Source: Amoebophrya sp. A120 (Eukaryota; Protista; Dinoflagellata). From it: a stretch of 64,000 bases of DNA. Made by a program: the position numbers and the translations under genes. The notes under the pieces are model-generated. The model worked only from the letters and a program-made list of their open reading frames with translations, did not search any database and was not told the origin of the DNA. How positions within the stretch are numbered: the first letter of the stretch is position 1; the number at the start of each line of letters is the position of its first letter. The stretch spans positions 1,864,281 through 1,928,280 of the forward strand of contig CAJINV010000013.1 in assembly GCA_905178155.1 (NCBI GenBank). The letters are read 5' to 3'. This document shows, piece after piece, positions 1 to 64,000 of this stretch.

Positions 1-3000
1 GGCGTCAGCGTCGGCGGCAAGGGCACCTTCCAGGGATCCTTTTCCTGCATCAGCCACGCGCAACTCGGCTCGGCGTTGTCCATCCGCGCGACCGCGCGGG
101 TCGGCAGCCGGATGTCCGTGCTTGACATGCTCGGTCTGGGGTCCACCGTGTCCACGCGAACCATGGCTCGCTTCGGCTCCGGCCTGTCGGTCGTTAACGC
201 CGCGAAGATTGGCGGCAAATTGAGCGTTCTGAACTTCACCGGTTGCGGTTCCGCGTTGTCCGTCCGAGGGTATGCGAAGTTCGGCAGCAAGGCATCCGTT
301 GTGGACTTCGTGGCGCTCGGTAGCAGCATCTCGGTTCGCAGCTTCATGCGGGCGGGATCCAGCGTTTCCGCGTTCGGATCCACGCACGTCGCGCAAGGCA
401 GAATGAGCGTGCAGAAGTTGTGCAACATCGGATCTGCACTTTCCGTCCGCGGTGCCATGCGGTTGGGCAGCCGTGCGTCCGTTTTGGATACGCTCGCGCT
501 CGGCTCGTCCATCTCGGTCCGAGCCTTCAGTCGGTGCGGCAGCAGCGTGTCTGCCGTCGGCCTCGTCCGGGTCGGCAGCCTGCACATGGCGTCGGTGATT
601 GGCGTCACGCACCTCGGGTCCAGCCTGTCCGTCCGCGGGGTCACCAGGTTCGGCTCCAAGATATCCGTGTTCGACTTCCTGCAGCTCGGCTCGTCCGTCT
701 CGGTCCGACAGTTCGCGCGGTTCGCCAGCAGCGTGTCTGTCGCCGGACCCAGAGTGCGCGCCGCGGGCATGGCGTCCGTGCTCGACTTCTCGGTGCTGTC
801 GAGTAGCATTTCCGTCCGGTCGTTCGGTCGACTGGGCGGGAAAGTCTCCGTCCTGGACATGGTTAGCCTCGGCTCCTCGCTCTCGGTGCGCACTTACTGC
901 AGGATTGGGTCCAGCTGCAGCGTCATGTCCCACGTCCCGGGTGTGGGTGGAAGACTGTCTGTGCTCGAGCAGGCGACGCTGGGCTCCATGCTGTCCGTCC
1001 GCGCGTACGGGAAGGTCGGTTCGCGCATGTCGGTCCTCGACATGCTGGCGCTCGGCAGCTCGGTCTCGATCCGGCACTTCGCCAGAGTCGGCAGCAGCTG
1101 CAGCGTCAAAGGCTTGACCGCAGTTGGCTCTTGCCTGAAACTGTCCACCATCGGCTTCCTCAGTGCGGGCTCCAGCTTGTCCGTCCGCTCGGCTACCAAA
1201 TTCGGCTCGCGCGCGTCCGTCTTGAACTTCCTGCAGCTCGGCTCCAGCATGTCCGTCCGGGGCATGCTCCGACTTGGCAGCGGCATGTCCGTCAAGGGCC
1301 TAAGCAACCTCGGCGGCGCGTTGTCCATCATCGAGCAGGCCACTATGGGTAGTTCCGTGTCGCTCCGCAACATGGCCAGACTCGCGGGCTCCGCCTCGAT
1401 CATTGAATTCGCCGTCTGCGGCTCCGCGCTGTCCATGCGTGCGCTCTGCAGGATCGGCAGCAGCATGAGCGTGACGGGGGTGTCCAGCTTGGGGAACAGA
1501 CTCTCCGTCCTCAAGTTCGCGACCTTGGGCTCCGCATTGTCCGTCCGCAGCATTGTCAGGTTCGGATCGAAGATGTCCACGCTGGACATGTTCCACCTCG
1601 GCTCCAGCATGTCCGTCCGGTCGTTCGTCCGGCTGGGCTCCGCGTACAGCATTTCCGGCAACCTGCGATTCGGATCCATGCACACCGTGTCCGTCGTGCA
1701 CCACACGAGCCTCGGATCCACGCTGTCCGTCCGCGGCTTCGCGAAGGCGGGCAGCAGACTGAGCGTCCTCGACTTCCTGAACCTCGGCAGCAGCGTCTCG
1801 CTGCGCGCCATCACCAGAATGGGCTCTTCCTGCAGCGTGACCGGATCAGCGAACGTGATGAGCCAGATGAGCGTGCTGTCGCACGTCCACCTCGGCAGCA
1901 CCCTGTCCTTCCGCGGCTTCGCGAAACTGTCCGGCGGCGCCTCCGTGTTGCAATTCACGGCGCTCGGCAGCGCGCTTTCCGTCAGAACGCACACCCGGTG
2001 CGGTTCGCGTGTCTCGGTGCTCGACTGCCTCCGACTCGGGAGCACGATTTCGCTCCGCGCCGCCACGCGGTTCGGTTCCGGAATCTCGGTCGCCGGGGTG
2101 GCGAACACGGGCAACAAGTTGTCCGTGCTGAACTGCGCGGCTTTGGGCTCAACGCTGTCCGTCCGCGGAGCCTCCCGGCTCGGCAGCCGCGCCTCCGTGA
2201 TCGACTTCTTCAACATCGGTAGCGCGATCTCTATCCGCGCGGCCCTGCGCCTCGGCAGCGCGCTGTCCGTGGCGGCCGACAGCAGCATCGGCGGCACGAT
2301 CTCGATCGTGAAGCTCACCAACGTCGGCAGCTCGCTCTCCGTCCGCGGAGTGTCGAGACTCGGCTCGCGCGTGTCCGTCATGGACTGCTTGACGCTCGGT
2401 AGTTCCCTGTCGATCCGCGCGGCCGTCCGCCTGGGCTCCAACCTGAGCTGCGTCGGCCGGTGCGCGATTGGCTCCATGCTGAACCTGTCGCTGAACCAGA
2501 TCGCACACTTGGGCTCCACCCTGTCCGTCCGGGCGGCCACCCGATGCGGCAGCCGCATCTCCGTGATCGACTTCATGAGCCTGGGTTCCTCGCTGTCCCT
2601 CCGCGGCATGACGCGTCTCGGCTCCGGCGTTTCGGTGTCCAACGACGCGAAGTTGAAGGGAAGACTGTCGATCCAAGAGCAGCTGCACGCGGGCAGCAGT
2701 CTTTCCCTGCGTGGCGACTTTAGACTCGGTAGCAAGTTCTCCGCACTGTCCTACGCGCAATGCGGGTCGTCTCTGTCCGTCCGCGGGTCGAGCCGATTCG
2801 GGTCGCGCGCTTCGGTGTTCGACGTGCTGAACTTGGGTTCCACGCTGTCGTTGCGCAACATGATGAAGCTCGGGTCCACGGTGTCCACGTTCGGGGACAT
2901 CGCCGCGGGCACGAAGGTGTCCATCCTGAACACGGTCTTCATGGGCTCCACCCTCTCGCTCCGCTGCGGGAGCAGGATGGGCAAGAGTTGCTCGGTCCTG

Positions 3001-6000
3001 CAGCACGTCAGCTGCGGCTCGGCCTTGTCGCTCCGCAACGTCGCCAGAATGGGCAGCAAGGCGAGTGTCCTCGCGTTCGTGAATTTGGGCAGCTCGCTGT
3101 CCCTCCGCAACAAGGTTACGGTCGGCAAGCAGGCATCCGTGCTGCGGTTCTGCCACCTGGGAAGCGGCCTGAGTATTCGCAACACACTGAGGATGGGGTC
3201 CCGATGCTCGGTCCTCGATCTGTGCCAGCTCGGCTCCACGATCAGCGTGCGCAGCAGCAGCCGGTGCGGCAGCAAGTTTTCTGTTCTCGACATGGTCAAC
3301 CTCGGTTCCTCGATCTCCATCCGAGCCATCATCCGCATCGGCAGCGGCCTGTCCATCCAGGCGACCAACAACAGGATTGGCGGCCGGCTTTCCGTCACCG
3401 GAATGCTCCAGATGAGCAGTACGCTCTCGGTCCGCGCGACCAGCCGCATGGGCAGCCGCGCCAGCGTGCTTGACCTGCTGAACCTCGGCTCGTCCATGTC
3501 GGTCCGCAGCTTCTCGCGACTGGGATCCGCCATCTCCGTCCGCGGGCTAGTGTCCTTCGGCAGCATCACCAAGCTGTCCGTCATCGACGCAACGAACCTC
3601 GGTTCGTCGCTCTCCGTGCGGGGTATCGCTCGTATGGGCAGCCGGGCCTCGGTCCTAGACTGCCTGCAGTTGGGCTCCTCGATGAGCTTGCGCACCAATG
3701 CCTACTTCGGATCCAGAGCCAGCGTCCTGCAGTTCATGCATGTACGTTATTTTTTCAAGAGATAGAGAACTACGTAGATCTTTTACCCTTATGCTTATTC
3801 GCCGACTGTACCTAGCATTTAGCTTTCTTGTCCTCCTTTAGCTTTATCTTGATCATGAATGAAGCAAAAGCGTACAATTTTCAAAAATGAAACTCCAAAC
3901 AGATCGGCTCCACGTTGTCTCTCCGGTCGCAATCGCGTATCGGCGGCAGCACGTCGATGTTGCAGTTCTGCCAGCTCGGGTCCGCCCTCTCCGTCCGCAG
4001 CCAGAGTCGGCTGGGCAGCCGGGTTTCCGTCCTGGACTTCCTCGGCCTGGGCTCCTCGGTGAGTGTGCGAGCGATGATCCGGTCCGGTAGTTCGCTCTCC
4101 GTGAAGGGCAACGTGCGGTTCTCCGGCGAATCGGGCCTGTCTATCCTCGGACAGCTGCAGACCGGCTCCGCGCTGTCGCTGCGCAGCTTCAGCCGCATGG
4201 GCTCCAACTGCTCCATCCTGGACTACGCCTTTCTAGGCAGCACGATCAGTGTGCGGTCCTTCCTCCGCGTCGGCTCCGCGCTCTCGGTGAAGGGCCTGGT
4301 CGCGGTGGGCAGCTGCAACCGACTCTCCGTGATGGGAATCACGAACTGCGGATCCGCGCTCTCCGTGCGTGCAGTCAGCAGATTGTCGTCGCGGTTGTCC
4401 GTGCTCGACCTGCTCAGCTGCGGATCGGCACTGTCCGTGCGTGGTCACACGCGCTTCGGCAGTTGCATTTCCGTGCTGGACTTCGTCAATCTAGGTATAC
4501 TTACTTGCGTAAAATGAGTTTTTCGTTCCTGTTTCACTTGGTTGATGTACGCGATTTCATCTTTCACATTTGAACATCGGACTGATTTTCTTGTACTCAT
4601 CTGGTATTTCCGCTACCCTGTTCCGTATCAAAATCAATACGCAAACTACTTCCAATCAACTCCAACAGGATCCGCAATGTCGATGCGTGCGTACTTCCGT
4701 TGCGGCAGCGGCCTCAGCGTGTACGGTCCGACCAACGTGGGCAACAAGTTCTCCGTTTTGGAAACAGCGAAACTCGGGTCGTCGCTGTCCATCCGGGGCA
4801 TCAGCCGCTTCGGCTCGCGGGTGTCGCTGGTGGACTTCTTGAACCTTGGTTCCTCCGTGTCCATCCGGTCGTACAGCCGGCTGAACAGCGGCATTTCCGT
4901 GCGCGGGTTGGTCAACGTCGGCTCCATCCACGCGGCGTCTGTGATGAACTTCCTGACCGCGGGAAGCTCGCTCTCGGTCCGGTGCCACTCCCGGTTCGGC
5001 TCCAAGATGAGCGTCCTGGATATGCTCAACCTGGGCTCGGCCTTGTCCGTCCGTGGCATCAGCCGGCTCGGCTCAAGGCAGTCCGTCTTCGACATGTTTG
5101 CCCTGGGCAGCAGCTTCAGCATCCGCAGCTTCAGCCGCCTGGGCAGTGGGTTGTCCGTGGCGGGCGACGTGAACACCAAGGGCATGACCTCGATCCTCGG
5201 CTTCCTGCAGACCGGCAGCAGCCTGTCCATCCGCACGCACGTCCGGTTCGGCAGCCGCATGTCCGTGCTGGATGCCACGTGCCTTGGCTCCTCGATCTCC
5301 GTGCGCGCGTTCCTCCGGCTAGGCTCCGCCTGCTCCGTCAAGGGCATCGCGCACATTGGCAGCATCTACCAGGCGTCCGTGATCAACCAGATCCACGTTG
5401 GCTCCAGCCTGTCCGTCCGCGGACGCACGCAGTTCGGCAGCCGAATGTCCGTGTTGCTCTTCGTCAACCTCGGTAGCGGCTTGAGCGTCAGGAACACACT
5501 CAGGCTCGGCTCCAGGGCGTCCGTCTGCGACTGCTTCGCGCTCGGTAAAATTTGTTTGGTTTTTGTGATTCTTGCTGATGTTGTCAACATAGTCTTGATT
5601 AGAGATGACTTGGGAGCACGAAGATGAACATATTGACAATGCAATTAAGATTCTCATCAATGTTTCACAATCCCAACAAAAAATCCCAGGCTCGTCGCTC
5701 TCGTTCCGTTCCGCGGTTCGGTTCGGTAGCAGCATGTCGATCGTGGGCAAGATGGTCGGCAGCAGCAAGTTGTCCGTGATCGAGCAGGTGAACTTCGGTT
5801 CTACCTTCTCTATCCGTAGCTTCATGCGGTGCGGTTCGTCGCTCTCGCTGTACGGCAACCTGGTCGGAGGCAAGGTCGGAACGCCATACTCCATCTACGC
5901 CGCCGCCACCATCGGCAGCTCCTTCAGCTGCAGGGCGTTTGCAAGGTACAAGACAACTTGATGTTGAGTAGAACAGAAGGTTGATGATAGATTTGCGTCG

Positions 6001-9000
6001 TTCCTTTTATGTTGCTCACTGCGGAATGAAGTTGATGAATGTTGAATTTGCATACGAGTCCTTTCATGAACAACTTTCCATGTAAAACAATGAAAAAAAC
6101 AGACTCGGCTCGGCAGTGTCCATGTTCGCTAACCTCCGGGTGGGCGGCAATTTGAGCACTCTCGAGCACGCGGAGATTGGCTCGTCCATCAGCGTCAGAG
6201 GAATTGCACGCCTGGGAAGCAGAGCATCCGTGCTGGATTGCTTGATGCTCGGTACAACTATTTTTGTGTGTTTCTGAAGTGAGGTTTCGCTTTTCAAATG
6301 CCTGAACTTTGGTGACAGCTTGATTCACACGGGCCTTTTTTTCCATAATACATGAAAACACCTTGCAAAAAACATCAAACACTTTATCAGGCTCCTCGAT
6401 CTCTGTCCGCGCGTTCATCCGCGCCGGATCCGGTCTTTCCGTGAAGGGCCTGACCCAGTGCGGAAGCAGCTTCCAGATGTCCGTCCTGCAGTGGGTCAAG
6501 CTCGGGTCCTCCTTGTCGGTCCGCTCCGTCTCCCGCCTCGGTAGCAAGGCCTCCGTGCTGAACTTCGTGGCGCTCGGCAGCGCGCTGTCGGTGCGGTCCA
6601 AGACCTGCTTCGGCAGCCGCATGTCCGTGCTCGACACTTTGAACCTCGGTTCGGCGTTGTCGCTCCGTCGGTCGATGAAGATGGGCGAATCTTTGTCCGT
6701 GCTGCAGTTCTGCCACCTGGGTAGCAGCCTCAGCGTGCGCAGCACCGGCCGCATCGGAAGTCGCGCCAGCGTGGTGGACTTCTTGACACTTGGTACTTAC
6801 ATATTTTCACGACTTTTTATTCGATCTTGTTGTCTGTTCCATTCAGTTTATTTGGTTTTCCACCATCGAGTCTATGAGTAGAACCTCCACCCCGTATGCG
6901 GACTACAGAAAGCGTCACAAATGAAAAGCAAACAACATCGCAAATGTTCAAATCTCGGAATCTCTGCAGGTTCCTCTTGCTCTGTGCGTGGACACGGAAG
7001 ACTGGCAGGCAACATGAGCATCTTCTCCTTCGTCCAGATGGGTAGCAGCTTGTCGGTGCGATCCGCATCCAGATTCAGCTCGCGGTGCAGTGTCCTAGAC
7101 ACCATGGCGCTCGGCTCCTCCTTGAGCTTGAGGTAAAAATGTTGTGAATTTATTTTGGCAATTGTGAATAAGCGAAAACGATATTTGCTTCTTTTTGTCA
7201 TTTGTTTTCCAATGCCAATGCTTCTGTTTCCTCAGCCTTACGAAATAAGAACAAGTGCCACTGTAATACACAACGAAACTGTTGAATCTACCTTCTTACA
7301 ACACTCAAAAACAGGGCTGCGGTGCGCCTCGGCTCCTCTTGCTCCGCGTACGGCAGTACCATCTGCTCGAACGCGAGGATATCCGTGACCGGCCTGGCGA
7401 ATGTCGGTTCCGCCTTGTCCGTCCGCGGCGTAACGCGCTTCGGCTCCCGCGTCAGTATCCTGGACATGTTGAACATCGGTAGCAGCGTGTCCGTCCGTGC
7501 GGCGGTTCGCTGCGGCAGCAGTTTGTCGGTGATCGGCCGAGCCGCGGTTGGCAGCTGTCTGAAGGCCAGCGTGATCAACTGGGCAACATTGGGAAGCGCC
7601 TTGAGCGTCAGGTAAAGTTTAGAGTCGAGTTTTTTGCTTTGTTGGCTTACATACTACTAATTTTCTTGTGATTGTGTTTTATTTAGTGCACGAGCATGAT
7701 AAAAAGGGAGGTGCATGACAACAAACAACTATGCAACATTAAAACCAATTCGATAATCACAGGTCGCATTCGCGTCTTGGATCACGCGTGTCCGTTCTGG
7801 ATATGCTCCGGCTCGGAAGTTCCGTTTCCTTGCGGTCCATTTGCCGCACTGGCTCCGGCATGTCCATCTTCGCGAACTGCAGGGTAGGAAGCAGTTGCAG
7901 TGTGCTGGGCTGTCTGACCGTCGGTAGCGCGTTGTCCATCCGAAACTCGATACGGTTCGGCGGCAAGATGAGTGTTCTGGAATTCACCCAGCTCGGCTCC
8001 TCGCTGTCCCTCCGCGGCTTCGCCAGAATCGGCTCCAGCTGCAGCTTGGTCAGCAACGCCAGAATCGGAGATCACTGCTCGGTATGGACTTTGTTTGGGG
8101 AGAGTGATCAAAGTTTGATGCATAGTCGGGTCTTTTTCTACCATGACTTTTGCGATGAAATGAAGACCAGCAGCGCATTACTTATCAAATGAAAACCATT
8201 CCCAATGACAAACCAATCAAAACAAAACAGGTTGTCTCGCATTCGCATCTCGCCTCGTCAATTTCCGTCCGTGGAATTGCCCGGCTGGGATCAAGAGCGA
8301 GCGTCCTGGACATGATGATGCTGGGCTCGACCCTTTCCGTGCGTAGCTGCGTGCGCGTCGGCAGCTCACTGTCTGTCGCAGGCAACACGAGATTTGGCAC
8401 CTGCTCGCAATTGAGCGTGTACAGCTACCTCACCGCGGGAAGCAGCATCAGCGTCCGCTCACATGCGAGGTAATAATACTACCTGAATGGATGATTTTGA
8501 TGAAGCAATACACCAATTTTGGTGCTATTCTGCTGCAGCTTTTGAGATGAGAGGCCGTGCTTATTTTGACGGATTTTCTTCCACTTCATGTTTGTATGAT
8601 GCTAACAACACAAGAAACTCAAAACTAAATCTAAATTCAAACGTCACCGCCCATGAATCACAGACTCGGCTCCCGCGTGTCCATCCTGAACATGCTGGCC
8701 CTCGGGTCCTCCATGTCCGTCCGCGGCGTGATGCGGTGCGGCTCCGCGCTGTCGGTGCAGGGTAACCTGCGATCCGGCCCAAGCCGATTCTCCGCGTACG
8801 GTGCGGTGCAGATCGGCTCTTCGCTCTCCGTCCGCGGCTACACGAAGTTCGGCTCGCGGGTGTCCATCCTCGACGCGGTTTCCCTCGGCTCCTGCTTGTC
8901 CATCCGGGCGTACGGCAGAATGGGCTCCGGCTTGTCCGTCGCGGGCAGCTTCAACGCGGCGGCGGCTACCCGACTGTCCATCACCAGTGGCGTCCACATC

Positions 9001-10400
9001 GGCTCCACACTGTCGATGCGCTCCTTCACGCGCCTGGGCAGCAACGTGTCCGTGATCAACTTCGCCAGCGTCGGGAGTTCGTTCTCCATGCGGTCCTTCA
9101 GCAGGTTAGGCGGCAACATCTCCGTGCTGGACTTCTCCAACATGGGCTCGGCGCTGTCCGTGCGCTCGTTCGCGAGACTCGGCAGCGGCTTGTCCGCCAA
9201 GGGCAGCGTCCGGATTGACAGCACGCTGTATGTCGGCGATGCGGCCATCACCAGTGACAACTCCGGGAACCCGACCATGAAACTCTACCCGTACAAGACC
9301 AGCAGTGTGGCCAACAAGGCGGTATTTTATTTTCAGGATAGTTTGCTTTTTGAAATGATTTTGGTTCTTTTGGGTTAGATTTCATCCAGCAGCACTCTAA
9401 GATTAGAATTTCTCGTACTGTTCATACATTCAAGCCAAATGCGCACTTCTAATGCGAATCCGACAAATTGAAAACAGGGTATCACCATGGTCTACTCGGG
9501 TGGGGCAGTCGCCGGTACGCTCCACGGCACCTGGTCCGCAGACAACGCGGTGACTTCCTCCGATAAGAGGCGGAAGCGCGACATTGCGCCGCTGTACCAG
9601 GAGTTGCTGAAAGTGGCACCAAGGAACGAGAAGGCGCTGGCTCTGATGGAGCAAGGTAATTGCAAAACTGATTTTTTGCTGTTTTTGTCATGTAGAAAGC
9701 TCTTCAGTAGAATTTCAACGAAGTTCCGTTAGGCATGCAGAATTCGTTTTACTAGAAAAGGAAACGATCTCCAAAATCATCCCCAAAATGCTTATCCCAC
9801 AAATAAAACTCAGGTCGCGTTGCCGACGCTAAGGATGCCACGATCATCCAAGTGCTGCAAGAGCTCCGGCCTGTTAGCTACAAGTACAAGCGTGCTTCGG
9901 AGTCGAAGTACAGCCGGTACGGGTTCATCGCGCAGGAGATCGAAGAAGTGCTGCCGAACATGGTGGTGAAGTCCGAACAGGACGGCATGCTGCAACTGCG
10001 CCTGGACGACCTGATCGCGGTGCTCACACTCGGTATCCAGTCCCTGGACAGCCGCGTGTGGCAGCTCGACGAGAAGTTGACTACGATCGACATCAAGGTC
10101 GAGGAGAACTACGAGAAGTTGACCGATAGGATGAAGACCATCGAGACCATGATCCGGAAGGTGCTGATCGGCAAAAAGAACAAGGAGATAATGTTGGCAT
10201 CGAATGCTGTCAACGCCACCGCGGATAGTAATTCTGCAGCGATCGCAGCACACGAGCAAGTGATTGCACAGCAGCAGGTCAGCGTCGAAAGCACAATTGT
10301 GAACGGGGTTCAAGTGACAAAGACGTCAAACACGACGGTCATTCTGAACGACACGAATCTAACCGTGCTCAACGCGACTATGGTCGAGATCTTCGGATAA
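1..10400 (+). CDS. Giant 12-aa-repeat (predicted beta-helical fibre) protein with C-terminal peptidase S74 / intramolecular chaperone domain and coiled coil; 5'-partial, at least 2818 aa
   Basis: Exons joined by hand at GT-AG introns: <1-3741, 3903-4494, 4669-5544, 5690-5945, 6103-6251, 6391-6792, 6970-7132, 7315-7611, 7763-8081, 8231-8469, 8664-9321, 9478-9655, 9814-10400 (8457 nt, in frame, repeat register kept across junctions). About 200 units of GS-x-hydrophobic-S-V-x6. C-terminus has TSSDKRRKRDI...LRPVSYKYK...YGFIAQEIEEVLPNMV...LRLDDLIAVLTLGIQSL followed by heptads. Confidence 0.9.
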
Positions 10401-13400
10401 AAAAATAGTAGCTAGTAGTAGAGAAAAAAATTGAAAAAAAAGCGCTCCGATGGAGAGTCGCTTCGGAAATTGAAAAACCGTTGTACTGGAAAGTAATAGA
10501 AACAGTGTCACAAGCAGATTACAGCAAGAATTTGTACCGAAAAATCAGACTTTGATACCGTTGTGAATAATATCAGACGGAAAAGAATTTCTATCAGAAG
10601 TACGAAACAGCAAATATTGCTATTCCTTGACGAATAGGAAATTAACACGCTATGACAAAAAGTGTCACTTCACTTTGAATAACAACTTCTAGCAACAAGA
10701 TTCAGCTTTATCGAGGAGAGATGAAGATTTACTTTTTCGATTTACTTTCGCGCAGATAATATCAGATTGGAATAATTTTATCAAAAACAGTATCAACACT
10801 AAGAAATATGAAAGGTTTAACAATGTCGCCTGTCTTGTCTGAAAAATGTTGTTGTTTGCATGAAATATTCTTCACCTGAAATAAGATATTCTTCTATCGA
10901 CACGTGCCCGTCTTCCTGCGGGACACAAATCTTTATAATGTTTCTTTTCTTGCACAGAACAAAAAATTTCGGAAGCTACCAGGCTAGAATTTTCTATGTC
11001 TGGTAACCTTCAAGGAAATTAGGCTGGCTATTTGAATTGGTAAGTACGAGGTACAAATATCATCACAATTGCTAATGCTAGTTTTGCCTGGATATTCTTC
11101 TCATGATATCCGGTCAAAAACTACTACCGATTTTTATACTTCTTCATACAAAAAAGAAAAGAAATTGTCTACAAGGCTACAAAACAGTTTCGATAGAACT
11201 TATCGCTACGAAAGTAAAGCGCACACAGCAGGAGAATAGAACACATCTTGCTCTTGCAAAAGCGAAAGTGGAACAGAGGAAATTTATCCGCTATGGGTGT
11301 TGAAAATAATGGCTAGAAATCAAACCTTTCTGGATTCATCAAGGCCGAAACACATTCTCCGAGACCGTCCACCTCGGAGCTTGTTTTTTGCGTTTTTGAT
11401 CTTCAGGAAAAAACATCGCACTAGAATAGAAACTTTTTTCGAGTTTAGTCCAGGCTCGCTCTTTCTGTCCTGACGTCCATTTTCAGGGGTAGATAGAGTC
11501 TGAGCAGTAAGACAAACATCGAAATCGCCACTTTGGAAGAACTTCTAGCTCAGGATGCCCGCGGTAGTCGAAGACAACAGAAGAAATATTTTCGCAATTC
11601 AAGGCAACGACACAGCAGCTGGTGCGTATGAATTTCCAAACAGTTCTTTATCTCAGACAAAAAGCATCAAAGTATTTTCTTCTCGACAAATTCGCAAAAA
11701 TAGCTGGTACTATTTCTATTTTCTATTACCTATGAACAGGTTTCGAATGGTTACGATTTGATTTCTATTGCATTACACTAATCTCTTGAAAGTTTTAGAT
11801 CTATCTATCAAAACCAAATCACCTCCAAGGTAGGTGGAATAGCAAGGGCGATTGCTGACTACCTGGGTGAAATTATCACTAGTTAAATTGCTACTATCAT
11901 GATCTATTGTTTGATTTATGAAAACAGTCGAAAAATCAGTATTTGACGCAGATTTTCTACCGATAAATTGCTCTTGCCTCTCGGAAGGTTTACACAGCAA
12001 GTTTAGCGTCGCCAGTATCTACCAATATTTCGTGTCTACTAACTTCGCCTCACTTTTTTTTCTTTGGTGTCAGAATTTGGTACACGAAATCATTCCTACC
12101 TCTAAATAACAGTTTCACCTCAAGAATCAATCAAGCACGAATCAGATGTCGATAAAAATTTGAAGTCTCGAAACTCAAAGCTCTATCTGTAAAAGCGTAA
12201 GCGTTCAAAAAAAAGGCGAACCAAGGCCGTTGGGGCTTTTTTTGCGATTGCGTCGTGATAATTGGCGCTCTTTTGATTTGCTGTGCCTTAGTCGTGTTCC
12301 TCTTTTCTCCTAGTTCAAGATCCGGCGATCATTGCGTGCTCGTCACCGAGAAAGCAAACCAAACACAAAGTGGCCCACATTGTGGAGAGGTTGAGCACCC
12401 CCCAAAAATCGTCATCGTATCTACACTCGAAGCATCATCTTCGTCGTCGGCAGTATAGCAGATATGATTCGTCTGTTCGTTTAATATGTTTTCACTATAC
12501 AAAATGATTGCTCTACGCATTTTTCCTCTCGGGATTTTTCAACGATCCACTCAGATTACAAGGGAATATTACGAGTCCGAGTCGGATGAAGTCATGTTCA
12601 GGTATGTTCGTGGGATTGGTAGCGAAAAAAAGTCGTCTTCAAGTGATTTTTCCGGTTCGTTGGGGACGTAAAAATGACATCGAGCAATCGGGTTCCTTAT
12701 CCGTCGAACGAGGAGCCCTCTAGATAGCAGAGCTCCAGGTCAAGACTTATCTTCCAGTTTGATGAGTAGTTCTTCATCGACACACACTTGTGCACAGCGC
12801 TTCTACTACAATTTTTTCTCCTTGGAAAATATGAATAAAGTAAGAAGATGAAACTACACTAGAACAAATAATAAAGGTAGAGTAACAATATATACAAACG
12901 AGTAAAAAAAAGTAGAAAAACAACCATGCCGGAACACGGCCTATGATCTTCCTACTTAGTTCAACCACCGGGAGAGTGAAGCTCAGGCTTGTCTTCCTAC
13001 TTTGATATGGGAGAATAATACCACGACGTGGAGTTGGCGGAGAGCCGTGTGGCCTGACGACCACCAGACGACCGCGGCAATACCGTCAGTACCGTCGCGA
13101 ATCATTTGTGCGTTGGTGCAACTGAATAGATAAGGTTTGTTTATTATACTGCTTGCTGTGATCTTGAGTGGCTTCATCGTGCGGCTCGCACGACAGTGAA
13201 CACCCAATTTATCGTCTATTTTGCTCGTGGAAGCCACGAAGTAGATGACTGAAAAGCATTACGTTCTAAAAACAAATCTGAGGTGTTGGCTTTGTTCCGC
13301 TCGTCGGGAGCTTGAAGGTTCAGCAACCAACAATAGCGTGGGCGCTAATAGCATTAGCGAGGAGCCGGACTTCTCTGAAGACAACCGGTATATTCCTGGT

Positions 13401-14241
13401 CTCCAGACTTTTTTTTTGTGCATGTGATTAACAGGAATTTTAAACAAGAAGAAGAAAATGCGTGCCAACGCCTGATGCTTATATATTTTTGCGACATCCA
13501 CAATATCAATATTATTCCTGCCAGTTTCCTCTTTTCGTAACAGGTTCGACGAGGTCTCCTTCGTTTCGCAACAACCGCATCAGTATTCCAAACTCGAATC
13601 ATTGGTCGTAAGCCGCGCAGCCTGGCGACTCAACGATCGTAGGACTGGCTGGGTATTGTCATTCCATGCTGCTTCTTCACTATTTCAAATGTAAGTAAAG
13701 GTGCTGGTGATACAGGTGGTGCTGCAACACATTGAATAGCAAGCCCATCGCATCGAATTATGACATCAAATCTAATCGTTTTCGAAAACAAAACACAGGC
13801 TTGCGTCCTTCTTGCCAAAGGCCTGCGCAGCAACTTACAAGGAAGGAGGGCGACATCTACTTTCCGATCCGGTAAAATATGATCTCTCTGCAAAGAGCAC
13901 TTGTTTTGTTTTCCAGCAGGTTTTTGCACTCTCTTTGAGGTTTTGCACGCAAAACAAGCAAATGCATCAATTCAATAAATGAAAGATCGTCCACCCCTGC
14001 GGTAGAATTGCTTTTTTGTGGCAGCGATGATGGCGGCTGCGGGATCTCCATGTAAAGATAGTTCGGCCCCGGTTCGCAGCTCGCTAGCCTTGCGACAAGT
14101 TTTCCGAAAAGACGTTCATCCAACGCAGCGGACGGCAGCCTCGAGAACTACTACAAACGAAGACGCGACTTCTACAGTCCAGGACCAAACCGTGGCCCGT
14201 GGGGTATAGAGATTTTTTTGCAAAGCAGAAGAAGGATATTG

Positions 14242-15758
14242 ATGTTGTGTTTCTCTTTTTTCTTTTCGTTTGTTGCTGCCACTTCTGGAGTTGCTCAGAT
14301 TGGCAAGTAGTCTATCGCGGTTTACATGTTCAACATTACAACATTAGGTTATGGTTGCATGTCTATACTCTTTTGGCTTCGTCAGAAAAAATAAAAAGCA
14401 AAACCACACACACACAGCAGTCCGAGCTGCATCGTGAGCAAGTTGGTGCATCTACGGACAAGAGTATCCGCCCCCCCCCCCACCCACCCCCATCCACCGA
14501 CGGGTCGCGCTGTAGTGCTGAGCCCCGTTCCGTCACGCAGACCCGGGAGGAACGTGAACTATCGCCGTAAAATTACCAACGGGCGCAATAATCACTGTAC
14601 CGACAACTGTCTCCGTCTAACCGCTTTGGCTGGAGCTTTTGACAACGCCGCAGACTTCCCCGCTGTTGGTGTACTCGCTGTGAAGGAGCGAGAAAATAAT
14701 CAGCGGCACTTCCGCGGGGTGTCCGACGCTGTTGATCCGGCAACATCAACTTCGGAGTTACAAGCTGTTTCCCACGACGGCGAACAGCACGAGTTTGCTG
14801 ACGAGCAGACCGAGGGGAACTCGAATGCCGCCCCGAAAGATGGTTCCGGGTCACCTTCGCCACCGCGACAGCTGGCCCCACAATCTGGAGAAAGTATGTC
14901 AGCTACACCAACAACACTGTCGACTTTGGCGCAGCGTTTCCGCGAGCTGGATTCCAACGGTGATCACATTCTGTCAACCGCAGACGCGGACGTGACTGAA
15001 CATGACCTGCAGAGTCTGCGCGCTGCGGCGAGTAGTGCCGGTTTACCAGCAGTGAGCACCTCTGGGACCTCCGAGGACCACGATAAGCTGGCGTCTGATG
15101 CGGAAAAGGTACTCTTCTCTCAGCCACAGAATTCCATCATGAAGTTTCGCGCGCCCGAATATGTAGAAACGAATACCTCCAGGAGAGCGAATTATTCATA
15201 TGTAAGCAAGAATAAGAAGCTCGTAACTAAAAGAACTTCGCTCACCGACAGGCCAAGGGCATTTCTTTCGGCGAGTTTGTGGACGGCTGCACGGTGGCTC
15301 TCGCCGCGGCGGAGTCGAAGGAGGAAGATGCGAAAGCGCATGCGAACCCGGCAGGGGCAACATCCGCCTCGTCCCCCGCAGAAGGAATGAAGGAATCCGT
15401 GGACGGCGAGAACAGGCCACGCGAGCAGGTGCTGCACCAATCGCAATCCGCATCGCTTCTCCAGGTGAGAAAAGATAAAGAAGCGATGTCGGTCTTTGGT
15501 TTGACCACAATGTGCTGCGATGTATCAATGGGGAATAACATTAGTAGTTGCGGAAGCCCGAGGAGTTCCGTCAGTGGCAGCACAATGACTTCAAGGAGTT
15601 CACTAAGCATACCCACAGCGATGTCAACGTCCCGTAAAGCTGCAAGCTCGAAAGCTGGTGCCTCGCTTCCTCCTACCGCGGAGCAGAAAGCTCTTCCTCC
15701 TTCGGAGCAGAAACCACGGGAACGGGATTGGTGGGATAGTTTTATCGACCGCGGATAG
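14242..15758 (+). CDS. EF-hand-containing, possibly secreted hypothetical protein (5' end uncertain)
   Basis: ORFs 14434-15390 and 15279-15758 join through GT-AG intron 15109-15251, linking FRELDSNGDHILSTAD to AKGISFGEFVDGC (EF-hand-like). A hydrophobic first exon from ATG 14242 is possible but tentative. Confidence 0.5.
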
Positions 15759-16841
15759 AAGACTTCGTTTCTTCTTGTTCAGCTTCAACTTCATCCTCTT
15801 TTCACGACAATGCTCGTGTAATGTGGACGAGCAGCAGCAGCTTCCCACGCATGCGATAATGAGACTGAGAGGTCGTAGGAGGGAACTCTAACGCGACAAC
15901 GCCGAAAAGAACACATGACTCAGAGCAATTCTTTTGCTTCTTGTTCCCAGACTTGAACTTGTACATTTTAGTTTATTTCATCCAATCATCAACCCGAAGC
16001 CGTGGTGATAGACGAACAGTGCTCCCAGTGAAAATGTGGATCAGCGATAAAAAAGGCTGCGCTTGTGAAGTTGAGCACCGCGGTGAATGAAGGTATTAAA
16101 AACTATTCAGTTATCACAGTTTCTCGAAGATGTGTACTTAGCATCAGGAAGATAGTCGTCATGAACTACTCAGTGATTTTCTCTACTGGATGCAGCCCCC
16201 CAGCTGCTGCAGCTGCAGACGTGATTGGATATGTTTCAAACAGAGCAACAGGAGCTTGAACTTGTAGTTTGAGAAGCCTCCTTATGTCAAGAATCATGGA
16301 CAGCTACAGGTACAGACTTTGAATTATTTCAGCAAAAGGATTGTTTTATCTTCGTGATACGCAAAATAAAGTCAGTTTCACTTTCACGCACGAACCGGTC
16401 GTGGATGAAAATCATGCAGTTTGATGCAGTTGCTCTGAGAGACAGGAAAAATTTGAAGTTTCGAATTTCAGAGTTAGAGTTTTATCTGTAAGAGCAGCAC
16501 CGTTGGAAATAGTGCAACCAAGTAAAGCTATTGGGGTTCATCTTTTCTTCGCTGGTGTTGGTGTCGCGGTGTTAGTTGGCGTGGTTCTTTTTGTGTTGGT
16601 TTTCTCGTGTTTCTGTTTGCATCCAGTTCTTTGCACCGGTAATTTTGGCCGAGGAAAAACGATCTTATCTAATAGAATAGAATTAGAAATCTGAGACTGA
16701 GGTCTCCCCTGATCGTTCGTGGCATCCATCTCGATCTCCCGCTGCAATTTATATCAACATTTTCTTTTCAAACTCAAATCAATATGGATCACGCGCGCTT
16801 GGGATCCTTTTGATGTGAAGGTGACAAAAGTCATATAGCTT

Positions 16842-18092
16842 ATGTTTGCTTCAACTAGTGCCTCTGCCTGCGTCCATGTGGTTGTAATTATTGCTTGCAC
16901 TCGACAGGGACACCCACTTTCTACAGATTTTACTCTTGCTGAAAGAAATATTCCTCCGGAAGAAAACATGTTCAACGGAACGAACATCCTCGTCATGATA
17001 AAGGCCGCACAGGTCCTGGAACACCGTGTGCGCGAGAGCGCAGACACTTGGATGCAAGATTTCGTGTTGGAGGATGCTGGCATGGCTGGGACACCTGTAA
17101 AAATGGAGGAGCACGGTGTCCACTCCGCGGCTGCCGGAGTATCAACTGCGTCACCATTTTCTTCTTCAAGCGTCGTCCTTTCCACCGACGAGCCGCTATT
17201 TTCCATCGAAGCCCCGCACGAGCAGCTGATCTCCCCAAGCTGGCCGAACGGCACCGAGCGGGTAATTCGGCGGTTCTGCCAACAGAACAGCCTGTGCTAC
17301 CGCTACCAAGTGGCGTGCTGGTCGCATCTCTGGAACTTCTTCGAGGTGATTCAGAAGTACTTTGTCACAATCATAGCACCGTCGTTCAACTGGCTTTTGG
17401 TAGTCGATGACGACACCTACGTTTTCCGTAAACCGCTGGAAGAAATGGTGGGGAAAATGGAGGGGAACTACGTTTCGTTGGCAGGAAGAAAACCAAGAAC
17501 AGCAACTACACCCTCCATTTCATCCGAAACAACCACTTTTCATCAAATCTACGCCGGGTCCCTCCAGGGCACGCGGACGCCGCTCGTGAAGCAAATCGCC
17601 TCTACAGCAGCGGGGGCGCTGTTTTCCAGAGACCTGCTGCTAGCGATTTTCGAGAAGTGGAAGGAGAAAGTCAACGGCGAGAAGCATCTTCACGAAGAAC
17701 AGATCCTGCACGTTTGCAGGGCGTACGGACAGGGGGACGACACGGCGATGGGTGGCTTGGCGTTGCAATTCGCAAATCTCACTGGGTTGCCAAATATGCA
17801 CCGGACCTGTCCTCCGGAGGGCAGAGAGAAAGAGTTGGTGAGGGAAAAGAGCCGCTACGAAGAAAACGGGGTGGAGCGCTTGAGTATAGATCGAAGCCTA
17901 TCCTTCGGTTGGGCTCCCGCCACTGCGCATTGCTGCTTGCGGACGCAAACGGTGAACCAGTTTTGGAAAGAAGCGGAACTTTTGGAGGCGGGACGGAGCA
18001 AGAATCGGAAGCACGGGGTCCTGGAGAAAGGGAAGAAGCTGAACTGTTGGCAGAAATGGAGGCAGTTTCAATCAAAGTACGGTTTGTTGTAA
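16842..18092 (+). CDS. Fringe-like / GT31 glycosyltransferase
   Basis: WLLVVDDDTYV DxD motif, AGALFSRDLL and GDDTAMG match the Fringe/GT31 pattern. A hydrophobic signal-anchor-like stretch at 16503-16694 may be an upstream exon. Confidence 0.7.
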   Translation: MFASTSASACVHVVVIIACTRQGHPLSTDFTLAERNIPPEENMFNGTNILVMIKAAQVLEHRVRESADTWMQDFVLEDAGMAGTPVKMEEHGVHSAAAGVSTASPFSSSSVVLSTDEPLFSIEAPHEQLISPSWPNGTERVIRRFCQQNSLCYRYQVACWSHLWNFFEVIQKYFVTIIAPSFNWLLVVDDDTYVFRKPLEEMVGKMEGNYVSLAGRKPRTATTPSISSETTTFHQIYAGSLQGTRTPLVKQIASTAAGALFSRDLLLAIFEKWKEKVNGEKHLHEEQILHVCRAYGQGDDTAMGGLALQFANLTGLPNMHRTCPPEGREKELVREKSRYEENGVERLSIDRSLSFGWAPATAHCCLRTQTVNQFWKEAELLEAGRSKNRKHGVLEKGKKLNCWQKWRQFQSKYGLL

Positions 18093-18845
18093 AAACAGCA
18101 AATAAGAAATTTAGAGAGCTAAACATTCAAAGTTGATGTACTTCGGCGTCAATTTGTTACAGTGACGGGGTGCGAGAAAACAAGCGCGCCTGCTGCTGCC
18201 TGTATGATTTTTGTTGTGTCGTGTGTCTATGGTCGCACCGTACTACTTCAGTATCGAAATCGAATTGCTCGACGCAAAATAAAGATTTTGTAGAAGCCAA
18301 CATGTTCATCTTTCAGGTCACGTCATTGTTGTGCCTGAAGCATTCGCTTCGCTGCTCTTCGACATTGTCGAGGGCATTGATACGCTCTAATGATCGTCCT
18401 GCACTTTTCAGAATTTTGACGAGGCACAAGCAACTGGTAGCACGATTCGGTCACACTAGCAAAAATAACAAGACGTCGGTCCGAGCATTTTACGCGTCGT
18501 GCTTGAATGTTGAAGTCAATGGCAGTCGTGGAAAAGAGTTAGAGTTTGAACTGCCAGATCGGTCTGCGTGCAACAGCAAAAAACGTCCAAAGCCGTTTCG
18601 GTTCATCATATCGAGCATCGTATTCGTACAATTACCGTCGTGCAAACAAAGATTTTCATTTTTGCTATGAATGATGTCTGATTCTTGGAAGTCTTTTCGT
18701 CATCGTCCTCAACACATTTTCGTATCCATCGTACAGCGTCTCCTTATCGACAACGAACTACTCCCCGCCGAATATTTGTTTCTAAAACATTTTCAACGAC
18801 GTCGCTGTATCGCCCGTGAAGTTTCAATCTCTCAGCAAAGAAGCC

Positions 18846-21800
18846 ATGTCGCATGCAGACAAAGCGCCTCATTACAGCCCTTGGATCGGGCTCGATGGGG
18901 AAGATGGCAGAGACACTTCCGTGCTCGTCTTCCAGCCGGCGCTGCAGCCCGGAGGAGCGAACGTGCTCAACCGCGTCGCCGTTGGGAACGGCACGGTGCT
19001 GAGTCAGTATCAACTGTGTGTACTGGAGAGCAAAAAGACTGATGGGAACAAGGCGGGGAACAAGCAAGCAAGCTATCCCGAGCTGGTGAATCTGGTTCCG
19101 CACACGGTGTTGCAGAAGCCTCGTACTGGCGGTTCAAAAGGGAAAGCAGCCGGCTACAACAGCCAGGTTGCCCCACTATCAGCTGAAGCCGACAACATGT
19201 CATTAGGAGCAGGTACCAGCACGACTCCAACAACGACGTTGCTCTGTACACCAGCGCCCAGCCTCCCGACCCAGCAGCAGTCGCAGCGCGTCACGCATCA
19301 GCAGAACATGCAAAACTCAAAAACTCTCTATATCGTCAACCTTCCGACGGATGGCGACAAGAACAATCAGGTGAAGGTGAGACAAAAGTATGAGCACCAG
19401 AGCCCGATTGAGTTTGTCTGCTGCGGCGGCGACCGGATCTTCATCGCGTCCAAATTTCACCCGCACTTGATGCTGAACAATTCATCTTCCAGTACAAGTG
19501 AATCGAACGGGCGGGGGAGCACGAGCAGCACCGCTGCTGCTGCTGACGACGCGGAGGATTTGGACAAGAAAGATCCAGTCGCGCCGCCGGAGGTTCTGAT
19601 GCTGAACAAAGATACGGAGAGCGACGAGGAGGACCACCTGAACCCGGATGAGGAGCACAAACACGCCCTTTTCGACGCTTTGCACGCGGAAGAGGACCAC
19701 GGGATCACGTACATTGCCGTCACGGTTCTGAAAAGGAAACAACTCGAGGGTAGTTTGAACGCCGCGCATTTGGTTCTGAAGAATCTGAACAAAAGCTTGA
19801 CGTCCAATTTTCAGCAGCAAGACGGGGAAGAGGAAATAAACGGACCAAATGGTCGTGCCGTGAATCTGGCGGATTCAACAACTGTTGTAGACGGTGAAAA
19901 TTATGTCGGTTCAACATTCTATTACGAGGAGGAGAAAGACATGAAATTCTGGGCGAAGATCGAGGGGCAGTCGCTGAGTTGCTTCAGCTGCGATAACACC
20001 GGGGAACACTTGATTTCGGCCGACAACGGCAGCCACCATCACATTCGCGTGTGGGACCTGTTTTCAGCGGGAGGGACTGCAAGCGCGAAGCGAAGAAAAA
20101 GCAGGAAAAGCAAAGGAATGTCCAAGAACGACCTGATCAGCAACTTCACCCCTTTTCCGAACATAAAGCACGTTTTGGGCAATCAGCACCACGACCTGAT
20201 TCAGGCGTTGCAATTCTGCACGACTTCCAAAGAGAGATTCTTCTCCGCTGGAAAAGATAAAACGGTCTGCGCCTGGGTCGGCAACCGGTGTGTCCAGAAG
20301 TTGGAGAACGTGGGCGGGAATTTGGAAAATTCTTTACTGCTGATCGACAACCAGTTTCTCTTCCTGAACGCCAGCAACGGGGAGGAGGACGAGGAGGAAA
20401 ACTTGAATGTTTCTTCCTTCCTGAAAGTGTGGCATTCCGAGTCCCTGGAGCTGTTGAAGGAGCTGGAGCCGCCGTTGAGCGAAGTGGAAAATGCCGTCGA
20501 GAGTGGCGGAACTCATTATGTCAAGCCCACGCCGCTAGCGTCCGTCCCCAATGGGTTCGCCGTCACGAAAACGCACGTGGTTGCTGCGGGAGCTGTTGTT
20601 TCTGGTGGCAGCACGGCGTCTCCTCTGATGTCGTGGCAACGGGGGTTGCACATCGAAAACGGAGCAAATGGAGGTGCAACAGATCATACTGGAGTCGACA
20701 GTACTTTTACAACAACCTCTCACGGCGCGGCGCAACTCACTCCAGTCAGATACCTGGCGAAGCAAAACATTACAATTCCGGCAAGCAAGCAAGGACCCTC
20801 TTCGTCCGGTGCAACTACCAATGCGAAGAACACAGGGAACCTGACTTTAAACCGAAACAACAAACTTCTGATCTTCAATTACGGGCAAGACCCGAAGCAG
20901 AAATTCCTGCTTTCCGCCGGCGAGCAGGTGGCTCCGGACATCAACCCGAAGGATCGGAATGTCTTTCTCTGGAGCTACTTGGAAGAAAATCACCCGAGAC
21001 TAGAGGGGACTTTCCGGGCCGGCGGGTTGCAACAGCAACTGGTGAATCTCGCTCTTGGTGGGAAGGACAGCAACACGTCGCACAGCCAGCACTTGCACGG
21101 CGCTCCGCGGACGGTGATTTTCTGTGACATCGTTTCCGGGAGTTTCTGTCGCGAGTGGAAGAAACAGCGCGGTCCGCACCACGTCTTGACGCAGAACTCC
21201 ACCAAAAATCAAACCGCTGCGAAGATGTCGAAAAATGCAGCGGAACATCAAATCCAGTACGGCATCCGGTGCGTGACCAATCGGGGCGAAATTTCCGTTT
21301 TCTTCGGGCCGGATTTCCTCCGCAAGGACCAAGAGCACCACGCCGTCGATTTCGATTTTGCGGAGAACGCGAGCCACTGTCTCGTGCATTCCGTCTCCGC
21401 GGTGGGGGCGGCCGGGAACAACCTCGCAATGCTGGTCAGCGAGGACGGGAGTGACTTCAAAATGCTCATCGTCGACGGGTTCCTCGGGACGGTGCTCGCG
21501 ACAAGGGACGTAGAGTCGAGTTGTTGTTTGCTCACCTCCGCAGCGTCGGAACTGATTGTCGCGCCGGAACAAGGTTCAAAAGCGGGAGCGTCGACTAGCA
21601 GTAGTAGTTCTTCTTTGCAGGTCTACGGCTACAGCGGAACAATAGCAAATACTAGCAGCTCGTCTTCGCCATCACTATCGGAAAACGGCACGATTGCCAT
21701 TCCGGATGGTGCGAAGCAGATCCAGCAAATTGTCAAAATCGACGACAAAGAGTCGAAAACCTTCGAATTTTTAGAAGTCGAGGAACTCCCTCTAGGGGCG

Positions 21801-24800
21801 AACCCGCACGACAAGAACGCGGAAAAATTGAAGGTCAATTCTTTGGAATCCGTCTACCGCTTAGGGTACTCCGGGAAGAGGCAGCCGGCGAGTACTATTG
21901 TTTGCGCCGCGGAGAAGAAAATTTTCATCTACCGGAAGTTGCCCAGTTTAAGCGGGAATAAGGAGAAAGCCACGGCTCTGTACAGCAGCGGTAGCATGGA
22001 CAACTTGGAAGCGCCGCCACCGCCGCCGGACTTCAGTTCCGACACCCCGCTGTTGAAGGGGCCCCCGGCGTTCCCCTCGGTGCCGAAATCGCCGATGAGT
22101 GCGGCGACGCCGGACGTGAATGGTGGGGGTCCTGATGCGGTGAAAGTAAATCCGAATCCGTATGACCTGCTGGCAACCATGAGCATGTCGGGTGTGGACG
22201 AAACCGACTCCATCACCGCCGTCGCGGTGGGGAACCTGGACAGTCGAGGAGGCGTTTGGAATGTGTTTGCCGGGTTGTCATCAGGTAAGATCGCGATTTT
22301 CGAATTGAAAAGCGAGAATGACAGACGCACGGGGAGAACCTCCTTGCTCTACGGCGACGGCGGGAAGCAGGGGATTGCGCTGACTTTGACGGCGAAACTG
22401 CAGAAAATCGTTCCCAGCGCGGCAAGTGCAAATAAAACTTCGGGTGCTGGAAATGGAAATGAAATCACCACGCTCGAGTTCGACGAGACGACCCGTTTGC
22501 TGTGTGTTTCGACGAAATCCTTTGCTGGAATTCGGTTGTTGGATACAAGCGCCGGCGTTTACGTAAATTCCCTTGACGGGTTCTCGAACAGGACTGCGAA
22601 TGTCCTGAAGTCGAAAACTTCCGTGCGGCTGTTCCACGCGGGGAGAGGCGGAAGTGAAGAGGAGGACGAAAATCTCATCTTCGTGCGCAACAAGCAGAAT
22701 GGGGCGTTGATGGGCAAGTTCGACAGTTCTTCGGGTCACGAGAAGTCCGCAAAGATTTACTTTCTGCAGGCCTTTTATCTGGAACGAAAAGTAAACGGAA
22801 GAACGGGTCAAGAGTTGCAACATCCTTGGTTCTCTGAGAACCTGGTTCGTAACGCCCGCGACGCGTTTAAAAAGTTCAACGAATCGGCCAAAGACGAGAG
22901 ACCCGTCGAGGGGGAGGTCAGCAGCGGGGAGGAGATGGATTCCACGCTCGAAACGCAGGAACTGATCCTCTCCGCGGGCACCGACGGGAACGTGATCGTC
23001 TGGCGGGGCGAAACGGGGGAAATTCTCCGGAAGTACAGCGGGCACGCCAACGTGATCGGCGCGGTGCCCATCGATTTCGGGACCGGCAAGGGGTTCCAGT
23101 CCGCGGATGCGAAGTCGTTTTGGGTGCTCAGTCTGGCCAGTGAGGAGTTCGAGAACAAGGGAAACATGATGACAGGAGATGTAAGTGGTCCAGAAGGCAC
23201 TGCAAATGCCGCAAGTACTACTAGTCTCCCGCCCTCGTCCAAATACCTGCAAATCCGCGATGCGAACTACGCAAAGCACCCGAATTTGAACGCAAAAGTT
23301 GAAGCGTCGTCGATCAAGGATCTCCTGACGTCCAGAAGCTACCCGCTAGGCGAGAAGATCACGAGGGCAAGGACAATTTTGGTTGGAGGCGGGGGACAGC
23401 CGCAGCACCAGCAGAAATACAAACTCCAGCTCCTCTTCGAGGACAGAAACAAACTGGCCTTTGCCGCGGACATCTCCCAGCTCCTTCCCTCCTCCATGTG
23501 CCTCCCGCTCTGGTACACGGAGTGGCAAGCGCGGCGCGCGAGCCTGGCGGGCGGGAGCGGGGGCGCGGCAGGAGCTGCGAACGCGAGCAAAAGTGGGCAA
23601 CAACAGCAGCTGCAGCACCACCAGCACGCCGCGGGCGCAAACTACTTGTCTTCGCCAGTTGTGAAATTTGGCCCCGGGGCGGTGGCTCCGTCCGCAACGG
23701 CGAATTTATCTGTAGCGAAACTACGGAAGGAACTGATTCCACACCACATCGATTTTGCGAAAAACCTGTGCGGCGACTTCGCCCTCCTTTACTCCGCGTT
23801 GGACTTCGACCGGCTGCACGCGGAACGGTTTGCAATAGAAAATTTTTCCGGCAAAACTACGAACAAGAAGCAAAGCCTCTCGTTATCCCCGTTGATGCCT
23901 TTCGAGATCTCGATCGACCGCGAGGGCGACGCGGGCGTGTACACCACGTCCCAGACGGGCAAGACCAACTACCTCGCGGAGAGCGACGCGTACACGACGC
24001 TGCTGTCCCTCGTGCTATCCCAGGACAAGCTGCACAGCAGGGAGCGCGCGGCCTCGAACGTGTTGAAGCACGTAGTGGAGGCGGTGAAGGAGAGAGGAAC
24101 AGCTCCAGCGGCAAACTCCACAAATCCGAAGATTTACGGCACTTTTCAGGACGACAAATTCGTCCACATTTTGTCCGCGTGCGTGAAAAAGTACCCGGAC
24201 GCGGTGTCGCAGTTCCTGAAGCAGATCCCGATGCTGGAAACAAACCAGAAGATCGCGTTGCAGGACTGCGTGTCCCCCTACTTCCCCTTCCGCCAGCCCC
24301 CCATGGGAAAGGAGGACCCGATCGGCGCCTTTGAGGTGGCCGGGTCCGACTCCTGCTTCGGCTTCAGGGTGTGGCAGAACTTCATTGACCAGAAGATCCG
24401 GATAACCAACCTGATGGACAGCGAGAAGCTGATTTTTGGCGGAACCGGAGGGGTCTTGATAGGATACTTGAAATGGTTCTTCCAGGGCCCCCGGGAAGCG
24501 GCGTATGGTGCAGTGTCCGACCACGGGGGAAGTAAGGTAAATAGAGCAGGAGGTCGTGATAGTAGCGCAATAAAAGAACAACAACAAGTCGTGGACGGCG
24601 TCGTCGACAAAAACAATACAGGCGGTGGTTCTCTCGCGATGTACCAGCAGTTACTAGAGCAGAGCGCGCAAGATTCCACCGTGCCGAAAGCAGATAGGGA
24701 AGTTGGCCCGTTGCATCCCACCGGAGAGTCAGAATACTACCTAGCGCAGGCGTTCGTGATGCCCTACCCCGGGTTCGCGCAGGTGTTTTCGAACGACGAA

Positions 24801-26228
24801 AACTTTTTCGAGAACTTGCTTGATTTGGAAGCCAAATTAGGAACAACGACAGGTGATGGAACAAACAACCAAAAAAGTTCTAAATACAGCAAACCATCTA
24901 CTACTCCGAAGAACCTCTTTCTCCAACCGTTCGAATTCCTGCTCACTTTCCTGTCGATCCTCTTCGATCGCCGGGCGGGCTTTTCCGTTTTCGGAAAGCT
25001 GGCCGCGCTCTTCAGCTCCCCGCCGACGGCGGAGAAGCTGAAGGAGAAGAAGAAGTACAGTTTTCTGCAAGCGATCACCGAGTCCAAACGGCCGTCGAAC
25101 GTCTTCTTCGACAATCTTTTCGTGAAATCCATCATCCGCTTCAAATGGCACGCGTTCGCCATGGAGAGGTTCCACAAGGAATTCCGGTCGATTCTGCTGT
25201 GCCTCTTCCTGCACTTCCTGTTCGTCGTGTCGATGCACCGGGGCATCGCGGTCAACAAGGAGCGGGACCTGCTCCTCGCGCAGGGCTACACGTCGAAGAA
25301 CGCGGGGCCGACGGAGCCGAATTTAACCTCCGGCCTGGACTTGATCAGCATCGCGGAGCAAAATTCTTCGACGACGGACTGGATCTCCTCCGACTCCTCC
25401 GACTATTCCGTCCCGGTGGAACTGTTCTCCGGCTACGGCTTCGACTTGGGCAACCCGGCGTGGTACTTTCTGATACTACTTCTCATCACCCAGTTCTACT
25501 GCTTCGTCCAGCACCTCTGCTCCTTCGGCGACGTGCTGATCATCCACACGATCTTCCACCTCTTCGCGCTTTCCTACCAACACCCGGAGAAGCTGCTCGG
25601 AACGAATTTCTCGGACTCCACGACCAGTTACGATCTCCAGTCCTACTTGGTCCTGTTCGCCTCCCTCTACTCCCTGAAGCAGGTCATCACGGTGCTCTAC
25701 TACCTGCAAACCCACTCCTATTTCGGGAAGTGGGTGCGGATTCTGCTGGAAATGGGCAAGGAAGTGGTCCCGCTGATGTCGCTCGTGATCTTCATCGGCC
25801 TCGGGACGCTCTTTTCCATCTTCACGCTGGTCTTCGCCCCGTATTGGGACACGGACCGGTCGTTTTGGCAGTTCTTCATCGACTTTGCGGATCTGATCTA
25901 CTACGTGTTGCTTTCCATGTCGATGGGCGGGAAGCCCGTGGTCAGCTACCAGCCGGAGATGCAGAGCTTCCAGGACCTGTACCTGCCCTACATCCGGGTG
26001 ATCCCAGCCAAATTTCTGGCGCACACGCTGGGCGTGGTCAATTTTGTTTCCATGCTGATGATCGGCGCGCACATGACCGCGACCGTGAATAAGGTAAAGG
26101 CGGAGCAGGCGCATTTGTTCGACAAAATGCGGGCGGAGATCATTTTGATCTACGAAAACGACATAGAAGACATGAAGGACGAGAGGTTTTTTCCGAAGTA
26201 CCTACACGTGTTGAAGCCGAAAAAGTAG
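18846..26228 (+). CDS. WD40-repeat protein fused to a C-terminal TRP-like cation-channel domain (intronless, ~2460 aa)
   Basis: WD40-like segments (HLISADNGSHHHIRVWD, FFSAGKDKTVCAW, ILSAGTDGNVIVW). C-terminal region has VKSIIRFKW, about six hydrophobic helices, YFGKWVRILLEMGKE, MLMIGAHMTATVNKV...RAEII and FFPKYLHVLKP, as in TRP channels. First ATG at 18846. Confidence 0.75.
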   Translation: MSHADKAPHYSPWIGLDGEDGRDTSVLVFQPALQPGGANVLNRVAVGNGTVLSQYQLCVLESKKTDGNKAGNKQASYPELVNLVPHTVLQKPRTGGSKGKAAGYNSQVAPLSAEADNMSLGAGTSTTPTTTLLCTPAPSLPTQQQSQRVTHQQNMQNSKTLYIVNLPTDGDKNNQVKVRQKYEHQSPIEFVCCGGDRIFIASKFHPHLMLNNSSSSTSESNGRGSTSSTAAAADDAEDLDKKDPVAPPEVLMLNKDTESDEEDHLNPDEEHKHALFDALHAEEDHGITYIAVTVLKRKQLEGSLNAAHLVLKNLNKSLTSNFQQQDGEEEINGPNGRAVNLADSTTVVDGENYVGSTFYYEEEKDMKFWAKIEGQSLSCFSCDNTGEHLISADNGSHHHIRVWDLFSAGGTASAKRRKSRKSKGMSKNDLISNFTPFPNIKHVLGNQHHDLIQALQFCTTSKERFFSAGKDKTVCAWVGNRCVQKLENVGGNLENSLLLIDNQFLFLNASNGEEDEEENLNVSSFLKVWHSESLELLKELEPPLSEVENAVESGGTHYVKPTPLASVPNGFAVTKTHVVAAGAVVSGGSTASPLMSWQRGLHIENGANGGATDHTGVDSTFTTTSHGAAQLTPVRYLAKQNITIPASKQGPSSSGATTNAKNTGNLTLNRNNKLLIFNYGQDPKQKFLLSAGEQVAPDINPKDRNVFLWSYLEENHPRLEGTFRAGGLQQQLVNLALGGKDSNTSHSQHLHGAPRTVIFCDIVSGSFCREWKKQRGPHHVLTQNSTKNQTAAKMSKNAAEHQIQYGIRCVTNRGEISVFFGPDFLRKDQEHHAVDFDFAENASHCLVHSVSAVGAAGNNLAMLVSEDGSDFKMLIVDGFLGTVLATRDVESSCCLLTSAASELIVAPEQGSKAGASTSSSSSSLQVYGYSGTIANTSSSSSPSLSENGTIAIPDGAKQIQQIVKIDDKESKTFEFLEVEELPLGANPHDKNAEKLKVNSLESVYRLGYSGKRQPASTIVCAAEKKIFIYRKLPSLSGNKEKATALYSSGSMDNLEAPPPPPDFSSDTPLLKGPPAFPSVPKSPMSAATPDVNGGGPDAVKVNPNPYDLLATMSMSGVDETDSITAVAVGNLDSRGGVWNVFAGLSSGKIAIFELKSENDRRTGRTSLLYGDGGKQGIALTLTAKLQKIVPSAASANKTSGAGNGNEITTLEFDETTRLLCVSTKSFAGIRLLDTSAGVYVNSLDGFSNRTANVLKSKTSVRLFHAGRGGSEEEDENLIFVRNKQNGALMGKFDSSSGHEKSAKIYFLQAFYLERKVNGRTGQELQHPWFSENLVRNARDAFKKFNESAKDERPVEGEVSSGEEMDSTLETQELILSAGTDGNVIVWRGETGEILRKYSGHANVIGAVPIDFGTGKGFQSADAKSFWVLSLASEEFENKGNMMTGDVSGPEGTANAASTTSLPPSSKYLQIRDANYAKHPNLNAKVEASSIKDLLTSRSYPLGEKITRARTILVGGGGQPQHQQKYKLQLLFEDRNKLAFAADISQLLPSSMCLPLWYTEWQARRASLAGGSGGAAGAANASKSGQQQQLQHHQHAAGANYLSSPVVKFGPGAVAPSATANLSVAKLRKELIPHHIDFAKNLCGDFALLYSALDFDRLHAERFAIENFSGKTTNKKQSLSLSPLMPFEISIDREGDAGVYTTSQTGKTNYLAESDAYTTLLSLVLSQDKLHSRERAASNVLKHVVEAVKERGTAPAANSTNPKIYGTFQDDKFVHILSACVKKYPDAVSQFLKQIPMLETNQKIALQDCVSPYFPFRQPPMGKEDPIGAFEVAGSDSCFGFRVWQNFIDQKIRITNLMDSEKLIFGGTGGVLIGYLKWFFQGPREAAYGAVSDHGGSKVNRAGGRDSSAIKEQQQVVDGVVDKNNTGGGSLAMYQQLLEQSAQDSTVPKADREVGPLHPTGESEYYLAQAFVMPYPGFAQVFSNDENFFENLLDLEAKLGTTTGDGTNNQKSSKYSKPSTTPKNLFLQPFEFLLTFLSILFDRRAGFSVFGKLAALFSSPPTAEKLKEKKKYSFLQAITESKRPSNVFFDNLFVKSIIRFKWHAFAMERFHKEFRSILLCLFLHFLFVVSMHRGIAVNKERDLLLAQGYTSKNAGPTEPNLTSGLDLISIAEQNSSTTDWISSDSSDYSVPVELFSGYGFDLGNPAWYFLILLLITQFYCFVQHLCSFGDVLIIHTIFHLFALSYQHPEKLLGTNFSDSTTSYDLQSYLVLFASLYSLKQVITVLYYLQTHSYFGKWVRILLEMGKEVVPLMSLVIFIGLGTLFSIFTLVFAPYWDTDRSFWQFFIDFADLIYYVLLSMSMGGKPVVSYQPEMQSFQDLYLPYIRVIPAKFLAHTLGVVNFVSMLMIGAHMTATVNKVKAEQAHLFDKMRAEIILIYENDIEDMKDERFFPKYLHVLKPKK

Positions 26229-27148
26229 CCACTGTTTATTTCAAGGCGACATAGATACATGTGCTGGCATGTTAATAATTACACTACACATAGTCCTCCA
26301 TAGAGCATCAACTTTACGCACTCGCACGCATTGCAGTATCAGCTTTTTCTCTTTCTATGTATTACAATAGAAGCACGACTCGCACTCCACCGTGGCTGGA
26401 GGTGTCACTAAGTGAATTCAATACGTATTTCTTCAATGTGTCAATGGTGTCATAAGCAATAACTTTTGTTGTACAGTAAGTTTTCCACTACCTCTAGAAC
26501 GAGTATTTCGTGTCAGAAATATTAAAGTCACACTCCTGCTACAAACGAGAGGAGCTTCAACATGGTCTCCGAATTTCGAACAACGCGGCGAAAGGAATTT
26601 CCACGGATAGGAAGAACAGCACTCGTCGGTTCAGCTCGTACAAGCACCTGATGTTGACAGTAGTCAACTTGCTCCAACAGTCTCCCTTTCGGTCCAATCA
26701 TTCAGGAAGTCGTTTTTTCGTCCACATTCTGCTCTCAAACCCACAATTCGGATGAAAGAAATAGAAATACCCGTATCTTCGTATGACCTCGGTCGTTTTT
26801 CAATTTTTTCGTTCACAGACGAAGTTCACGACGTCGGTTGTTCCTGATAATTCGTACACTCCGAGCGTCCTCGTGCGCCGAACTTTACTGACGGCACAGC
26901 ATGTTGCAATTCCTTTACTTCCGAGTCCTCCATAAGAACTTCCCTTTTGCAAGCAGGGTGGCGGTCTCAGAGTGAGGTTTTAGAAGTTAGTTGAACTCTA
27001 GAACCCCGTAGAAGCAAGAAGACCCCTCGTACTGCCCGTACACAAACAGAGTAGAACTCTGTACGCCTAAACATCTCAGTAGTTGTTTAGGCTAGAAAAA
27101 ATCACTAGAAACAAAGTTTCGACAAGAACAAAGAGAACCCGGCGCATC

Positions 27149-30100
27149 ATGATGGCCACGCCAGTGGGGCGGTTTACTTTTTCCGCGGGGCGGCGGCTCG
27201 CGGGCCACGGGACCAAGTCTTCCTCCTCCAGCAGTTCGTCCGCCACTTCTACCCGGTTCACCGTTCAGTTCGGCTCGGCGTTCTCCACCGTGAACCTGAC
27301 TGGCGCGGCGAACCAGCGCCGGTTTTTCAGCAAGATGCAGGCGCCACCGATGGTTTACATCAGCGGCGAGGAGATGACGCACTACGCCTGCAACCTGATG
27401 ATGGACAAGTGGATCAAGCCCAACATCGACACCTCCAAGTGGGAGTACTACGATCTGTCCTGCAAAGCCCGCGACGACACGGAGGATAAAGTGCTCCACG
27501 ACGCCGTCGAGGCCGGCGCACGCATCGGGGCGATCTTCAAGGAGCCCACGATCACACCCACCGCCGACCAAGTGAAGGAACTCGGTACTCTACAGATTTT
27601 TGATGTAGGGTTGAAATAGGAAAGGAAAAAATTCAAATTGTGAAGAAGCTGCAAAAGTCTAAAGATCTTTCCGCTGTTTTGGATCTCGCCGACATGCGAC
27701 GGTTTCCTTGACAAAATGCTCCTCATTTTTGTTTTCGGGGGTGGTACAATGAAAAACCACGGACCACTATGAATGTACTTGCACGCATCTCATGCTCATC
27801 ACAGGTTTGAAAAAAGCCTGGGGTTCGCCGAATGGCGCCATGCGGCGCGGATGGAACGGCATCACGATTTCCCGCGACACCATCCACATCAAGGGAATGA
27901 AGCTCGGGTTCGAAAAACCCGTGCTCTTCGAACGCCACGCGGTCGGCGGCGAGTACGGAGCGGGCTGGGAAGCGGTCGGCAGTGGCAGCATCGAAACTCG
28001 GTATAGAGTTTTATTTTTGTGGTTGGTTCTTCTTCGTGTGCTTGTCATTGCGAAAGCGAATCGGTATCCACATGAATAATCGATCACTTTCCAGATGCAG
28101 GATAATTTTCAGGGAGAGCATCTCGCATCTGATGTTCTCTACTACTCAAGCTTATCTTTTCCACCTATGTCTTCACTTTCGTCTGCGTGTACGTTGCTTA
28201 CAAGTGCATGGTGAAATAAAATCGCAGGTACTACCCCTCCAACATGACCTCCCTCGCTGATGCCAAAATCGTGGACACCCGCAAGTTGACGGATGACGAC
28301 AACGTGGTGGTGACCTACCACAACCCCTTGGACAATGTGGAGGCGCTGGCCCACCACTTCTTCGGGCGCTGCCTGGAGGCCAAGGTCACCCCGTACGTGG
28401 TGACGAAGAAGACCGTATTCAAGTGGCAGGAGGGGTTCTGGCAGAAGATGAAGAAGGTGTTCGATGAACACTACCTGGAGAAGTACCAGCAGGCGGGGCT
28501 GCTGGACAAGTGCGGGAACCAGCTGCAGCACTTGATCTCCGATGCGGCGACCATGCAGATTATCCGCTGGACCGGCGGCGGCTTCGGGATGGCCGCGCAC
28601 AACTACGACGGAGACATGCTCACGGACGAAGTCGCCCAGGTGCACCGGTCCCCGGGCTTCATCACCTCCAACCTGATCGGCCAGAAGGCCGATGGCACCA
28701 TGATCAAAGAATATGAGGCCAGCCACGGCACGGTTGCGGACCTGTGGCACATGCACCTTCGGGGCGAAGAGACCAGCTTGAACCCGCTTGGGTTGGCGGA
28801 AGCCATGATCGGCGCAATCCAGCACGCGTCCAAGCTGGGCATGGTATTTTATTTACATTGAGACCAATTTTTTTGGGATTGGGGCGCGACACCTTTCGGT
28901 GTTGTATTATCCTTTTCGGGTTGGGTATATTCACATAATATATATAGACCCGGGAAAGGTAGAAATTGCCCGAAAGTACTGAAATCGTGAAGCACTTTAT
29001 CACTCCCCGCGTACCCTTACCCGAAACCACTCCAGCGATACCCTTACCCGAAACCACTCCAGGGTTTCCCGGTTTCCCGGTTTCCCGGCTTCCCGGCTTC
29101 CCGGTTCTTTTCGCTGTAGCTGACGCCGACACTGTAGCTGACGCCGGTCGTTTAGCTGAGCACGCCGGTTTCTTCTTTAGCGGAAGCCGGTTTTTTAGCT
29201 GAAGCCGATTTTTTAGCTGAAGCCGGCTTGTTAGCTAAACCCGGCTTGTTAGCTAGACCCGGCTTGTTAGCTCGAGCCGTTCCTTTAGCTAAAACCGGTT
29301 TTGTAGAGCTGCCGCAGTTGTTTCAGGCGCGCCAGCCAGTCTAGCTGCTGAAGCTGCAGCACGGGGGCCCCGCCGCGCCTCCTTTGGGCTCTGCGGCCGC
29401 TGGGCTTTTCCATGGAGCTGCTGGCCTCTCGGTTGCCCTAGCAGTTCTAGGACAGAAAAACAGCCGCCGCAATAAAGAGAAAGGCGGAACAGCTTCCCGA
29501 GTCTGTTCGCACATAGAGAAAGGCGGCGCGAACGCCCTCCCGCTCTAGGCACGCAAATTCTACGCCGAGGCCTCCCGGCAAGTCAGCGCCTTCGCTTCCA
29601 AGCTTGCTCGCTTCCCAGCCTGTCTGCCTCCTGGCTTTTTCGTTTTCGCTTCTCCGTTTTTAGCCTTTGGCCCTCCAAGCCCCCAAGCCCCCCACCTTCC
29701 CAGCAAGCCTGTCCACCTCCCAGCCTGTCGGCCTCCCAGCTTCGTTCCCGGCTCTTTTAGCTAAGACCGGTTTTCTAGCTAAAGCCCAAGCCGGCTTTGT
29801 AGCTGAAGCCGGTTTGTTAGCCGCGGCCGGTTTCTTTTTTAGCGGAAGCCGGTTTTTTAGCTGAAGCCGATTTTTTAGCTAAAGCCGGTTTTTTACCCAA
29901 AGCCGGCTTGTTAGCTAAACCCGGCTCGTTAGCTCCACCCGCCTTGTTAACTAAAGCCGGTCCTTTAACTACCTACAGCCGGTTTTGTAGCTACCCCGGG
30001 CTTTTCCTGCCTGCTCCGCTTACTTATCGAGCTGCCACAGCTGTTTCAGGCGCGCCAGCCAATCTGCCTGCTGAAGCTGCGAAGCTGCAGCAACGGGGCC

Positions 30101-32214
30101 CCGCCGCGCCTCCTTTGGGCTCTGCGGCCGCCGGACTTTTCCATGGAGCTGCTGGCCTCTCGGTTGCCTTAGCAGTTCTATGACAGAAAAACAGCCGCCG
30201 CAACAAAGAGAAACGCGGAACAGCTTCCGGAATCTGTTCGCACATAGAGAGGGAGGCGGCGCGAACGCCCTCCAGCTCTAGGCAAAAGCGACGCCGAGGC
30301 CTCTCAGCAAGTCAGCGCCTTCGCTTCCAGGCTTGCTCGCTTTCGTTTCCCCGCCTTCCCAGGTTTTCAGCCTTCCCGGCTTCTCCAGTTTGCTCAACCT
30401 TTCGAACCTCATTCGCCTTTTGAGCTTCTCAGCCCCCTCAGCCGCCCCAGTCTTTCTTACAGGCTTCCCTAGCCCTCCCAGTTCTCGCAGTCTGTTCAGT
30501 TTTTCCCGCCTTTTTCGTCTTTCCACTCTTTCCCGTCTCTATCTTCCTTGTCCCGAAGGTCTGGCCTCCCCGCCTCGTTGTGTTCCGCCGTTTGCCTCGT
30601 CGCTTCTGCGTGGTTTTCAAACTGTTCGCAGATAGAGAAACAGGCCCCGCAACAGACACAAGAAAACACGGGAGAAAATGGCCGCCGGAATCTGTTCGCA
30701 CATAGAGAAGGAGGCGGCGCGAACGCCCTCCCGATCTTTCTACGCAAAAGCTCCGGCCAAGCTTCCGAGAAAGTCCCGCCGCGGAAAATATGAGGCGCGC
30801 CATGATCTTCAAACGCGCATAGTTCTCAAAATAAACGCACAAGCAAAGATCCACAAAACGGCCCACGCCTGCGGAAAAATAAGATCGGCAGCCAGCGACT
30901 TGCCAAGTTAAATGCCGCTCCATAGCCAGAATTATCCGCAAGAGCTCCGCAAATATATAATTTGGCCAAGAGCAGAGCGGCCGCGTCTCGAATCTCATCG
31001 AAACAACCAGGACCCCAGTGGCTACCTGAAACTGACTAGCTGACACACCCGTACCCTTCCCCCCCGTCCTTTCCTTCTAGTTCTGCTTCCCCCCTCCCAG
31101 TGCTCTCGATTTCGCTTCGGGATAGAGATTCCTTCCCCCTGGCTAGTATTTTTAGGTTCAGAACATGCGTTTTGCGCGCTTTCTCTGATCAGGCCGTCCT
31201 ACGCCCCACCGCCACATCTTCTTCCCTACGATTCTACGTCCTGTTTCCGCCCCTGTCCGACACCAGCGTCGATAGGGTTTTGAGGGTCTTAGGGTTTAGG
31301 ATATTTGATTTACATTGCGGGCAGTTTTTTCTTTCATTTCGATGCAGTGCGACATTCTCACACACTCTCTGCAGCCTGGAACTGTAAGTGTACTCAAGAA
31401 AAATGTAGGAGTTATTTGTTTAAGCGGTTACGATTGCAGTGAGTTTCTCGCTGACCTTCTTGGCAACTCATCTAGTGCCGAAGAAGCTTGTGCCAAATTG
31501 TTCTTCCGAGCAGAAAAAGCTATCGATACAACCGAGTTGCTGCACGACCACAACGTGCGAAGTAGAAGTTCTAGAATTCATTTCCGACAAACTTTTTTTT
31601 CAGGACAAGGGCGACTGCCCGGACGCCCAAAAATTAATCGACTGGTCCAACGGCCTGCGTGACAGCATGCACGCCTGCATGGTTGCCGGCGCGGGAACCC
31701 GCGACCTGTGTGGCCCGAGCGGGCTCACAACGGAACAATTCATTGACGCAGTGGCGGAGCACATGAAGACCGGTGTGGTGCCGGGCGTCGCGGCCGCTGA
31801 GGCACCCGCAGCCGACCCGACCAGGGTGGAAGTGGTATCAATTTTATACAGAGCTTCTTTTTTTTTCTGAATTATTGTACATGTAGATGGATTGTAAAAA
31901 GAAGATGTGGGAGGTCCTCGTCGTGTACATGTACTTTTCGCTCGTTCGTGTGTTGCATTTTCGCGTGTGTCCATGTTTTTGATTCGGAATGAATTTGTGA
32001 TGCGAAATCGACAGTAAGAACAGCGTGTAAATGTAAATGTGTTAAAAACCTCCAAAAACTACAGCGCGACAGCAACGTGGATATGGACGTGGTAAAGAAG
32101 ATGTTCGACGAGTATGATGCCAATGCCGACGGAACCATCGACCTCGGCGAATTCGCCCGTATGCTGGTCAAACTCGGCGTCGCCCCCAAGAAAGCCGCAT
32201 CCAAGAGCATGTAA
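27149..32214 (+). CDS. IDH: Mitochondrial type II (homodimeric) isocitrate dehydrogenase, predicted NAD-preferring, with C-terminal EF-hand (542 aa)
   Basis: Exons 27149-27584, 27805-28000, 28228-28843, 31604-31834, 32065-32214 (GT-AG). Motifs GEEMT, KEPTITP, WGSPNGAMR, NYDGD, EASHGTV, SLNP, TRDL, TTEQFIDAV. R/S-rich transit-peptide-like N-terminus; last exon has DANADGTIDLGE. Confidence 0.92.
28861..31301. mobile_element. Repeat-rich 2.44-kb insertion in IDH intron 3 with ~16-bp target-site duplication
   Basis: Flanked by TATTTTATTTACATTG (28845-28860) and TATTTGATTTACATTG (31302-31317). Internal tandem duplication; telomere-like AGGGTCTTAGGGTTTAGG at the right end; no recognisable protein domain. 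Confidence 0.7.
29164..30342. repeat. Degenerate tandem duplication (period ~660-730 bp) partly built from ~18-19-bp TTAGCTRAAGCCGG units
   Basis: GCCGGTTTCTT(C/T)TTTAGCGGAAGCCGGTTTTTTAGCTGAAGCCG starts at 29164 and 29826. Both copies continue to AAGTCAGCGCCTTCGCTTCC; a partial third copy lies at ~30685-30731. Confidence 0.85.
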
Positions 32215-34326
32215 AGTGCGTCTTTTTGATGATGTTGAGATGTTACCCAAGAATGTGTGTTGAGAGGAGGCTGGCAGTGCTGCGAGACTGTGACGAGAGG
32301 AGAGACGCTGTAAAAAGTTTGAAAGTAGGCAGGAAAACTAGTAGTACCTTCGTACCTCATGATATCTTCTCACAACTAGCATACGCAACACGGCAGTTTC
32401 CACAGTAACTTTCCTTCTTTTTTTGTAATGTAAGACCATCTCCATATGACAATTTCTCTATAGCCCGTAAGAAGAGGGCTGCGCAAAAAGATATAACAAG
32501 AGACATACCAGCGGAGAAAATAAGCTTCCGGCAGATAAATGAGTCAGAGTCTGAGTCAATTGTTTACCACGTATCAATACCATCGGTACGTATAATGCTC
32601 GCATGAGAATTTCGCATAAAGACCAAGAGACGAGGAGGGATATAGTACCTCGCATAAAGGCTACTACGTGATGGAAAACATTTTTGAAATGCCCTTACGC
32701 AAAGTAGGCACGACCATATTCTAGAATACTAGTCGCACGCACATCCGTACTTCTAAAAGGACCTTACATTACACATCAACCTGCGACTTCAAACGAAACA
32801 CCCCCTGTGTCAATGGTGTCAACCTTCGGGCCTAGAGTGATGGAATAAAATACTCATTTCTCTTTTCTGACGGCAGGAAGCCGTGGCTGCTTGTGTCTGA
32901 GCGAAAGTGTTGCTCTTGTTCTTAACATCCCACCTGGAACTGAACGTTCTCCTCGGACATCTATCGTGTGTGACTCATGCAAACAAATTTTCAGGGACTA
33001 AGTGGCATGCGGTAACGTGACAGCCACTGGAGACAAGCGGAACCACGAGCGAGCGCGGGTCGGCGCGTCCAAATTGACAAAGCAGCTATATTTTCCTTCG
33101 TCGCATGGGCGCTTGCTTTTGTCGCCTCATCCTTGCTGCACCTACACGTTTCGTTCAATTTCTCGTCGATGCGACCTCGTCCTGTTTTGCCTAGAGTCAG
33201 ACGCATCTAGTACTGACTTTGCGTGCCCTCGTGTACTGGTCTCTATCCCGACGCACTTATTTTCCACCGCAAAAGCGAAAGCATTCATCGAAATACAAAT
33301 AAGGGAGTGCAGATGCTCAGTTAAGAGTGAAGACACAGCATTGATGGTTTCAATGTGCCATGAGAAGCAGCACTACGGGTCCGTGGAATGAACACAAACT
33401 GTATGATGAAGAACTAGAAGAAGAAGTGATTCTGAGGGACGGGAAAGAGCAAATAAACATAGGCTCCGTGAAAATTGAAAAAACCGTAACGCCACTTTGA
33501 ATGCATCGTACAAATGAAAGTTAAAAGTAAAGCAGACCGACGGCGCTGGCCTGGGCGAACTCTCATACTGCTCGTTTTGTTAGCATCAAGGTCAAGCGAA
33601 GGCGAACATAACAGCACGGCTCGATCAATTTCAATGTGATCTGCTCATACTCTACTAGTCCCGCTTGGAAGACGATCATAACTGCTATGTTAGTCCTTAC
33701 CTGCCTTTTTTTGTGCTTTTTATTTTGTGACTGAGATCTTGTTACGGTGATCTTGTTATGTTATCCTTTAACGACGGATGGGATGGCGTTGCTTCGCCTC
33801 CCGAACTAGGTCCTGTGTTATGCCTGTTCGTACCTCATGCTTGAGAGATTTTTTTGACTTTTCCGGGCAGCACAGGTTCAACTTGAAGCTTTGCTTTGCA
33901 CCTGGATTCGTGTGCTAATGTTTGCTGCAAATTGCGATTGCGAAAGAGAGTTTTTTTTGCATCATTGTAGGACTAACCACTTCCTTGATGAGCTGTGTTT
34001 ATTTGTAGTGTTTTTCTGGAAATTGGAAATCGAATCTAGATTTTGATTCTTGAAAGCTTTCGCGATGGACTAGCTCTCAGGATTCAAAAGCTGCATATGT
34101 CAGACAGTTACTCGCACACCATAAGATGCGAGCAAAGGGTTGATTTTGATTCTTGCCAAATGGAAAAAAAGTATGAATACCCCGCCACTGTAACCACAGT
34201 GAGGTTCTTCGCGAAGGCTAGGAGACGCGCTTCAGCTTTCGTCCGGCAAGCAGCTCAACTGAACATATCATGTAAAGCCACTGGCTCGTTTACTTTTCCC
34301 GTGCGGTCCCTTTTTCTTCTCCTCCA

Positions 34327-34819
34327 CATGAAAGCGGTCCTGCTGCTTTTGATTCGCGTTCTCACGGACGATAGTGACTGCATTGCCCTTGTACCCGAGC
34401 AGCTGCAGATTCACACGGACGAGGAGGTCCGGCGCACGACGACCAGTACAACTTTTTATGCCACTGCGATCCGGCTATCAAAAGCAAACCGCGCGTTCTA
34501 CGAGCCGGTTGCAAGCCAGTTTGGCGGGTCGAGCTCCAGTTCTCATTGGGAACACCGGCCTGGGGAAGGAGAAGACAAACCTCGCGTCACCCGGACGAGA
34601 GGAGATGCGGACGCTGCGGCTGGCGGTCTGAGGTTACCGTGTATAATTTTACCCTCTCCATCTTTGCAGGAGCGCGGTGGGCGGACGGCACCGACGACGA
34701 AGTCTTCCGTCTCTGTCCCGCCGCGATGCGAAGAGGCGGACGGAGCTAGTGCGGGAGCGTCAGTGCCTGTGCGTTCTAGAGCGTACAATTCAGACCCTTT
34801 TCCAGCGAGCCAGTTGTAG
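34327..34819 (+). CDS. Hypothetical protein or exon with a signal-peptide-like start
   Basis: GC-rich part of ORF 34043-34819 beginning MKAVLLLLIRV; no domain recognised. Confidence 0.3.
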
Positions 34820-35359
34820 CAAGGTCTTGTTACTGAGAAGTTTCAGTTTGCTACATGGCGTACATTCGACGGGAAGATGAGCAAAATTCAAATGCTACAC
34901 CTACCCTGCAGAAGCCGAACGCAGCAGGCATGGTAGGAGACTGCCACTGCTTATCTAACATTCATGGCGTCATCCATACCGTGATTAATGTTAAAGTTAA
35001 TCTGTGCACATGACTGTAGAAATCCGTGCGAGACCGCTCATTCAGAGCAAATAAAAAAGCCCGCTGCCCAATGAGTGAGTGAGGTGTGGGTGAGTGAATA
35101 AGTGAGCCGCGGCGTGCTCCGCAAAGCTGTGCGCGCGTTGTTTCCCTAGCGTGAAAAGGTGGGCCCGCGCAGTGGTCTCGCTTACTTACCACTTGTGCAC
35201 TGCGCTTAAGACTGGTGTACAACTTTGGAGCGAGTGAGTGAGCTTGTTCAGTTTTGCTTCTCTCTTTTCCCTTCTACGAGGAGGAATTACACAAAGGTCT
35301 CTGGTGCGTGTTCAGGCATGATTGCAGACATTGGATTCAGTCAGCAAGCATCTACGAAA

Positions 35360-38300
35360 ATGACGCCGGTAGTAAATGAAGCAGGACCACTCCTTGTTCT
35401 CGTCGCAGCGTTACTAGTACCGCGCGCCGCTCTTGCTGCTGGCGCACTGGATTCGCGGTTATGCTACGCTGCAAGTTGCGGTTTTATGCTTGCAGAATTG
35501 ATTTTCGCGCCAAATAAAACAAGTTCTCGAAGTGTTGGCTTCGTATTTGCTCGACCGAGTACAACCACTCCTCCGGACGTCGAGAGGCAAGGAACTGGGC
35601 GCCAAGAGGACACAACCAGAACCACGCTTCGAAGCGCAGCCGACCAAGTAGAAGGACCACCGGACCGTAAAGAGTTCCTCACCGTTATACCAGACGAGGA
35701 GGAGGACCTTGGTTTTATTTCCAATAGCGGGGAGGTGGACGAAAGAAGAAGAACTGGAATTGAGAATGACCGTGAGCACCTCCTCGTAGCGAGTCGGCTT
35801 ATCCCACAGAAAAAAGCAAGCAGGTCATATTTGTATAATTCAAAAATAGATACACAGAAAGTGGAAAACGAATAATGAAAATCTGCGTTGCGTATCCTGA
35901 GCAGCATGCTACGGGGCGACAGATTCTTCTGTGTGTTTGTTTTTGCATTCCAAATTAATATTGCCTGCCTGCTTTTTTCAGTGTGATTCGGCTGACGAAG
36001 GAAAAACAGTTCCGAGCGAGAACATCAGAGCTTGCTCGTGGTGATGAAAGCCTTGTCGAAGTTGAACAGAAAGGAGCCTTGTCGGAACACGATGGCCTTT
36101 GGAACACGACGGACGACCTTTGGAACACGACGGACCTGGCCGCGGCGCACGGGGAAGATGACGTTCTCAACCAGCAGAATTTTGAGTCTGCTTCTGACCA
36201 TTCCACAGGACCCGTTTCGCGACGCGTGTTGGGCGAGAGGAAGAGCAGGAAGAATGACACGGACGTTGAGCAAGTAAATGGATCGGAAGGAACACAAAAC
36301 TATCGCTCGTCACCTAGTGAGCTGCTCGAAGTAGCAGCGCGAGCATCATCGTCGGCTAGAAGTGGTGCATCTACTCCAACGCGGTCGAGCGATGCGAATG
36401 AGAGCGACACGACAGGAAAAAATCAGCCGCAGCAGAAACAGTCGTCTCCGCAGCGGGGGCAGTTGGAACAAGAAGAGGAACAAGAAGAACACCCGCGAGC
36501 AGCGGATGCAGGTCACAGCAAACAGAAAATTGACACGTCACCGGAAGAACAAAAAACGGAAACGGGCGGTGAAAAAGCGTCCACTACGGTCGTCGGGGAG
36601 GCGGAGACATCAGTCGTGGCGGAGCTGCTGCAGCGTGTCAAGCAACTGGAGCGGCAGAGGGAAGAGGATAGAAATTCGTGGGGCGAGTCGGTCGACAAAA
36701 GGTTCCACATGGTGCGGGACGTCGGGTCGGCGGACGAGCAACTTTTGCAGCATATGCTGGCCGTGATACTGGCGATGAAGACGCACGAGTACATCCAGAC
36801 CGTCGCGTTTCTCAGCCTCGGTTTCGTTGCGGTACTGATTGCGATCTCCCTCCCCGCTGTGCGCGTTTTCTGCCCCCGGCGCCAAACCTCTAGCATGCTC
36901 CTTGCATCGTCATTCTCTGGCGGACCAGGAGAAGATCATCCGGAAGGGCGCCAGCTCCTCTTGCCGGCTAAAGCAGGACAAGATGGAGTAGCCGTCGTCG
37001 CGGCTAGCAGTGCAGATGAAACAGCATTTATTGGAGGAACTCCGCCGGAGACGATTTATCGTTTCTATCCGTTCGACTTCGTAGAGAAAGGGACGCTAAG
37101 CAGTGTTGTGCAATCCGCAGGCACGGACATCGGGCGAATCTTTGCGGTGTGCATCGTGGTAAACGAAGTACTGCTCCTTCTCTCCCAGTACCCTTTCCGG
37201 ATCTACGACACCTGGTGTATTGACAGTATAAGTAGCAGCGAAGCAATTTCGAGTCGGTCGTCCGAGGAACTTGAAGATATCAGGGACCCGTTTCCTTTTT
37301 TGACGCCGATGCACGAGAAGGTGGCGCGCACGCTCTGGCTCGTGCTTCCGCGCATTTGCTTGCTGATAACGGCCGCCGTTCCAGCTTCTACCTTCCAGCA
37401 AGTGCGGGCTTCTCTGTACAAGGCGTCTATTGCAAGGTCAGGGACCACACGGAGTAAAGACGCCCCGCCGGGGGCGCAGAAGCAGGCAGACGACCGCACT
37501 GGTGAGGGGCCAGCAGACGACGGCGCGGTGGGGAGGATGCAAAGACGAGCGCGTTCTGAGGATGCCGCTCGTCCGAACGATGAAACCAGAATTACAGATG
37601 ATGGCGATCATGTAAGGGGTAAAGAGTCGATCAACTTCATGCAAGTCCTTCACGCTCTGACTGCACCGACAGCGATAGTGACGCTTCTTCTGTTCGAGAC
37701 CATCCAGCTGAGCTTTGGCGAGCGCATCAATTTCCCTGCAGCAGTGATGGGCCTGGACGGCCGCGCGAGAGCTTCGGCGGCCGCGGCGAGGTGGGACGCT
37801 TTCGACGACATCACAAAGCTTCAACAATGTAATGAGTGGACTTCTGCGGCTCGCCTGCTGTTCTTCCCCCAAGTCTTTCGGTTCCGTGTGCTCTTTCTGG
37901 TAGCCGGCTGGGTGTGCTCGTTTGCCTTCATGGTTTTGCACCTATTACTGGAGTTCCAAGTCCCGCAGCGTTTCGGTTTCGTCAACGACGGGGAACAGAT
38001 TTTCTTCGACAGTCATGGGCAGTGGGTACGGGAAGCGCGTTCTCTCCTGCTTCCGAAACTGTCTTTTGTGTTGGAAATTGTAGCGTTTCTTCTGGTTCAG
38101 TTTCTCCCTTTTTTTCCGATTTTGGAGCGGATATTTGTTTCCCCCGGAGCACCACTTGGAACACGGGAACCACTTGGAGACACTGCATACCACGCTTGGA
38201 CGAAGAGTCCAGGACTTCCAGAATGGTTTGTGGGAGTGGAATATCCCAAGAAAACAAATGTTACAGTTTTAAACGGTTCGTGTTGTAATTTTAGCAACAT

Positions 38301-39243
38301 AAAGTTTCTCTATCTGATGACAGAAAAATTTGCAATGCAGTGCTGACGATTAGAAGGAAAAACAAGTATGAAATTAGGCTCCTGAGAAGTCGATCCGGCA
38401 TGCAGAGCTTGTCTGTCTTGCTTGGTCTGCAACACAATGTGTAGCTGTAGCAGTTGGTTCGTTGGGGTTGGATATGGAAGCTGGAACCCTGCGGGACTCT
38501 GTGGGACTACGTAGCCACGCATGACGGATGCCCTGCTATGGAGGGGAGGCGAGTGATCTTCCCGGCTACTGCTAGTTCTCTAAGAAAAAAACCCCATTTG
38601 TCAGCACGCGGCTTTACTTACCGGCACATGATGCAGCACAACTTCCTCTTTCTGTGATGCAAAACGCCTGCCACGAATCACTCGGTACTGCATGGAACTG
38701 CACGACTTGTGATCTTCAAAAAGAGTGTACGCAAATCTGCATGGCAGGCTTCGACTTTTCTTGAGACTAGCAGCAGTCCCAAACAAGAAAGCTACTCGCT
38801 TTATTACCTCTATACCTGCAGTCCCACACGGGCAGGTGTCGCAGAATTTGTGGCTGACCAGGCCGGCAGACGTTCAGCAGCATATCAAATGTAAAAGTGT
38901 CTGGGTCTGGAAGAATGCAACTTGTCATACTAAATCTGCAGCATGCAAAAATCTGTGTTGCGTGATTACCAAAAGTCGTCCAGTTTTGACCAAGTCGGGA
39001 GGGAGTTTCTCATGCAGGATAGGCATGAGAGAGATCGCACAGAATCTGTCATGCTAGGTCCTGCATTCCAGACCTCATGGGTCAACATGGAAAATATGCA
39101 TGACAAATCGTGCGCTCTTCCAGACCCAGACATTTTTGCATTTGATACAGCAGATCGACGCGCGATTTTGGACTAACGTGACGGAGTGGCGCTGCAACTT
39201 TTATTCTATCGACATTTTTGGCCTCTGCGTTCAGAGTAAGTAG
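35360..39243 (+). CDS. Multipass membrane protein with signal peptide, interrupted by four TAT...ATA element introns
   Basis: Exons 35360-35799, 35994-~38241, ~38480-38536, 38820-38882, 39153-39243. Removing element plus one TSD gives ASR-LTKEK, DGCP-AVPHG and DVQQ-QIDARFW...QSK*. Several TM helices. The junction at 38242 is ambiguous. Confidence 0.7.
35800..35988. mobile_element. TIR introner-like element (189 bp), TSD CGGCT
   Basis: TATCCCACAGAAAAAAGCAAGCAGG... pairs imperfectly with ...CCTGCCTGCTTTTTTCAGTGTGATT over ~60 nt. CGGCT at 35795-99 and 35989-93; excision fuses ORFs 35225 and 35983 in frame. Confidence 0.85.
38242..38474. mobile_element. TIR introner-like element (233 bp), TSD TGGAA
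   Basis: TATCC...GGATA ends with degenerate TIR; TGGAA at 38237-41 and 38475-79. Confidence 0.8.
38537..38814. mobile_element. TIR introner-like element (278 bp), TSD CCTGC, family B
   Basis: TATGGAGG...CCTCTATA; CCTGC at 38532-36 and 38815-19; precise excision is in frame; the 5' end resembles the element at 63829. Confidence 0.85.
38883..39147. mobile_element. MITE-like introner (265 bp), TSD CAGCA, family A copy 1
   Basis: ~35-bp TIR TATCAAATGTAAAAGTGTCTGGGTCTGGAAGA; CAGCA at 38878-82 and 39148-52; closely similar to the reverse complement of 44026-44290. Confidence 0.93.
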
Positions 39244-40710
39244 ATGACGTTGTCGTCGTCGTCGTCGTCCTCGTCCTCGTCCTCGTCGCGGGAGGATTAA
39301 CTTCGACCACCAAAACTACTGCGCATTTATTTGTCGCATCGATGGATCATATGAATTTTAACAAAAAGTAAAAGAACAAGAAGTCTACAGAACTTGAACT
39401 GCAACTGACACATACTACACTACTTTCTTCGTTGGACGGAAATAGTCGTGATAAGGAAGGAAACAGTTGCTGCACTGTTAGTTTCTATCTCAGTTTCTTT
39501 ATTTCTATTAGTATACTCGAACCTCGTACTCGTTTACGATCCGAAGGCAAAGTTAAGAAAAGGAAAAGAAGGGAGGTGGGGAAAGAAGTGTTGCACTATG
39601 GAATCTTTGATCAAGTCAAAGCGAGTAGCAACCATGCACAGAACATAAAGCAAGCATAATTTCCGATCATAAATGGCTACGTGAAAATGCAATGATCAAA
39701 AATCCATTACCATTTGGGCTTTAACGTGTTTATCTATCCTCCTGTGACAAAACGGCTATAGACAAGTTTTAATGAAATTAAAAATCTGGCCGTGAATCGT
39801 AGTAAAGTTAAGATGTAAAGATTTACCCCTTTGTGTTTGTTACACTTTGTCTCACAGTTCCTGTTAGAGCTTTGAAGCACTCTCTTGTGACATGACTTGA
39901 TAAGGAAAACGCTGTGGGCAAAGGCGCAGAGCCTGCTCGTGTCGCGCCCTAGATGCGAGCGATTAGCTGCTTAATCTGTTGAGGAAGTTGCAACTTCACC
40001 TTGTTGACGTGGTCTCCTGGGTATTGTGAACCGTCCTGATGTCGAGGCACTCGGTGCACTGTCCTGATGTCGCAGCAGTCGGAAAAACAGCAACAAAGCA
40101 GAGAAGTAATTCAGTCCCCCTTGTTTGGTGAACAAGGGAGACTTGTTGCCCTTGTCGAGTCTGCTAGCCTCGTTCTCGGCAGCTGGATCTGGCTACTGTT
40201 CGCTTGTGCTGAAACACCATGATGAGTAGTTGTCATTTTATATATACTTTTTCATTTTCAACAAGTAGTGGTTCTGTTCTCTGTGCTGTATCGAGGTCTT
40301 TTTTCCAGAACACGAACACCGCGATGGAAGATCAAGCAAATGCAAGAAAACAAGAGCGAGGATGTCGGTTAGTATCTAATATAGTAGATGAACAGCTGCA
40401 AGTCCAAACGCCGACACTAGGAAGTCAATTAATTTTAGACTCACCCTCACTCCAAGTGGGGAGGAGGACGAGTACAAGCAGTGCTGGATATTAACAATGG
40501 CGCTTGATTGATGATGAAGCTACGTCTTGCTCTTGGTGGTCGAGCAAGAGCACTTAGTAAGTAGTCAAAGCAATGCATCCATTGCAGTTTTATTTCTCCC
40601 GGTGTTCTTGTACCCTGCGCCGGCCGGCCGCCGGTGGTGGTCGAGCTCCTGCTCCTGCTGTTACTAGTCAATTGAGATTGACCAGCTATGGCTCCGGTTT
40701 GTTTGTAAAA

Positions 40711-41775
40711 ATGTCCAGGGCTGGCCTACTTTTCGCGGTGTTTGGCGCGGCAGGGCGGTTGTTTTTCTTTTTCCTCAGTCCGGGCGTTGCAAATGGATTA
40801 GCCCGCCCCGCGGACGAGGTGGATCTTCATTCGAATGCTCCCGCGAAGAGGAAGACCCACCGGAGGGAGATGATCCTGCTGGACGATTATAGCGGTGGGC
40901 CGCAGGGGCAAGAATTCACTGACCACGTCGACGAGGATACAAGTACGGAACCCGGACAGCTGCGTCATTTTTCAGTCGCAAACCAGGAGGGCTTGTTCAT
41001 CCAAAAAACGCAGTGGGCGCTCCCATCCCCCCGGAGTTTTTTTCGTCGTATGTGGAACAGGTTCCGGCGCCAGAAGCCGAGAAGTAGAAATAAGGGCGGT
41101 GCAGGGCTGTTGAAGGAGGAGGTCCAGAACGATCATCCAGCAGGCGACGCGTGTACAGCAGATCTAGATGGTGCAAAATCAAGTGTCGCACCGCGAAGAA
41201 AGTCACGAAGGCCAGAACCGCTGCGAACAGAACCAGTAGAACTACTTGATTATGAAATACCAGCGCGACGACCGATGCTGCTCGTAAACGCGACGCGCGC
41301 TCTCGATTTTTTTGATAGGGAACTCCCAGATGTCGTGGGAAATTCTGGATGGACGCCGAACCACAAGTCATTCACATTGGCCAAGCTGTTGAATCGTATT
41401 TACTTTGGAACACCCCGCAATCTCCTCGCTCTCGATCAGAATACAAATAATTACACATACCAGATGAATCTACGCACGATTAGCGGCCACGCGGATCTCC
41501 GGCCACGGGTGTATGGTCTCAATAAGGACAATTTTTTAGTGCGTGAGCTTCTAAATCAAAAGCAAAGCACCAAGTACAAAAACGAGTATGACAGCGTCGA
41601 GTCTGAGTCTGAACATCAAGAAGAAGACGGCGGGTGTGATAGCAAGCTTGTTGAAGACGAACCTGACTACCATAAGCCCCTGGTCGTTTTGGTCCACGAC
41701 CATGTAAAGTATGCATTTCAGCGACTTTCCACAGACCCGGAAGAATACATCATGAGAAGACTTTTAGAAGTGTAG
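40711..41775 (+). CDS. Secreted hypothetical protein
   Basis: ATG 40711 followed by hydrophobic signal-like MSRAGLLFAVFGAAGRLFFFFLSPGVANG; 354-aa open frame; no domain recognised. Confidence 0.6.
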   Translation: MSRAGLLFAVFGAAGRLFFFFLSPGVANGLARPADEVDLHSNAPAKRKTHRREMILLDDYSGGPQGQEFTDHVDEDTSTEPGQLRHFSVANQEGLFIQKTQWALPSPRSFFRRMWNRFRRQKPRSRNKGGAGLLKEEVQNDHPAGDACTADLDGAKSSVAPRRKSRRPEPLRTEPVELLDYEIPARRPMLLVNATRALDFFDRELPDVVGNSGWTPNHKSFTLAKLLNRIYFGTPRNLLALDQNTNNYTYQMNLRTISGHADLRPRVYGLNKDNFLVRELLNQKQSTKYKNEYDSVESESEHQEEDGGCDSKLVEDEPDYHKPLVVLVHDHVKYAFQRLSTDPEEYIMRRLLEV

Positions 41776-42937
41776 GTCGACTCGAAAACTCAATAGCGAG
41801 GAGGATTCATTGCAATGTCAATTTGTCCTCGGTACGGGAAGCGTTACGATGAAAAGATGAACGCAACAGTTGTGCATCAAAAGAATGCCAGGGAATACCT
41901 AGCAAGCTCTGTAACCATTTCTTATTTCATTTGTAGTGCGTCTCATAATCAGAGGCGAAATTGTCCACCGTTTTCACCGCAGCGAGGGGTCTTCATTGAA
42001 ATAGCACTGGAGAAAAGAGGTGACGGTGAGTAAACGCGTTCCCACCTGTACTAGAATTATGGTAAATCCAAACAGAAACGCCGATATTAAGTCAATTAGT
42101 CGCTTGGAGGCGTGCGAAGAGGACCAGAAAAAGAAAAAGACAACGGCTCCGTGATTTCCTCTTCCTCAGTGATTTCAGTGAATCGTCAGCCCAAGCAATA
42201 GACCCGCGATGCACAAGAAAAAGAACCTCGGTCCTGGCGGTTCTCTGTCGTGTGGAAAATGAAATGGAACAGCTGTTTTCGGTCCATTTTGCTGAACTTT
42301 ACGTGTCCTTTAAACAAGATTTGCATTTCAGGCCGCAATTTTTGTCAATGTCACTCCTGTGGTTATATTTCTTTGGTCGGTGTTTGAAAGGCAAAGGAGA
42401 AGTTCAAGTTCGGTTTTATGGAGGTCTTGTCATCGGAGTCCGATGAAATTCACACTTCTGTTGATGTTGCAATTTTTCGGTGTTCAGATATGTTTCGGTA
42501 ATTAATTCTGAAAGAACCCGTGATTTAATTATAGGTGGTTTGTTAGAAGCGACTGTGGCAAAGTCAAAGATTAAGATATTCATTCTCATTTTGTTTTTGA
42601 AAGTTATGTTGGAATAACGCTAACGTAACTAAATAGATACCTGCATCGCAACATCTTTAGCTACTACAAATGACATTTCTCGCATTGCATGACAGTGCTG
42701 TCCAGGTCTCACGGTTTAAACAACCCTAGTACTTTACTGCGAGCTACATACCGACGTGGTCCCGTCATCTTTGTATTTTTAGGTGATTTGATCTCCTTCT
42801 TCGTTCGCGAAGATCGTGCGAAAAGGATTCCGCCTGGAACGGTGTGCAATTGCGCTGCCTTTGCCCCCCCCCTGGGACGAGTCCTCGTGGTGGCCTCAGC
42901 TTGTAAAAAACTCATCATCATCATCTGGTAAATAATC

Positions 42938-45900
42938 ATGGCGGCCGTGCAAGTGAAAACCAAGCAGCCAGCGGGGGATCCTACCTACCCGCTACTGGTT
43001 TCCGAGTCGACGCGCCAGATTCTGGAGCTGACTCTGAACGTCTACAAGGGCGTGTCGCAGGGGAAGGGCGGCATCTGGCTGACCGACTACTTCTATCGCC
43101 GCATGCTGTCTTCGGAACCCAGTTTGCGCAACGTGTTCAATCAGGCAAACCAGTCGGGGTTTAAGCAGCCGATGAAGCTGTACGACTCCTTCCTGATTGC
43201 CGCGGAATGCGCCATTGCGAAGAAGCCGTACCCGGCGGACAAGATCGATACCATCTCTCAGCGGCACGTTGGCCTCATGGTTACGCCGGCCATGTACGCG
43301 ATTGTGAAAACCCACCTGGTGCAGACGATCATCGAAACGCTGGAGGCCGGGGGGGATCAGCGAGTGTACGCTGCCTGGGCCGAACTGTACGACGTGTTCG
43401 CCGCACACCTGATGACTTTGGAGAAAAAGCTGTACGAAGACAACAAAAATGCGGGCTGGAAGGTGGACACAGGCGACAACATGGCAAATAACGGCGAGAA
43501 CAATAAAGCCAAGGATCAGAAGCGCCTATTTCAACTGGTGAAGAAGGAGAAGCTGTCGCCGCTGGTGACCCAGTACTTCTTCTCTCCTATCAAAGTGAAA
43601 GAAGCCCCCACCCCATATCGGAAACGGAAGATGCGCGAATTTGTGATGCTGTATTTGAGTACACAAATCAACTTGTATTGCTAGAAGGCCAGGAGACGAA
43701 GCTGCGGCCTAAATTGCAGGTAATCTGTCATGCTGTTTCCCACTTCCAGTTGCCTCCTGTCATCCTGGACCTGCAAGGCTTTCCCACGCTAGACAGCACT
43801 ACAGTCCGCATCTTTTGCCTTCTAGCATCACAAGCTGATTTGTGGCCACAAATCTGCATCACAGATTTCCGCTTTGATATGGGGAGGGGGCATTTTTCAT
43901 TGTAATATCTCCGCAAGACGGAAAGCCGCTGCTGGCGGTGAAACCGGGCAAGTACCTGACGCTCTGGATGCAGGTGGGTTCCTACACGCAGCCGCGCCAC
44001 TACACCATTGTTCCGACCAAGGAAGTATCAAATGTAAAAATGTCTGGGTCTGGAAGAATGCGCGATTTGTCATGCAGCTTTTCCATGTTGACCCTTGAAG
44101 CCTGGAATGCAGGAACTAGCATGACAGATTCTGTGCGATCTCTCTCATGCCTGTCCTGCGTGAGAAACTCCCACACGACTTGGTCAAAACTGGACGACTT
44201 TTGGTAATCATGCAACACAGGTCTTTGCATGCTGCAGATTTAGCATGACAAGTTGCATTCTTCCAGACCCAGACGTTTTTACATTTGATAGGAAGAGGTA
44301 GAGGACTCCTGCTACTCCATCTGCGTGAAGCGCGACGGCGCGGTCTCGACGGGCTTGGAGCTGGTCGGCCTCCGCGAGTGCCTGCCGCTCAGCCCGCCGC
44401 AGGGGGCCTTTAACCTGCAGAAGTACCTCCGCGCGTGCCAGCGAGCCATTAACTACGACACGTCCACCGGATCTGGCGGCCCGTACTTGCTGCTGCTCAG
44501 CGCTGGCACGGGGATCACGGCAATGCTCTCGCTCCTCGCGCGCACCGTATCATGAGGAAAACTGAGGATCCCCTTTCCACATATTGAAATTGGAACACAT
44601 ACACGGGGATGAGAATTTGTGTATGCTGATTTTTTGTTGTGTAGTACGCAAATTATGCCTTATTTCTCTTGCATACTTGGGAAGGGGAAGCAAGAGCGAA
44701 AGGTAGCACTTGGCAGGCCATCTGTGACGCGTTTTAGCCTACAGCAGCAACGTCTATGATGCTGAAGCGCTAGACTTCTAGAAACCCGAACAGCTGCTCT
44801 AGCATACGCCTCCACTTTGTTCCTGCAAGACAACAAGGCTGATTCCTGGGGCCACGAATCAATCTGCATCCTCACCAATTTTCCTTTTGAGTATCCGAGG
44901 AAGGAGGGGGGGTTTTTCCTCACGATACGACGAATTTCCGCAGTTTGCATCGGGAAAGAAGTTAAAAATCGCCTGGTGTCACGGTTGCCGCAACGGTCAG
45001 GAGCAGTTGTTTCGGGACAAGGTCGCGGACATCATCCAAAAAAAAACGGAGGAAAACGAGACGCTCGAGTATCAATGTGGAAATATACTAGTGTCCCGAG
45101 GACCCCAGGACGGTGGAGAGCATTAGCCTGTAATGCACTTACTTATGCATAGAATTAAAATTAAAAAGTGGGTTCCGTGACGAGGAGGACCGAGGACGTG
45201 AGATAAGTGCCCTTTGTCGTAAAAGAAAGGAAAAATGCGACGCATTTTGTTCTTTCACGATCTGGGGATGCTGCTTCTTCAGCAGCATGACAGACGTCGC
45301 TTGATCACACAAGTAGCTTTCGCTATTCTACAACAGAGGGTCTTGGTTTTCGAGGAACCAAAGAAATGCATGCATGTGGCGCTCGGAAACCGAGCCTCGG
45401 CCCACGAGGGAGCCGGTGCGCGCTCTGGCAAAAAAGAGCGCAAATGTTTTCTTCGTGATTTTTGCGGAGCTTTGTATCTATGGTATATATTGGCTTGATT
45501 CGTAGATGATAAGTATTTCCCCTCCGTATTTCTGGGGCACCACCAGGGGCGCGAATTTCCATCTTTCTCGTGGATATCGAGATCCAGCAATATGTATGGT
45601 ATTCGCGGCCCCGGGACGACGACCCCACCACCGACGGGAAGCTTGTGACCGTGAAAACCGGGCACATGGACCTGCAGTCGTGTGCGGAGCTGTCCAGGTT
45701 TCTTGGCGGGCGGACCACGGCGGCCATCGGCGGCACGTACGCTTACATGTGCGGCCCCGGGGGCTGGCTGTCCAAGCAAAGGCAGGATTTGACCGCCATG
45801 TCGAAGCGGATTTGCTTGCCCGAGAATGTCGTTTACGAGTCCTACGGAGAAGAGCTCACCGGCGAGGCGGACCCGATGATGCAAGCCGCGCTGTTATCCC

Positions 45901-46470
45901 CAGTAAAGAAAAAGCAGTTGTGTAGTTGCACCCAGCACGTTGTAGTCGTCAAGATGAGAGCAGTGACGTTTAGTATGCGTACATACAAGTCATAATCAAG
46001 ATGAAGCTTTGGCTACTGTGCATGAAATCATTTTTGCGATGTCCGCAGCGTAAAAATCAACGGAATTCTTGTGATTTTCTAGCTCCGAGCAGTCACGATG
46101 TGTAAGTACCACCCAGAAGATCACTTTTTGAAGATGCTGTACCTGTACTGAGTATGACAAAGTCCGCCCCCATCGAGGACCACGACGAGAAAACTGTTGC
46201 CATACTAGCGAGCAGTCGCATGAGACACTTGCTTCTGGTGCGCTATAATACTGAATACTTGCAGTTACATGCAAGATGTGCTGGTAGCTGAGAAAACTCT
46301 ATTATTGTGCTGGATGCTACTACTACTCACTACGTTTTTGAAAGCAGGCATAGCTGCAGAGCAACCAACCCGGAAACGACGGACGGGAATTTCCGCTGCA
46401 GATTCAGACTCAGGCAGGGCCGCTGGATTTCTGTTTGGCGGGTATCCAGAAGTTCCTGGCTTGCAAGTGA
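42938..46470 (+). CDS. hmp: Flavohaemoglobin (NO dioxygenase; globin + FAD + NAD domains), ~527 aa
   Basis: Exons 42938-43587, 43913-44024, 44292-44546, 44929-45069, 45582-45893, 46357-46470 (last exon less certain). Globin FYRRM...VFNQANQ...RHVGL...AWAELY; FAD domain PGKYLTLW, PRHYTI, YSICVKR; NAD domain SAGTGITAMLS, WCHGCRNG, YMCGP, YESYG. Confidence 0.9.
43588..43907. mobile_element. TIR introner-like element (320 bp), TSD TCTCC
   Basis: TATCAAAGTGAAAGAAGCCCCCACCCCATATC pairs with GATATGGGGAGGGGGCATTTTTCATTGTAATA; TCTCC at 43583-87 and 43908-12; excision gives FFSP-QDGKP. Confidence 0.9.
44026..44290. mobile_element. MITE-like introner (265 bp), TSD GGAAG, family A copy 2 (opposite orientation)
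   Basis: Near-perfect ~36-bp TIR; GGAAG at 44021-25 and 44291-95; creates GT(44025)...AG(44291). Confidence 0.93.
44548..44927. mobile_element. TIR introner-like element (380 bp), degenerate TSD
   Basis: TATCATGAGGAAAA...TTTTCCTCACGATA; flanks CACCG and CGACG; removal joins LLART to DEFPQ in frame. Confidence 0.8.
45070..45576. mobile_element. TIR introner-like element (507 bp), TSD TCGAG
   Basis: TATC...GATA ends with decayed TIR; TCGAG at 45065-69 and 45577-81; excision gives ETLE-IQQYVW. Confidence 0.85.
45895..46352. mobile_element. Decayed TIR introner-like element (458 bp), TSD GCTGT/GCTGC
   Basis: TAT...ATA ends; subterminal GTAGTTGCACCCAGCAC pairs with GTGCTGGATGCTACTAC; excision extends the frame to a stop at 46470. 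Confidence 0.65.
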
Positions 46471-47860
46471 ACAAGTCCGCACAACGAGGAAGAGCTCAGG
46501 ACTCTCCCGTTCCTGCTGTTCAACGCGGCACAGCTCTGTACCCCCATCATCTCTGTAAAGGTAACCACAAATTGAAAGGTGACTACTAGTGGGACATGGA
46601 TGCCATTTGTCTTCCAGTTCTTAGCCGCACGAGACACGGTGATTTAGTATCCTCCACTCCAGGTTTTTTGTTATTTTTATTTATCCAAAATCTTAATCTT
46701 GTGTCTTCGAGCATGTATTGATTCCCTCTTGATTTCATCTCAACACGCCCTAAGTCTAGGGTAGTTCTAGTTTGTAGAGTATTTTACTACCACCTTCATG
46801 CTCTCCTGCATCGGACAAGCCCGAAGAAAAAAAAAATGTTTAAGTGAGGTCTGGTAAATCCATCGAAAAGCAAATGTGCCAACCCTCGCGCGACGACCAC
46901 ATGAATCCATTTGAGGCTTTTTCTAGAAACATCAGCGAATAGGAATAACAGGAATATAGCTTCATTGGATGTCGCACCAAATCCATTCATCTTGCATTTC
47001 CGAATCGATCTTCGATCTTCCGGCAGCTGTGCAGACACATCTGAATCTGTGTTGTCGCATTGAAGAACCGAAAAAGAATCTGTTGACTTTTTTGCAGAGA
47101 AGAAAATGTTTTTTCCGGAGAAAGAAAAAAGACAAAGACGATTTCTCGTCATGCGAAATTGCAAGACAACATACATGAACATTTTCTGAAACTACCGAAG
47201 ACAGTCGTTTGGGAAAAAATCGACAAACGGGCCAAGTTCTATTTGATCTGCAGTATTACAGTCATTTCTTGCATAGTCGGTCTAACACTTAATATCGTGT
47301 GGATCACCATGATCTGAGAGAACCTTACCTTCGCAAATGGTGATCCGGCTATTGTTTTCACAGGTCTTCCTCAAGAAATTGCATGAGCTGCTTCGTATAA
47401 TGTTGCAAAAAATTCTCGTACAACTACAAGCAGAGATGATGAGAATGAAACTCAGACGAGGTCTCATAGGATAGTTCCATGTTTATTTGATCGTGATCCC
47501 CCTGATCAGAAATCTTAGAGACCCTCCAAGCGAGTGGGACAAATCAAGATCTTCGCGCTGCAAAAGTTGAAGTCGTGATGTGAAGATGGTGCGTTCAATC
47601 TGTTGAAGAATCTTTGAAGATGATACGCAAATAAACAGAACCATTATCATGAGACCGATCACAGTGAAGGATTGATGTCGAACTGCTTATGTTTTATGCG
47701 GATTCATTTTCCATTTCCGTGCTGTGTCATCACAATTGTAAAATGATGTTGATTAATGGCCGCGACATAATGTTTCCCCGAATGCCTTCTATTTAAGTAA
47801 AAAGTAATATGGCTTTTCTTCGTGTAGTTAATTTGAACGACAGAACGCGAGCATAAAAAG

Positions 47861-50800
47861 ATGGCGAAAAACAAAAAAAGCAAAGCCCAGGCCGGCAACA
47901 GACACCCCGTCCGGAAGGAGGGAGGTCTTCACGCAGGCAGTTCCAAGACCATGGCCAAGCACGGGAATTCTGTGCAGAAAAAAGGCAAAGGCGGGGCGAA
48001 AGGCCGGGGAAAAGCGCCATCTTCAGACCACCCGAGCAGGCGAAAACCCGCACCGGGGCCGCAGGTGAAGGTGACTAGTACTGGCAACTTTTCATCTAGA
48101 AATAAAGGAAAGGGAAAAATTGCCCACATGCGTCAACTGCGCAGCTCTACTACTACTTCAAGCAGGAACCAGCTGGCCCTGTACGAGCAAGCCGGCGGGG
48201 TTGTGCAGCGTGTGTTCGTGGAGAAAAAATCCGGACTGAAGAACGCACTCTACAACAGCCGTCCGAAGCCAGGTTCAACATCTTTCTTATCGGGGACCAC
48301 GACTTCGGCTTCGAACAAAGTGACCGTGAAAAGTGGAGAAGTCAGGTGTTCCACGACTGCGACGGACGAGGAAGCAGACCCCGAGGACCCTGCGAGCTCC
48401 GCACTGCCCGCCCTGTGCGCGATTGTCTCGAAAACCTTGAAGCTCGCCCCGTTGCTGTTGCCGCTCTTGCAGCAAAACCACGCAGCGGTGTTGGACCAAA
48501 TTGCCGAAGTGAGTGCGGAGCAAGAACAGCGTCGAGGGGGTTCTTCTAGTACTTCCTCGGGTCGTTGTAACAGCACGACCGCCGCGCAGCCAAAGCACCT
48601 CGGTTTTGTCCTCGTCATGGTCACGCAGCTGCTGTACTGCCGCGAGCAGGGGAAAAGCTTCAAGGTCGGTGGCAGGAAGGTTACCCCGTTGAAGCGGATA
48701 GTTGAGGAAGTGCGGAACGGCTTGATTGCATCTACTTGTTCATCCGGAAAGACAAAGATGAACAAAAATGAAGCCAATGTTGATGCTCCTCTACTTGCAG
48801 AGCACCGTCGTAGCAAACATGGCTGTGAAAATGAGAAGATGAACGCACCAGGAACGCACGGCGACGAACGCCGTAATACTATCTCGGAAAAGCAATTGCA
48901 GGCCATTTTGCTCGACCATAATTCTCCTTCCCACGACGGCGCTGACCATAAGAACACGACCGTGAGTGGAGAACGACCAGAAGAAGACGGAGCAGGCAAG
49001 CAGTACTGCTACTTCAGAATCAATCCAAGAATCGTTTTGCCGCTCGCTGTGCAGGCGAGCCATGAGCGACCAGCGGAAGCGGTGGAAGTGGAAGGGCGCC
49101 AGGTAGAAGAACGAGAGCAAAATGCAAACAAGAGTCCGGGCGGCCGTGGTAAGGAAGTACAGGAACTTGTTGTAGAACCCCAAGCAAGAAATTGTACTCC
49201 ATCTTCTAAAACCTCCACACCGCTGCAACCTCCGTCGACAAATTGTTTCACTTCCGAAAACATCAATATACTGACGGAAATCGACAAGTGGCTAGATCCA
49301 GTGACTCAGTCATTTCTGCACGAGAAAATGGAAAGTTTGAAAAAACAGGGAAATAAACCTACGAAGAAAAAAATCGTAGAAAATACTTCCGAAGTAGATG
49401 CCGGTTCAACAACTAGTACGACTTCCAGTTGCGGTGCAAGTACCAGTAGTACCGCCGCCGCGCTCGCCCGCGTCTTCGAGAAGGACTCCGTGGTGCCTTT
49501 GTGCTATCGGATGGAGAAACGCAACTACGCGACCTACCTGCACCCGCTGGCGGACGCCGGAATCGTCATAGTGCAGGACCGCAGCAGCCAGTTCTCGGCT
49601 TTGGCCGCTGTTGACACGCTGCTTGGCGGGGGAGGGAATAATTCTACTTTGCCCAAAGAAGTTGACGATGATCATGTTGACGACAGAAATGATGGAGCTG
49701 CCGTTCCGTGTAGACGTCGTCGAGGGAGTTCTTCATCTTTTTCTAGTTCCTTTTCCTCTGGGCTAAAAATCCTGGACGCCTGCTCCGCTCCCGGGTCGAA
49801 GACCTCGCACGTCATCCATCTGCTGCAGTTGTACCGAGCATATCATCACGACAAAAGGATGCTAGTTTCGCCCGGTCGTTCCTGCGCTTCTGGCTCGTCC
49901 TCCATCCGAAGTAAAAAACGGGCGGATGAAGTAGAACAAACAGAAACACCAACACCCATCATGGACACGGTCATCGCTTTGGAGCGGGACCCGAAGCGGT
50001 TTCGAATATTGTTGACGCGACTGGCGACCGTGTGTGACCTCTTTGCAGTAGATGAAGGGCAAGAACTACTACGACCGGGAGGAGAAAAAAGTTGTTCTCC
50101 CTTGCAGCCCGCGGAAATCGGCGAAAAATACAAGGACTTTTTTGCAACGGCGAAGAAGTCTTCAGTTCTGTCATCGCAGAACAGAATTATTACCGACTAC
50201 GGGCAAGAGAAGGTTGACAAATTGACAGACCACGGGATAAAAAACCCGCCCGCGGAAAATAAAAGAAAAGATCATACAGCAACCTCTTGGGCGGGAAGTG
50301 ATCCTATGGAGTTGAAATTCCACATTCCTATACCGCAGCGCGGCGCACCAGAGCAAGACAAAGACTTAACAAAAGCGAAACACAGCATTTTGGTCGTTCT
50401 GAAATTAGGCGACTTTTTGCAGCTGCGGAGGAATGAGGAAACCGCGCAACGAGGACCAGCGGAAAGAAATAGCACGTTCTTGTCCCACGACGACCATCTC
50501 GACGCTATTCTCCTGGATCCGTCTTGCAGTGGGTCTGGTTTGCAAGAGCACAACCAGGAAAAAAACCGCTACGAAATTACAAAGAATACTTCCGACCGTA
50601 TGAAGATGTTGAGTAAAAACAATTCGACGTCCACACTAGAAGAAGTACTGCCAGAGCAGGACCAGTTTTCGGCCCTGGACCCGTCGGCACGCGCCCGTGT
50701 GGAAAGCCTGGCCGAGTTCCAGACCCGGATGTTGCAGCACGCGCTCGGGTTGATAGCAGGAGGAGCTTCGTTGAAATGTTTGCACGACCGCAGTAGTCAG

Positions 50801-51814
50801 GTAAACAAAAATGTTAAGCGAAGTAGACCCTCCTACGTGTTCTATTCGACGTGTTCCGTGTACGATCGCGAAAACGAGCGCGTGGTGATAGACGGGGTAG
50901 AAAGGGCGGAACGGGAAGTTGTAGTGGAGACAGAGCAGCTCCAGATCATGCAGCGTGGTCGTGAAGGTGAAGCTCTAGTAGGTTCTTTATTTCCACCGGC
51001 TCAAGTTGTAGAACTACATCTGCTCCAGCAGCAGAACTTGTTCGAAGTGCAAGCCGCGTTGCCAGCCTCGATGCGGGCAGTGTGGAAAGAGGAGACCAGT
51101 TTACGGAAGGTCAAAGCCCATTTTTCGGGATCAGGTGGTGCACTTAATAACCGACTTGATTGCAGCACCGACGAGATGAACGGTGGAGAAAATGAAAACG
51201 ATGTTGCGATGAAGGAGTTGTCAGAAGAAGGAGATCCTCTTCATCTTCACGAAGTAGATGCGGTTGACAAAGATCATGACCAGGGAGGTCGTCGCCGTGG
51301 TGAAGAGTCTCCTCGTCTCCCACGACCAGCAGACGCAGATCCTCAACTCGCGTCCAACGTGAATCACCTCCGGATGCTGTGCGCGCATTCCTATCCGGAA
51401 GAGCACCAGTGCCGCGGCTTCTTTTTGGCGAAGGTGGCTTTATCATCTGTGGATCCTTGCCGCGCGGCGCGTGGAGGATCAGAACCAAAAGACGGAACCT
51501 CAACAACGCAGCCGCAGGCAGATGAGGTAATGAAGAATGACTACCGTGACCACACAGAAACAGATCAACATGGCCGAAAAACGGCGAGTAGTAGTCCATC
51601 TTCACGACATGAGCCTGTTGAACAAGTAGAGACGCATCAAGCGGGACGTCGAGAGGCAGCTTCGAAAAAGAGACAGACGGCTAGCGGAAACGTTGGAATC
51701 TCCTCGACGGAAGAGGATTTTGCTCCTCAACAAACCTCTCAATACGTCTCGGTGAAGAAGGCGCGAAGGCTCATGGCAGAGTTGCGCAGCCAACTCCACG
51801 CTTGTAAAAAATGA
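47861..51814 (+). CDS. NSUN5: NSUN5/Rcm1-like large-subunit rRNA cytosine-C5 methyltransferase, greatly expanded (1317 aa, intronless)
   Basis: RsmB/NOL1 motifs in order: VQDRSS, ILDACSAPGSKT, ILLDPSCSGSG, LAEFQ..ML.HAL, YSTCSV...ENE.VV, GFFLA. DPSCSGSG is typical of the NSUN5 subfamily. Confidence 0.85.
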   Translation: MAKNKKSKAQAGNRHPVRKEGGLHAGSSKTMAKHGNSVQKKGKGGAKGRGKAPSSDHPSRRKPAPGPQVKVTSTGNFSSRNKGKGKIAHMRQLRSSTTTSSRNQLALYEQAGGVVQRVFVEKKSGLKNALYNSRPKPGSTSFLSGTTTSASNKVTVKSGEVRCSTTATDEEADPEDPASSALPALCAIVSKTLKLAPLLLPLLQQNHAAVLDQIAEVSAEQEQRRGGSSSTSSGRCNSTTAAQPKHLGFVLVMVTQLLYCREQGKSFKVGGRKVTPLKRIVEEVRNGLIASTCSSGKTKMNKNEANVDAPLLAEHRRSKHGCENEKMNAPGTHGDERRNTISEKQLQAILLDHNSPSHDGADHKNTTVSGERPEEDGAGKQYCYFRINPRIVLPLAVQASHERPAEAVEVEGRQVEEREQNANKSPGGRGKEVQELVVEPQARNCTPSSKTSTPLQPPSTNCFTSENINILTEIDKWLDPVTQSFLHEKMESLKKQGNKPTKKKIVENTSEVDAGSTTSTTSSCGASTSSTAAALARVFEKDSVVPLCYRMEKRNYATYLHPLADAGIVIVQDRSSQFSALAAVDTLLGGGGNNSTLPKEVDDDHVDDRNDGAAVPCRRRRGSSSSFSSSFSSGLKILDACSAPGSKTSHVIHLLQLYRAYHHDKRMLVSPGRSCASGSSSIRSKKRADEVEQTETPTPIMDTVIALERDPKRFRILLTRLATVCDLFAVDEGQELLRPGGEKSCSPLQPAEIGEKYKDFFATAKKSSVLSSQNRIITDYGQEKVDKLTDHGIKNPPAENKRKDHTATSWAGSDPMELKFHIPIPQRGAPEQDKDLTKAKHSILVVLKLGDFLQLRRNEETAQRGPAERNSTFLSHDDHLDAILLDPSCSGSGLQEHNQEKNRYEITKNTSDRMKMLSKNNSTSTLEEVLPEQDQFSALDPSARARVESLAEFQTRMLQHALGLIAGGASLKCLHDRSSQVNKNVKRSRPSYVFYSTCSVYDRENERVVIDGVERAEREVVVETEQLQIMQRGREGEALVGSLFPPAQVVELHLLQQQNLFEVQAALPASMRAVWKEETSLRKVKAHFSGSGGALNNRLDCSTDEMNGGENENDVAMKELSEEGDPLHLHEVDAVDKDHDQGGRRRGEESPRLPRPADADPQLASNVNHLRMLCAHSYPEEHQCRGFFLAKVALSSVDPCRAARGGSEPKDGTSTTQPQADEVMKNDYRDHTETDQHGRKTASSSPSSRHEPVEQVETHQAGRREAASKKRQTASGNVGISSTEEDFAPQQTSQYVSVKKARRLMAELRSQLHACKK

Positions 51815-53516
51815 ATGCCGTTTGCGTTTCACAAGACAACTTCCTTGAAGCAGAGCTCAACAGAGTGTATTGCGAGAGAATTTTCGTGGTCATGCGTTTC
51901 GGAGAATTTTTTTGCTTGAGCTTGAAGCTTTTCAAACGGCGACAAGAACACATCAAACAGCAATAAAGCGAGAAACGTAGCTGTAGCACCAAGCGTTTTC
52001 TCGCTCTGCCGCGATTCGTGTTCCCATGATACCTATAACTGTGTACGTGCAGTTCGTTGCTACCGTGCTTGCATTTTTTGAATTTTCGTGCTTCTGGAGA
52101 TGTTGGCTTTCTTTACGTTTTTCCTGTGCGTATTTTCACTGCACGGTGATCGGGAATTTACTTTACGGCCACCACCTTGTAGCTTCACAAAAGAAAAGAC
52201 GGAATCCGACGTAAAAATTGCATCACGCGATGTGATGCAGTTGGTTCCAAGTCTGAATTTTCTAGGGGATTTTTTACGCGACGCTTGATGGAAAAACAGT
52301 AGCAAGTACGAGCTGGCAGTGCAGCTGTGCGCTCCCTACTAGGCAGCACTCGTTTGTGAAGAGGGTACTACAGTCCCTTCTTCTTTCCGCGCAAGTCCGC
52401 CGCGTTTTTGCTGTCGCTCAATATTCCGGCGAGATTGCCTGCATCTAAACTATTTTTAGCAAACTACAAACAACCCAAAGAAACAAGTTCCCCCACCCCT
52501 CCTTTCGACCGCATGATGACCAACAAAAGGCCGAGTCATAGAGCGTGCGTCGCGTTTTGCTGTGCCAACCGCATGACAAAAGCGCTTCATGATGCGCGCT
52601 CGATGCGGACTTTATCTGGCGAAGAAGGTTTCTGAGACGGTGGAAGGACTATAATTGTCATTCTTAGAGCGAGTGGGAGTGGTTGCTCGATCCATCCTGT
52701 TTTAAGATTGACGCAATCAATGATATTATGTAATGATTGCAACCACAACTACAATGCGCTTCGGCAGAGAACCGACCAGCACCCCACCGTAGTTAATACG
52801 AAGCAGTAATGCATCAACGGGCGGAGATCCACTGCAAGTCAGTAGTTTTGGACTTGATAAGGCGGCAATTATCGAGTTAAAGCAAAAATCGACGATCCTG
52901 ATTTTTCATGTCTGCAGGCTTGATGAAGATGCGTTGCCACACTATTGCGACACGTTTTTGCTCCGGATTTTTTTCCGAATGCCCTCCCTTTTTAGTTGCT
53001 GGACGATCCGCGTTGAATTCTTTTTGTAGATTTTTAATTTTATGGCAAAAAATCGCATGAGATCCAAAACCAAAATTGAACCTCATCGGCGCGACGAGAA
53101 CTCAAAAAATGCAAATCGTGCCAATGAAGATCTTGTGGCTCTTTTGCAACCTTGTTTGGCGCACCGATTCTTTTGAAAATTTTGGTGCTAATCGGAAAAG
53201 GAAAATTTTGGTTCATTGATCTGATGTTACCATGTCAACAGGCTTTCGTTTGCGAAAAAATCTGTGTTTTTTTCAAAACCTCCGCACAACTAGACGTTAT
53301 CAGCATTCGCTGTGAATTTATAACATTGCCATCAAGCCACATACTGAGACGACGTCATTTACATTTTCTCCACTAGGAATACAGCTGAGTACAACGACAG
53401 CAATCAAGTAAGTTGAATTTAGTCGCGACCTTTCTTGCTTTCGCAACTACTAGCACCGGTTATTTTTTGATTTATCCCTCCTTTCCGACGAGTTTGTCTC
53501 TCCGAATCCCACGAAA

Positions 53517-56500
53517 ATGACCGCCGAAAACATGGAAGTCGAAGTCGCGGCCCCGGCCGAAGAAGTTGTGAAGCAGGAACAGGTGGCGGAGCAGAAGCCG
53601 CAAGACGCTGGCGAACCGGTACTTACTGCCAAAAATTATCGTATGTATCCTTTCCACCAGATATTTTTCACCCGCCGGCACATAAGTCCATTTGCGACAT
53701 AATTTGAACATCTCCGCCCGCGTCCGATAGGTTTGCGTTCTTGCGGCTTTGTGATCTACTTGAGCTCAGTTTTTCCTTCGCTTGAGCCTCCATCAACGCC
53801 GCTCGGATTGAATCGCCTTTCTGCCTCGTCGCACAAATTCATGCAGCCCCCCGTCGGACGAAGAGGAAGATATATGTTAATAATGTTGATGATAAACACA
53901 AAAACAATAAAACAGTCATAATTTTTTTTCTCGCTAACCTGGAAAAATATTCTTTTGATTTCTCTTTTCGACACAGGCCTCTTCCGCGGACAGCTCGGCA
54001 AACGACGATGCTAAGCCGTCAACTGGGGCCGAGGACGGCGAAGAGAACAAGATGGAAGTTGACGCGGAGGAAAACGAGGCAGAGGCTGCGGCCAAGGAGG
54101 ACAAGGACCAAGACGAAGATTTTTCGGAGGACAAGCCGGAGACCCTGATCGCCCCGGGGTCCGTCGTGCTGAACGAGTGGGACCGGACCTTCAACGCGCT
54201 CGGCGCGGAGCAGGGCACCACGCTCGCCTCCCTCACCGGCGACGGCTTCAACCAGCTCTACTCGGCCATGCGCGCAAACAAGGGCTTCTACGATGGTATA
54301 GTGTAGATAAGTGGCTAGGAGGTGGCCGCCGGGTTATTTTCATGCAGAACCAAAAAAAACCACAACAGATGAAATATCCTAGAAGCCAGATTGATAATTG
54401 ATGTGGTCTAGTAGAAGTATCAGATTCAAAGCAATATACGGGAATTGCAATAATATACTCTCCTCCGAGAACAAGCCGAATGTTTGTAGTTGGTTCATTT
54501 CCCACAGCACGGGACAATAGTAGATTTGTACTTTCATCCGTAATGAAAAAAACATCTAAAAATCACCCCCCAGGTCGCTACTACTTCGAGATCAAGATGT
54601 TGGATCACCCCCGGTCGGTGCGGGTGGGGTTTTCCACCGTGGAGTGTGACCTGACCATGGATACGGCGAATGCGTTTTGCTTCGAAAGCCACTGCGACGC
54701 CTACGTTGCCGGCGAGAGGCAGAAAAACGTGAACCCGAGGTGGACCCGAACCGACGTGGTCGGCTGCCTATTGAACGTTCCGAAAAAGCAGATTGTTTTG
54801 GTGCTCAACGGAGGAATCACCCCCACTGGTATATTCACCGGCTGATGTTGTTAGCATTTATGTCAGCACCCCATCTTGTTGTATTTCTTCGATGCTCTGA
54901 TAGATTCTTTGTAGTGTAGCACTTCTATTTTTCGTGTCGTGCTGTTTTCAGGCGATCTATTTCTATTGCTATTTTTCCTAACCGTCGTACAATTCCTACC
55001 GCAACTCTATTTGTTGAGGTGCTCTCTGCATGATTTTCACGCACGCACAAGCAGCACGCACTGGCATTGATTTGCTAGGAGCGCGATGTTGAAATTCACC
55101 TCGTGCTCCTATCACTACGACCGTATACCCGCGGGGATAGACGAGCGCATTTATTCGAAAATTTTTGTTTTCACGCTTCTGTCTGACACAGGCCACTCCG
55201 CCACGATTCCGGACAGTATGTTTGACGAGAGCGGCAAGCTGAAAATGGCTCTGTACCCGACCGTGGTGAGCAAGGGCTGCTCGGTGGAGTGCAACTTCTC
55301 CACGGAGGTGTGGAAGCAGCTTCCGTTCGCGGTGCGCACGGTGGGCCGAGCGAAGATCGCGGACTGCGTGGAGAGCCCGAAGAAGCGACACACTGTGCTG
55401 TCAGAAGACGACAAGGGAAGAAGAATTGTGGAGGTGACTATCCCCGTTGGCTTCGACGCGTCCAACGTCATCGAAAAATTCAAAGCGGAAAGCCCGGACG
55501 CATGGGTACATATATGGGTTGATGTTTTTGATACTACTCATCTCTCCTCCGGGATGAGTTTGACGAGCTACAATTCTAGTAACTATTTACTCCATAAATC
55601 ATGCAATTGAGTTCGTAGTTCTAATAAATTGAGCGCATCCAACATCTCCTCTTCAAGCGCCCCTTTATACCACCCACGACGTGCGATGACAGGTTTTGAC
55701 GCAAGACTTTTTGGCTTCGTGGGCGGAGAAGTCGGGTGCGCAGAAGCGAGCAGGGGGAAACCAGCAGAGCGGGCGGGGCAACCAGAGCCAGCAGGAGAAG
55801 TATGGGTTGATGTGCCTGGACAACCCGATGGGGGTGTTCCCGATGCTGCTCAAGGGAGGCCACAAGTACCTGATGTCCATGTTGAACCTGCACAACCTCT
55901 TTCCCCAGATGCGACAGGACGCCTTCGCCAAGCTGCAGCACGCGTTGAACGTACGAATCAAAGGATTGGTCAGCGTAGACAGCGTTCTCGCGGTGCTAGA
56001 AGGCAAAAAACAGGTGGTGCAGAACGTCCGCGATCACTACGAGCACGCCGCATTACCAAACACCGAGAGCGAAGGTATAAAGTAGATACGAATGAATTTA
56101 ATACGCTGACGTTTTTTCGTTGGTCATACACAATGTGCGACGATGAAAATGAACATCAAACGGAAGCCAATCTTCAGGATATGCGCATGCAATAAGTACC
56201 TACTTGCGAATGCGAACCACAAGTCGTGACCACTCTGCAATGTCTATAAGTAGCTCAATGTACAGGACGTGATCATTTGAATTTAATGTTGCTCTGCTGG
56301 TGTTTCCAAAAACGAAAACCGAATCCGCACCTACCTTTTCCTTTCAGCCTGGGACACTGTGGAATACGTCTACGAAGCGGATCCGAGCAAAACGCAGGAG
56401 GAACTGGCCACCCTGGTCAACGAGAAATTTGTCGCATGGAAGAAGGACTGCAAGCTCAAGTCAAAGGTAGTTTTTACTCGTACAGCTGCATACGATTTGA

Positions 56501-58434
56501 TTGTTCGCTATAATTTTGGCAGGACGACTTCACTGTCGTCACGGTGTGTGGTCGAAGCTATTGTGAGTGTTTGTTTTCGACGGCCTTGATTGATGACGGG
56601 TCATCCGACCCACGCCTGTGCCCACACCTGTGTCGCCCAGCACGCATTCGGGAGACGTCGAATACCCCACGCCACGGACTCCCAGCGCCACTTGAATGAA
56701 ACGAATGGTTGTTGTTGAGACGAGGCGGCGATGGGATCTCCCTTTTCTATTTTCATCGGACGTGGGTGCGGCAAAAAGACGACTGTTTTTCAGCTAGTTG
56801 TATAGGACAAATACATATCGTGGAGGACAAAAAGTCCCTACGATGCGGAGCTTGCAATTAGTCTTTATTTCTGCAACACAGGTTACCGACTTGAAGAAGG
56901 GCCCGTATTACACCAACCAAATTACTAAGTTCTCGAAGTTGCGACAGATGCAGCACAAGGCGACCGCAGAGCAGGCCCGAAAAGCGCACGCTGCTACGAA
57001 GGAGAAATTGAAGGCCGAGAAGAAGGCAAAGAAGGAAGCTGCCGCTGCGGCAAAAAAAGAGGAAGAGAAGGGGGACAAGGAGAAAGAGGAAGGTGAGTGG
57101 CTTTGATTTTCCTTTTTTTTCCCCTTCTAAACTCGCCACGGAAACGGATTGTTGGCGATGGATTTTTCCTTCGATGCATTTTTCTTCATACTGCGCTCGT
57201 GAACGTCTTGCGGCCTCCTTTGTTTTTTGGCTTTTGATGGCCATGAAACGTATGTCTGCATGCTCGGGTAAAAGGAAAAACCTGAAATGCAATTTGAAAT
57301 TCATCGCGTAAAGGTGCTGCTGAGCCTGCTGCGGAGGAGGCAAAAGAAGAAAGTGTTGAGTCCGAGGAGGAAGAGGAGGTGCTCCCAGCCATCATGGAGG
57401 AATTCTCCGAGGAAGACTGGATGTTGGCGCAACTCCGCTGTGAAATCCACTCATGTACTGCTTTACACTAATTTTATTTTTTTCCCTCACCGCCGTTGCG
57501 TACAAAATGAGAATTCGTTTTGTTCTTTGTGCTTGATATTTTGGGAAGTTTCTACTTTTGAAGGTGCAGTTGTGCGTCGCACGAATGTTGAATACGCATT
57601 AATATAAACCAGTGATCCACGCTTTCCGAATGGATGTGAATGACCCCGAGCGGGTAACTTTCCCGGCGACGCACATGGCTTACTACTACCACCTGTACTC
57701 GGGGAAGCCATTCTCGCAGACGTTGCAATCCTTTAACGTACGCACGCTGGAGGAACTCACCAAGCTGATCCCGGATGTCTGCGAACACACCAAGGACATG
57801 GACGATTTCGCCCTGCGCAAGGAGAAGAGCCTCTTGGAAGACTTCGACCTTGTGCTGCCGGCCAGCTCCGAGGCTGACCTCGACGTGCAAAAGTTCATCG
57901 AAGTCACAGAGGAAGCCAGGTACTACTACACGAATGCTCAATCCAGCTAGATAATAGAATAAGGTGGAGGACCATGCAGCAAAATACGTAAAGTAAGCTA
58001 TTGCTATAACATCAGAACAAGTACCTAGAATCATGTCGTGAGCTTCTGTGTCACCATGCTGGAGTTTCATGCGCATACGTAGTTCGGATACCAGTTCTTG
58101 ACCATGTGGAGCGCGGTCGCGCACATGGAATGCAATTTGTTAAAATGCAAACGCTTCAACTTCATAGTTACTACACCATCACCATCATCAGTACGCAATG
58201 TTTCAAAATACCAATAAATCCCTCACCAGGCAAATGCGCACGGACCGATTGGATGCCGGCGACGAGAACGCGGCGCTTAACTTCACCTTCAAGCAACAGA
58301 GCCAGAAGCAGGCGGGCAACAACAAAGTCGATAACTTCAAGCGGCCGATGCCCAACAGCAACCAGTACAGTGACTACAACGCGAAGCGCAGCCGCAGCAC
58401 CTACAACCAGGCCGCGTCCGGCGCCAGACGGTAG
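53517..58434 (+). CDS. SPRY-domain, hnRNP-U-like protein (~784 aa, 10 exons)
   Basis: GT-AG exons 53517-53618, 53977-54295, 54574-54828, 55192-55505, 55693-56074, 56348-56466, 56882-57092, 57314-57454, 57613-57919, 58230-58434 sum in frame. Acidic N-terminus; SPRY motifs GRYYFEIK, VRVGFS, DVVGCLL, LYPTV...VECNF. The hnRNP-U assignment is inference. Confidence 0.75.
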
Positions 58435-59766
58435 AGGGGCCAGGGTTTAGGATGATTTTCGACAGGAGGAAGAAACTTATTTAGATTCAACTAACAAAAC
58501 AAAGCAAACAATACACCATCTTCTTCGACAAGAGCGGATACACTTAGATACGATAAATCAAACCCAGATGAATAAGATTTCTCTTTTTTGACGAGCCCTT
58601 TTTTTCCTTGTCTACTTCTTTACCAGCGGCTCCGAGAACTGTTTGAACCAGCAGCACGTGGTCCAGCGTTGATGATGAGACTGACAACATCACAACGACG
58701 TGAGCACGCGGCTTGACGAGATGATATATTATTTTGATGAACGGTAATCAACAATGAACGGATCATTTTCATTCTTCGGACAAACGTAAGGCTAGCACTT
58801 GCTCAGAAAATGCACGGCATGTTTATTCCGCCCGGAACAATTACAGCCTTCTCTACAAATTGTAATTGTACTACTCCAATAACGCCGAATCATGATCATC
58901 CGGAAGGAAATGCAAATGGAAATGAACATGAGCATCTTCACTCTTCAACAACCCATTTTTACAGCTTCAGATCAACTTGAGAAGTCAACAACAAACTGCA
59001 GTACCGACGACCTGCGAAAACGTAGACGTACACTTTGACTCATTCTTTATCATTTTCCTCACGCAAGATAGTTTGTTTCTCTTTTCGTTTTTGATGCTCC
59101 TTTGTTATGCAACGACGGCTTGTAGAAGTGCAAAAGATTACTCGATGAATGGCACCATTAGCAGAGCCACAGCAGCACGCAGTGTAAGACCAGCTACAAC
59201 TTGAACGAACCTGACAAGTTTTATTTACACTTGAAGAAATGAATCATCGCTGATGCTGCAAGATGAATTACTAGTCATTTTGAAACTTCAACTTTTCTAG
59301 CGACATTAGAAAACAAATCGGATGCGAGCGGAAGACGAGGTCTGTCTTCTTGCCCGTCTCTCCCTACAGAAGCGTGTAGGTTTTCGTTTTTAAGAGTAGT
59401 TGTCTCTTCGAAGAAGTTACAGAAGCAGGAGGACTGCCCTACGAGATGTCCTCCGAAGCTACTTGAGAATAGCGTTCGTTTCCCGGCGGCACGAAAAACT
59501 TCCAAACTAACACAGAGATGGTGAAGAAGTTCTGTGCTTGTTTTTCTAATCGAGCAAACAATTCGATTCAACAAGCTGCAGGGACACAAATTCACAGATT
59601 TTCGTCACCCGTCGACCTACTTTTCAAGTGTTGGACAACAAGTCACGCTAAGTCGGGGGGTGACGAAGACGAGGAGCCTTTCCCTGCCGTGTTTCGTTCC
59701 TAACCAGGCTGATGTACCTTTGACTAGATGACGATGTGCTGATGTAGGTACTTGCTCAAATAGTAG

Positions 59767-60520
59767 AGAGAAAAGGGAGAAGGGGATGAACGCGACCCGA
59801 GAGAGATGAGGATGAGAGGCTACATGACCTGCCCAGTCTGTCAAAAGAAAGTAGTGCCAAGCACAGACCACTTGCTTTTTCAGTGCGAAGACCCTACGCT
59901 AGTGCAATTGCGAAAAGAACACTTAGGCGCGCCATGCATAAAAGCCATGGACCCATGCATAAGTTTCGTCCGGGAGCGAAAAAACGCGAAGAACATCCTG
60001 AACTTCTACGAGAAGGCCTCGCAGACACACGGAGGAATTCTGCCCACGGGGCTAGCGAACGCGATCAGAGGGGGACAGACGGTTTTCGACGAGGCGGACT
60101 ACAAGGACGTGGCAGAGTGGCAACCGGAGAAAAAGCCGAGCAAGGTCCAGGAGGGGGACCTGAACAAAATAGCGAGCTGGATCGGGAGGCTCTAGGAGAG
60201 AGACCGCCAACACGAAAACGAACAAAGCCGACAAACTGCTACGAACGAGGGGACTACGCTCAGCCGGGCAACTTCTCCGAAAAACCTGCACCCAGAAAAA
60301 CCCCACCACCCTTCCCCCCTCGCTTTAGGTCTATCTGGAGTACATGACGCCTCTGGCTGCAGGAGCAGTCCCGGGGTGTTAGCGCGGGAGGAGCGGAACC
60401 GGTGACCAGCTGCGTCAGCCAGGGCACATCGAAGCAGGTGGGTCTAGGGCAATGAGGGTGTGCCAAGCGGAAGGGGAAGAGAAAAGGGAGAAGGGGATGA
60501 ACGCGACCCGAGAGAGATGA
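59767..60520 (+). mobile_element. Non-LTR retrotransposon-like C-terminal fragment between 43-bp direct repeats
   Basis: ORF 59806-60195 has TCPVC-x8-HLLFQC...LR, resembling the LINE ORF2 C-terminal CCHC finger. Identical 43-mers at 59767-59809 and 60478-60520. Confidence 0.55.
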
Positions 60521-62307
60521 AGGCGCATCCCCTAGAGGGTCAGGAGGTTTTCTTTCTGGGGGAAGAATGGCGGCCACCACGCTCCCTAGGCGGCGCCTTT
60601 TCGCGGCGCCGCCGCGCTTTTTGGTGCAGCAACACATGTGAGGCGCTTGCCGTTTTGTATTATTGGCATAGCGGAAAAGAAGCTTCTTAGGTCGTGTTCG
60701 GGCAAAAGCGCGCCGCAGACTGACCCTCCGGCAGCGCTCTGGGGCAAGCAAGGCGGCCGCGAGCCATGCTGCGCCGTTAGATAGGGCGGCGAAATTGGCA
60801 ACACACTAAAAGCCCTCCCGTATTAGGTCGCGAAAAGGCCGCGCGCCCTGTGCCGTTTCGCCTTCGGCACTCAAAGGCGCCCACGTTTGCGGCGCAGGGA
60901 CCTGCTCGGTCTCGAAGCCTTGCGCCCTTCCCTCGGTTCTTTTTTTTGGCTCTTCTCATGACGAAGCACCAGCTCCATTTATCTGTTTAGATTATGACTA
61001 GAACTTCGTCTTTGCTTCTGTTGCGCAGCTGCTTTCCAGATTAGCAATCAATGCAATCGGCGCCGTTTCGTCGCTGCGTTTGCATTTGACGATGAGACCC
61101 ACAAATCACAGCAGCGCCGTGCTATGCTATTTTAGTATAGGTCCCTTCTCACTGCACGGCGGCGAAATACAGACTCGAGACGCACCCTTGTGCCCTAACA
61201 ATCTGAGCAGAGAACTTCTATTTGTTATCCTGTCTAGTCTCTACTTCCAGTTGTGGCTTTATTAGAACTATTTACCTCTTCTTCTTATACGCATCCCAGA
61301 ATCCGCACAGCAGATTGCAAGATCGGGAGAGCGCCGACTCTCGGCCGCCTTGCAGGAATCAACTCAATCACCAAAAGCTGAACGGATGCGCGTTTTCATT
61401 TTCTCGCCTCGCTAGGCCCCAGGTGAGCTGGCTCCGGCCTCTTCGCCTGGTGGTGCTTGTGGTTGTGAAATACGATTAGAAATTCGATTGGCCGCACTAT
61501 TTCCTTCGAACTTGATTTTTGTCTTATGTGATGAGAATGCAAAATGAAACTCTTTCCGCAACTTGGTTGATGAACTTATTTATTAAATGCTATCTCGAGG
61601 TTGATTCTAGTGCTCTTGTTTCTCGCGGATGATGAACGGTATTGAGACTCGACGCGTGGCTTGGTCTTCATCAAGCTGTGCGCAAAATTATCTTCAGCCA
61701 CCTATTGTCTGACGCGACAGCACAACAGAACACTGCTACCCGATCTGCCTAGAAAAGCATGGGTAGTGAAAACCTCGCCAAAAGACCACTTCACCTCTAT
61801 AATTAATCCTGCTGTTTAGGTTTTCAATAGAAAAAACTCGATCCGATGCACTGTGTCACCTGTACTGGAAGTAGAGAAAAAAACAGCTGTACCTGGCGGA
61901 GAAATGGGCCGCGTCGAAGATCACCAGTCGCAGTCGGCCGCCCGCCGTTTCCAGTCGATGTTCACGGAGGTCAATACAAATACTGCGCACAGCAGCAGCA
62001 GGTCGGTGTTTTTTTGTGGTGAAGCGCGAGAGCAGGGGGCAGTAGATCGGTAACGCTCGCAGAACGGGGCAACACGCTGAAGGGAAAGGAGATGAACAAG
62101 CAGCATTGGGAGCAACGTGGACAATCGTCTGTTTGTGGAAAATGGACAAGCGGCAGCGCAAAGTAGGGTAAGTACTTCTCATGCCATGGACTAATTTTGT
62201 CAAAATCAAACATCACACTACAGGTCAAAAATCCGAAAATTCAAAATCTTTGAAGTTAGTTTGAAATTGATTTGAAATCAAATTAGTTCCTGGGCGGATT
62301 TGATATA

Positions 62308-62347
62308 AGAAAAGGGAGAAGGGGATGAACGGGCGACCCGAGAGAGA
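62308..62347 (+). repeat. Third, diverged copy of the purine-rich 43-bp repeat
   Basis: AGAAAAGGGAGAAGGGGATGAACGGGCGACCCGAGAGAGA. Confidence 0.8.
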
Positions 62348-63270
62348 AAAAAATGAGAGGGTACAACTGTGAGCAGCGAACTAAAGTGGAGACGGAGTTG
62401 CTCCAGATAATAATAGATCGTTCCCCACAGAGAAAAAGAATTCGAGTGCAGATGGCAAAAAGCGTAAAACGTTTTTGAATTCTTTTTTCCGCATAGGTGT
62501 ATGACGAGCGATAGATACTCTTGAGATTGCACCGTGGATCAAATAAATCGGAGTGGTTTAATGGATCGGAGCGACGGTACAGAGAGTATCATGAATGTGA
62601 ACTACAAAGGAACAACATCGAGTGACAAGTCGAGCGACCCCGACAGAAATGGAGCGAGCCTTTCCTTGGCATGGTTTTCCACGAAGGATGAGGTAGCTTG
62701 AGTAGTGAGAGTAAGAAAAGCAGTTGCGGTGCAGAAATAGATTTTCTACCTCGTGCCTTGCGTTGCCGTTTCGTGTTTTGTACCTGTAGGGAAGTCGACC
62801 TCGACGCTGATGTGCCTGTCATTGCGTCTTTGGCTGTTTTGCACTGCTTGTGTCCCTTGCCGATGCAGCTTGTATTTAGACGAGAGTTGCGTTGTTGATG
62901 GTTGAGAAAAGCGGATTCGCCCTTTTCCGTGTCGTCATACTCCAGGAATGATTCTCCGGCTTCCCCCCATCCCCTCGGCTATCAGACCGAATTTTGAAAC
63001 GAAAAGGCAAAAAGGTAAAACATTCAAATCCTACAAGCAGCTGCTGCATTGCTAATTCATGTAATTCATCGCTTCTCCACGACAGTCTGAGGCGTACTTA
63101 CTTAGTAGGTGCAGCACCCACTTTCTTTGATAAATTTGTATTTGAAGGAAAGTGCAGTCAGTCTGTGGAAGATCCAGAATTCATCTTAGGCGAAGATTCT
63201 ATACCATTTGTTTTTGTGTCGGGCCCCCTACAGAGCTCCATTGAATTAGAGATAGTACTACTAACTTATC

Positions 63271-63828
63271 ATGGGTGGCGCGTGTGGCACCCAACGGCCC
63301 CGCGCGGGCGACCCGGTCACGGCCCTTGCCCCAGAACAGCGGGTGAAAAAAGCGGATGGTAATAATTCGCCGAACGACATGAAAAATGTTGCCTCCTCCA
63401 CCAGGCAGCCTAGCAGCTACGCCATGTCGGGCTCCGAGTTGAGGGACCAGAAGCTGCATCCCCCCACGAAAATCGGTTTCTTCGACGGCCATGCGGCGAC
63501 GAACAACAACTCCCACGCGGAATCCTCCGAAACTGAGGCGGAAATGAACCACAGTCGCACGAATGACCCACTATCGGGCGGGACCTCCACGGAACTCGAG
63601 AACAAGTCGGCCAGCACAACCGCAAACTCGACCATGGAGGGGTTTTTCGTGCCGCCACCCGCGCGAGGTCGGGGCCGAACGCCCGGAGGTGCGACGTCAC
63701 GAGGATCCGCGAACGAGGAAAAGACAACTAGCAAGTCAAAGTTTCGCTCCTTCGAAATGCTCGAAAAGCTCGAATCCAGATCGAGGTCCAACTCCAAGAC
63801 CCGGGCGGACGCGCCGAGCCACCTGGGA
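63271..63828 (+). CDS. Low-complexity S/T/N-rich coding exon of a gene probably continuing beyond the window
   Basis: GC-rich open frame that runs into a family B element at 63829. Confidence 0.5.
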
Positions 63829-64000
63829 TATGGAGGCGAAATGAGTGATCTTCATCTTCTTCCCGGCTGCTGCTAGTCCTGAAAATAAAAGAGGCAGCCT
63901 GTGGAGGTCTTCGTGCCGATTCGCCAACTCTAGGGCTCTTTTTGATGTGATTCACAGCGTCCACCAAAAATTACGCCAGACTGATTTCTGGCGTGCTTTA
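63829..64000. mobile_element. TIR introner-like element, family B, cut by the window end
   Basis: TATGGAGGCGAAATGAGTGATCTTC...TTCCCGGCTGCTGCTAGT resembles TATGGAGGGGAGGCGAGTGATCTTCCCGGCTACTGCTAGT at 38537. Confidence 0.7.

Follow-up and report, generated by a model that had tools for sequence, protein, structure and literature searches.

A giant spliced gene of Amoebophrya sp. A120 with a dodecapeptide-repeat shaft and a predicted self-cleaving phage-type chaperone

Why should a spliced gene of a dinoflagellate be built like the tail fibre of a phage? This question is raised by the beginning of a 64,000-nt stretch of the Amoebophrya sp. A120 genome (contig CAJINV010000013.1, positions 1,864,281–1,928,280; hereafter the window), where a reading of the sequence alone had proposed a 13-exon gene joining a repeat shaft to an S74 chaperone. 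All parts of the gene lie on the forward (+) strand. Of the first visible exon, a giant one, the window includes the 3' end (1..3741), which encodes 1,247 aa of 12-aa repeats; there follow nine exons that encode aa 1248–2344 of the shaft (exons 2–10, 3903..8469: 3903–4494, 4669–5544, 5690–5945, 6103–6251, 6391–6792, 6970–7132, 7315–7611, 7763–8081, and 8231–8469) and whose joints are seen in RNA contigs. Exon 11 (8664..9321) contains the last repeats, to about 9234, and the start of a non-repeat neck; exons 12 (9478–9655) and 13 (9814–10400, ending with the stop codon) complete the coding region. The 3' untranslated region probably measures about 1.8 kb (10401..12180), as judged from the ends of two transcript contigs (12175 and 12183). 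All 12 introns are of the GT-AG type, with lengths of 139–194 nt and GC contents of 0.34–0.40 (exons, 0.54–0.65), and no folding signal was detected in them (z from −1.9 to +1.4). Splicing yields a product of 2,818 aa in one open frame, with a single stop at 10398–10400 and an open 5' end. This frame and the 12 RNA-supported joints bear out the proposed exon structure.

The contigs of transcript run X4 have all 12 introns spliced out and those of run X5 7 of the 12, and raw reads of run X13 span introns 11 (166 reads) and 12 (211 reads). Separate transcripts for repeats and S74 domain would speak against the layout, but a single X4 contig of 5,586 nt, which reaches from 4982 to past 11000, joins the repeat exons to the S74 exons. 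In the two raw-read runs 3,671 reads (X13) and 0 reads (X12, which may lack the organism) cover the 3' end. No reads of run X14 fell on positions 1–2600, which is uninformative because X13 is also blank there. What could pass for a short isoform with its start at 8771 is read as a truncated cDNA. The ends of 80 metagenome loci showed no spliced-leader motif.

The gene extends far beyond the edge of the window. A spliced contig of 39,575 nt (39.6 kb) places the window start at its position 29,336, i.e., it reaches about 29 kb further upstream, and all seven upstream self-matches listed, beside which another 155 pieces fall outside the listing, are on the same strand and in frame, with a constant offset to the DNA contig, although stops may lie between them. 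Exon 1 would thus continue without introns for at least 25.5 kb. From the coordinates, the product comprises at least 11,306 aa, 12,596 aa if the entire contig is coding and 21,640 aa if the furthest DNA match is included, all of these lengths resting on record coordinates and matches, not on read sequence. A gene of at least 11,300 codons is therefore likely, and its product perhaps exceeds 21,000 aa. The sequence-only reading had recognized the repeats correctly, but its figure of more than 2500 aa was far too low. An open 5' end is shared by 54 of 71 related ORFs.

The shaft is built from dodecapeptides. Its self-identity is 0.287 at lag 12 (0.107 ± 0.005 in shuffled sequence) and 0.332 at lag 24, and it contains 156 GSxxS motifs, compared to 14 ± 4 after shuffling, with a spacing of exactly 12 residues in 111 of 155 cases. 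In the unit after each anchor motif, Gly occupies position 1 in 89%, and Ser positions 2 and 5 in 81 and 88%, respectively. One turn of the LpxA helix takes 18 residues. The shaft might be imagined as LpxA-like hexapeptide beta-helices, each formed by one chain, without any triple helix, or the protein as an intracellular filament with a cytoskeletal or chromatin-binding function; the strongly basic charge (net +213 over 2,520 aa), a hydrophobic autocorrelation of 0.36 at lag 6, and the 131 bits that exon 1 scores against the LpxA model all fit such readings. That score is below the cut-off of 231, however, and self-identity at lag 18 is at background (0.081). Together with the tail sequons and the cryo-EM structure described below, this makes both variants improbable. 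When the repeat profile was compared to PDB sequences, no E-value was better than 0.026, and each of the 12 rows was of the LpxA/LpxD type. An exon 1 search restricted to proteins of 2,184–5,000 aa, shorter than the inferred product, gave weak negative evidence: none of 3,064 candidates matched at E ≤ 0.001. Single-chain models of the repeats had low confidence; ten window repeats gave a meaningless helix (pTM 0.21). Public sequence sets label fragments of this family as LpxA-like acyltransferases or VPS28, and these labels are an annotation trap.

The neck (aa about 2536–2591, 9235..9558) spans intron 11 and bears a family motif, H-G-x-W (9523–9534), which occurs in 49 of 52 family rows, in none of 78 viral/other rows, and in 4 of 76 bacterial rows. 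It leads to S-D-K-R-R-K (9559..9576), the predicted autocleavage dyad Ser2592/Lys2597, with which the Peptidase S74, or ICA, core (9559..10004) begins. This core spans intron 12, and an insert separates its dyad from LRPVS. Ser (9559), Lys (9574), and GFIAQE (9921) are located as initially described, and the assignment to S74 held up in an HMM search: exon 13 alone matches Pfam Peptidase_S74 (PF13884) with E 3.1e-9 and 37.4 bits, above the cut-off of 22. The ICA core also has matches in 15 PHROG families, every one of them classed under tail, and the family profile matches PDB 6f45 (E 2.6e-8). The Ser-Lys dyad is present in 110 of 110 aligned relatives and in 207 of 208 relatives with flanking anchors; its spacing (S-x4-K), the following Asp, and the Gly of GF are invariant in all 110 rows. 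By analogy to phage endosialidases and MYRF, Ser2592 and Lys2597 would mediate self-cleavage, with a predicted cut just before Ser2592. A coiled coil after the S74 domain, likewise proposed earlier, is predicted at 10005..10172 via the homologous trimerizing helix of P0012 (residues 288–338), which makes self-contacts in the trimer model. The variable C-terminal tail (10212..10400) indeed carries several sequons, namely five within the last 62 aa, all of them N-x-T. No transmembrane segment was found after Ser2592 (highest 19-residue hydropathy, 1.12).

Does this C-terminal region form a trimer? The homotrimer prediction for the homolog P0012 scored 0.79, compared to 0.00 for the best of three controls; the trimer runs agreed in at least 80% of the contacts, with a pLDDT of at least 59. 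Of solved homo-pairs from microbes, 21 of 30 reach the mark applied here, compared to 0 of 23 single chains; for eukaryotes the figures are 17 of 29 and 0 of 30, respectively. The P0012 trimer model is confident only for residues 133–334, which cover one or two terminal repeats, the neck, the ICA domain, and the coil, and its score may stem from solved ICA trimers that the predictor had memorized. In the single-chain AlphaFold model of P0012, residues 1–132 stay under pLDDT 50. Foldseek retrieved nothing at E ≤ 0.001, several of its weak top rows being trimeric phage fibers, VIA-align retrieved only coiled coils, and searches of the ESM Atlas with exon 11 and the non-repeat head of P0160 gave only sub-0.9 leads.

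The sequence-only reading knew of no characterized eukaryotic structural protein with this layout, but a preprint describes the combination of GSxxSx7 repeats and a C-terminal ICA domain in Amoebophrya itself. TLP-12, a fibril from pond water, was resolved by cryo-EM as a glycosylated triple beta-helix with GSxxSx7 repeats (bioRxiv 10.1101/2025.09.30.679562). Among its roughly 150 candidate proteins, which are tied to the fibril by fold and motif only, are Amoebophrya proteins of roughly 20,000 aa with a C-terminal ICA domain, for example A0A8J1ZHD7 of Amoebophrya sp. A120 (19,853 aa, 1,263 repeats). The window gene shares the dodecapeptide with Gly at position 1, Ser at 2 and 5, and hydrophobic residues at 4, 6, and 12, the C-terminal ICA domain, the dinoflagellate lineage, and probably the giant length, and no difference emerged from the portions of the preprint drawn on here. 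Judged by its sequence, the gene fits the TLP-12 family, and the architecture itself is already known. Splicing, sorting, phylogeny, organelle, the dyad, and cleavage are not tested in those portions of the preprint, and a journal version published later could say more. What the present analysis adds are the RNA linkage of repeats and chaperone, the conservation of the dyad, a single clade, the trimer model of a homolog, and the N-x-T enrichment in the tails. The conserved dyad, the P0012 model, and the cryo-EM fibril with such a repeat pattern argue for the trimeric beta-helical fiber with a predicted autocleaving chaperone that was suspected at the outset.

Phage tail fibers and endosialidases (PF13884; PDB 6f45, 8jov) have in common with the window gene the S-D-x-x-x-K dyad, G-F-I-A-Q-E, the trimeric coiled coil, and the position of the chaperone at the C-terminus of a beta-rich fiber. 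In contrast to them, the window gene is a nuclear, spliced host gene several times longer, with the H-G-x-W neck motif, a sequon-rich tail, and a longer dyad-to-GF insert (68 aa; mostly 46–111 in the family and 37–51 in viral rows). As far as the sources consulted in part describe them, MYRF and MrfA resemble it in having a eukaryotic ICA domain, a Ser-Lys dyad five residues apart, a coiled-coil-driven trimer, and a short beta-helical stalk upstream (PMC3742443; PMC8326128). However, the visible part of the window gene lacks the Ndt80 DNA-binding domain, no transmembrane segment follows its ICA domain, and the profile match to 7dc3 is weak (E 0.22); moreover, the MYRF ICA domain faces the cytosol, whereas that of the window gene would be lumenal.

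Long, modular fibers with a single C-terminal S74 domain also occur in polinton-like and giant viruses (PMC12220804; PMC13659346, both as consulted in part), and the locus could be an endogenous viral fiber gene instead of a host gene. Polinton-like viruses of protists commonly have S74 fibers, the longest reaching 3,900 aa, according to the part of the source used (PMC12220804), and some phage families have repeats that resemble these weakly (phrog_36281, E 2.9e-7). This explanation is largely refuted and very improbable, given the twelve spliced introns and the lack of a viral context on the downstream side examined, where the 13 scanned ORFs belong to ordinary eukaryotic families (IDH, globin, RsmB/NSUN, SPRY, WD40) or to nothing, with no viral hallmark. 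Furthermore, repeat searches of viral contigs gave no match, and the family rows form one clade apart from the 78 viral/other and 76 bacterial S74 rows, the nearest row outside the family being 2.29 changes per site away (128 columns). The repeat profile hit no ORF of viral and bacterial loci, and among 1,400 sequences only the long proteins P0128, P0136, and P0228, which have the same 12-residue register; P0136 also ends in S74, and none of the three could be assigned to a viral contig. Wherever a relative with the repeat-neck-S74 layout carries an organism name, it is that of a dinoflagellate. The window gene nests among these relatives, in a subclade that consists of environmental sequences and excludes every named core dinoflagellate.

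Within this host family, the tails offer a hint to the destination of the product. In 185 family tails N-x-T occurs 61 times where 18.3 are expected, and after de-duplication to 94 tails 38 times where 11.8 are expected (z 7.9), although only 20 of the 94 bear any N-x-T. Among the controls, N-x-S and shifted motifs in the tails are flat, and four neighboring ORFs have 17 N-x-T versus 11.0 expected. This enrichment points to the secretory pathway and thus, against an intracellular filament, to the ER lumen. The suggestion of a possibly secreted product gains indirect support from these tails.

Because repeats and chaperone match the TLP-12 family, the product is predicted to be a sugar-coated extracellular fiber of three chains. 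Beginning with the spliced transcript, on which repeats and S74 share one contig, a giant chain, its size estimated from record coordinates, would enter the ER lumen, as the tail sequons suggest. There the coiled coil and ICA domain are predicted to trimerize, with folding zipping from the neck toward the N-terminus, after which Ser2592-Lys2597 would free a C-terminal piece of 227 aa by the mechanism of phage endosialidases and MYRF (PMC8326128; PMC3742443, each consulted in part). By comparison to TLP-12, glycans may sit on Ser2 and Ser5 of every repeat, and 0.78 nm per repeat would give a fiber of 0.7–1.4 micrometers. We regard this sequence of steps as a whole, excluding any cellular role, as quite probable.

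The cellular role is the weakest step. Our best guess, a tentative one, is a flagellar hair or its perinuclear precursor. Spores of Amoebophrya have a transverse flagellum with hairs, and the perinuclear fibrous material of dinoflagellates and perkinsids has been taken for a precursor of flagellar hairs "without chemical or molecular evidence" (PMC3377698). More doubtful is the wider proposal that dinoflagellates build both their flagellar hairs and this material from proteins of the family. In this view a phage-tail-fiber module, made up of the 12-mer shaft and the self-removing chaperone, would have been domesticated once and early, directed into the ER lumen, and glycosylated, and the number of 0.78-nm repeats would determine how long a hair becomes.

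Equally doubtful is that the same fiber is shed or serves as surface coat or mucus, for instance as carbon store or matrix. TLP-12 occurred free in pond water, its authors suggest roles in extracellular carbon storage or host-parasite interaction (in the part of the preprint used), and a C-terminal membrane anchor is absent; however, shed hairs would also yield free fibrils, and any anchor would sit at the N-terminus, since the predicted cleavage would remove the C-terminus. Unlikely, too, is work in an extrusome (the trichocyst head) or a host-attachment thread of the parasitic spore. Trichocysts form during the sporont stage and are assumed to help in host attachment (PMC9478091), known dinoflagellate extrusome proteins lack homology to those of other protists (PMC5375639), the gene's subclade stands apart from named core dinoflagellates, and its transcript is abundant in X13, but the X12 zero may merely mean that the organism was absent, and discharged trichocysts have been described as cross-striated ribbons, unlike a smooth, glycan-coated cylinder. 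The texts of PMC6176090, PMC7789003, and PMC5375639 do not mention S74 or endosialidase, nor do those of PMC9478091 and 10.1101/2025.04.10.648098 mention S74. A parasite-specific role in attachment or penetration, as once suggested, is weakened because free-living and photosynthetic dinoflagellates have the family as well (Oxyrrhis, Alexandrium, Symbiodinium, Effrenium, Biecheleria, and Apocalathium). A role outside hair, shed or surface fibril, and extrusome or attachment thread seems about as unlikely as the last of these.

The fold and layout of these proteins are already in print, whereas their job apparently is not, and, in the portions of the preprint consulted, the TLP-12 fibril is without an identified producer. 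The gene described here is a transcript-supported member with an intact predicted chaperone and a short, expressible C-terminal piece. Its family's spread in free-living dinoflagellates and its secretory signature make the composition of flagellar hairs and perinuclear fibers testable. If the flagellar-hair reading is true, this would be a second virus-type innovation in the lineage, next to DVNP (PMC10624901).

The gene at the left edge of the window (1–10400, + strand) consists of GC-rich coding sequence interrupted by 12 short AT-rich GT-AG introns, and in silico splicing of its 13 exons yields a single frame of 2,818 aa that is open at the left window edge and ends with a TAA stop at 10398–10400. 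About 2,525 of these residues form 12-residue repeats (identity at lag 12 of 0.287 vs. 0.107 ± 0.005 in shuffled sequence). Directly after the repeats follow a neck of approximately 55 aa, the SDKRRK dyad motif (Ser at 9559, Lys at 9574), GFIAQE (9921), a long helix, and a C-terminal tail with five N-x-T sequons. The feature described in the sequence-only reading is real in all these elements. Its proposed assignment to Peptidase S74, the intramolecular chaperone (ICA) domain, also held: exon 13 alone exceeds the Pfam S74 cut-off, and it matches 15 PHROG families, all 15 of the tail category. No transmembrane segment was found C-terminal to the dyad of this protein.

Within window 1–9234 the repeat units alternate between two flavours (R after LSV, or L-D), and therefore the signal at lag 24 exceeds that at lag 12; in about a dozen units, 2 inserted residues widen the spacing to 26. 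All 12 introns (3742–9813) are confined to the final 6.7 kb of coding sequence, the preceding 29 kb or more being apparently intron-free. They mostly have a T-rich 5′ half and an A-rich 3′ half, and a search for a folding signal in them found none. The remainder of the window contains an intron-free ORF of 2,480 aa (18786–26228, +) with weak WD40 matches, whose hydrophobic C-terminal part looks channel-like by eye, isocitrate dehydrogenase exons (27083–28861) followed downstream by arrays of an 18-bp and an 8-bp unit (29063–29995), a globin (42932–43684, +), an RsmB/NSUN-type methyltransferase with long inserts of low complexity (47837–51814, +), and a SPRY-domain exon (54402–54845, +).

The exons of this gene are transcribed together and spliced. 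Sequences of run X4 lack all 12 predicted introns, 7 of the 12 are skipped in X5, an estuary metatranscriptome, and raw reads of run X13 span introns 11 (166 reads) and 12 (211 reads). A single 5,586-nt X4 contig begins in exon 3, takes in the S74 exons, and reaches the 3′ UTR, and thus joins repeats and chaperone in one transcript, as had been assumed from the sequence. X4 and X1 are taken as RNA by a guess from their records, with which the missing introns in X4 and the match of X1 to the spliced form in word share and length agree. Run X12 has no reads on 1–11000; the organism may be absent from it. In X13, coverage starts at 8771, where an adapter is joined to this base in 90 reads. Presumably this is a template-switch adapter, and the start is likely to reflect incomplete cDNA synthesis on a very long mRNA; a short isoform beginning at 8771 would account for the same coverage start, but is not favoured.

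According to record coordinates, the gene is far longer than its portion in the window. The X1 record (39,575 nt) contains window 1–2600 at its positions 29,336–31,935. Counted from window position 1, 10,240 nt of it remain, the length of the 8,457-nt spliced frame with a further 1,783 nt; its transcript end lies at about 12183, at most 8 nt from that of the X4 contig. The upstream self-matches listed in this record are short, and all seven are in frame on the same strand (chance 1 in 2,187). Five matches are shared with the DNA record of run X9 at a constant offset, which argues against any intron across at least 25.5 kb. Taken together, the coordinates of the matches listed suggest a protein of at least 11,306 aa. 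It would comprise 12,596 aa if the entire X1 contig codes. X9 has two more in-frame matches (chance 1 in 9), one at 30.8 kb and one at 56.5 kb upstream; if the farther of them belongs to the gene, the protein would reach 21,640 aa.

Repeats of this design have a structural precedent. A 2025 preprint describes TLP-12, a fibril from pond water whose cryo-EM structure shows three dodecapeptide-repeat chains wound as a triangular beta-helix, with Gly at position 1, glycans at positions 2 and 5, and 18 repeats per 14 nm; it links this fibril to candidate Amoebophrya proteins such as A0A8J1ZHD7, which measure about 20,000 aa and carry an ICA domain at the C-terminus, and to some 150 alveolate candidates of unknown function (bioRxiv 10.1101/2025.09.30.679562). 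The repeats in the window agree with the TLP-12 pattern as given there (G1 89%, S2 81%, S5 88%), and at its rise the inferred chain lengths correspond to fibres of 0.71, 0.80, or 1.38 μm. The sequence-only reading was largely right about a fibre with a trimerizing, autocleaving chaperone, but the layout is not new: the architecture of repeats and ICA was already published, and our gene is a further member.

A profile of 13 C-terminal fragments matched 584 proteins among 7,993 candidates and 369 representatives at E ≤ 1e-30. All organism-named relatives with the repeat-neck-S74 layout are dinoflagellates (two Alexandrium species, Symbiodinium, Effrenium, Pfiesteria, Biecheleria, Apocalathium, Oxyrrhis, and isolate MGD), and long repeat ORFs, the longest at least 2,101 aa, also occur in related metagenome contigs, where 54 of 71 ORFs are open at the 5′ end. 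The dyad Ser, the following Asp, and the Lys are invariant in all 110 aligned rows (drawn from 123, with 13 omitted as truncated, degenerate, long, or unrelated) and present in 207 of the 208 proteins, in a set of 254, that have both flanking anchors. In trees built from few columns (121–128) and rows picked by similarity, a branch separates the family from 78 viral or other rows (SH-aLRT 96), and subsampling (27 family and 39 viral or other rows) with 76 bacterial rows added gave a support of 93. The window's protein, probably that of a syndinian, groups with unnamed environmental sequences, outside a clade (support 97) containing all named rows; no donor lineage of S74 emerged from either tree.

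Several proteins deviate from this layout. In P0129, P0224, P0168, P0230, P0167, and P0006, three of them linked to Symbiodinium or Effrenium, the repeats are degenerate, contain 6–11% proline (vs. 1.3–1.5% in intact members), and show few GSxxS motifs, yet still lie in long open frames; these proteins appear to be decaying copies in which mutation is biased. P0160, P0072, and P0223 carry a non-repeat stretch of 85–170 aa ahead of the repeats and P0166 one within them; these stretches, which gave no Pfam match above cut-off, are candidate head or inserted domains, and the proteins look 5′-incomplete. P0128, P0136, and P0228 (2,800–3,600 aa, on long contigs) share the 12-residue register, with Asn, Ser, Gln, or Lys replacing Gly1, and P0136 ends in S74; they are possible viral or bacterial shaft relatives.

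Single-chain models resolved the neck, ICA, and helix, and left the repeats unresolved. The trimer expected from the sequence was predicted for the homologue P0012 (residues 9–341), three copies of which scored 0.79 vs. 0.00 for the best control (at least 80% of contacts agreeing between runs, pLDDT at least 59), but confident contacts are limited to residues 133–334. In a microbial benchmark, 21 of 30 solved homo-pairs passed the mark applied and none of 23 single chains did; the corresponding figures in a eukaryotic one were 17 of 29 and 0 of 30. Since ICA trimers have already been solved, the pass may reflect structures already known to the predictor.

In the variable tails past the coiled coil, N-x-T occurs 61 times vs. 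18.3 expected (185 tails), and 38 times vs. 11.8 in the 94 de-duplicated tails, although only 20 of these have any. Neither N-x-S nor shifted motifs show an excess; in four neighbouring ORFs, N-x-T occurs 17 times vs. 11.0 expected. We read the excess, a pattern in sequence, as probable selection for N-glycosylation. N-glycosylation implies an ER-lumenal chain, and the chain would therefore reside in the ER lumen. Of 93 de-duplicated family tails, 24 end in Val (6% Val across tails), often as x-H-V, x-Q-V, or x-R-V, which may serve in sorting or in recognition by a protease; the C-terminus of the window's protein is I-F-G.

In the mechanism that we propose, the chain likely enters the ER lumen, and three chains would be set in register by the coiled coil and ICA. 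The neck is predicted to nucleate a triple beta-helix, with folding then proceeding up the repeats. Finally, the Ser-Lys dyad would release a 227-aa C-terminal piece, as in the published ICA mechanism (PMC8326128, PMC3742443), leaving a stable fibre with glycans likely on its repeat serines.

For the cellular role, our first guess is a flagellar hair, because hairs or hair-like fibres, whose molecular identity is not given, are reported from the perinuclear space of early dinoflagellates (PMC3377698, PMC10624901) and Amoebophrya spores carry a haired flagellum. A fibre shed as matrix and one serving as extrusome thread are close rivals. To the published architecture the present analysis adds RNA support, an estimate of size, the conservation and wide occurrence of the chaperone, a putative sorting signal, and a testable hypothesis on the organelle.

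Follow-up and report, generated by a model that had tools for sequence, protein, structure and literature searches.

TAT-ended inverted-repeat elements in two genes of Amoebophrya sp. A120 and their very probable removal from RNA together with one copy of a 5-bp duplication

The window analysed is a stretch of 64,000 nucleotides from Amoebophrya sp. A120, in which two genes on the forward strand carry nine inserts, designated E1 to E9. Gene 1 (35318..38524) encodes a protein with hydrophobic stretches that was not assigned to a family and gave no match in a Pfam search. Removal of E1 and E2 yields an open reading frame of 924 aa, which terminates at 38522-38524, and a transcript contig covers 35313-40046. 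The long exon of this gene (residues 250-760) is 100% identical to P0151, an annotated Amoebophrya sp. A120 protein. Gene 2 (42938..46470) encodes a flavohaemoglobin-like protein of 525 aa after removal of E5-E9, with a Pfam Globin match, and its transcript contigs cover 42694-47179. Relatives of gene 2 carry Globin, FAD_binding_6, and NAD_binding_1 domains in an HMMER search; a word-index protein search with the globin returned no match.

All nine of the TAT-ended elements with 5-bp flanking repeats that were proposed in the sequence-only reading are present. In gene 1, E1 (35800-35988; with duplications 35795..35993) is 189 bp long, is flanked by CGGCT on both sides, and ends on the right in ATT, not ATA, while E2 (38242-38474; with duplications 38237..38479) spans 233 bp between copies of TGGAA. 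Past the current stop codon lie E3 (38537-38814; with duplications 38532..38819), 278 bp with CCTGC, and E4 (38883-39147; with duplications 38878..39152), 265 bp with CAGCA and a member of a high-copy family. Gene 2 holds E5 (43588-43907; with duplications 43583..43912), a 320-bp member of a multi-copy family with TCTCC duplications and an inverted repeat of ~100 bp, and E6 (44026-44290; with duplications 44021..44295), a 265-bp member of a high-copy family with GGAAG. These are followed by E7 (44548-44927; with duplications 44543..44932), 380 bp with the imperfect duplication CACCG/CGACG; E8 (45070-45576; with duplications 45065..45581), 507 bp with TCGAG and decayed ends; and E9 (45895-46352; with duplications 45890..46357), 458 bp with the imperfect duplication GCTGT/GCTGC. 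The 5-bp duplication was exact in seven of the nine elements, and TA..TA termini were found in eight. Agreement between the inverted repeats ranged from 6 to 14 of 14 positions, being clear in E1, E2, and E4-E7 and decayed in E3, E8, and E9. Short size (189-507 bp), inverted ends, fixed-length duplications, and dispersed copies are features that the elements share with MITEs (non-autonomous TIR DNA transposons).

A chance control compared region 35001-47000 with 200 dinucleotide shuffles. The count took in TAT..ATA pairs that span 100-600 bp and are flanked by an exact direct repeat of 5 bp. Five pairs had at least 9/14 inverted-repeat matches (shuffle mean 0.01, maximum 1), and seven had at least 7/14 (shuffle mean 0.15, maximum 2). 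The internal sequences had been described as mostly unrelated, which stood for seven elements (no match to each other at E 0.01) but not for E4 and E6, which are 92% identical in opposite orientation and form one family. A 94% identical copy of E5 occurs at locus L060. Summed depth in the DNA-like run X5, which gives rank order and not copy number, was 113922 in the E4 bin, 92633 in the E6 bin, and 21270 in the E5 bin, compared with ~28 in unique DNA, and the E8 and E9 bins were at the single-copy level (29 and 28). Families thus differ in age, with many near-identical copies of E4/E6 and E5, in agreement with the repeated waves that had been read from the varying decay of the ends. A search for nested elements in E7-E9 gave weak candidates only.

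Removal was followed in contigs from runs X1-X4, whose RNA label is predicted and which come from one study and two samples, with all gene 2 joints from one sample. A raw RNA run, X8, yielded two reads over 20 kb. In the probable RNA contigs of X1-X4, each of the nine elements was skipped together with exactly 5 nt. The skipped lengths were 194 nt at E1 (joint 35793-35988; X2, X3, X4), 238 nt at E2 (X3, X4), 283 nt at E3 and 270 nt at E4 (both X2, X3, X4), 325 nt at E5 and 270 nt at E6 (both X1-X3), 385 nt at E7 (joint 44545-44931; two ambiguous letters), 512 nt at E8, and 463 nt at E9 (four ambiguous letters). Since the net loss is the element plus 5 nt in every case, the pre-insertion sequence is restored in any phase. 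The joints bear out the proposal that the elements act as introns and take one duplication copy with them, and we regard it as very probable that they are removed in vivo on RNA in this form. A GT-AG pair had been said to be usually lacking at the boundary; this was understated, as canonical U2 borders were found in 0/9 elements in the observed register, and those of E6 can be read as GA-AG. Both E6 and E8 bypass GT-AG options (an in-frame one of 267 nt and one of 513 nt, respectively) that are absent from the contigs. Retention of the elements in transcripts and use of nearby GT-AG sites, the two outcomes that the sequence-only reading had set against its own proposal, were therefore not what the contigs gave. 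Two GT-AG introns were also skipped by the same kind of runs. One canonical intron of the window begins GTATC (31835). A check of DNA for excised alleles agreed with removal at the RNA level: X5 contigs (one sample, flat depth near 28) keep the elements, for example across 44263-50000 without a gap, and are unbroken across E7-E9; none of the joints listed for X5 skips E5 or E9.

The whole flavohaemoglobin requires element removal. The spliced gene 2 product scored 265 bits over profile positions 10-388, compared with 139 bits for the unspliced one, which ends at 248 aa. For gene 1, the claim that each element lies within coding sequence held in part. An upstream frameshift has left E3 and E4 beyond the present stop codon, but both are inside a frame resembling the tail of the paralogue P0152 (tblastn: E 1e-12, 47% identity across 49 aa). 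This likely ancestral C-terminal frame (38130..39243, forward strand; stop 39241-39243) is open through E2, E3, and E4 after their exact removal. It is entered upstream of E2 and split from the main reading frame by the frameshift near 38130-38190, a region in which an X4 contig and X5 both agree with the window without gaps. Frame restoration had been counted in eight cases, and the one failure is due to this separate frameshift and is not a fault of E2 removal. An interpretation of E3 and E4 as insertions into a 3' UTR was dropped, as P0152 reveals the old coding frame there. The annotated protein P0151 runs into E2 rather than skipping it, which indicates that A120 gene models miss some of these introns.

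A larger set of elements was available from a related genome recovered from a metagenome, in which 125 family copies were picked without any duplication filter. An exact 5-bp duplication was found in 108/125 copies, with 0/125 at 4 bp or 6 bp, and the copies were dispersed, with duplications differing from one to the next. With removal of the element plus 5 nt, 210 of 295 cases had an open frame that looks coding, as against 71 at plus 4 and 72 at plus 6. The end profile of 210 elements was TAT, seven variable letters, and at least three A. Orientation to the host frame was 30:31 (4 unclear), a count that left out 60 of the 125 size-matched elements as not of the family and that replaced an earlier one of 14:10, set aside as too insensitive. 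No enrichment of G was seen before TAT (43/179). Two elements interrupt an RPB1-type gene at locus L033; the window's own genes were in none of the loci, which therefore offered no empty allele.

Judged by sequence, the nine inserts are published introner elements of A120, because one of their host genes is 100% identical to an annotated A120 protein. The earlier statement that inverted-repeat introners had been reported in Amoebophrya refers to this same system, including the TAT start and the 5-bp direct repeats (PMC7789003, PMC12130899 supplement). A120 introners were described with inverted repeats that begin with TAT, seven variable letters, and at least three A; with direct repeats of 3-5 nt where exon meets intron (the Fig. 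S19 legend has 5 bp); and with non-canonical ends, a mean length of ~240 nt, and both families and singletons (PMC7789003). The organism, the TAT-N7-AAA ends, the border repeats, the non-canonical ends, and the mixture of families and singletons are common to both, and no feature differs in kind. That paper puts the repeats at 3-5 nt and leaves the border undefined; the duplications seen here are always 5 bp long, the loss is exactly the element plus 5 nt, and two introns confine the cut further. The elements of A25 start with TTA. Gozashti et al. 2025 describe many A120 introner families as TIR elements of 250-320 bp, with automated duplication lengths of 2-6 bp; their family 38, with Copia-like transposase similarity, is labelled '5-bp TSD, TA/TA Termini', which by description matches the ends seen here (PMC12130899). 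The system is therefore already known, and the analysis adds handles on its excision and mobility, namely the cut limits from E7 and E9, the bypassed GT-AG sites of E6 and E8, the 108/125 and 30:31 counts from the related genome, and the predominant removal of two elements with little predicted end pairing.

The reading we prefer, with somewhat better than even confidence, is that an integrase-type enzyme likely inserted these published introners and that the cell's modified spliceosome probably takes them out, each with exactly one copy of its duplication. Nearly the full set of spliceosomal proteins is present in A120, and U1 was not detected (PMC7789003). There is perhaps an even chance that distance from the element ends, rather than GT or AG, sets the cut. 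A cut 1 nt before TAT would let the intron begin N-U-A-U, a donor-like motif without the G at +1, and close to the 3' end the run of A in the inverted repeat would be read as a tract of U. We propose that either orientation works because both ends carry both signals. Removal that is exact and blind to orientation also accounts for the way in which a transposon can occupy coding sequence cheaply. A partial parallel is offered by Fritillaria borealis, in which, according to the review PMC11282704, introns derived from MITEs, with duplications and inverted ends, are also removed despite non-GT-AG ends and are reported as spliceosomal; those are dominated by AG-AC and AG-AT, whereas here the host letters fix no end dinucleotide.

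Insertion would likely depend on an integrase-type transposase encoded elsewhere, which would follow one end rule (TAT-N7-AAA), make a staggered 5-bp cut, and have no target or orientation preference. By analogy of the TA..TA ends, an IS3EU/GingerRoot-like DDE enzyme is a candidate to which we give equal chances of being right or wrong. The excerpted text of PMC10045372 describes TA..TA termini and integrase-like DDE enzymes for those elements, with a duplication usually of 6 bp as opposed to the 5 bp seen here (0/125 at 6 bp), and does not describe them as introns. Pfam searches for a transposase gave no match in 14 window stretches, and none among the 90 longest ORFs out of 125 that came from related loci totalling 0.53 Mb. 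Ten ends that lacked a partner nearby were followed up and gave no ORF-bearing element, and the end pattern had 0 matches in viral contigs. A 4.2-kb candidate long element in locus L037 was rejected, as it resembles an exon of the host flanked by two short copies. The sequence-only reading had regarded the transposase and the excision mechanism as unsettled, in keeping with Farhat et al., who leave the position of the intron border undefined and found no transposase in A120 (PMC7789003).

The two imperfect duplications place limits on the cut. At E7, three to five letters of the left copy may be kept, and the contigs retain at least three, whereas at E9 zero to four may be kept, as the fifth letter comes from the right copy in the contigs; the left copy's fifth letter would create a stop. 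If all elements use one register, these two introns place the cut either 1 or 2 nt ahead of TAT. Against a fixed register, 21/31 mismatches between duplication copies in the related genome were synonymous, where 34-49% would be expected with one copy free to vary (p ≤0.025; inferred frames, post hoc), a hint of constraint on both copies. Codon usage of the imperfect duplications gave no signal for which copy is exonic. T is the second letter in all nine of the most frequent non-canonical end pairs of A120 in Table S4, a pattern that may be a product of the read aligner.

A less likely route, for which the analogy with other structured introns argues, would be non-spliceosomal: the element ends would form a stem, a nuclease would cut on either side of it within the duplicated 5-mer, at coupled positions that may slide, and a ligase would join the exons. 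Such a route would be blind to orientation, as is the 30:31 count, and would suit the irrelevance of the end dinucleotides, the always exact net loss, the lack of detected U1, and, for a sliding cut, the synonymous excess. Compared with shuffles, eight of the nine elements have more stable folds (z −2.1 to −10), and predicted end pairing was 0.65-0.99 for six elements. Euglenid nonconventional introns likewise have inverted ends, duplication-like repeats, and no GT-AG, although they carry a CAG/CTG end code and are released as circles, according to the review PMC11282704. No back-joints were among the joints listed for the contigs here, which are a poor guide to circles. However, E8, E9, and E2 pair poorly (0.06, 0.22, and 0.25, respectively), yet their spliced contigs were ~6-24 times deeper than element-holding ones. 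E7 and E9 each gave a single joined form, in contigs, where rare forms stay hidden, and a near-complete spliceosome exists and serves the GT-AG introns of the same window. Doubtful too is a broader version, in which a machine outside the normal spliceosome, blind to end dinucleotides and strand, would make coupled, possibly sliding cuts in the 5-mer, and an undescribed 5-bp IS3EU/GingerRoot-like integrase would insert the elements. If it were true, every insertion would be erased from RNA tracelessly.

Hairpins, short direct repeats, and exact loss of one copy are the signature of reverse-transcriptase artefacts. The joints show it and all of the evidence is probably cDNA-derived, so they might have been made in the tube by jumps across hairpins, while in the cell the genes are broken or are spliced in another way. 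This is very improbable, as the skipped form dominates even in elements with poor predicted pairing, the flavohaemoglobin and the RPB1-type gene would be left broken, the plus-5 rule keeps frames in 210 of 295 cases, and duplication mismatches look coding-constrained. Elimination from DNA in some life stage, with the skipped contigs as rearranged DNA, has the least to recommend it and is hardly credible: ciliate internal eliminated sequences also combine TA-type ends with precise loss of one repeat copy and the runs are labelled as RNA by prediction, but X1 and X4 skip ordinary GT-AG introns and leave some intergenic stretches uncovered, and X5 is flat and continuous as described above.

The preferred reading, spliceosomal removal in a fixed register, can be told from a sliding one across the ~30,000 such introns reported, where mismatched duplications would map the cut genome-wide. 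About 11% of the family copies (14/125) have one or two duplication mismatches, each of which can reveal the cut position from ordinary RNA reads.

All nine elements that the sequence-only reading had described, TAT-ended and each with its own 5-bp duplication, were present in the 35–47 kb part of the window. E1 (35800-35988), E2 (38242-38474), E3 (38537-38814), and E4 (38883-39147) lie in the region of gene 1 (35318..38524, + strand), and E5 (43588-43907), E6 (44026-44290), E7 (44548-44927), E8 (45070-45576), and E9 (45895-46352) lie in gene 2 (42938..46470, + strand). Every element started with TAT; E2–E9 ended in ATA and E1 in ATT. A 5-mer stood on both sides of each, and its two copies were identical in seven of the nine. 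Five pairs in 35001-47000 passed a strict end and repeat filter, well above the shuffle control (mean 0.01, maximum 1 in 200 shuffles), and a looser filter found only two pairs in the remaining 52 kb of the window. E4 and E6 were 92% identical in opposite orientation, and comparison of the other elements with each other gave no match at E 0.01. The elements were concentrated at 35–47 kb and rare elsewhere in the window; at 8595-9340, a 746-bp stretch flanked by an exact GTTTG repeat was a weak candidate for a further TAT..ATA element.

Removal was followed in contigs of four runs guessed to be RNA (X1–X3 from one sample and X4 from a second, within a single study). These runs behave as RNA, since X1 and X4 skip GT-AG introns: that at 31835-32064 was skipped in both, and that at 32211-32994 in X4. 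Across 35001-47300, the X1–X4 contigs contained nine joints and no others, and the length skipped at each equaled the element length plus 5 nt. Gene 2 joints were seen in X1–X3, and gene 1 joints in X4 and, at low depth, in X2 and X3. Element-holding contigs also existed and were shallower than the joined contigs (12.7 vs. 185 for E9 in X1; 6.1 vs. 149 for E8 in X2; 3.6 for E2 and 2.7 for E3 vs. 21.3 in X4). Boundaries mostly lacking GT-AG had been anticipated, and no GT-AG border was found in any allowed register of the nine elements. Nearby GT-AG sites were bypassed in the contigs, namely a frame-keeping pair of 267 nt on offer at E6 and a pair of 513 nt at E8. The canonical intron at 31835-32064 has the donor GTATC, a G followed by the letters that start the elements, and no matching 3' inverted repeat. 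At the second canonical intron (32211-32994), an X1 contig read through the 5' part to 32827; alternative processing between samples is possible.

Gene 2 contained a Pfam Globin domain, and Globin, FAD_binding_6, and NAD_binding_1 were found in all five gene 2 relatives scanned. Against a profile built from the 83 of 150 relatives that were 380–460 aa long, the spliced product scored 265 bits over profile positions 10–388. Keeping one element lowered this to 139 (E5), 184 (E6), 224 (E7), or 245 bits (E8), which bears out the expectation that removal restores the flavohaemoglobin motifs. Retention of E9 left the score unchanged because E9 falls downstream of the conserved region.

In gene 1, the long exon matched P0151, a protein named Amoebophrya sp. 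A120 by its source, at 100% identity across the residues searched; the paralogue P0152 showed 35% identity. As annotated, P0151 reads into E2, which the contigs contradict. With E2 removed exactly, the gene 1 ORF ended at 924 aa (stop at 38522-38524), and E3 and E4 therefore now lie outside it. The tail of the paralogue matched another frame, which starts before E2 and remains open through E2, E3, and E4 as far as 39243, so all three probably landed in coding sequence. A separate frameshift near 38130-38190 likely changed the gene 1 C-terminus later; it was found in both the X4 contig (probable RNA) and the DNA-like run X5. The frameshift sits in short tandem repeats, and the main ORF is cut off from the paralogue-like tail. 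The single case in which removal had been seen not to restore the frame traces to this frameshift and is no defect of E2 removal.

The E4/E6 end pattern matched at least 132 stretches in metagenome contigs, and all 79 loci listed came from one assembly. Within the related-genome set (130 loci, 0.53 Mb), 125 distinct family copies were picked on ends alone. The 5-bp repeat was exact in 108 of these, with one mismatch in 11, two in 3, and three in 3; none had an exact repeat at 4 or 6 bp, and no clear base preference was found in the 125 repeats. Among 295 elements of all families, a coding-like open frame resulted in 210 when the element plus 5 nt was removed, vs. 71 for plus 4 and 72 for plus 6. 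Family copies lay with the host frame in 30 cases and against it in 31 (4 unclear). Relatives of E1, E2, and E5 were also present, and an RPB1-type gene in locus L033 was interrupted by two elements. Four longer elements (481–972 bp) had E4/E6-type ends and exact 5-bp duplications (L033 5001-5972, L060 765-1461, L023 3862-4492, and L022 571-1051); none held an ORF above 140 aa, and they are possibly nested or internally expanded copies. In many contigs of the DNA-like run X5, only 23–40 letters separated the end of one E4/E6-family copy from the next copy, a spacing suggestive of very short exons flanked by neighboring elements elsewhere in the genome.

At seven elements, the exact duplications hide the cut position. 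Of the left copy, E7 contigs retained no fewer than 3 letters and E9 contigs no more than 4; in E9, the fifth left letter would produce a stop codon. If one register is shared by all, the 5' cut lies 1 or 2 nt before TAT. With a cut at 1 nt, the intron would begin N-T-A-T, which fits the canonical donor GTATC at 31835 and the T at +2, possibly an aligner effect, in all nine commonest A120 end pairs of Table S4 in PMC7789003. In the related genome, using inferred frames, synonymous changes made up 21 of the 31 differences between the two duplication copies, where 34–49% would be expected if one copy were free (p 0.025 or lower); this small, post hoc test would count against a fixed register.

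Insertion would be by a DDE transposase acting in trans. PMC10045372 describes TA..TA ends as marking IS3EU/GingerRoot, with duplications usually of 6 bp; the window elements share such ends and would work like that group, but their 5-bp duplications set them apart from it. Profile searches of 14 window stretches and of the 90 longest among 125 ORFs from related loci gave no transposase match. For removal, the simplest route, to which we give about an even chance, would be the resident spliceosome, which is without detectable U1 (PMC7789003) and would recognize symmetric signals within the inverted repeat. A long hairpin seems dispensable, as E2, E8, and E9 were mostly skipped despite low predicted end pairing (0.25, 0.06, and 0.22). 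Of the rivals to the spliceosome, a nuclease-ligase route ranks first. The second is that the joints are a template-switching artefact of reverse transcriptase. The weakest, elimination from DNA, as in ciliates, faces the elements kept among the listed contigs of X5, possibly the run from which the assembly was built.

The nine elements are a clean worked example of already known A120 introners, whose families are also treated in PMC12130899. No paper resolving the A120 cut site or transposase was found in the non-subscription literature, and the 5-bp rule or the register may already be visible in Figures S19–S25 of PMC7789003. Comparison facts on Fritillaria and euglenids come solely from PMC11282704. 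What is added here is the exact net rule, orientation blindness, a duplication strictly of 5 bp, and a means of locating the cut. Elsewhere in the window, 30001-31334 was another multi-copy stretch, separate from the TAT elements tested (X5 depth 214–254 vs. ~30). Two long uninterrupted ORFs were also seen, one of 2480 aa (18786-26228) with weak WD40-type matches and one of 1325 aa (47837-51814) with an RsmB/F methyltransferase match.

Follow-up and report, generated by a model that had tools for sequence, protein, structure and literature searches.

Probable removal of a 265-nt introner of Amoebophrya sp. A120 in both orientations, together with one copy of its 5-nt target duplication

The window analysed here is a 64,000-nt stretch of contig CAJINV010000013.1 from the dinoflagellate Amoebophrya sp. 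A120. Two of its genes are interrupted by nine elements of like end type (Table 1). An open reading frame of the window matched P0001 (Amoebophrya sp. A120), the public model of the membrane protein gene, at 100 % identity over 514 aa; this model reads into element E. The flavohaemoglobin-like gene displayed a Pfam Globin match (E 5.8e-9), and its exon 1 matched flavohemoglobin 4g1b (E 4e-17). Its five RNA joints rebuilt a single open frame, four of the five skips having lengths that are not multiples of three. The reductase half, which we take to be such, was named from FNR-type motifs. Pfam returned no family for exons 3-5 of this gene nor for P0001, a PDB search with exon 3 gave a best match of only E 0.81, and no database model of this flavohaemoglobin, sought for its annotated junction, was found at E <= 0.001. 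The globin match and P0001 both indicated coding on the + strand, so that copies A and B lie opposite to each other relative to transcription, in agreement with an earlier sequence-only reading of the window. As element F reads GT..AG on the minus strand, transcription of copy A from that strand was also weighed; it was rejected because the paralogue profile matched + frames only. If retained, A or B puts in-frame stops into the reading frame of its host.

Table 1. Genes, elements and target duplicates in the window (positions of the window).
Feature	Position	Strand	Remarks
Multi-pass membrane protein gene (public model P0001)	35318..39243	+	Amoebophrya paralogue family; holds elements D, E, F and A
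Flavohaemoglobin-like gene	42938..46470	+	525 aa once five elements (C, B, G, H, I) are removed
Copy A of the 265-nt introner	38883..39147	+	TAT..ATA ends; 3' part of the membrane protein gene
Copy A left target duplicate CAGCA	38878..38882	+	right duplicate at 39148-39152
Copy B of the 265-nt introner	44026..44290	-	reverse orientation; in the flavohaemoglobin-like gene
Copy B left target duplicate GGAAG	44021..44025	+	right duplicate at 44291-44295
Available GT..AG pair at copy B	44025..44291	+	in-frame, 267 nt; not the main splice product; not among the 7 joints listed
Element C	43588..43907	+	320 nt; duplicate TCTCC; removed as 325 nt
Element D	35800..35988	+	189 nt; duplicate CGGCT; right end ATT; basis is the public gene model
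Element E	38242..38474	+	233 nt; duplicate TGGAA; removed as 238 nt (X3 only)
Element F	38537..38814	+	278 nt; duplicate CCTGC; removed as 283 nt (X2, X3)
Element G	44548..44927	+	380 nt; imperfect duplicate CACCG/CGACG; removed as 385 nt
Element H	45070..45576	+	507 nt; duplicate TCGAG; removed as 512 nt
Element I	45895..46352	+	458 nt; imperfect duplicate GCTGT/GCTGC; removed as 463 nt

The two copies of the 265-nt element were already described as closely similar reverse complements of equal length, and this was confirmed here. After reverse complementation of B, their alignment displayed 20 mismatches in 265 positions (14 transitions and six transversions; 92 % identity) and no gaps. Both target duplicates that had been proposed, CAGCA and GGAAG, were seen as flanking direct repeats. 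Reading AGGAAG as a 6-bp duplicate at B, which would shorten the element, was rejected since five bp are needed for A and the remaining elements. The terminal inverted arms were 37 nt long at 89 % and 36 nt long at 97 % in the two copies, and both left ends read TAT-N7-AAAA. On the + strand, A and B folded into end-to-end hairpins with z-scores of -9.6 and -9.4, respectively, none of 200 shuffles being equally stable. The sole YTRAY in the last 100 nt before the 3' end fell inside the terminal inverted repeat in both copies, and no YTRAY was found in the same interval of elements F and I. Rfam gave no match within 35000-47000. Seven stretches of the window displayed TAT..ATA ends, a perfect 5-bp repeat and at least eight of 14 end matches; this was far above chance, as 30 shuffles gave a mean of 1.07 and a maximum of four.

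Six of the 13 public runs listed were mapped (X1-X4, X8 and X11). X1-X4, all from one study, are likely RNA, their status being a guess; the zero depth of X1-X3 in the 40292-41387 bins fits such an origin. Their contigs are strandless and lose rare variants, and the junctions presumably derive from cDNA. RT-PCR across hairpins with flanking direct repeats, which had been suggested as a check, is itself prone to slippage. X8 contigs ran without a break through the four borders of A and B, at single-copy depth (38-42, background ~42), which places both copies in the DNA. The summed X8 depth over the element reached 248,000-320,000 against a background of ~44 (a measure of depth, not of copy number), and many foreign flanks were joined to it; the element is thus repeated across the A120 genome. 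In the mapping dominated by X8, the 15 joints listed (of 135) all came from other family copies. Joints of element to element in X8 (39147>44026) were not accepted as excised circles because the letters between the ends point to neighbouring copies elsewhere. Only two raw reads of X11 were placed on the window.

Copy B was skipped by joint 44019>44290 in four of four runs (X1-X4; contig depths 178, 160, 181 and 7, respectively), and copy A by joint 38877>39148 in two of the four, X2 and X3 (depths 6.8 and 6.9; one sample only). Each joint skips 270 nt, that is, the 265-nt element and one 5-nt duplicate, and the products read DVQQQID at A and TKEEV at B. None of the six equivalent readings of the joint at A was GT-AG, as foreseen for precise excision at this copy, and none of the seven at B. 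The upstream GT at 38872, proposed as a possible donor for A, was not used since the product is DVQQQID. The young repeated element was thus removed from transcripts in both orientations, as predicted, and neither of two contrary outcomes named beforehand, retention of one copy or canonical sites at both, occurred among the X1-X4 contigs.

The same reading expected copy B to be spliced at GT 44025 and AG 44291. Both sites exist, and the intron would keep the frame and add one Glu (TKEEEV). The sole joint listed there skipped 270 nt rather than 267 nt in all four runs, so that this route is most improbable as the main one. As these strandless contigs lose rare variants, a minor 267-nt product may have gone missing in assembly.

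Seven further, older elements with ends of the same type occur in the two host genes and were missed by the sequence-only reading. Eight of the nine elements end in TAT..ATA, the exception being D. All seven joints listed within 38100-46300 corresponded to the element plus five nt. Element I displayed a loose end behind 45893 in four of four runs (X1-X4), placed at 46357; as this gives I the same rule, it holds for eight out of eight elements. Element D was excised as element plus five nt in the public gene model and had no RNA joint among those listed. The eight RNA-tested elements represent seven unrelated sequence types, only A and B being alignable, and G and H stood at or near single-copy depth in X8. 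End pairing exceeded that of shuffles in seven of the eight elements (six at 0/300, H at 11/300). The 30-nt ends of I paired no better than shuffles (41 % were as good), and when C and E were folded whole, their outermost TAT/ATA bases had a low probability of being paired. Removal therefore does not require a perfect terminal stem, I being removed without significant end pairing.

Copies A and B are each removed, in our view probably, as the exact element plus one 5-nt duplicate, with cuts that are likely set by the paired ends and not by GT-AG. A DDE transposase or integrase, presumably encoded elsewhere, would insert the element either way and duplicate five bp; the ends, the duplicates and the many different flanks were observed directly. 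In the pre-mRNA the terminal inverted repeats are predicted to pair, and since the ends are symmetric the 5' end would read TAT... and the 3' end ...ATA whichever way the element lies. Each cut would keep a fixed spacing to its end, most likely one nt before TAT and four nt after ATA; the removed length was observed, and the register is the probable one. The resulting intron would start with N-U and end in any dinucleotide, and the exon sequence preceding insertion would be restored. Copy B would then read GT..AA, the AG one base past the element being passed over. The catalyst is most likely a U2-type spliceosome with altered splice-site selection, U2, U4, U5 and U6 being present and U1 not being detected in the published Amoebophrya genome.

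The register follows from two imperfect duplicates and an assumed fixed position. By the duplicate of G the 5' cut can lie only at offset -2, -1 or 0, and by that of I only at offsets -5 to -1; provided that the register is fixed, the overlap of the two leaves a cut one to two nt before TAT. In the part of PMC7789003 available to us, nine of nine predominant non-canonical site types of A120 have T as second base (Table S4) and the commonest repeat lies four bases upstream of the 5' end. These published site counts, which may reflect aligner placement, fit the 1-nt offset (N-U start).

The claim that the pair forms a natural test of removal was borne out in one part only. Removal independent of orientation is supported. 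Guidance by the hairpin cannot be proven in this way, since the ends stay the same when the element is turned round, with nearly identical letters over their first ~36 nt; the A/B pair shows only that strand-specific interior signals are dispensable. The ends might be recognised by their sequence, with a protein or snRNA binding TAT-N7-AAA and its mirror, and the hairpin would then be a by-product of transposon symmetry; removal would still be precise and independent of orientation. Such recognition suits the removal of I, and TAT/ATA ends are common to unrelated elements with widely differing stems. However, seven of the eight elements, G and H included, keep their end pairing above shuffles, and D, with its ATT right end and strong pairing, is still excised in the public model. 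We regard recognition by motif alone as possible but rather doubtful.

Slippage of reverse transcriptase ('falsitrons') across hairpins with direct repeats, instead of splicing, is an unlikely source of the joints and in our estimate a decidedly improbable one. Hairpins with short direct repeats are a described substrate whose products can dominate cDNA (accessible part of PMC8240250), and exactly the element plus one repeat would be lost. Against this, retained elements would destroy both reading frames, G (with a shared overlap of only two nt) and I (with no significant stem) were both skipped, and single contigs ran through three consecutive joints at depth 160-181.

A relaxed spliceosome might choose the best nearby dinucleotides at each site, selection then keeping the insertions that preserve the frame. 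One of the seven equivalent readings at B is indeed GA..AG (offset -4), a site of dinoflagellate type; GA-AG accounts for 1.5 % of A120 introns in the portion of PMC7789003 at hand, and F has its minus-strand GT..AG. Six elements (A, C, E, G, H and I) lack any GT/GC/GA..AG reading on the + strand, however, and the paralogue profile has no minus-strand match. Other in-frame lengths would also be permitted, whereas eight of eight were exactly plus five, and a better GT-AG pair was passed over at B. This explanation is very improbable. Joined contigs from alleles that are empty or DNA-excised in part of the population are scarcely credible, for although the RNA status of the runs was guessed and only 15 of 135 joints were listed in the mapping dominated by X8, X8 contigs were unbroken over the borders of A and B at background depth, and X1-X3 had no cover over silent bins while every element was skipped at once.

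The 265-nt element fits the published TAT-start introners of A120 (Farhat 2021), a class missed by the sequence-only reading. According to the available part of PMC7789003, these are repeated non-GT-AG introns with RNA support, ~240 nt long on average and without internal transposase, with terminal inverted repeats, direct repeats of three to five nt and a TAT-N7-AAA start; their inverted repeat (8-20 nt) joins both intron ends, a role of the hairpin was proposed, and 1954 families were published. The element shares with them the organism, non-GT-AG removal (RNA status inferred), the inverted repeat, a direct repeat of five nt, TAT-N7-AAA and repetition. In that same part, the splice position relative to the hairpin is variable or unknown and 'orientation' is used for genes only, whereas here one family was removed both ways, always as element plus five nt, an in-frame GT-AG was passed over and the cut was bracketed to -2/-1. 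The accessible literature on A120 introners was found to say nothing of orientation or of a fixed register, although figures 3 and S19-S23 of PMC7789003 may already contain part of the present result. The phenomenon itself is already published.

Introners of Aureococcus and Polarella are, in the accessible part of bioRxiv 10.1101/2020.10.14.339549, TIR transposons with target duplications that form introns in both orientations, and Polarella class 12 displays a 5-nt duplicate like the A120 element. Their GT/GC/GA and AG sites come with the element or are recruited, and this limits the range of usable targets. In contrast, eight different targets were all excised here; copy A had no such reading, B had only GA..AG and its GT-AG pair was unused. 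Nonconventional introns of euglenids likewise have non-GT-AG ends, paired termini and repeats resembling duplicates, and were reported as excised circles (accessible parts of PMC12501133 and PMC11282704). The fixed spacer between their paired motif and the cut, shown genetically in the same sources, is the best working model for a ruler-like cut. Their signature in the parts seen is N3-CDG / CH'G-N5-6, not TAT/ATA, and the lineage is unrelated; by eye, the 5' ends of A and B displayed no CDG at positions 4-6 in either the -2 or the -1 register.

Being short, non-coding, high-copy and flanked by a target duplication, with TIRs, the element resembles MITEs, which are likewise short, non-coding, high-copy TIR elements in the available text of PMC10045372, and other non-autonomous TIR transposons. 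IS3EU/GingerRoot elements share TA..TA termini (accessible parts of PMC10045372 and PMC12130899) with the eight TAT..ATA elements. Their duplicate is usually six bp in these texts, whereas all eight RNA-tested elements were removed as element plus five. This superfamily is at present a lead to the putative mobiliser. An integrase-like ORF between the TIRs of A120 family 38 was reported in the accessible part of PMC12130899, in whose table of A120 families the superfamily is unknown in all rows listed (20 of 58). The 14-nt end motif was not found across 12 of the 14 supplement files of that paper.

The question left in 2021 was by what means Amoebophrya, in which no U1 snRNA was detected, excises its tens of thousands of non-GT-AG introns. 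The present locus narrows it: orientation was ignored, the length was constant and a ready-made GT-AG was passed over. We tentatively propose, as somewhat less probable than its contrary, that A120 has a second splicing code that acts as a ruler. Paired TAT..ATA ends would be cut one nt before and four nt after, with U kept at +2 and AG ignored even where an in-frame GT-AG is offered. If so, a 5-bp insertion would be exactly undone either way and a whole transposon superfamily would be invisible to the proteome. Such a ruler would explain the invasion of exons at almost any target, and Euglena, from an unrelated lineage, would offer a parallel in its fixed-spacer code. Gene models, for example the public model of the membrane protein gene, would then be corrected.

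Copies A and B of the element, located in a membrane-protein gene and a flavohaemoglobin-like gene, respectively, were reverse complements of equal length (20 mismatches, no gaps) flanked by perfect duplicates, exactly as the sequence-only reading had described them. Their terminal inverted arms were 36-37 nt each, and folding gave an end-to-end hairpin on the + strand in both (z about -9.5). The feature is real, correctly placed and a new instance of an already published introner class: of the features defining A120 introners in the available part of PMC7789003, it displayed all those open to testing, namely a non-canonical intron, an inverted repeat, a 3-5-nt direct repeat, a TAT-N7-AAA start and repetition. 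Depth of sequencing run X8 summed over bins, which does not equal copy number, reached 320,000 for A, 248,000 for B, 66,000 for C, 2,800 for E and background for H; A and B accordingly belong to an abundant family. Interior relatedness among elements was restricted to this pair. Among the joints listed, several X8 contigs at 39147 and 44026 linked family end to family end over 23-38-nt spacers, suggesting that copies are often closely spaced elsewhere in the genome.

Both host genes lie on the + strand, so A and B are opposite relative to transcription. Across 514 aa, the long + ORF upstream of A showed 100% identity with P0001, the public model of the membrane protein, which is named Amoebophrya sp. 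A120 at source (10/10 proteins looked up carried the A120 name). Copy A sits in the 3' part of this gene, where matches to a profile from 11 paralogue C-termini were confined to + frames, the last block rising from 13 to 22 bits after elements E and F were taken out. Exon 1 of the B host gene encoded a globin (Pfam E 5.8e-9) with flavohemoglobins as nearest matches (E 4e-17), and its five joints together gave a single 525-aa frame. Retained A or B would introduce stops.

The membrane-protein gene displayed two further peculiarities. Its frame differed from that of the paralogues at 38120-38195, homology following the upstream frame to about 38140 and, beyond about 38190, continuing in the +1 frame. 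The region was spanned without a gap by one contig each from X1 (37870-38230) and X8. The mRNA as read would stop at 38522-38524, with F and A directly behind this premature stop, although the downstream frame is intact over 122 codons. Candidate causes are a frameshift of recent origin, a short removal that was missed, and frameshifting by the ribosome. P0001 ran 34 residues into E (38242-38343) rather than excising it, while E was skipped in X3; the conserved C-terminal block was missing from P0001.

Of 13 sequencing runs listed, six were compared with the window. Among these, runs X1-X4 (one study, two samples, RNA status guessed by the tool) yielded seven listed joints within 38100-46300. 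Zero depth of X1-X3 across the 40292-41387 bins fits an RNA origin. B was skipped as 270 nt in 4/4 runs (contig depths 178, 160, 181 and 7) and A, also as 270 nt, in 2/4 (6.8 and 6.9, from one sample). The products were TKEEV rather than TKEEEV at B and DVQQQID rather than ADQID at A, the signatures that had been proposed for telling precise excision from splicing at other sites. The GT (44025) and AG (44290-44291) that had been expected to splice B do exist and would keep frame, but the corresponding 267-nt joint was absent from the seven listed; since contigs drop rare variants, this concerns B's main product.

TAT..ATA stretches with 5-bp repeats numbered 21 in a window scan (9.2 expected), and seven also had matching ends (1.07 expected). 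Nine elements, two with imperfect repeats (G and I), were grouped in the two adjacent genes (35800-46352, less than 11 kb of 64 kb); RNA support covers these genes, the remainder of the window being a sequence scan. Removal of the element plus 5 nt was seen in 8/8 elements, A and B included, and the public gene model has D removed in like manner. The array at 1-9250 is probably a large repeat protein; the ORF pieces presumably represent an isocitrate dehydrogenase-like stretch followed by an EF-hand-like segment.

Features of the window and lengths skipped in likely RNA runs
Feature	Position	Length	Skipped (element + 5)	Remarks
Copy A	38883-39147	265 nt		flanked by CAGCA
Copy B	44026-44290	265 nt		flanked by GGAAG
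C			325 nt	X1-X4 joint
E			238 nt	joint in X3
F			283 nt	joint in X2 and X3
G			385 nt	X1-X4 joint
H			512 nt	X1-X4 joint
I			463 nt	loose end in 4/4 runs
TAT..ATA candidate (scan)	8595-9340			perfect GTTTG repeat, 9/14 end matches; inside repeat-protein region
Degenerate 36/72-nt repeat array	1-9250			GC 0.52-0.66
ORF pieces	27083-32211			broken by repeat-rich stretch 29146-30775

Reverse-transcriptase slippage would give the same junctions (PMC8240250, in the part available), yet it is unlikely: both genes would be dead with the elements left in, and skipping extended to G, with an overlap of 2 nt, and to I, which lacks a stem. An empty allele is ruled out as source of the joined form, since X8, of even depth (about 42-57 outside repeats), crossed all four A/B borders with the element in place.

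For removal from the transcript, the perfect duplicates conceal the cut position at A and B: the joints allowed six and seven equivalent readings, respectively, those of B including GA..AG and GT..AA and none being GT-AG. Relative to the first T of TAT, the imperfect duplicates permitted an intron start at -2, -1 or 0 in G and at -5 to -1 in I, which, assuming a fixed register, would place it at -2 or -1; G then excludes the GA..AG reading of B (-4). At -1, every intron would display N-T at its start and end 4 nt past ATA. This register matches the predominant non-canonical A120 types, with T as second base in 9/9 (PMC7789003 Table S4, which aligner placement may have shaped).

The evidence showed symmetric ends, 5-bp duplicates, a constant removed length, removal of A and B in both orientations and, at B, a GT-AG left unused. 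Strand-specific signals inside the element are dispensable for removal. The pair had been considered a natural test of orientation-independent, hairpin-guided removal; the first part was borne out, while hairpin and motif recognition are not separated by it, as the first 36 nt per end are nearly the same both ways. The terminal ends are predicted to pair, and did so better than shuffles in 7/8 elements (I being the exception). A fixed ruler may be measured from the element ends, with a U2-type spliceosome of altered site choice as putative catalyst; U2, U4, U5 and U6 were reported in A120 and U1 was not detected, according to the part of PMC7789003 available. Mobilisation would be due to a transposase or integrase, itself unseen. 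In X1, element-keeping contigs of G (44612-44911), H (45040-45546) and I (45864-46382) had depths of 4.5, 8.0 and 12.7, where contigs lacking the element reached 141-178, and end pairing weakened in the same order (-27.4, -15.6 and -8.5 kcal/mol); this hints that retention tracks weaker pairing, on three points confounded with gene position and with contig depth as a poor measure.

Introners of Aureococcus and Polarella form introns in either orientation, as stated in the consulted portion of bioRxiv 10.1101/2020.10.14.339549, but use GT/GC/GA and AG sites, whereas copy A offered no such reading. In Euglena, the cut was demonstrated to lie at a fixed spacing from the paired ends, with a motif different from that of A and B (PMC12501133 and PMC11282704, in part). 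The TA..TA ends resemble those of IS3EU/GingerRoot elements, to which A and B are not assigned, the duplicate being 5 bp here and usually 6 bp there (extracts of PMC10045372 and PMC12130899). A statement on A120 introner orientation or a fixed register was not found in the literature covered; figures of PMC7789003 and two supplements of PMC12130899 may also bear on this. What the pair adds to this introner class is a concrete ruler hypothesis, testable with existing data.
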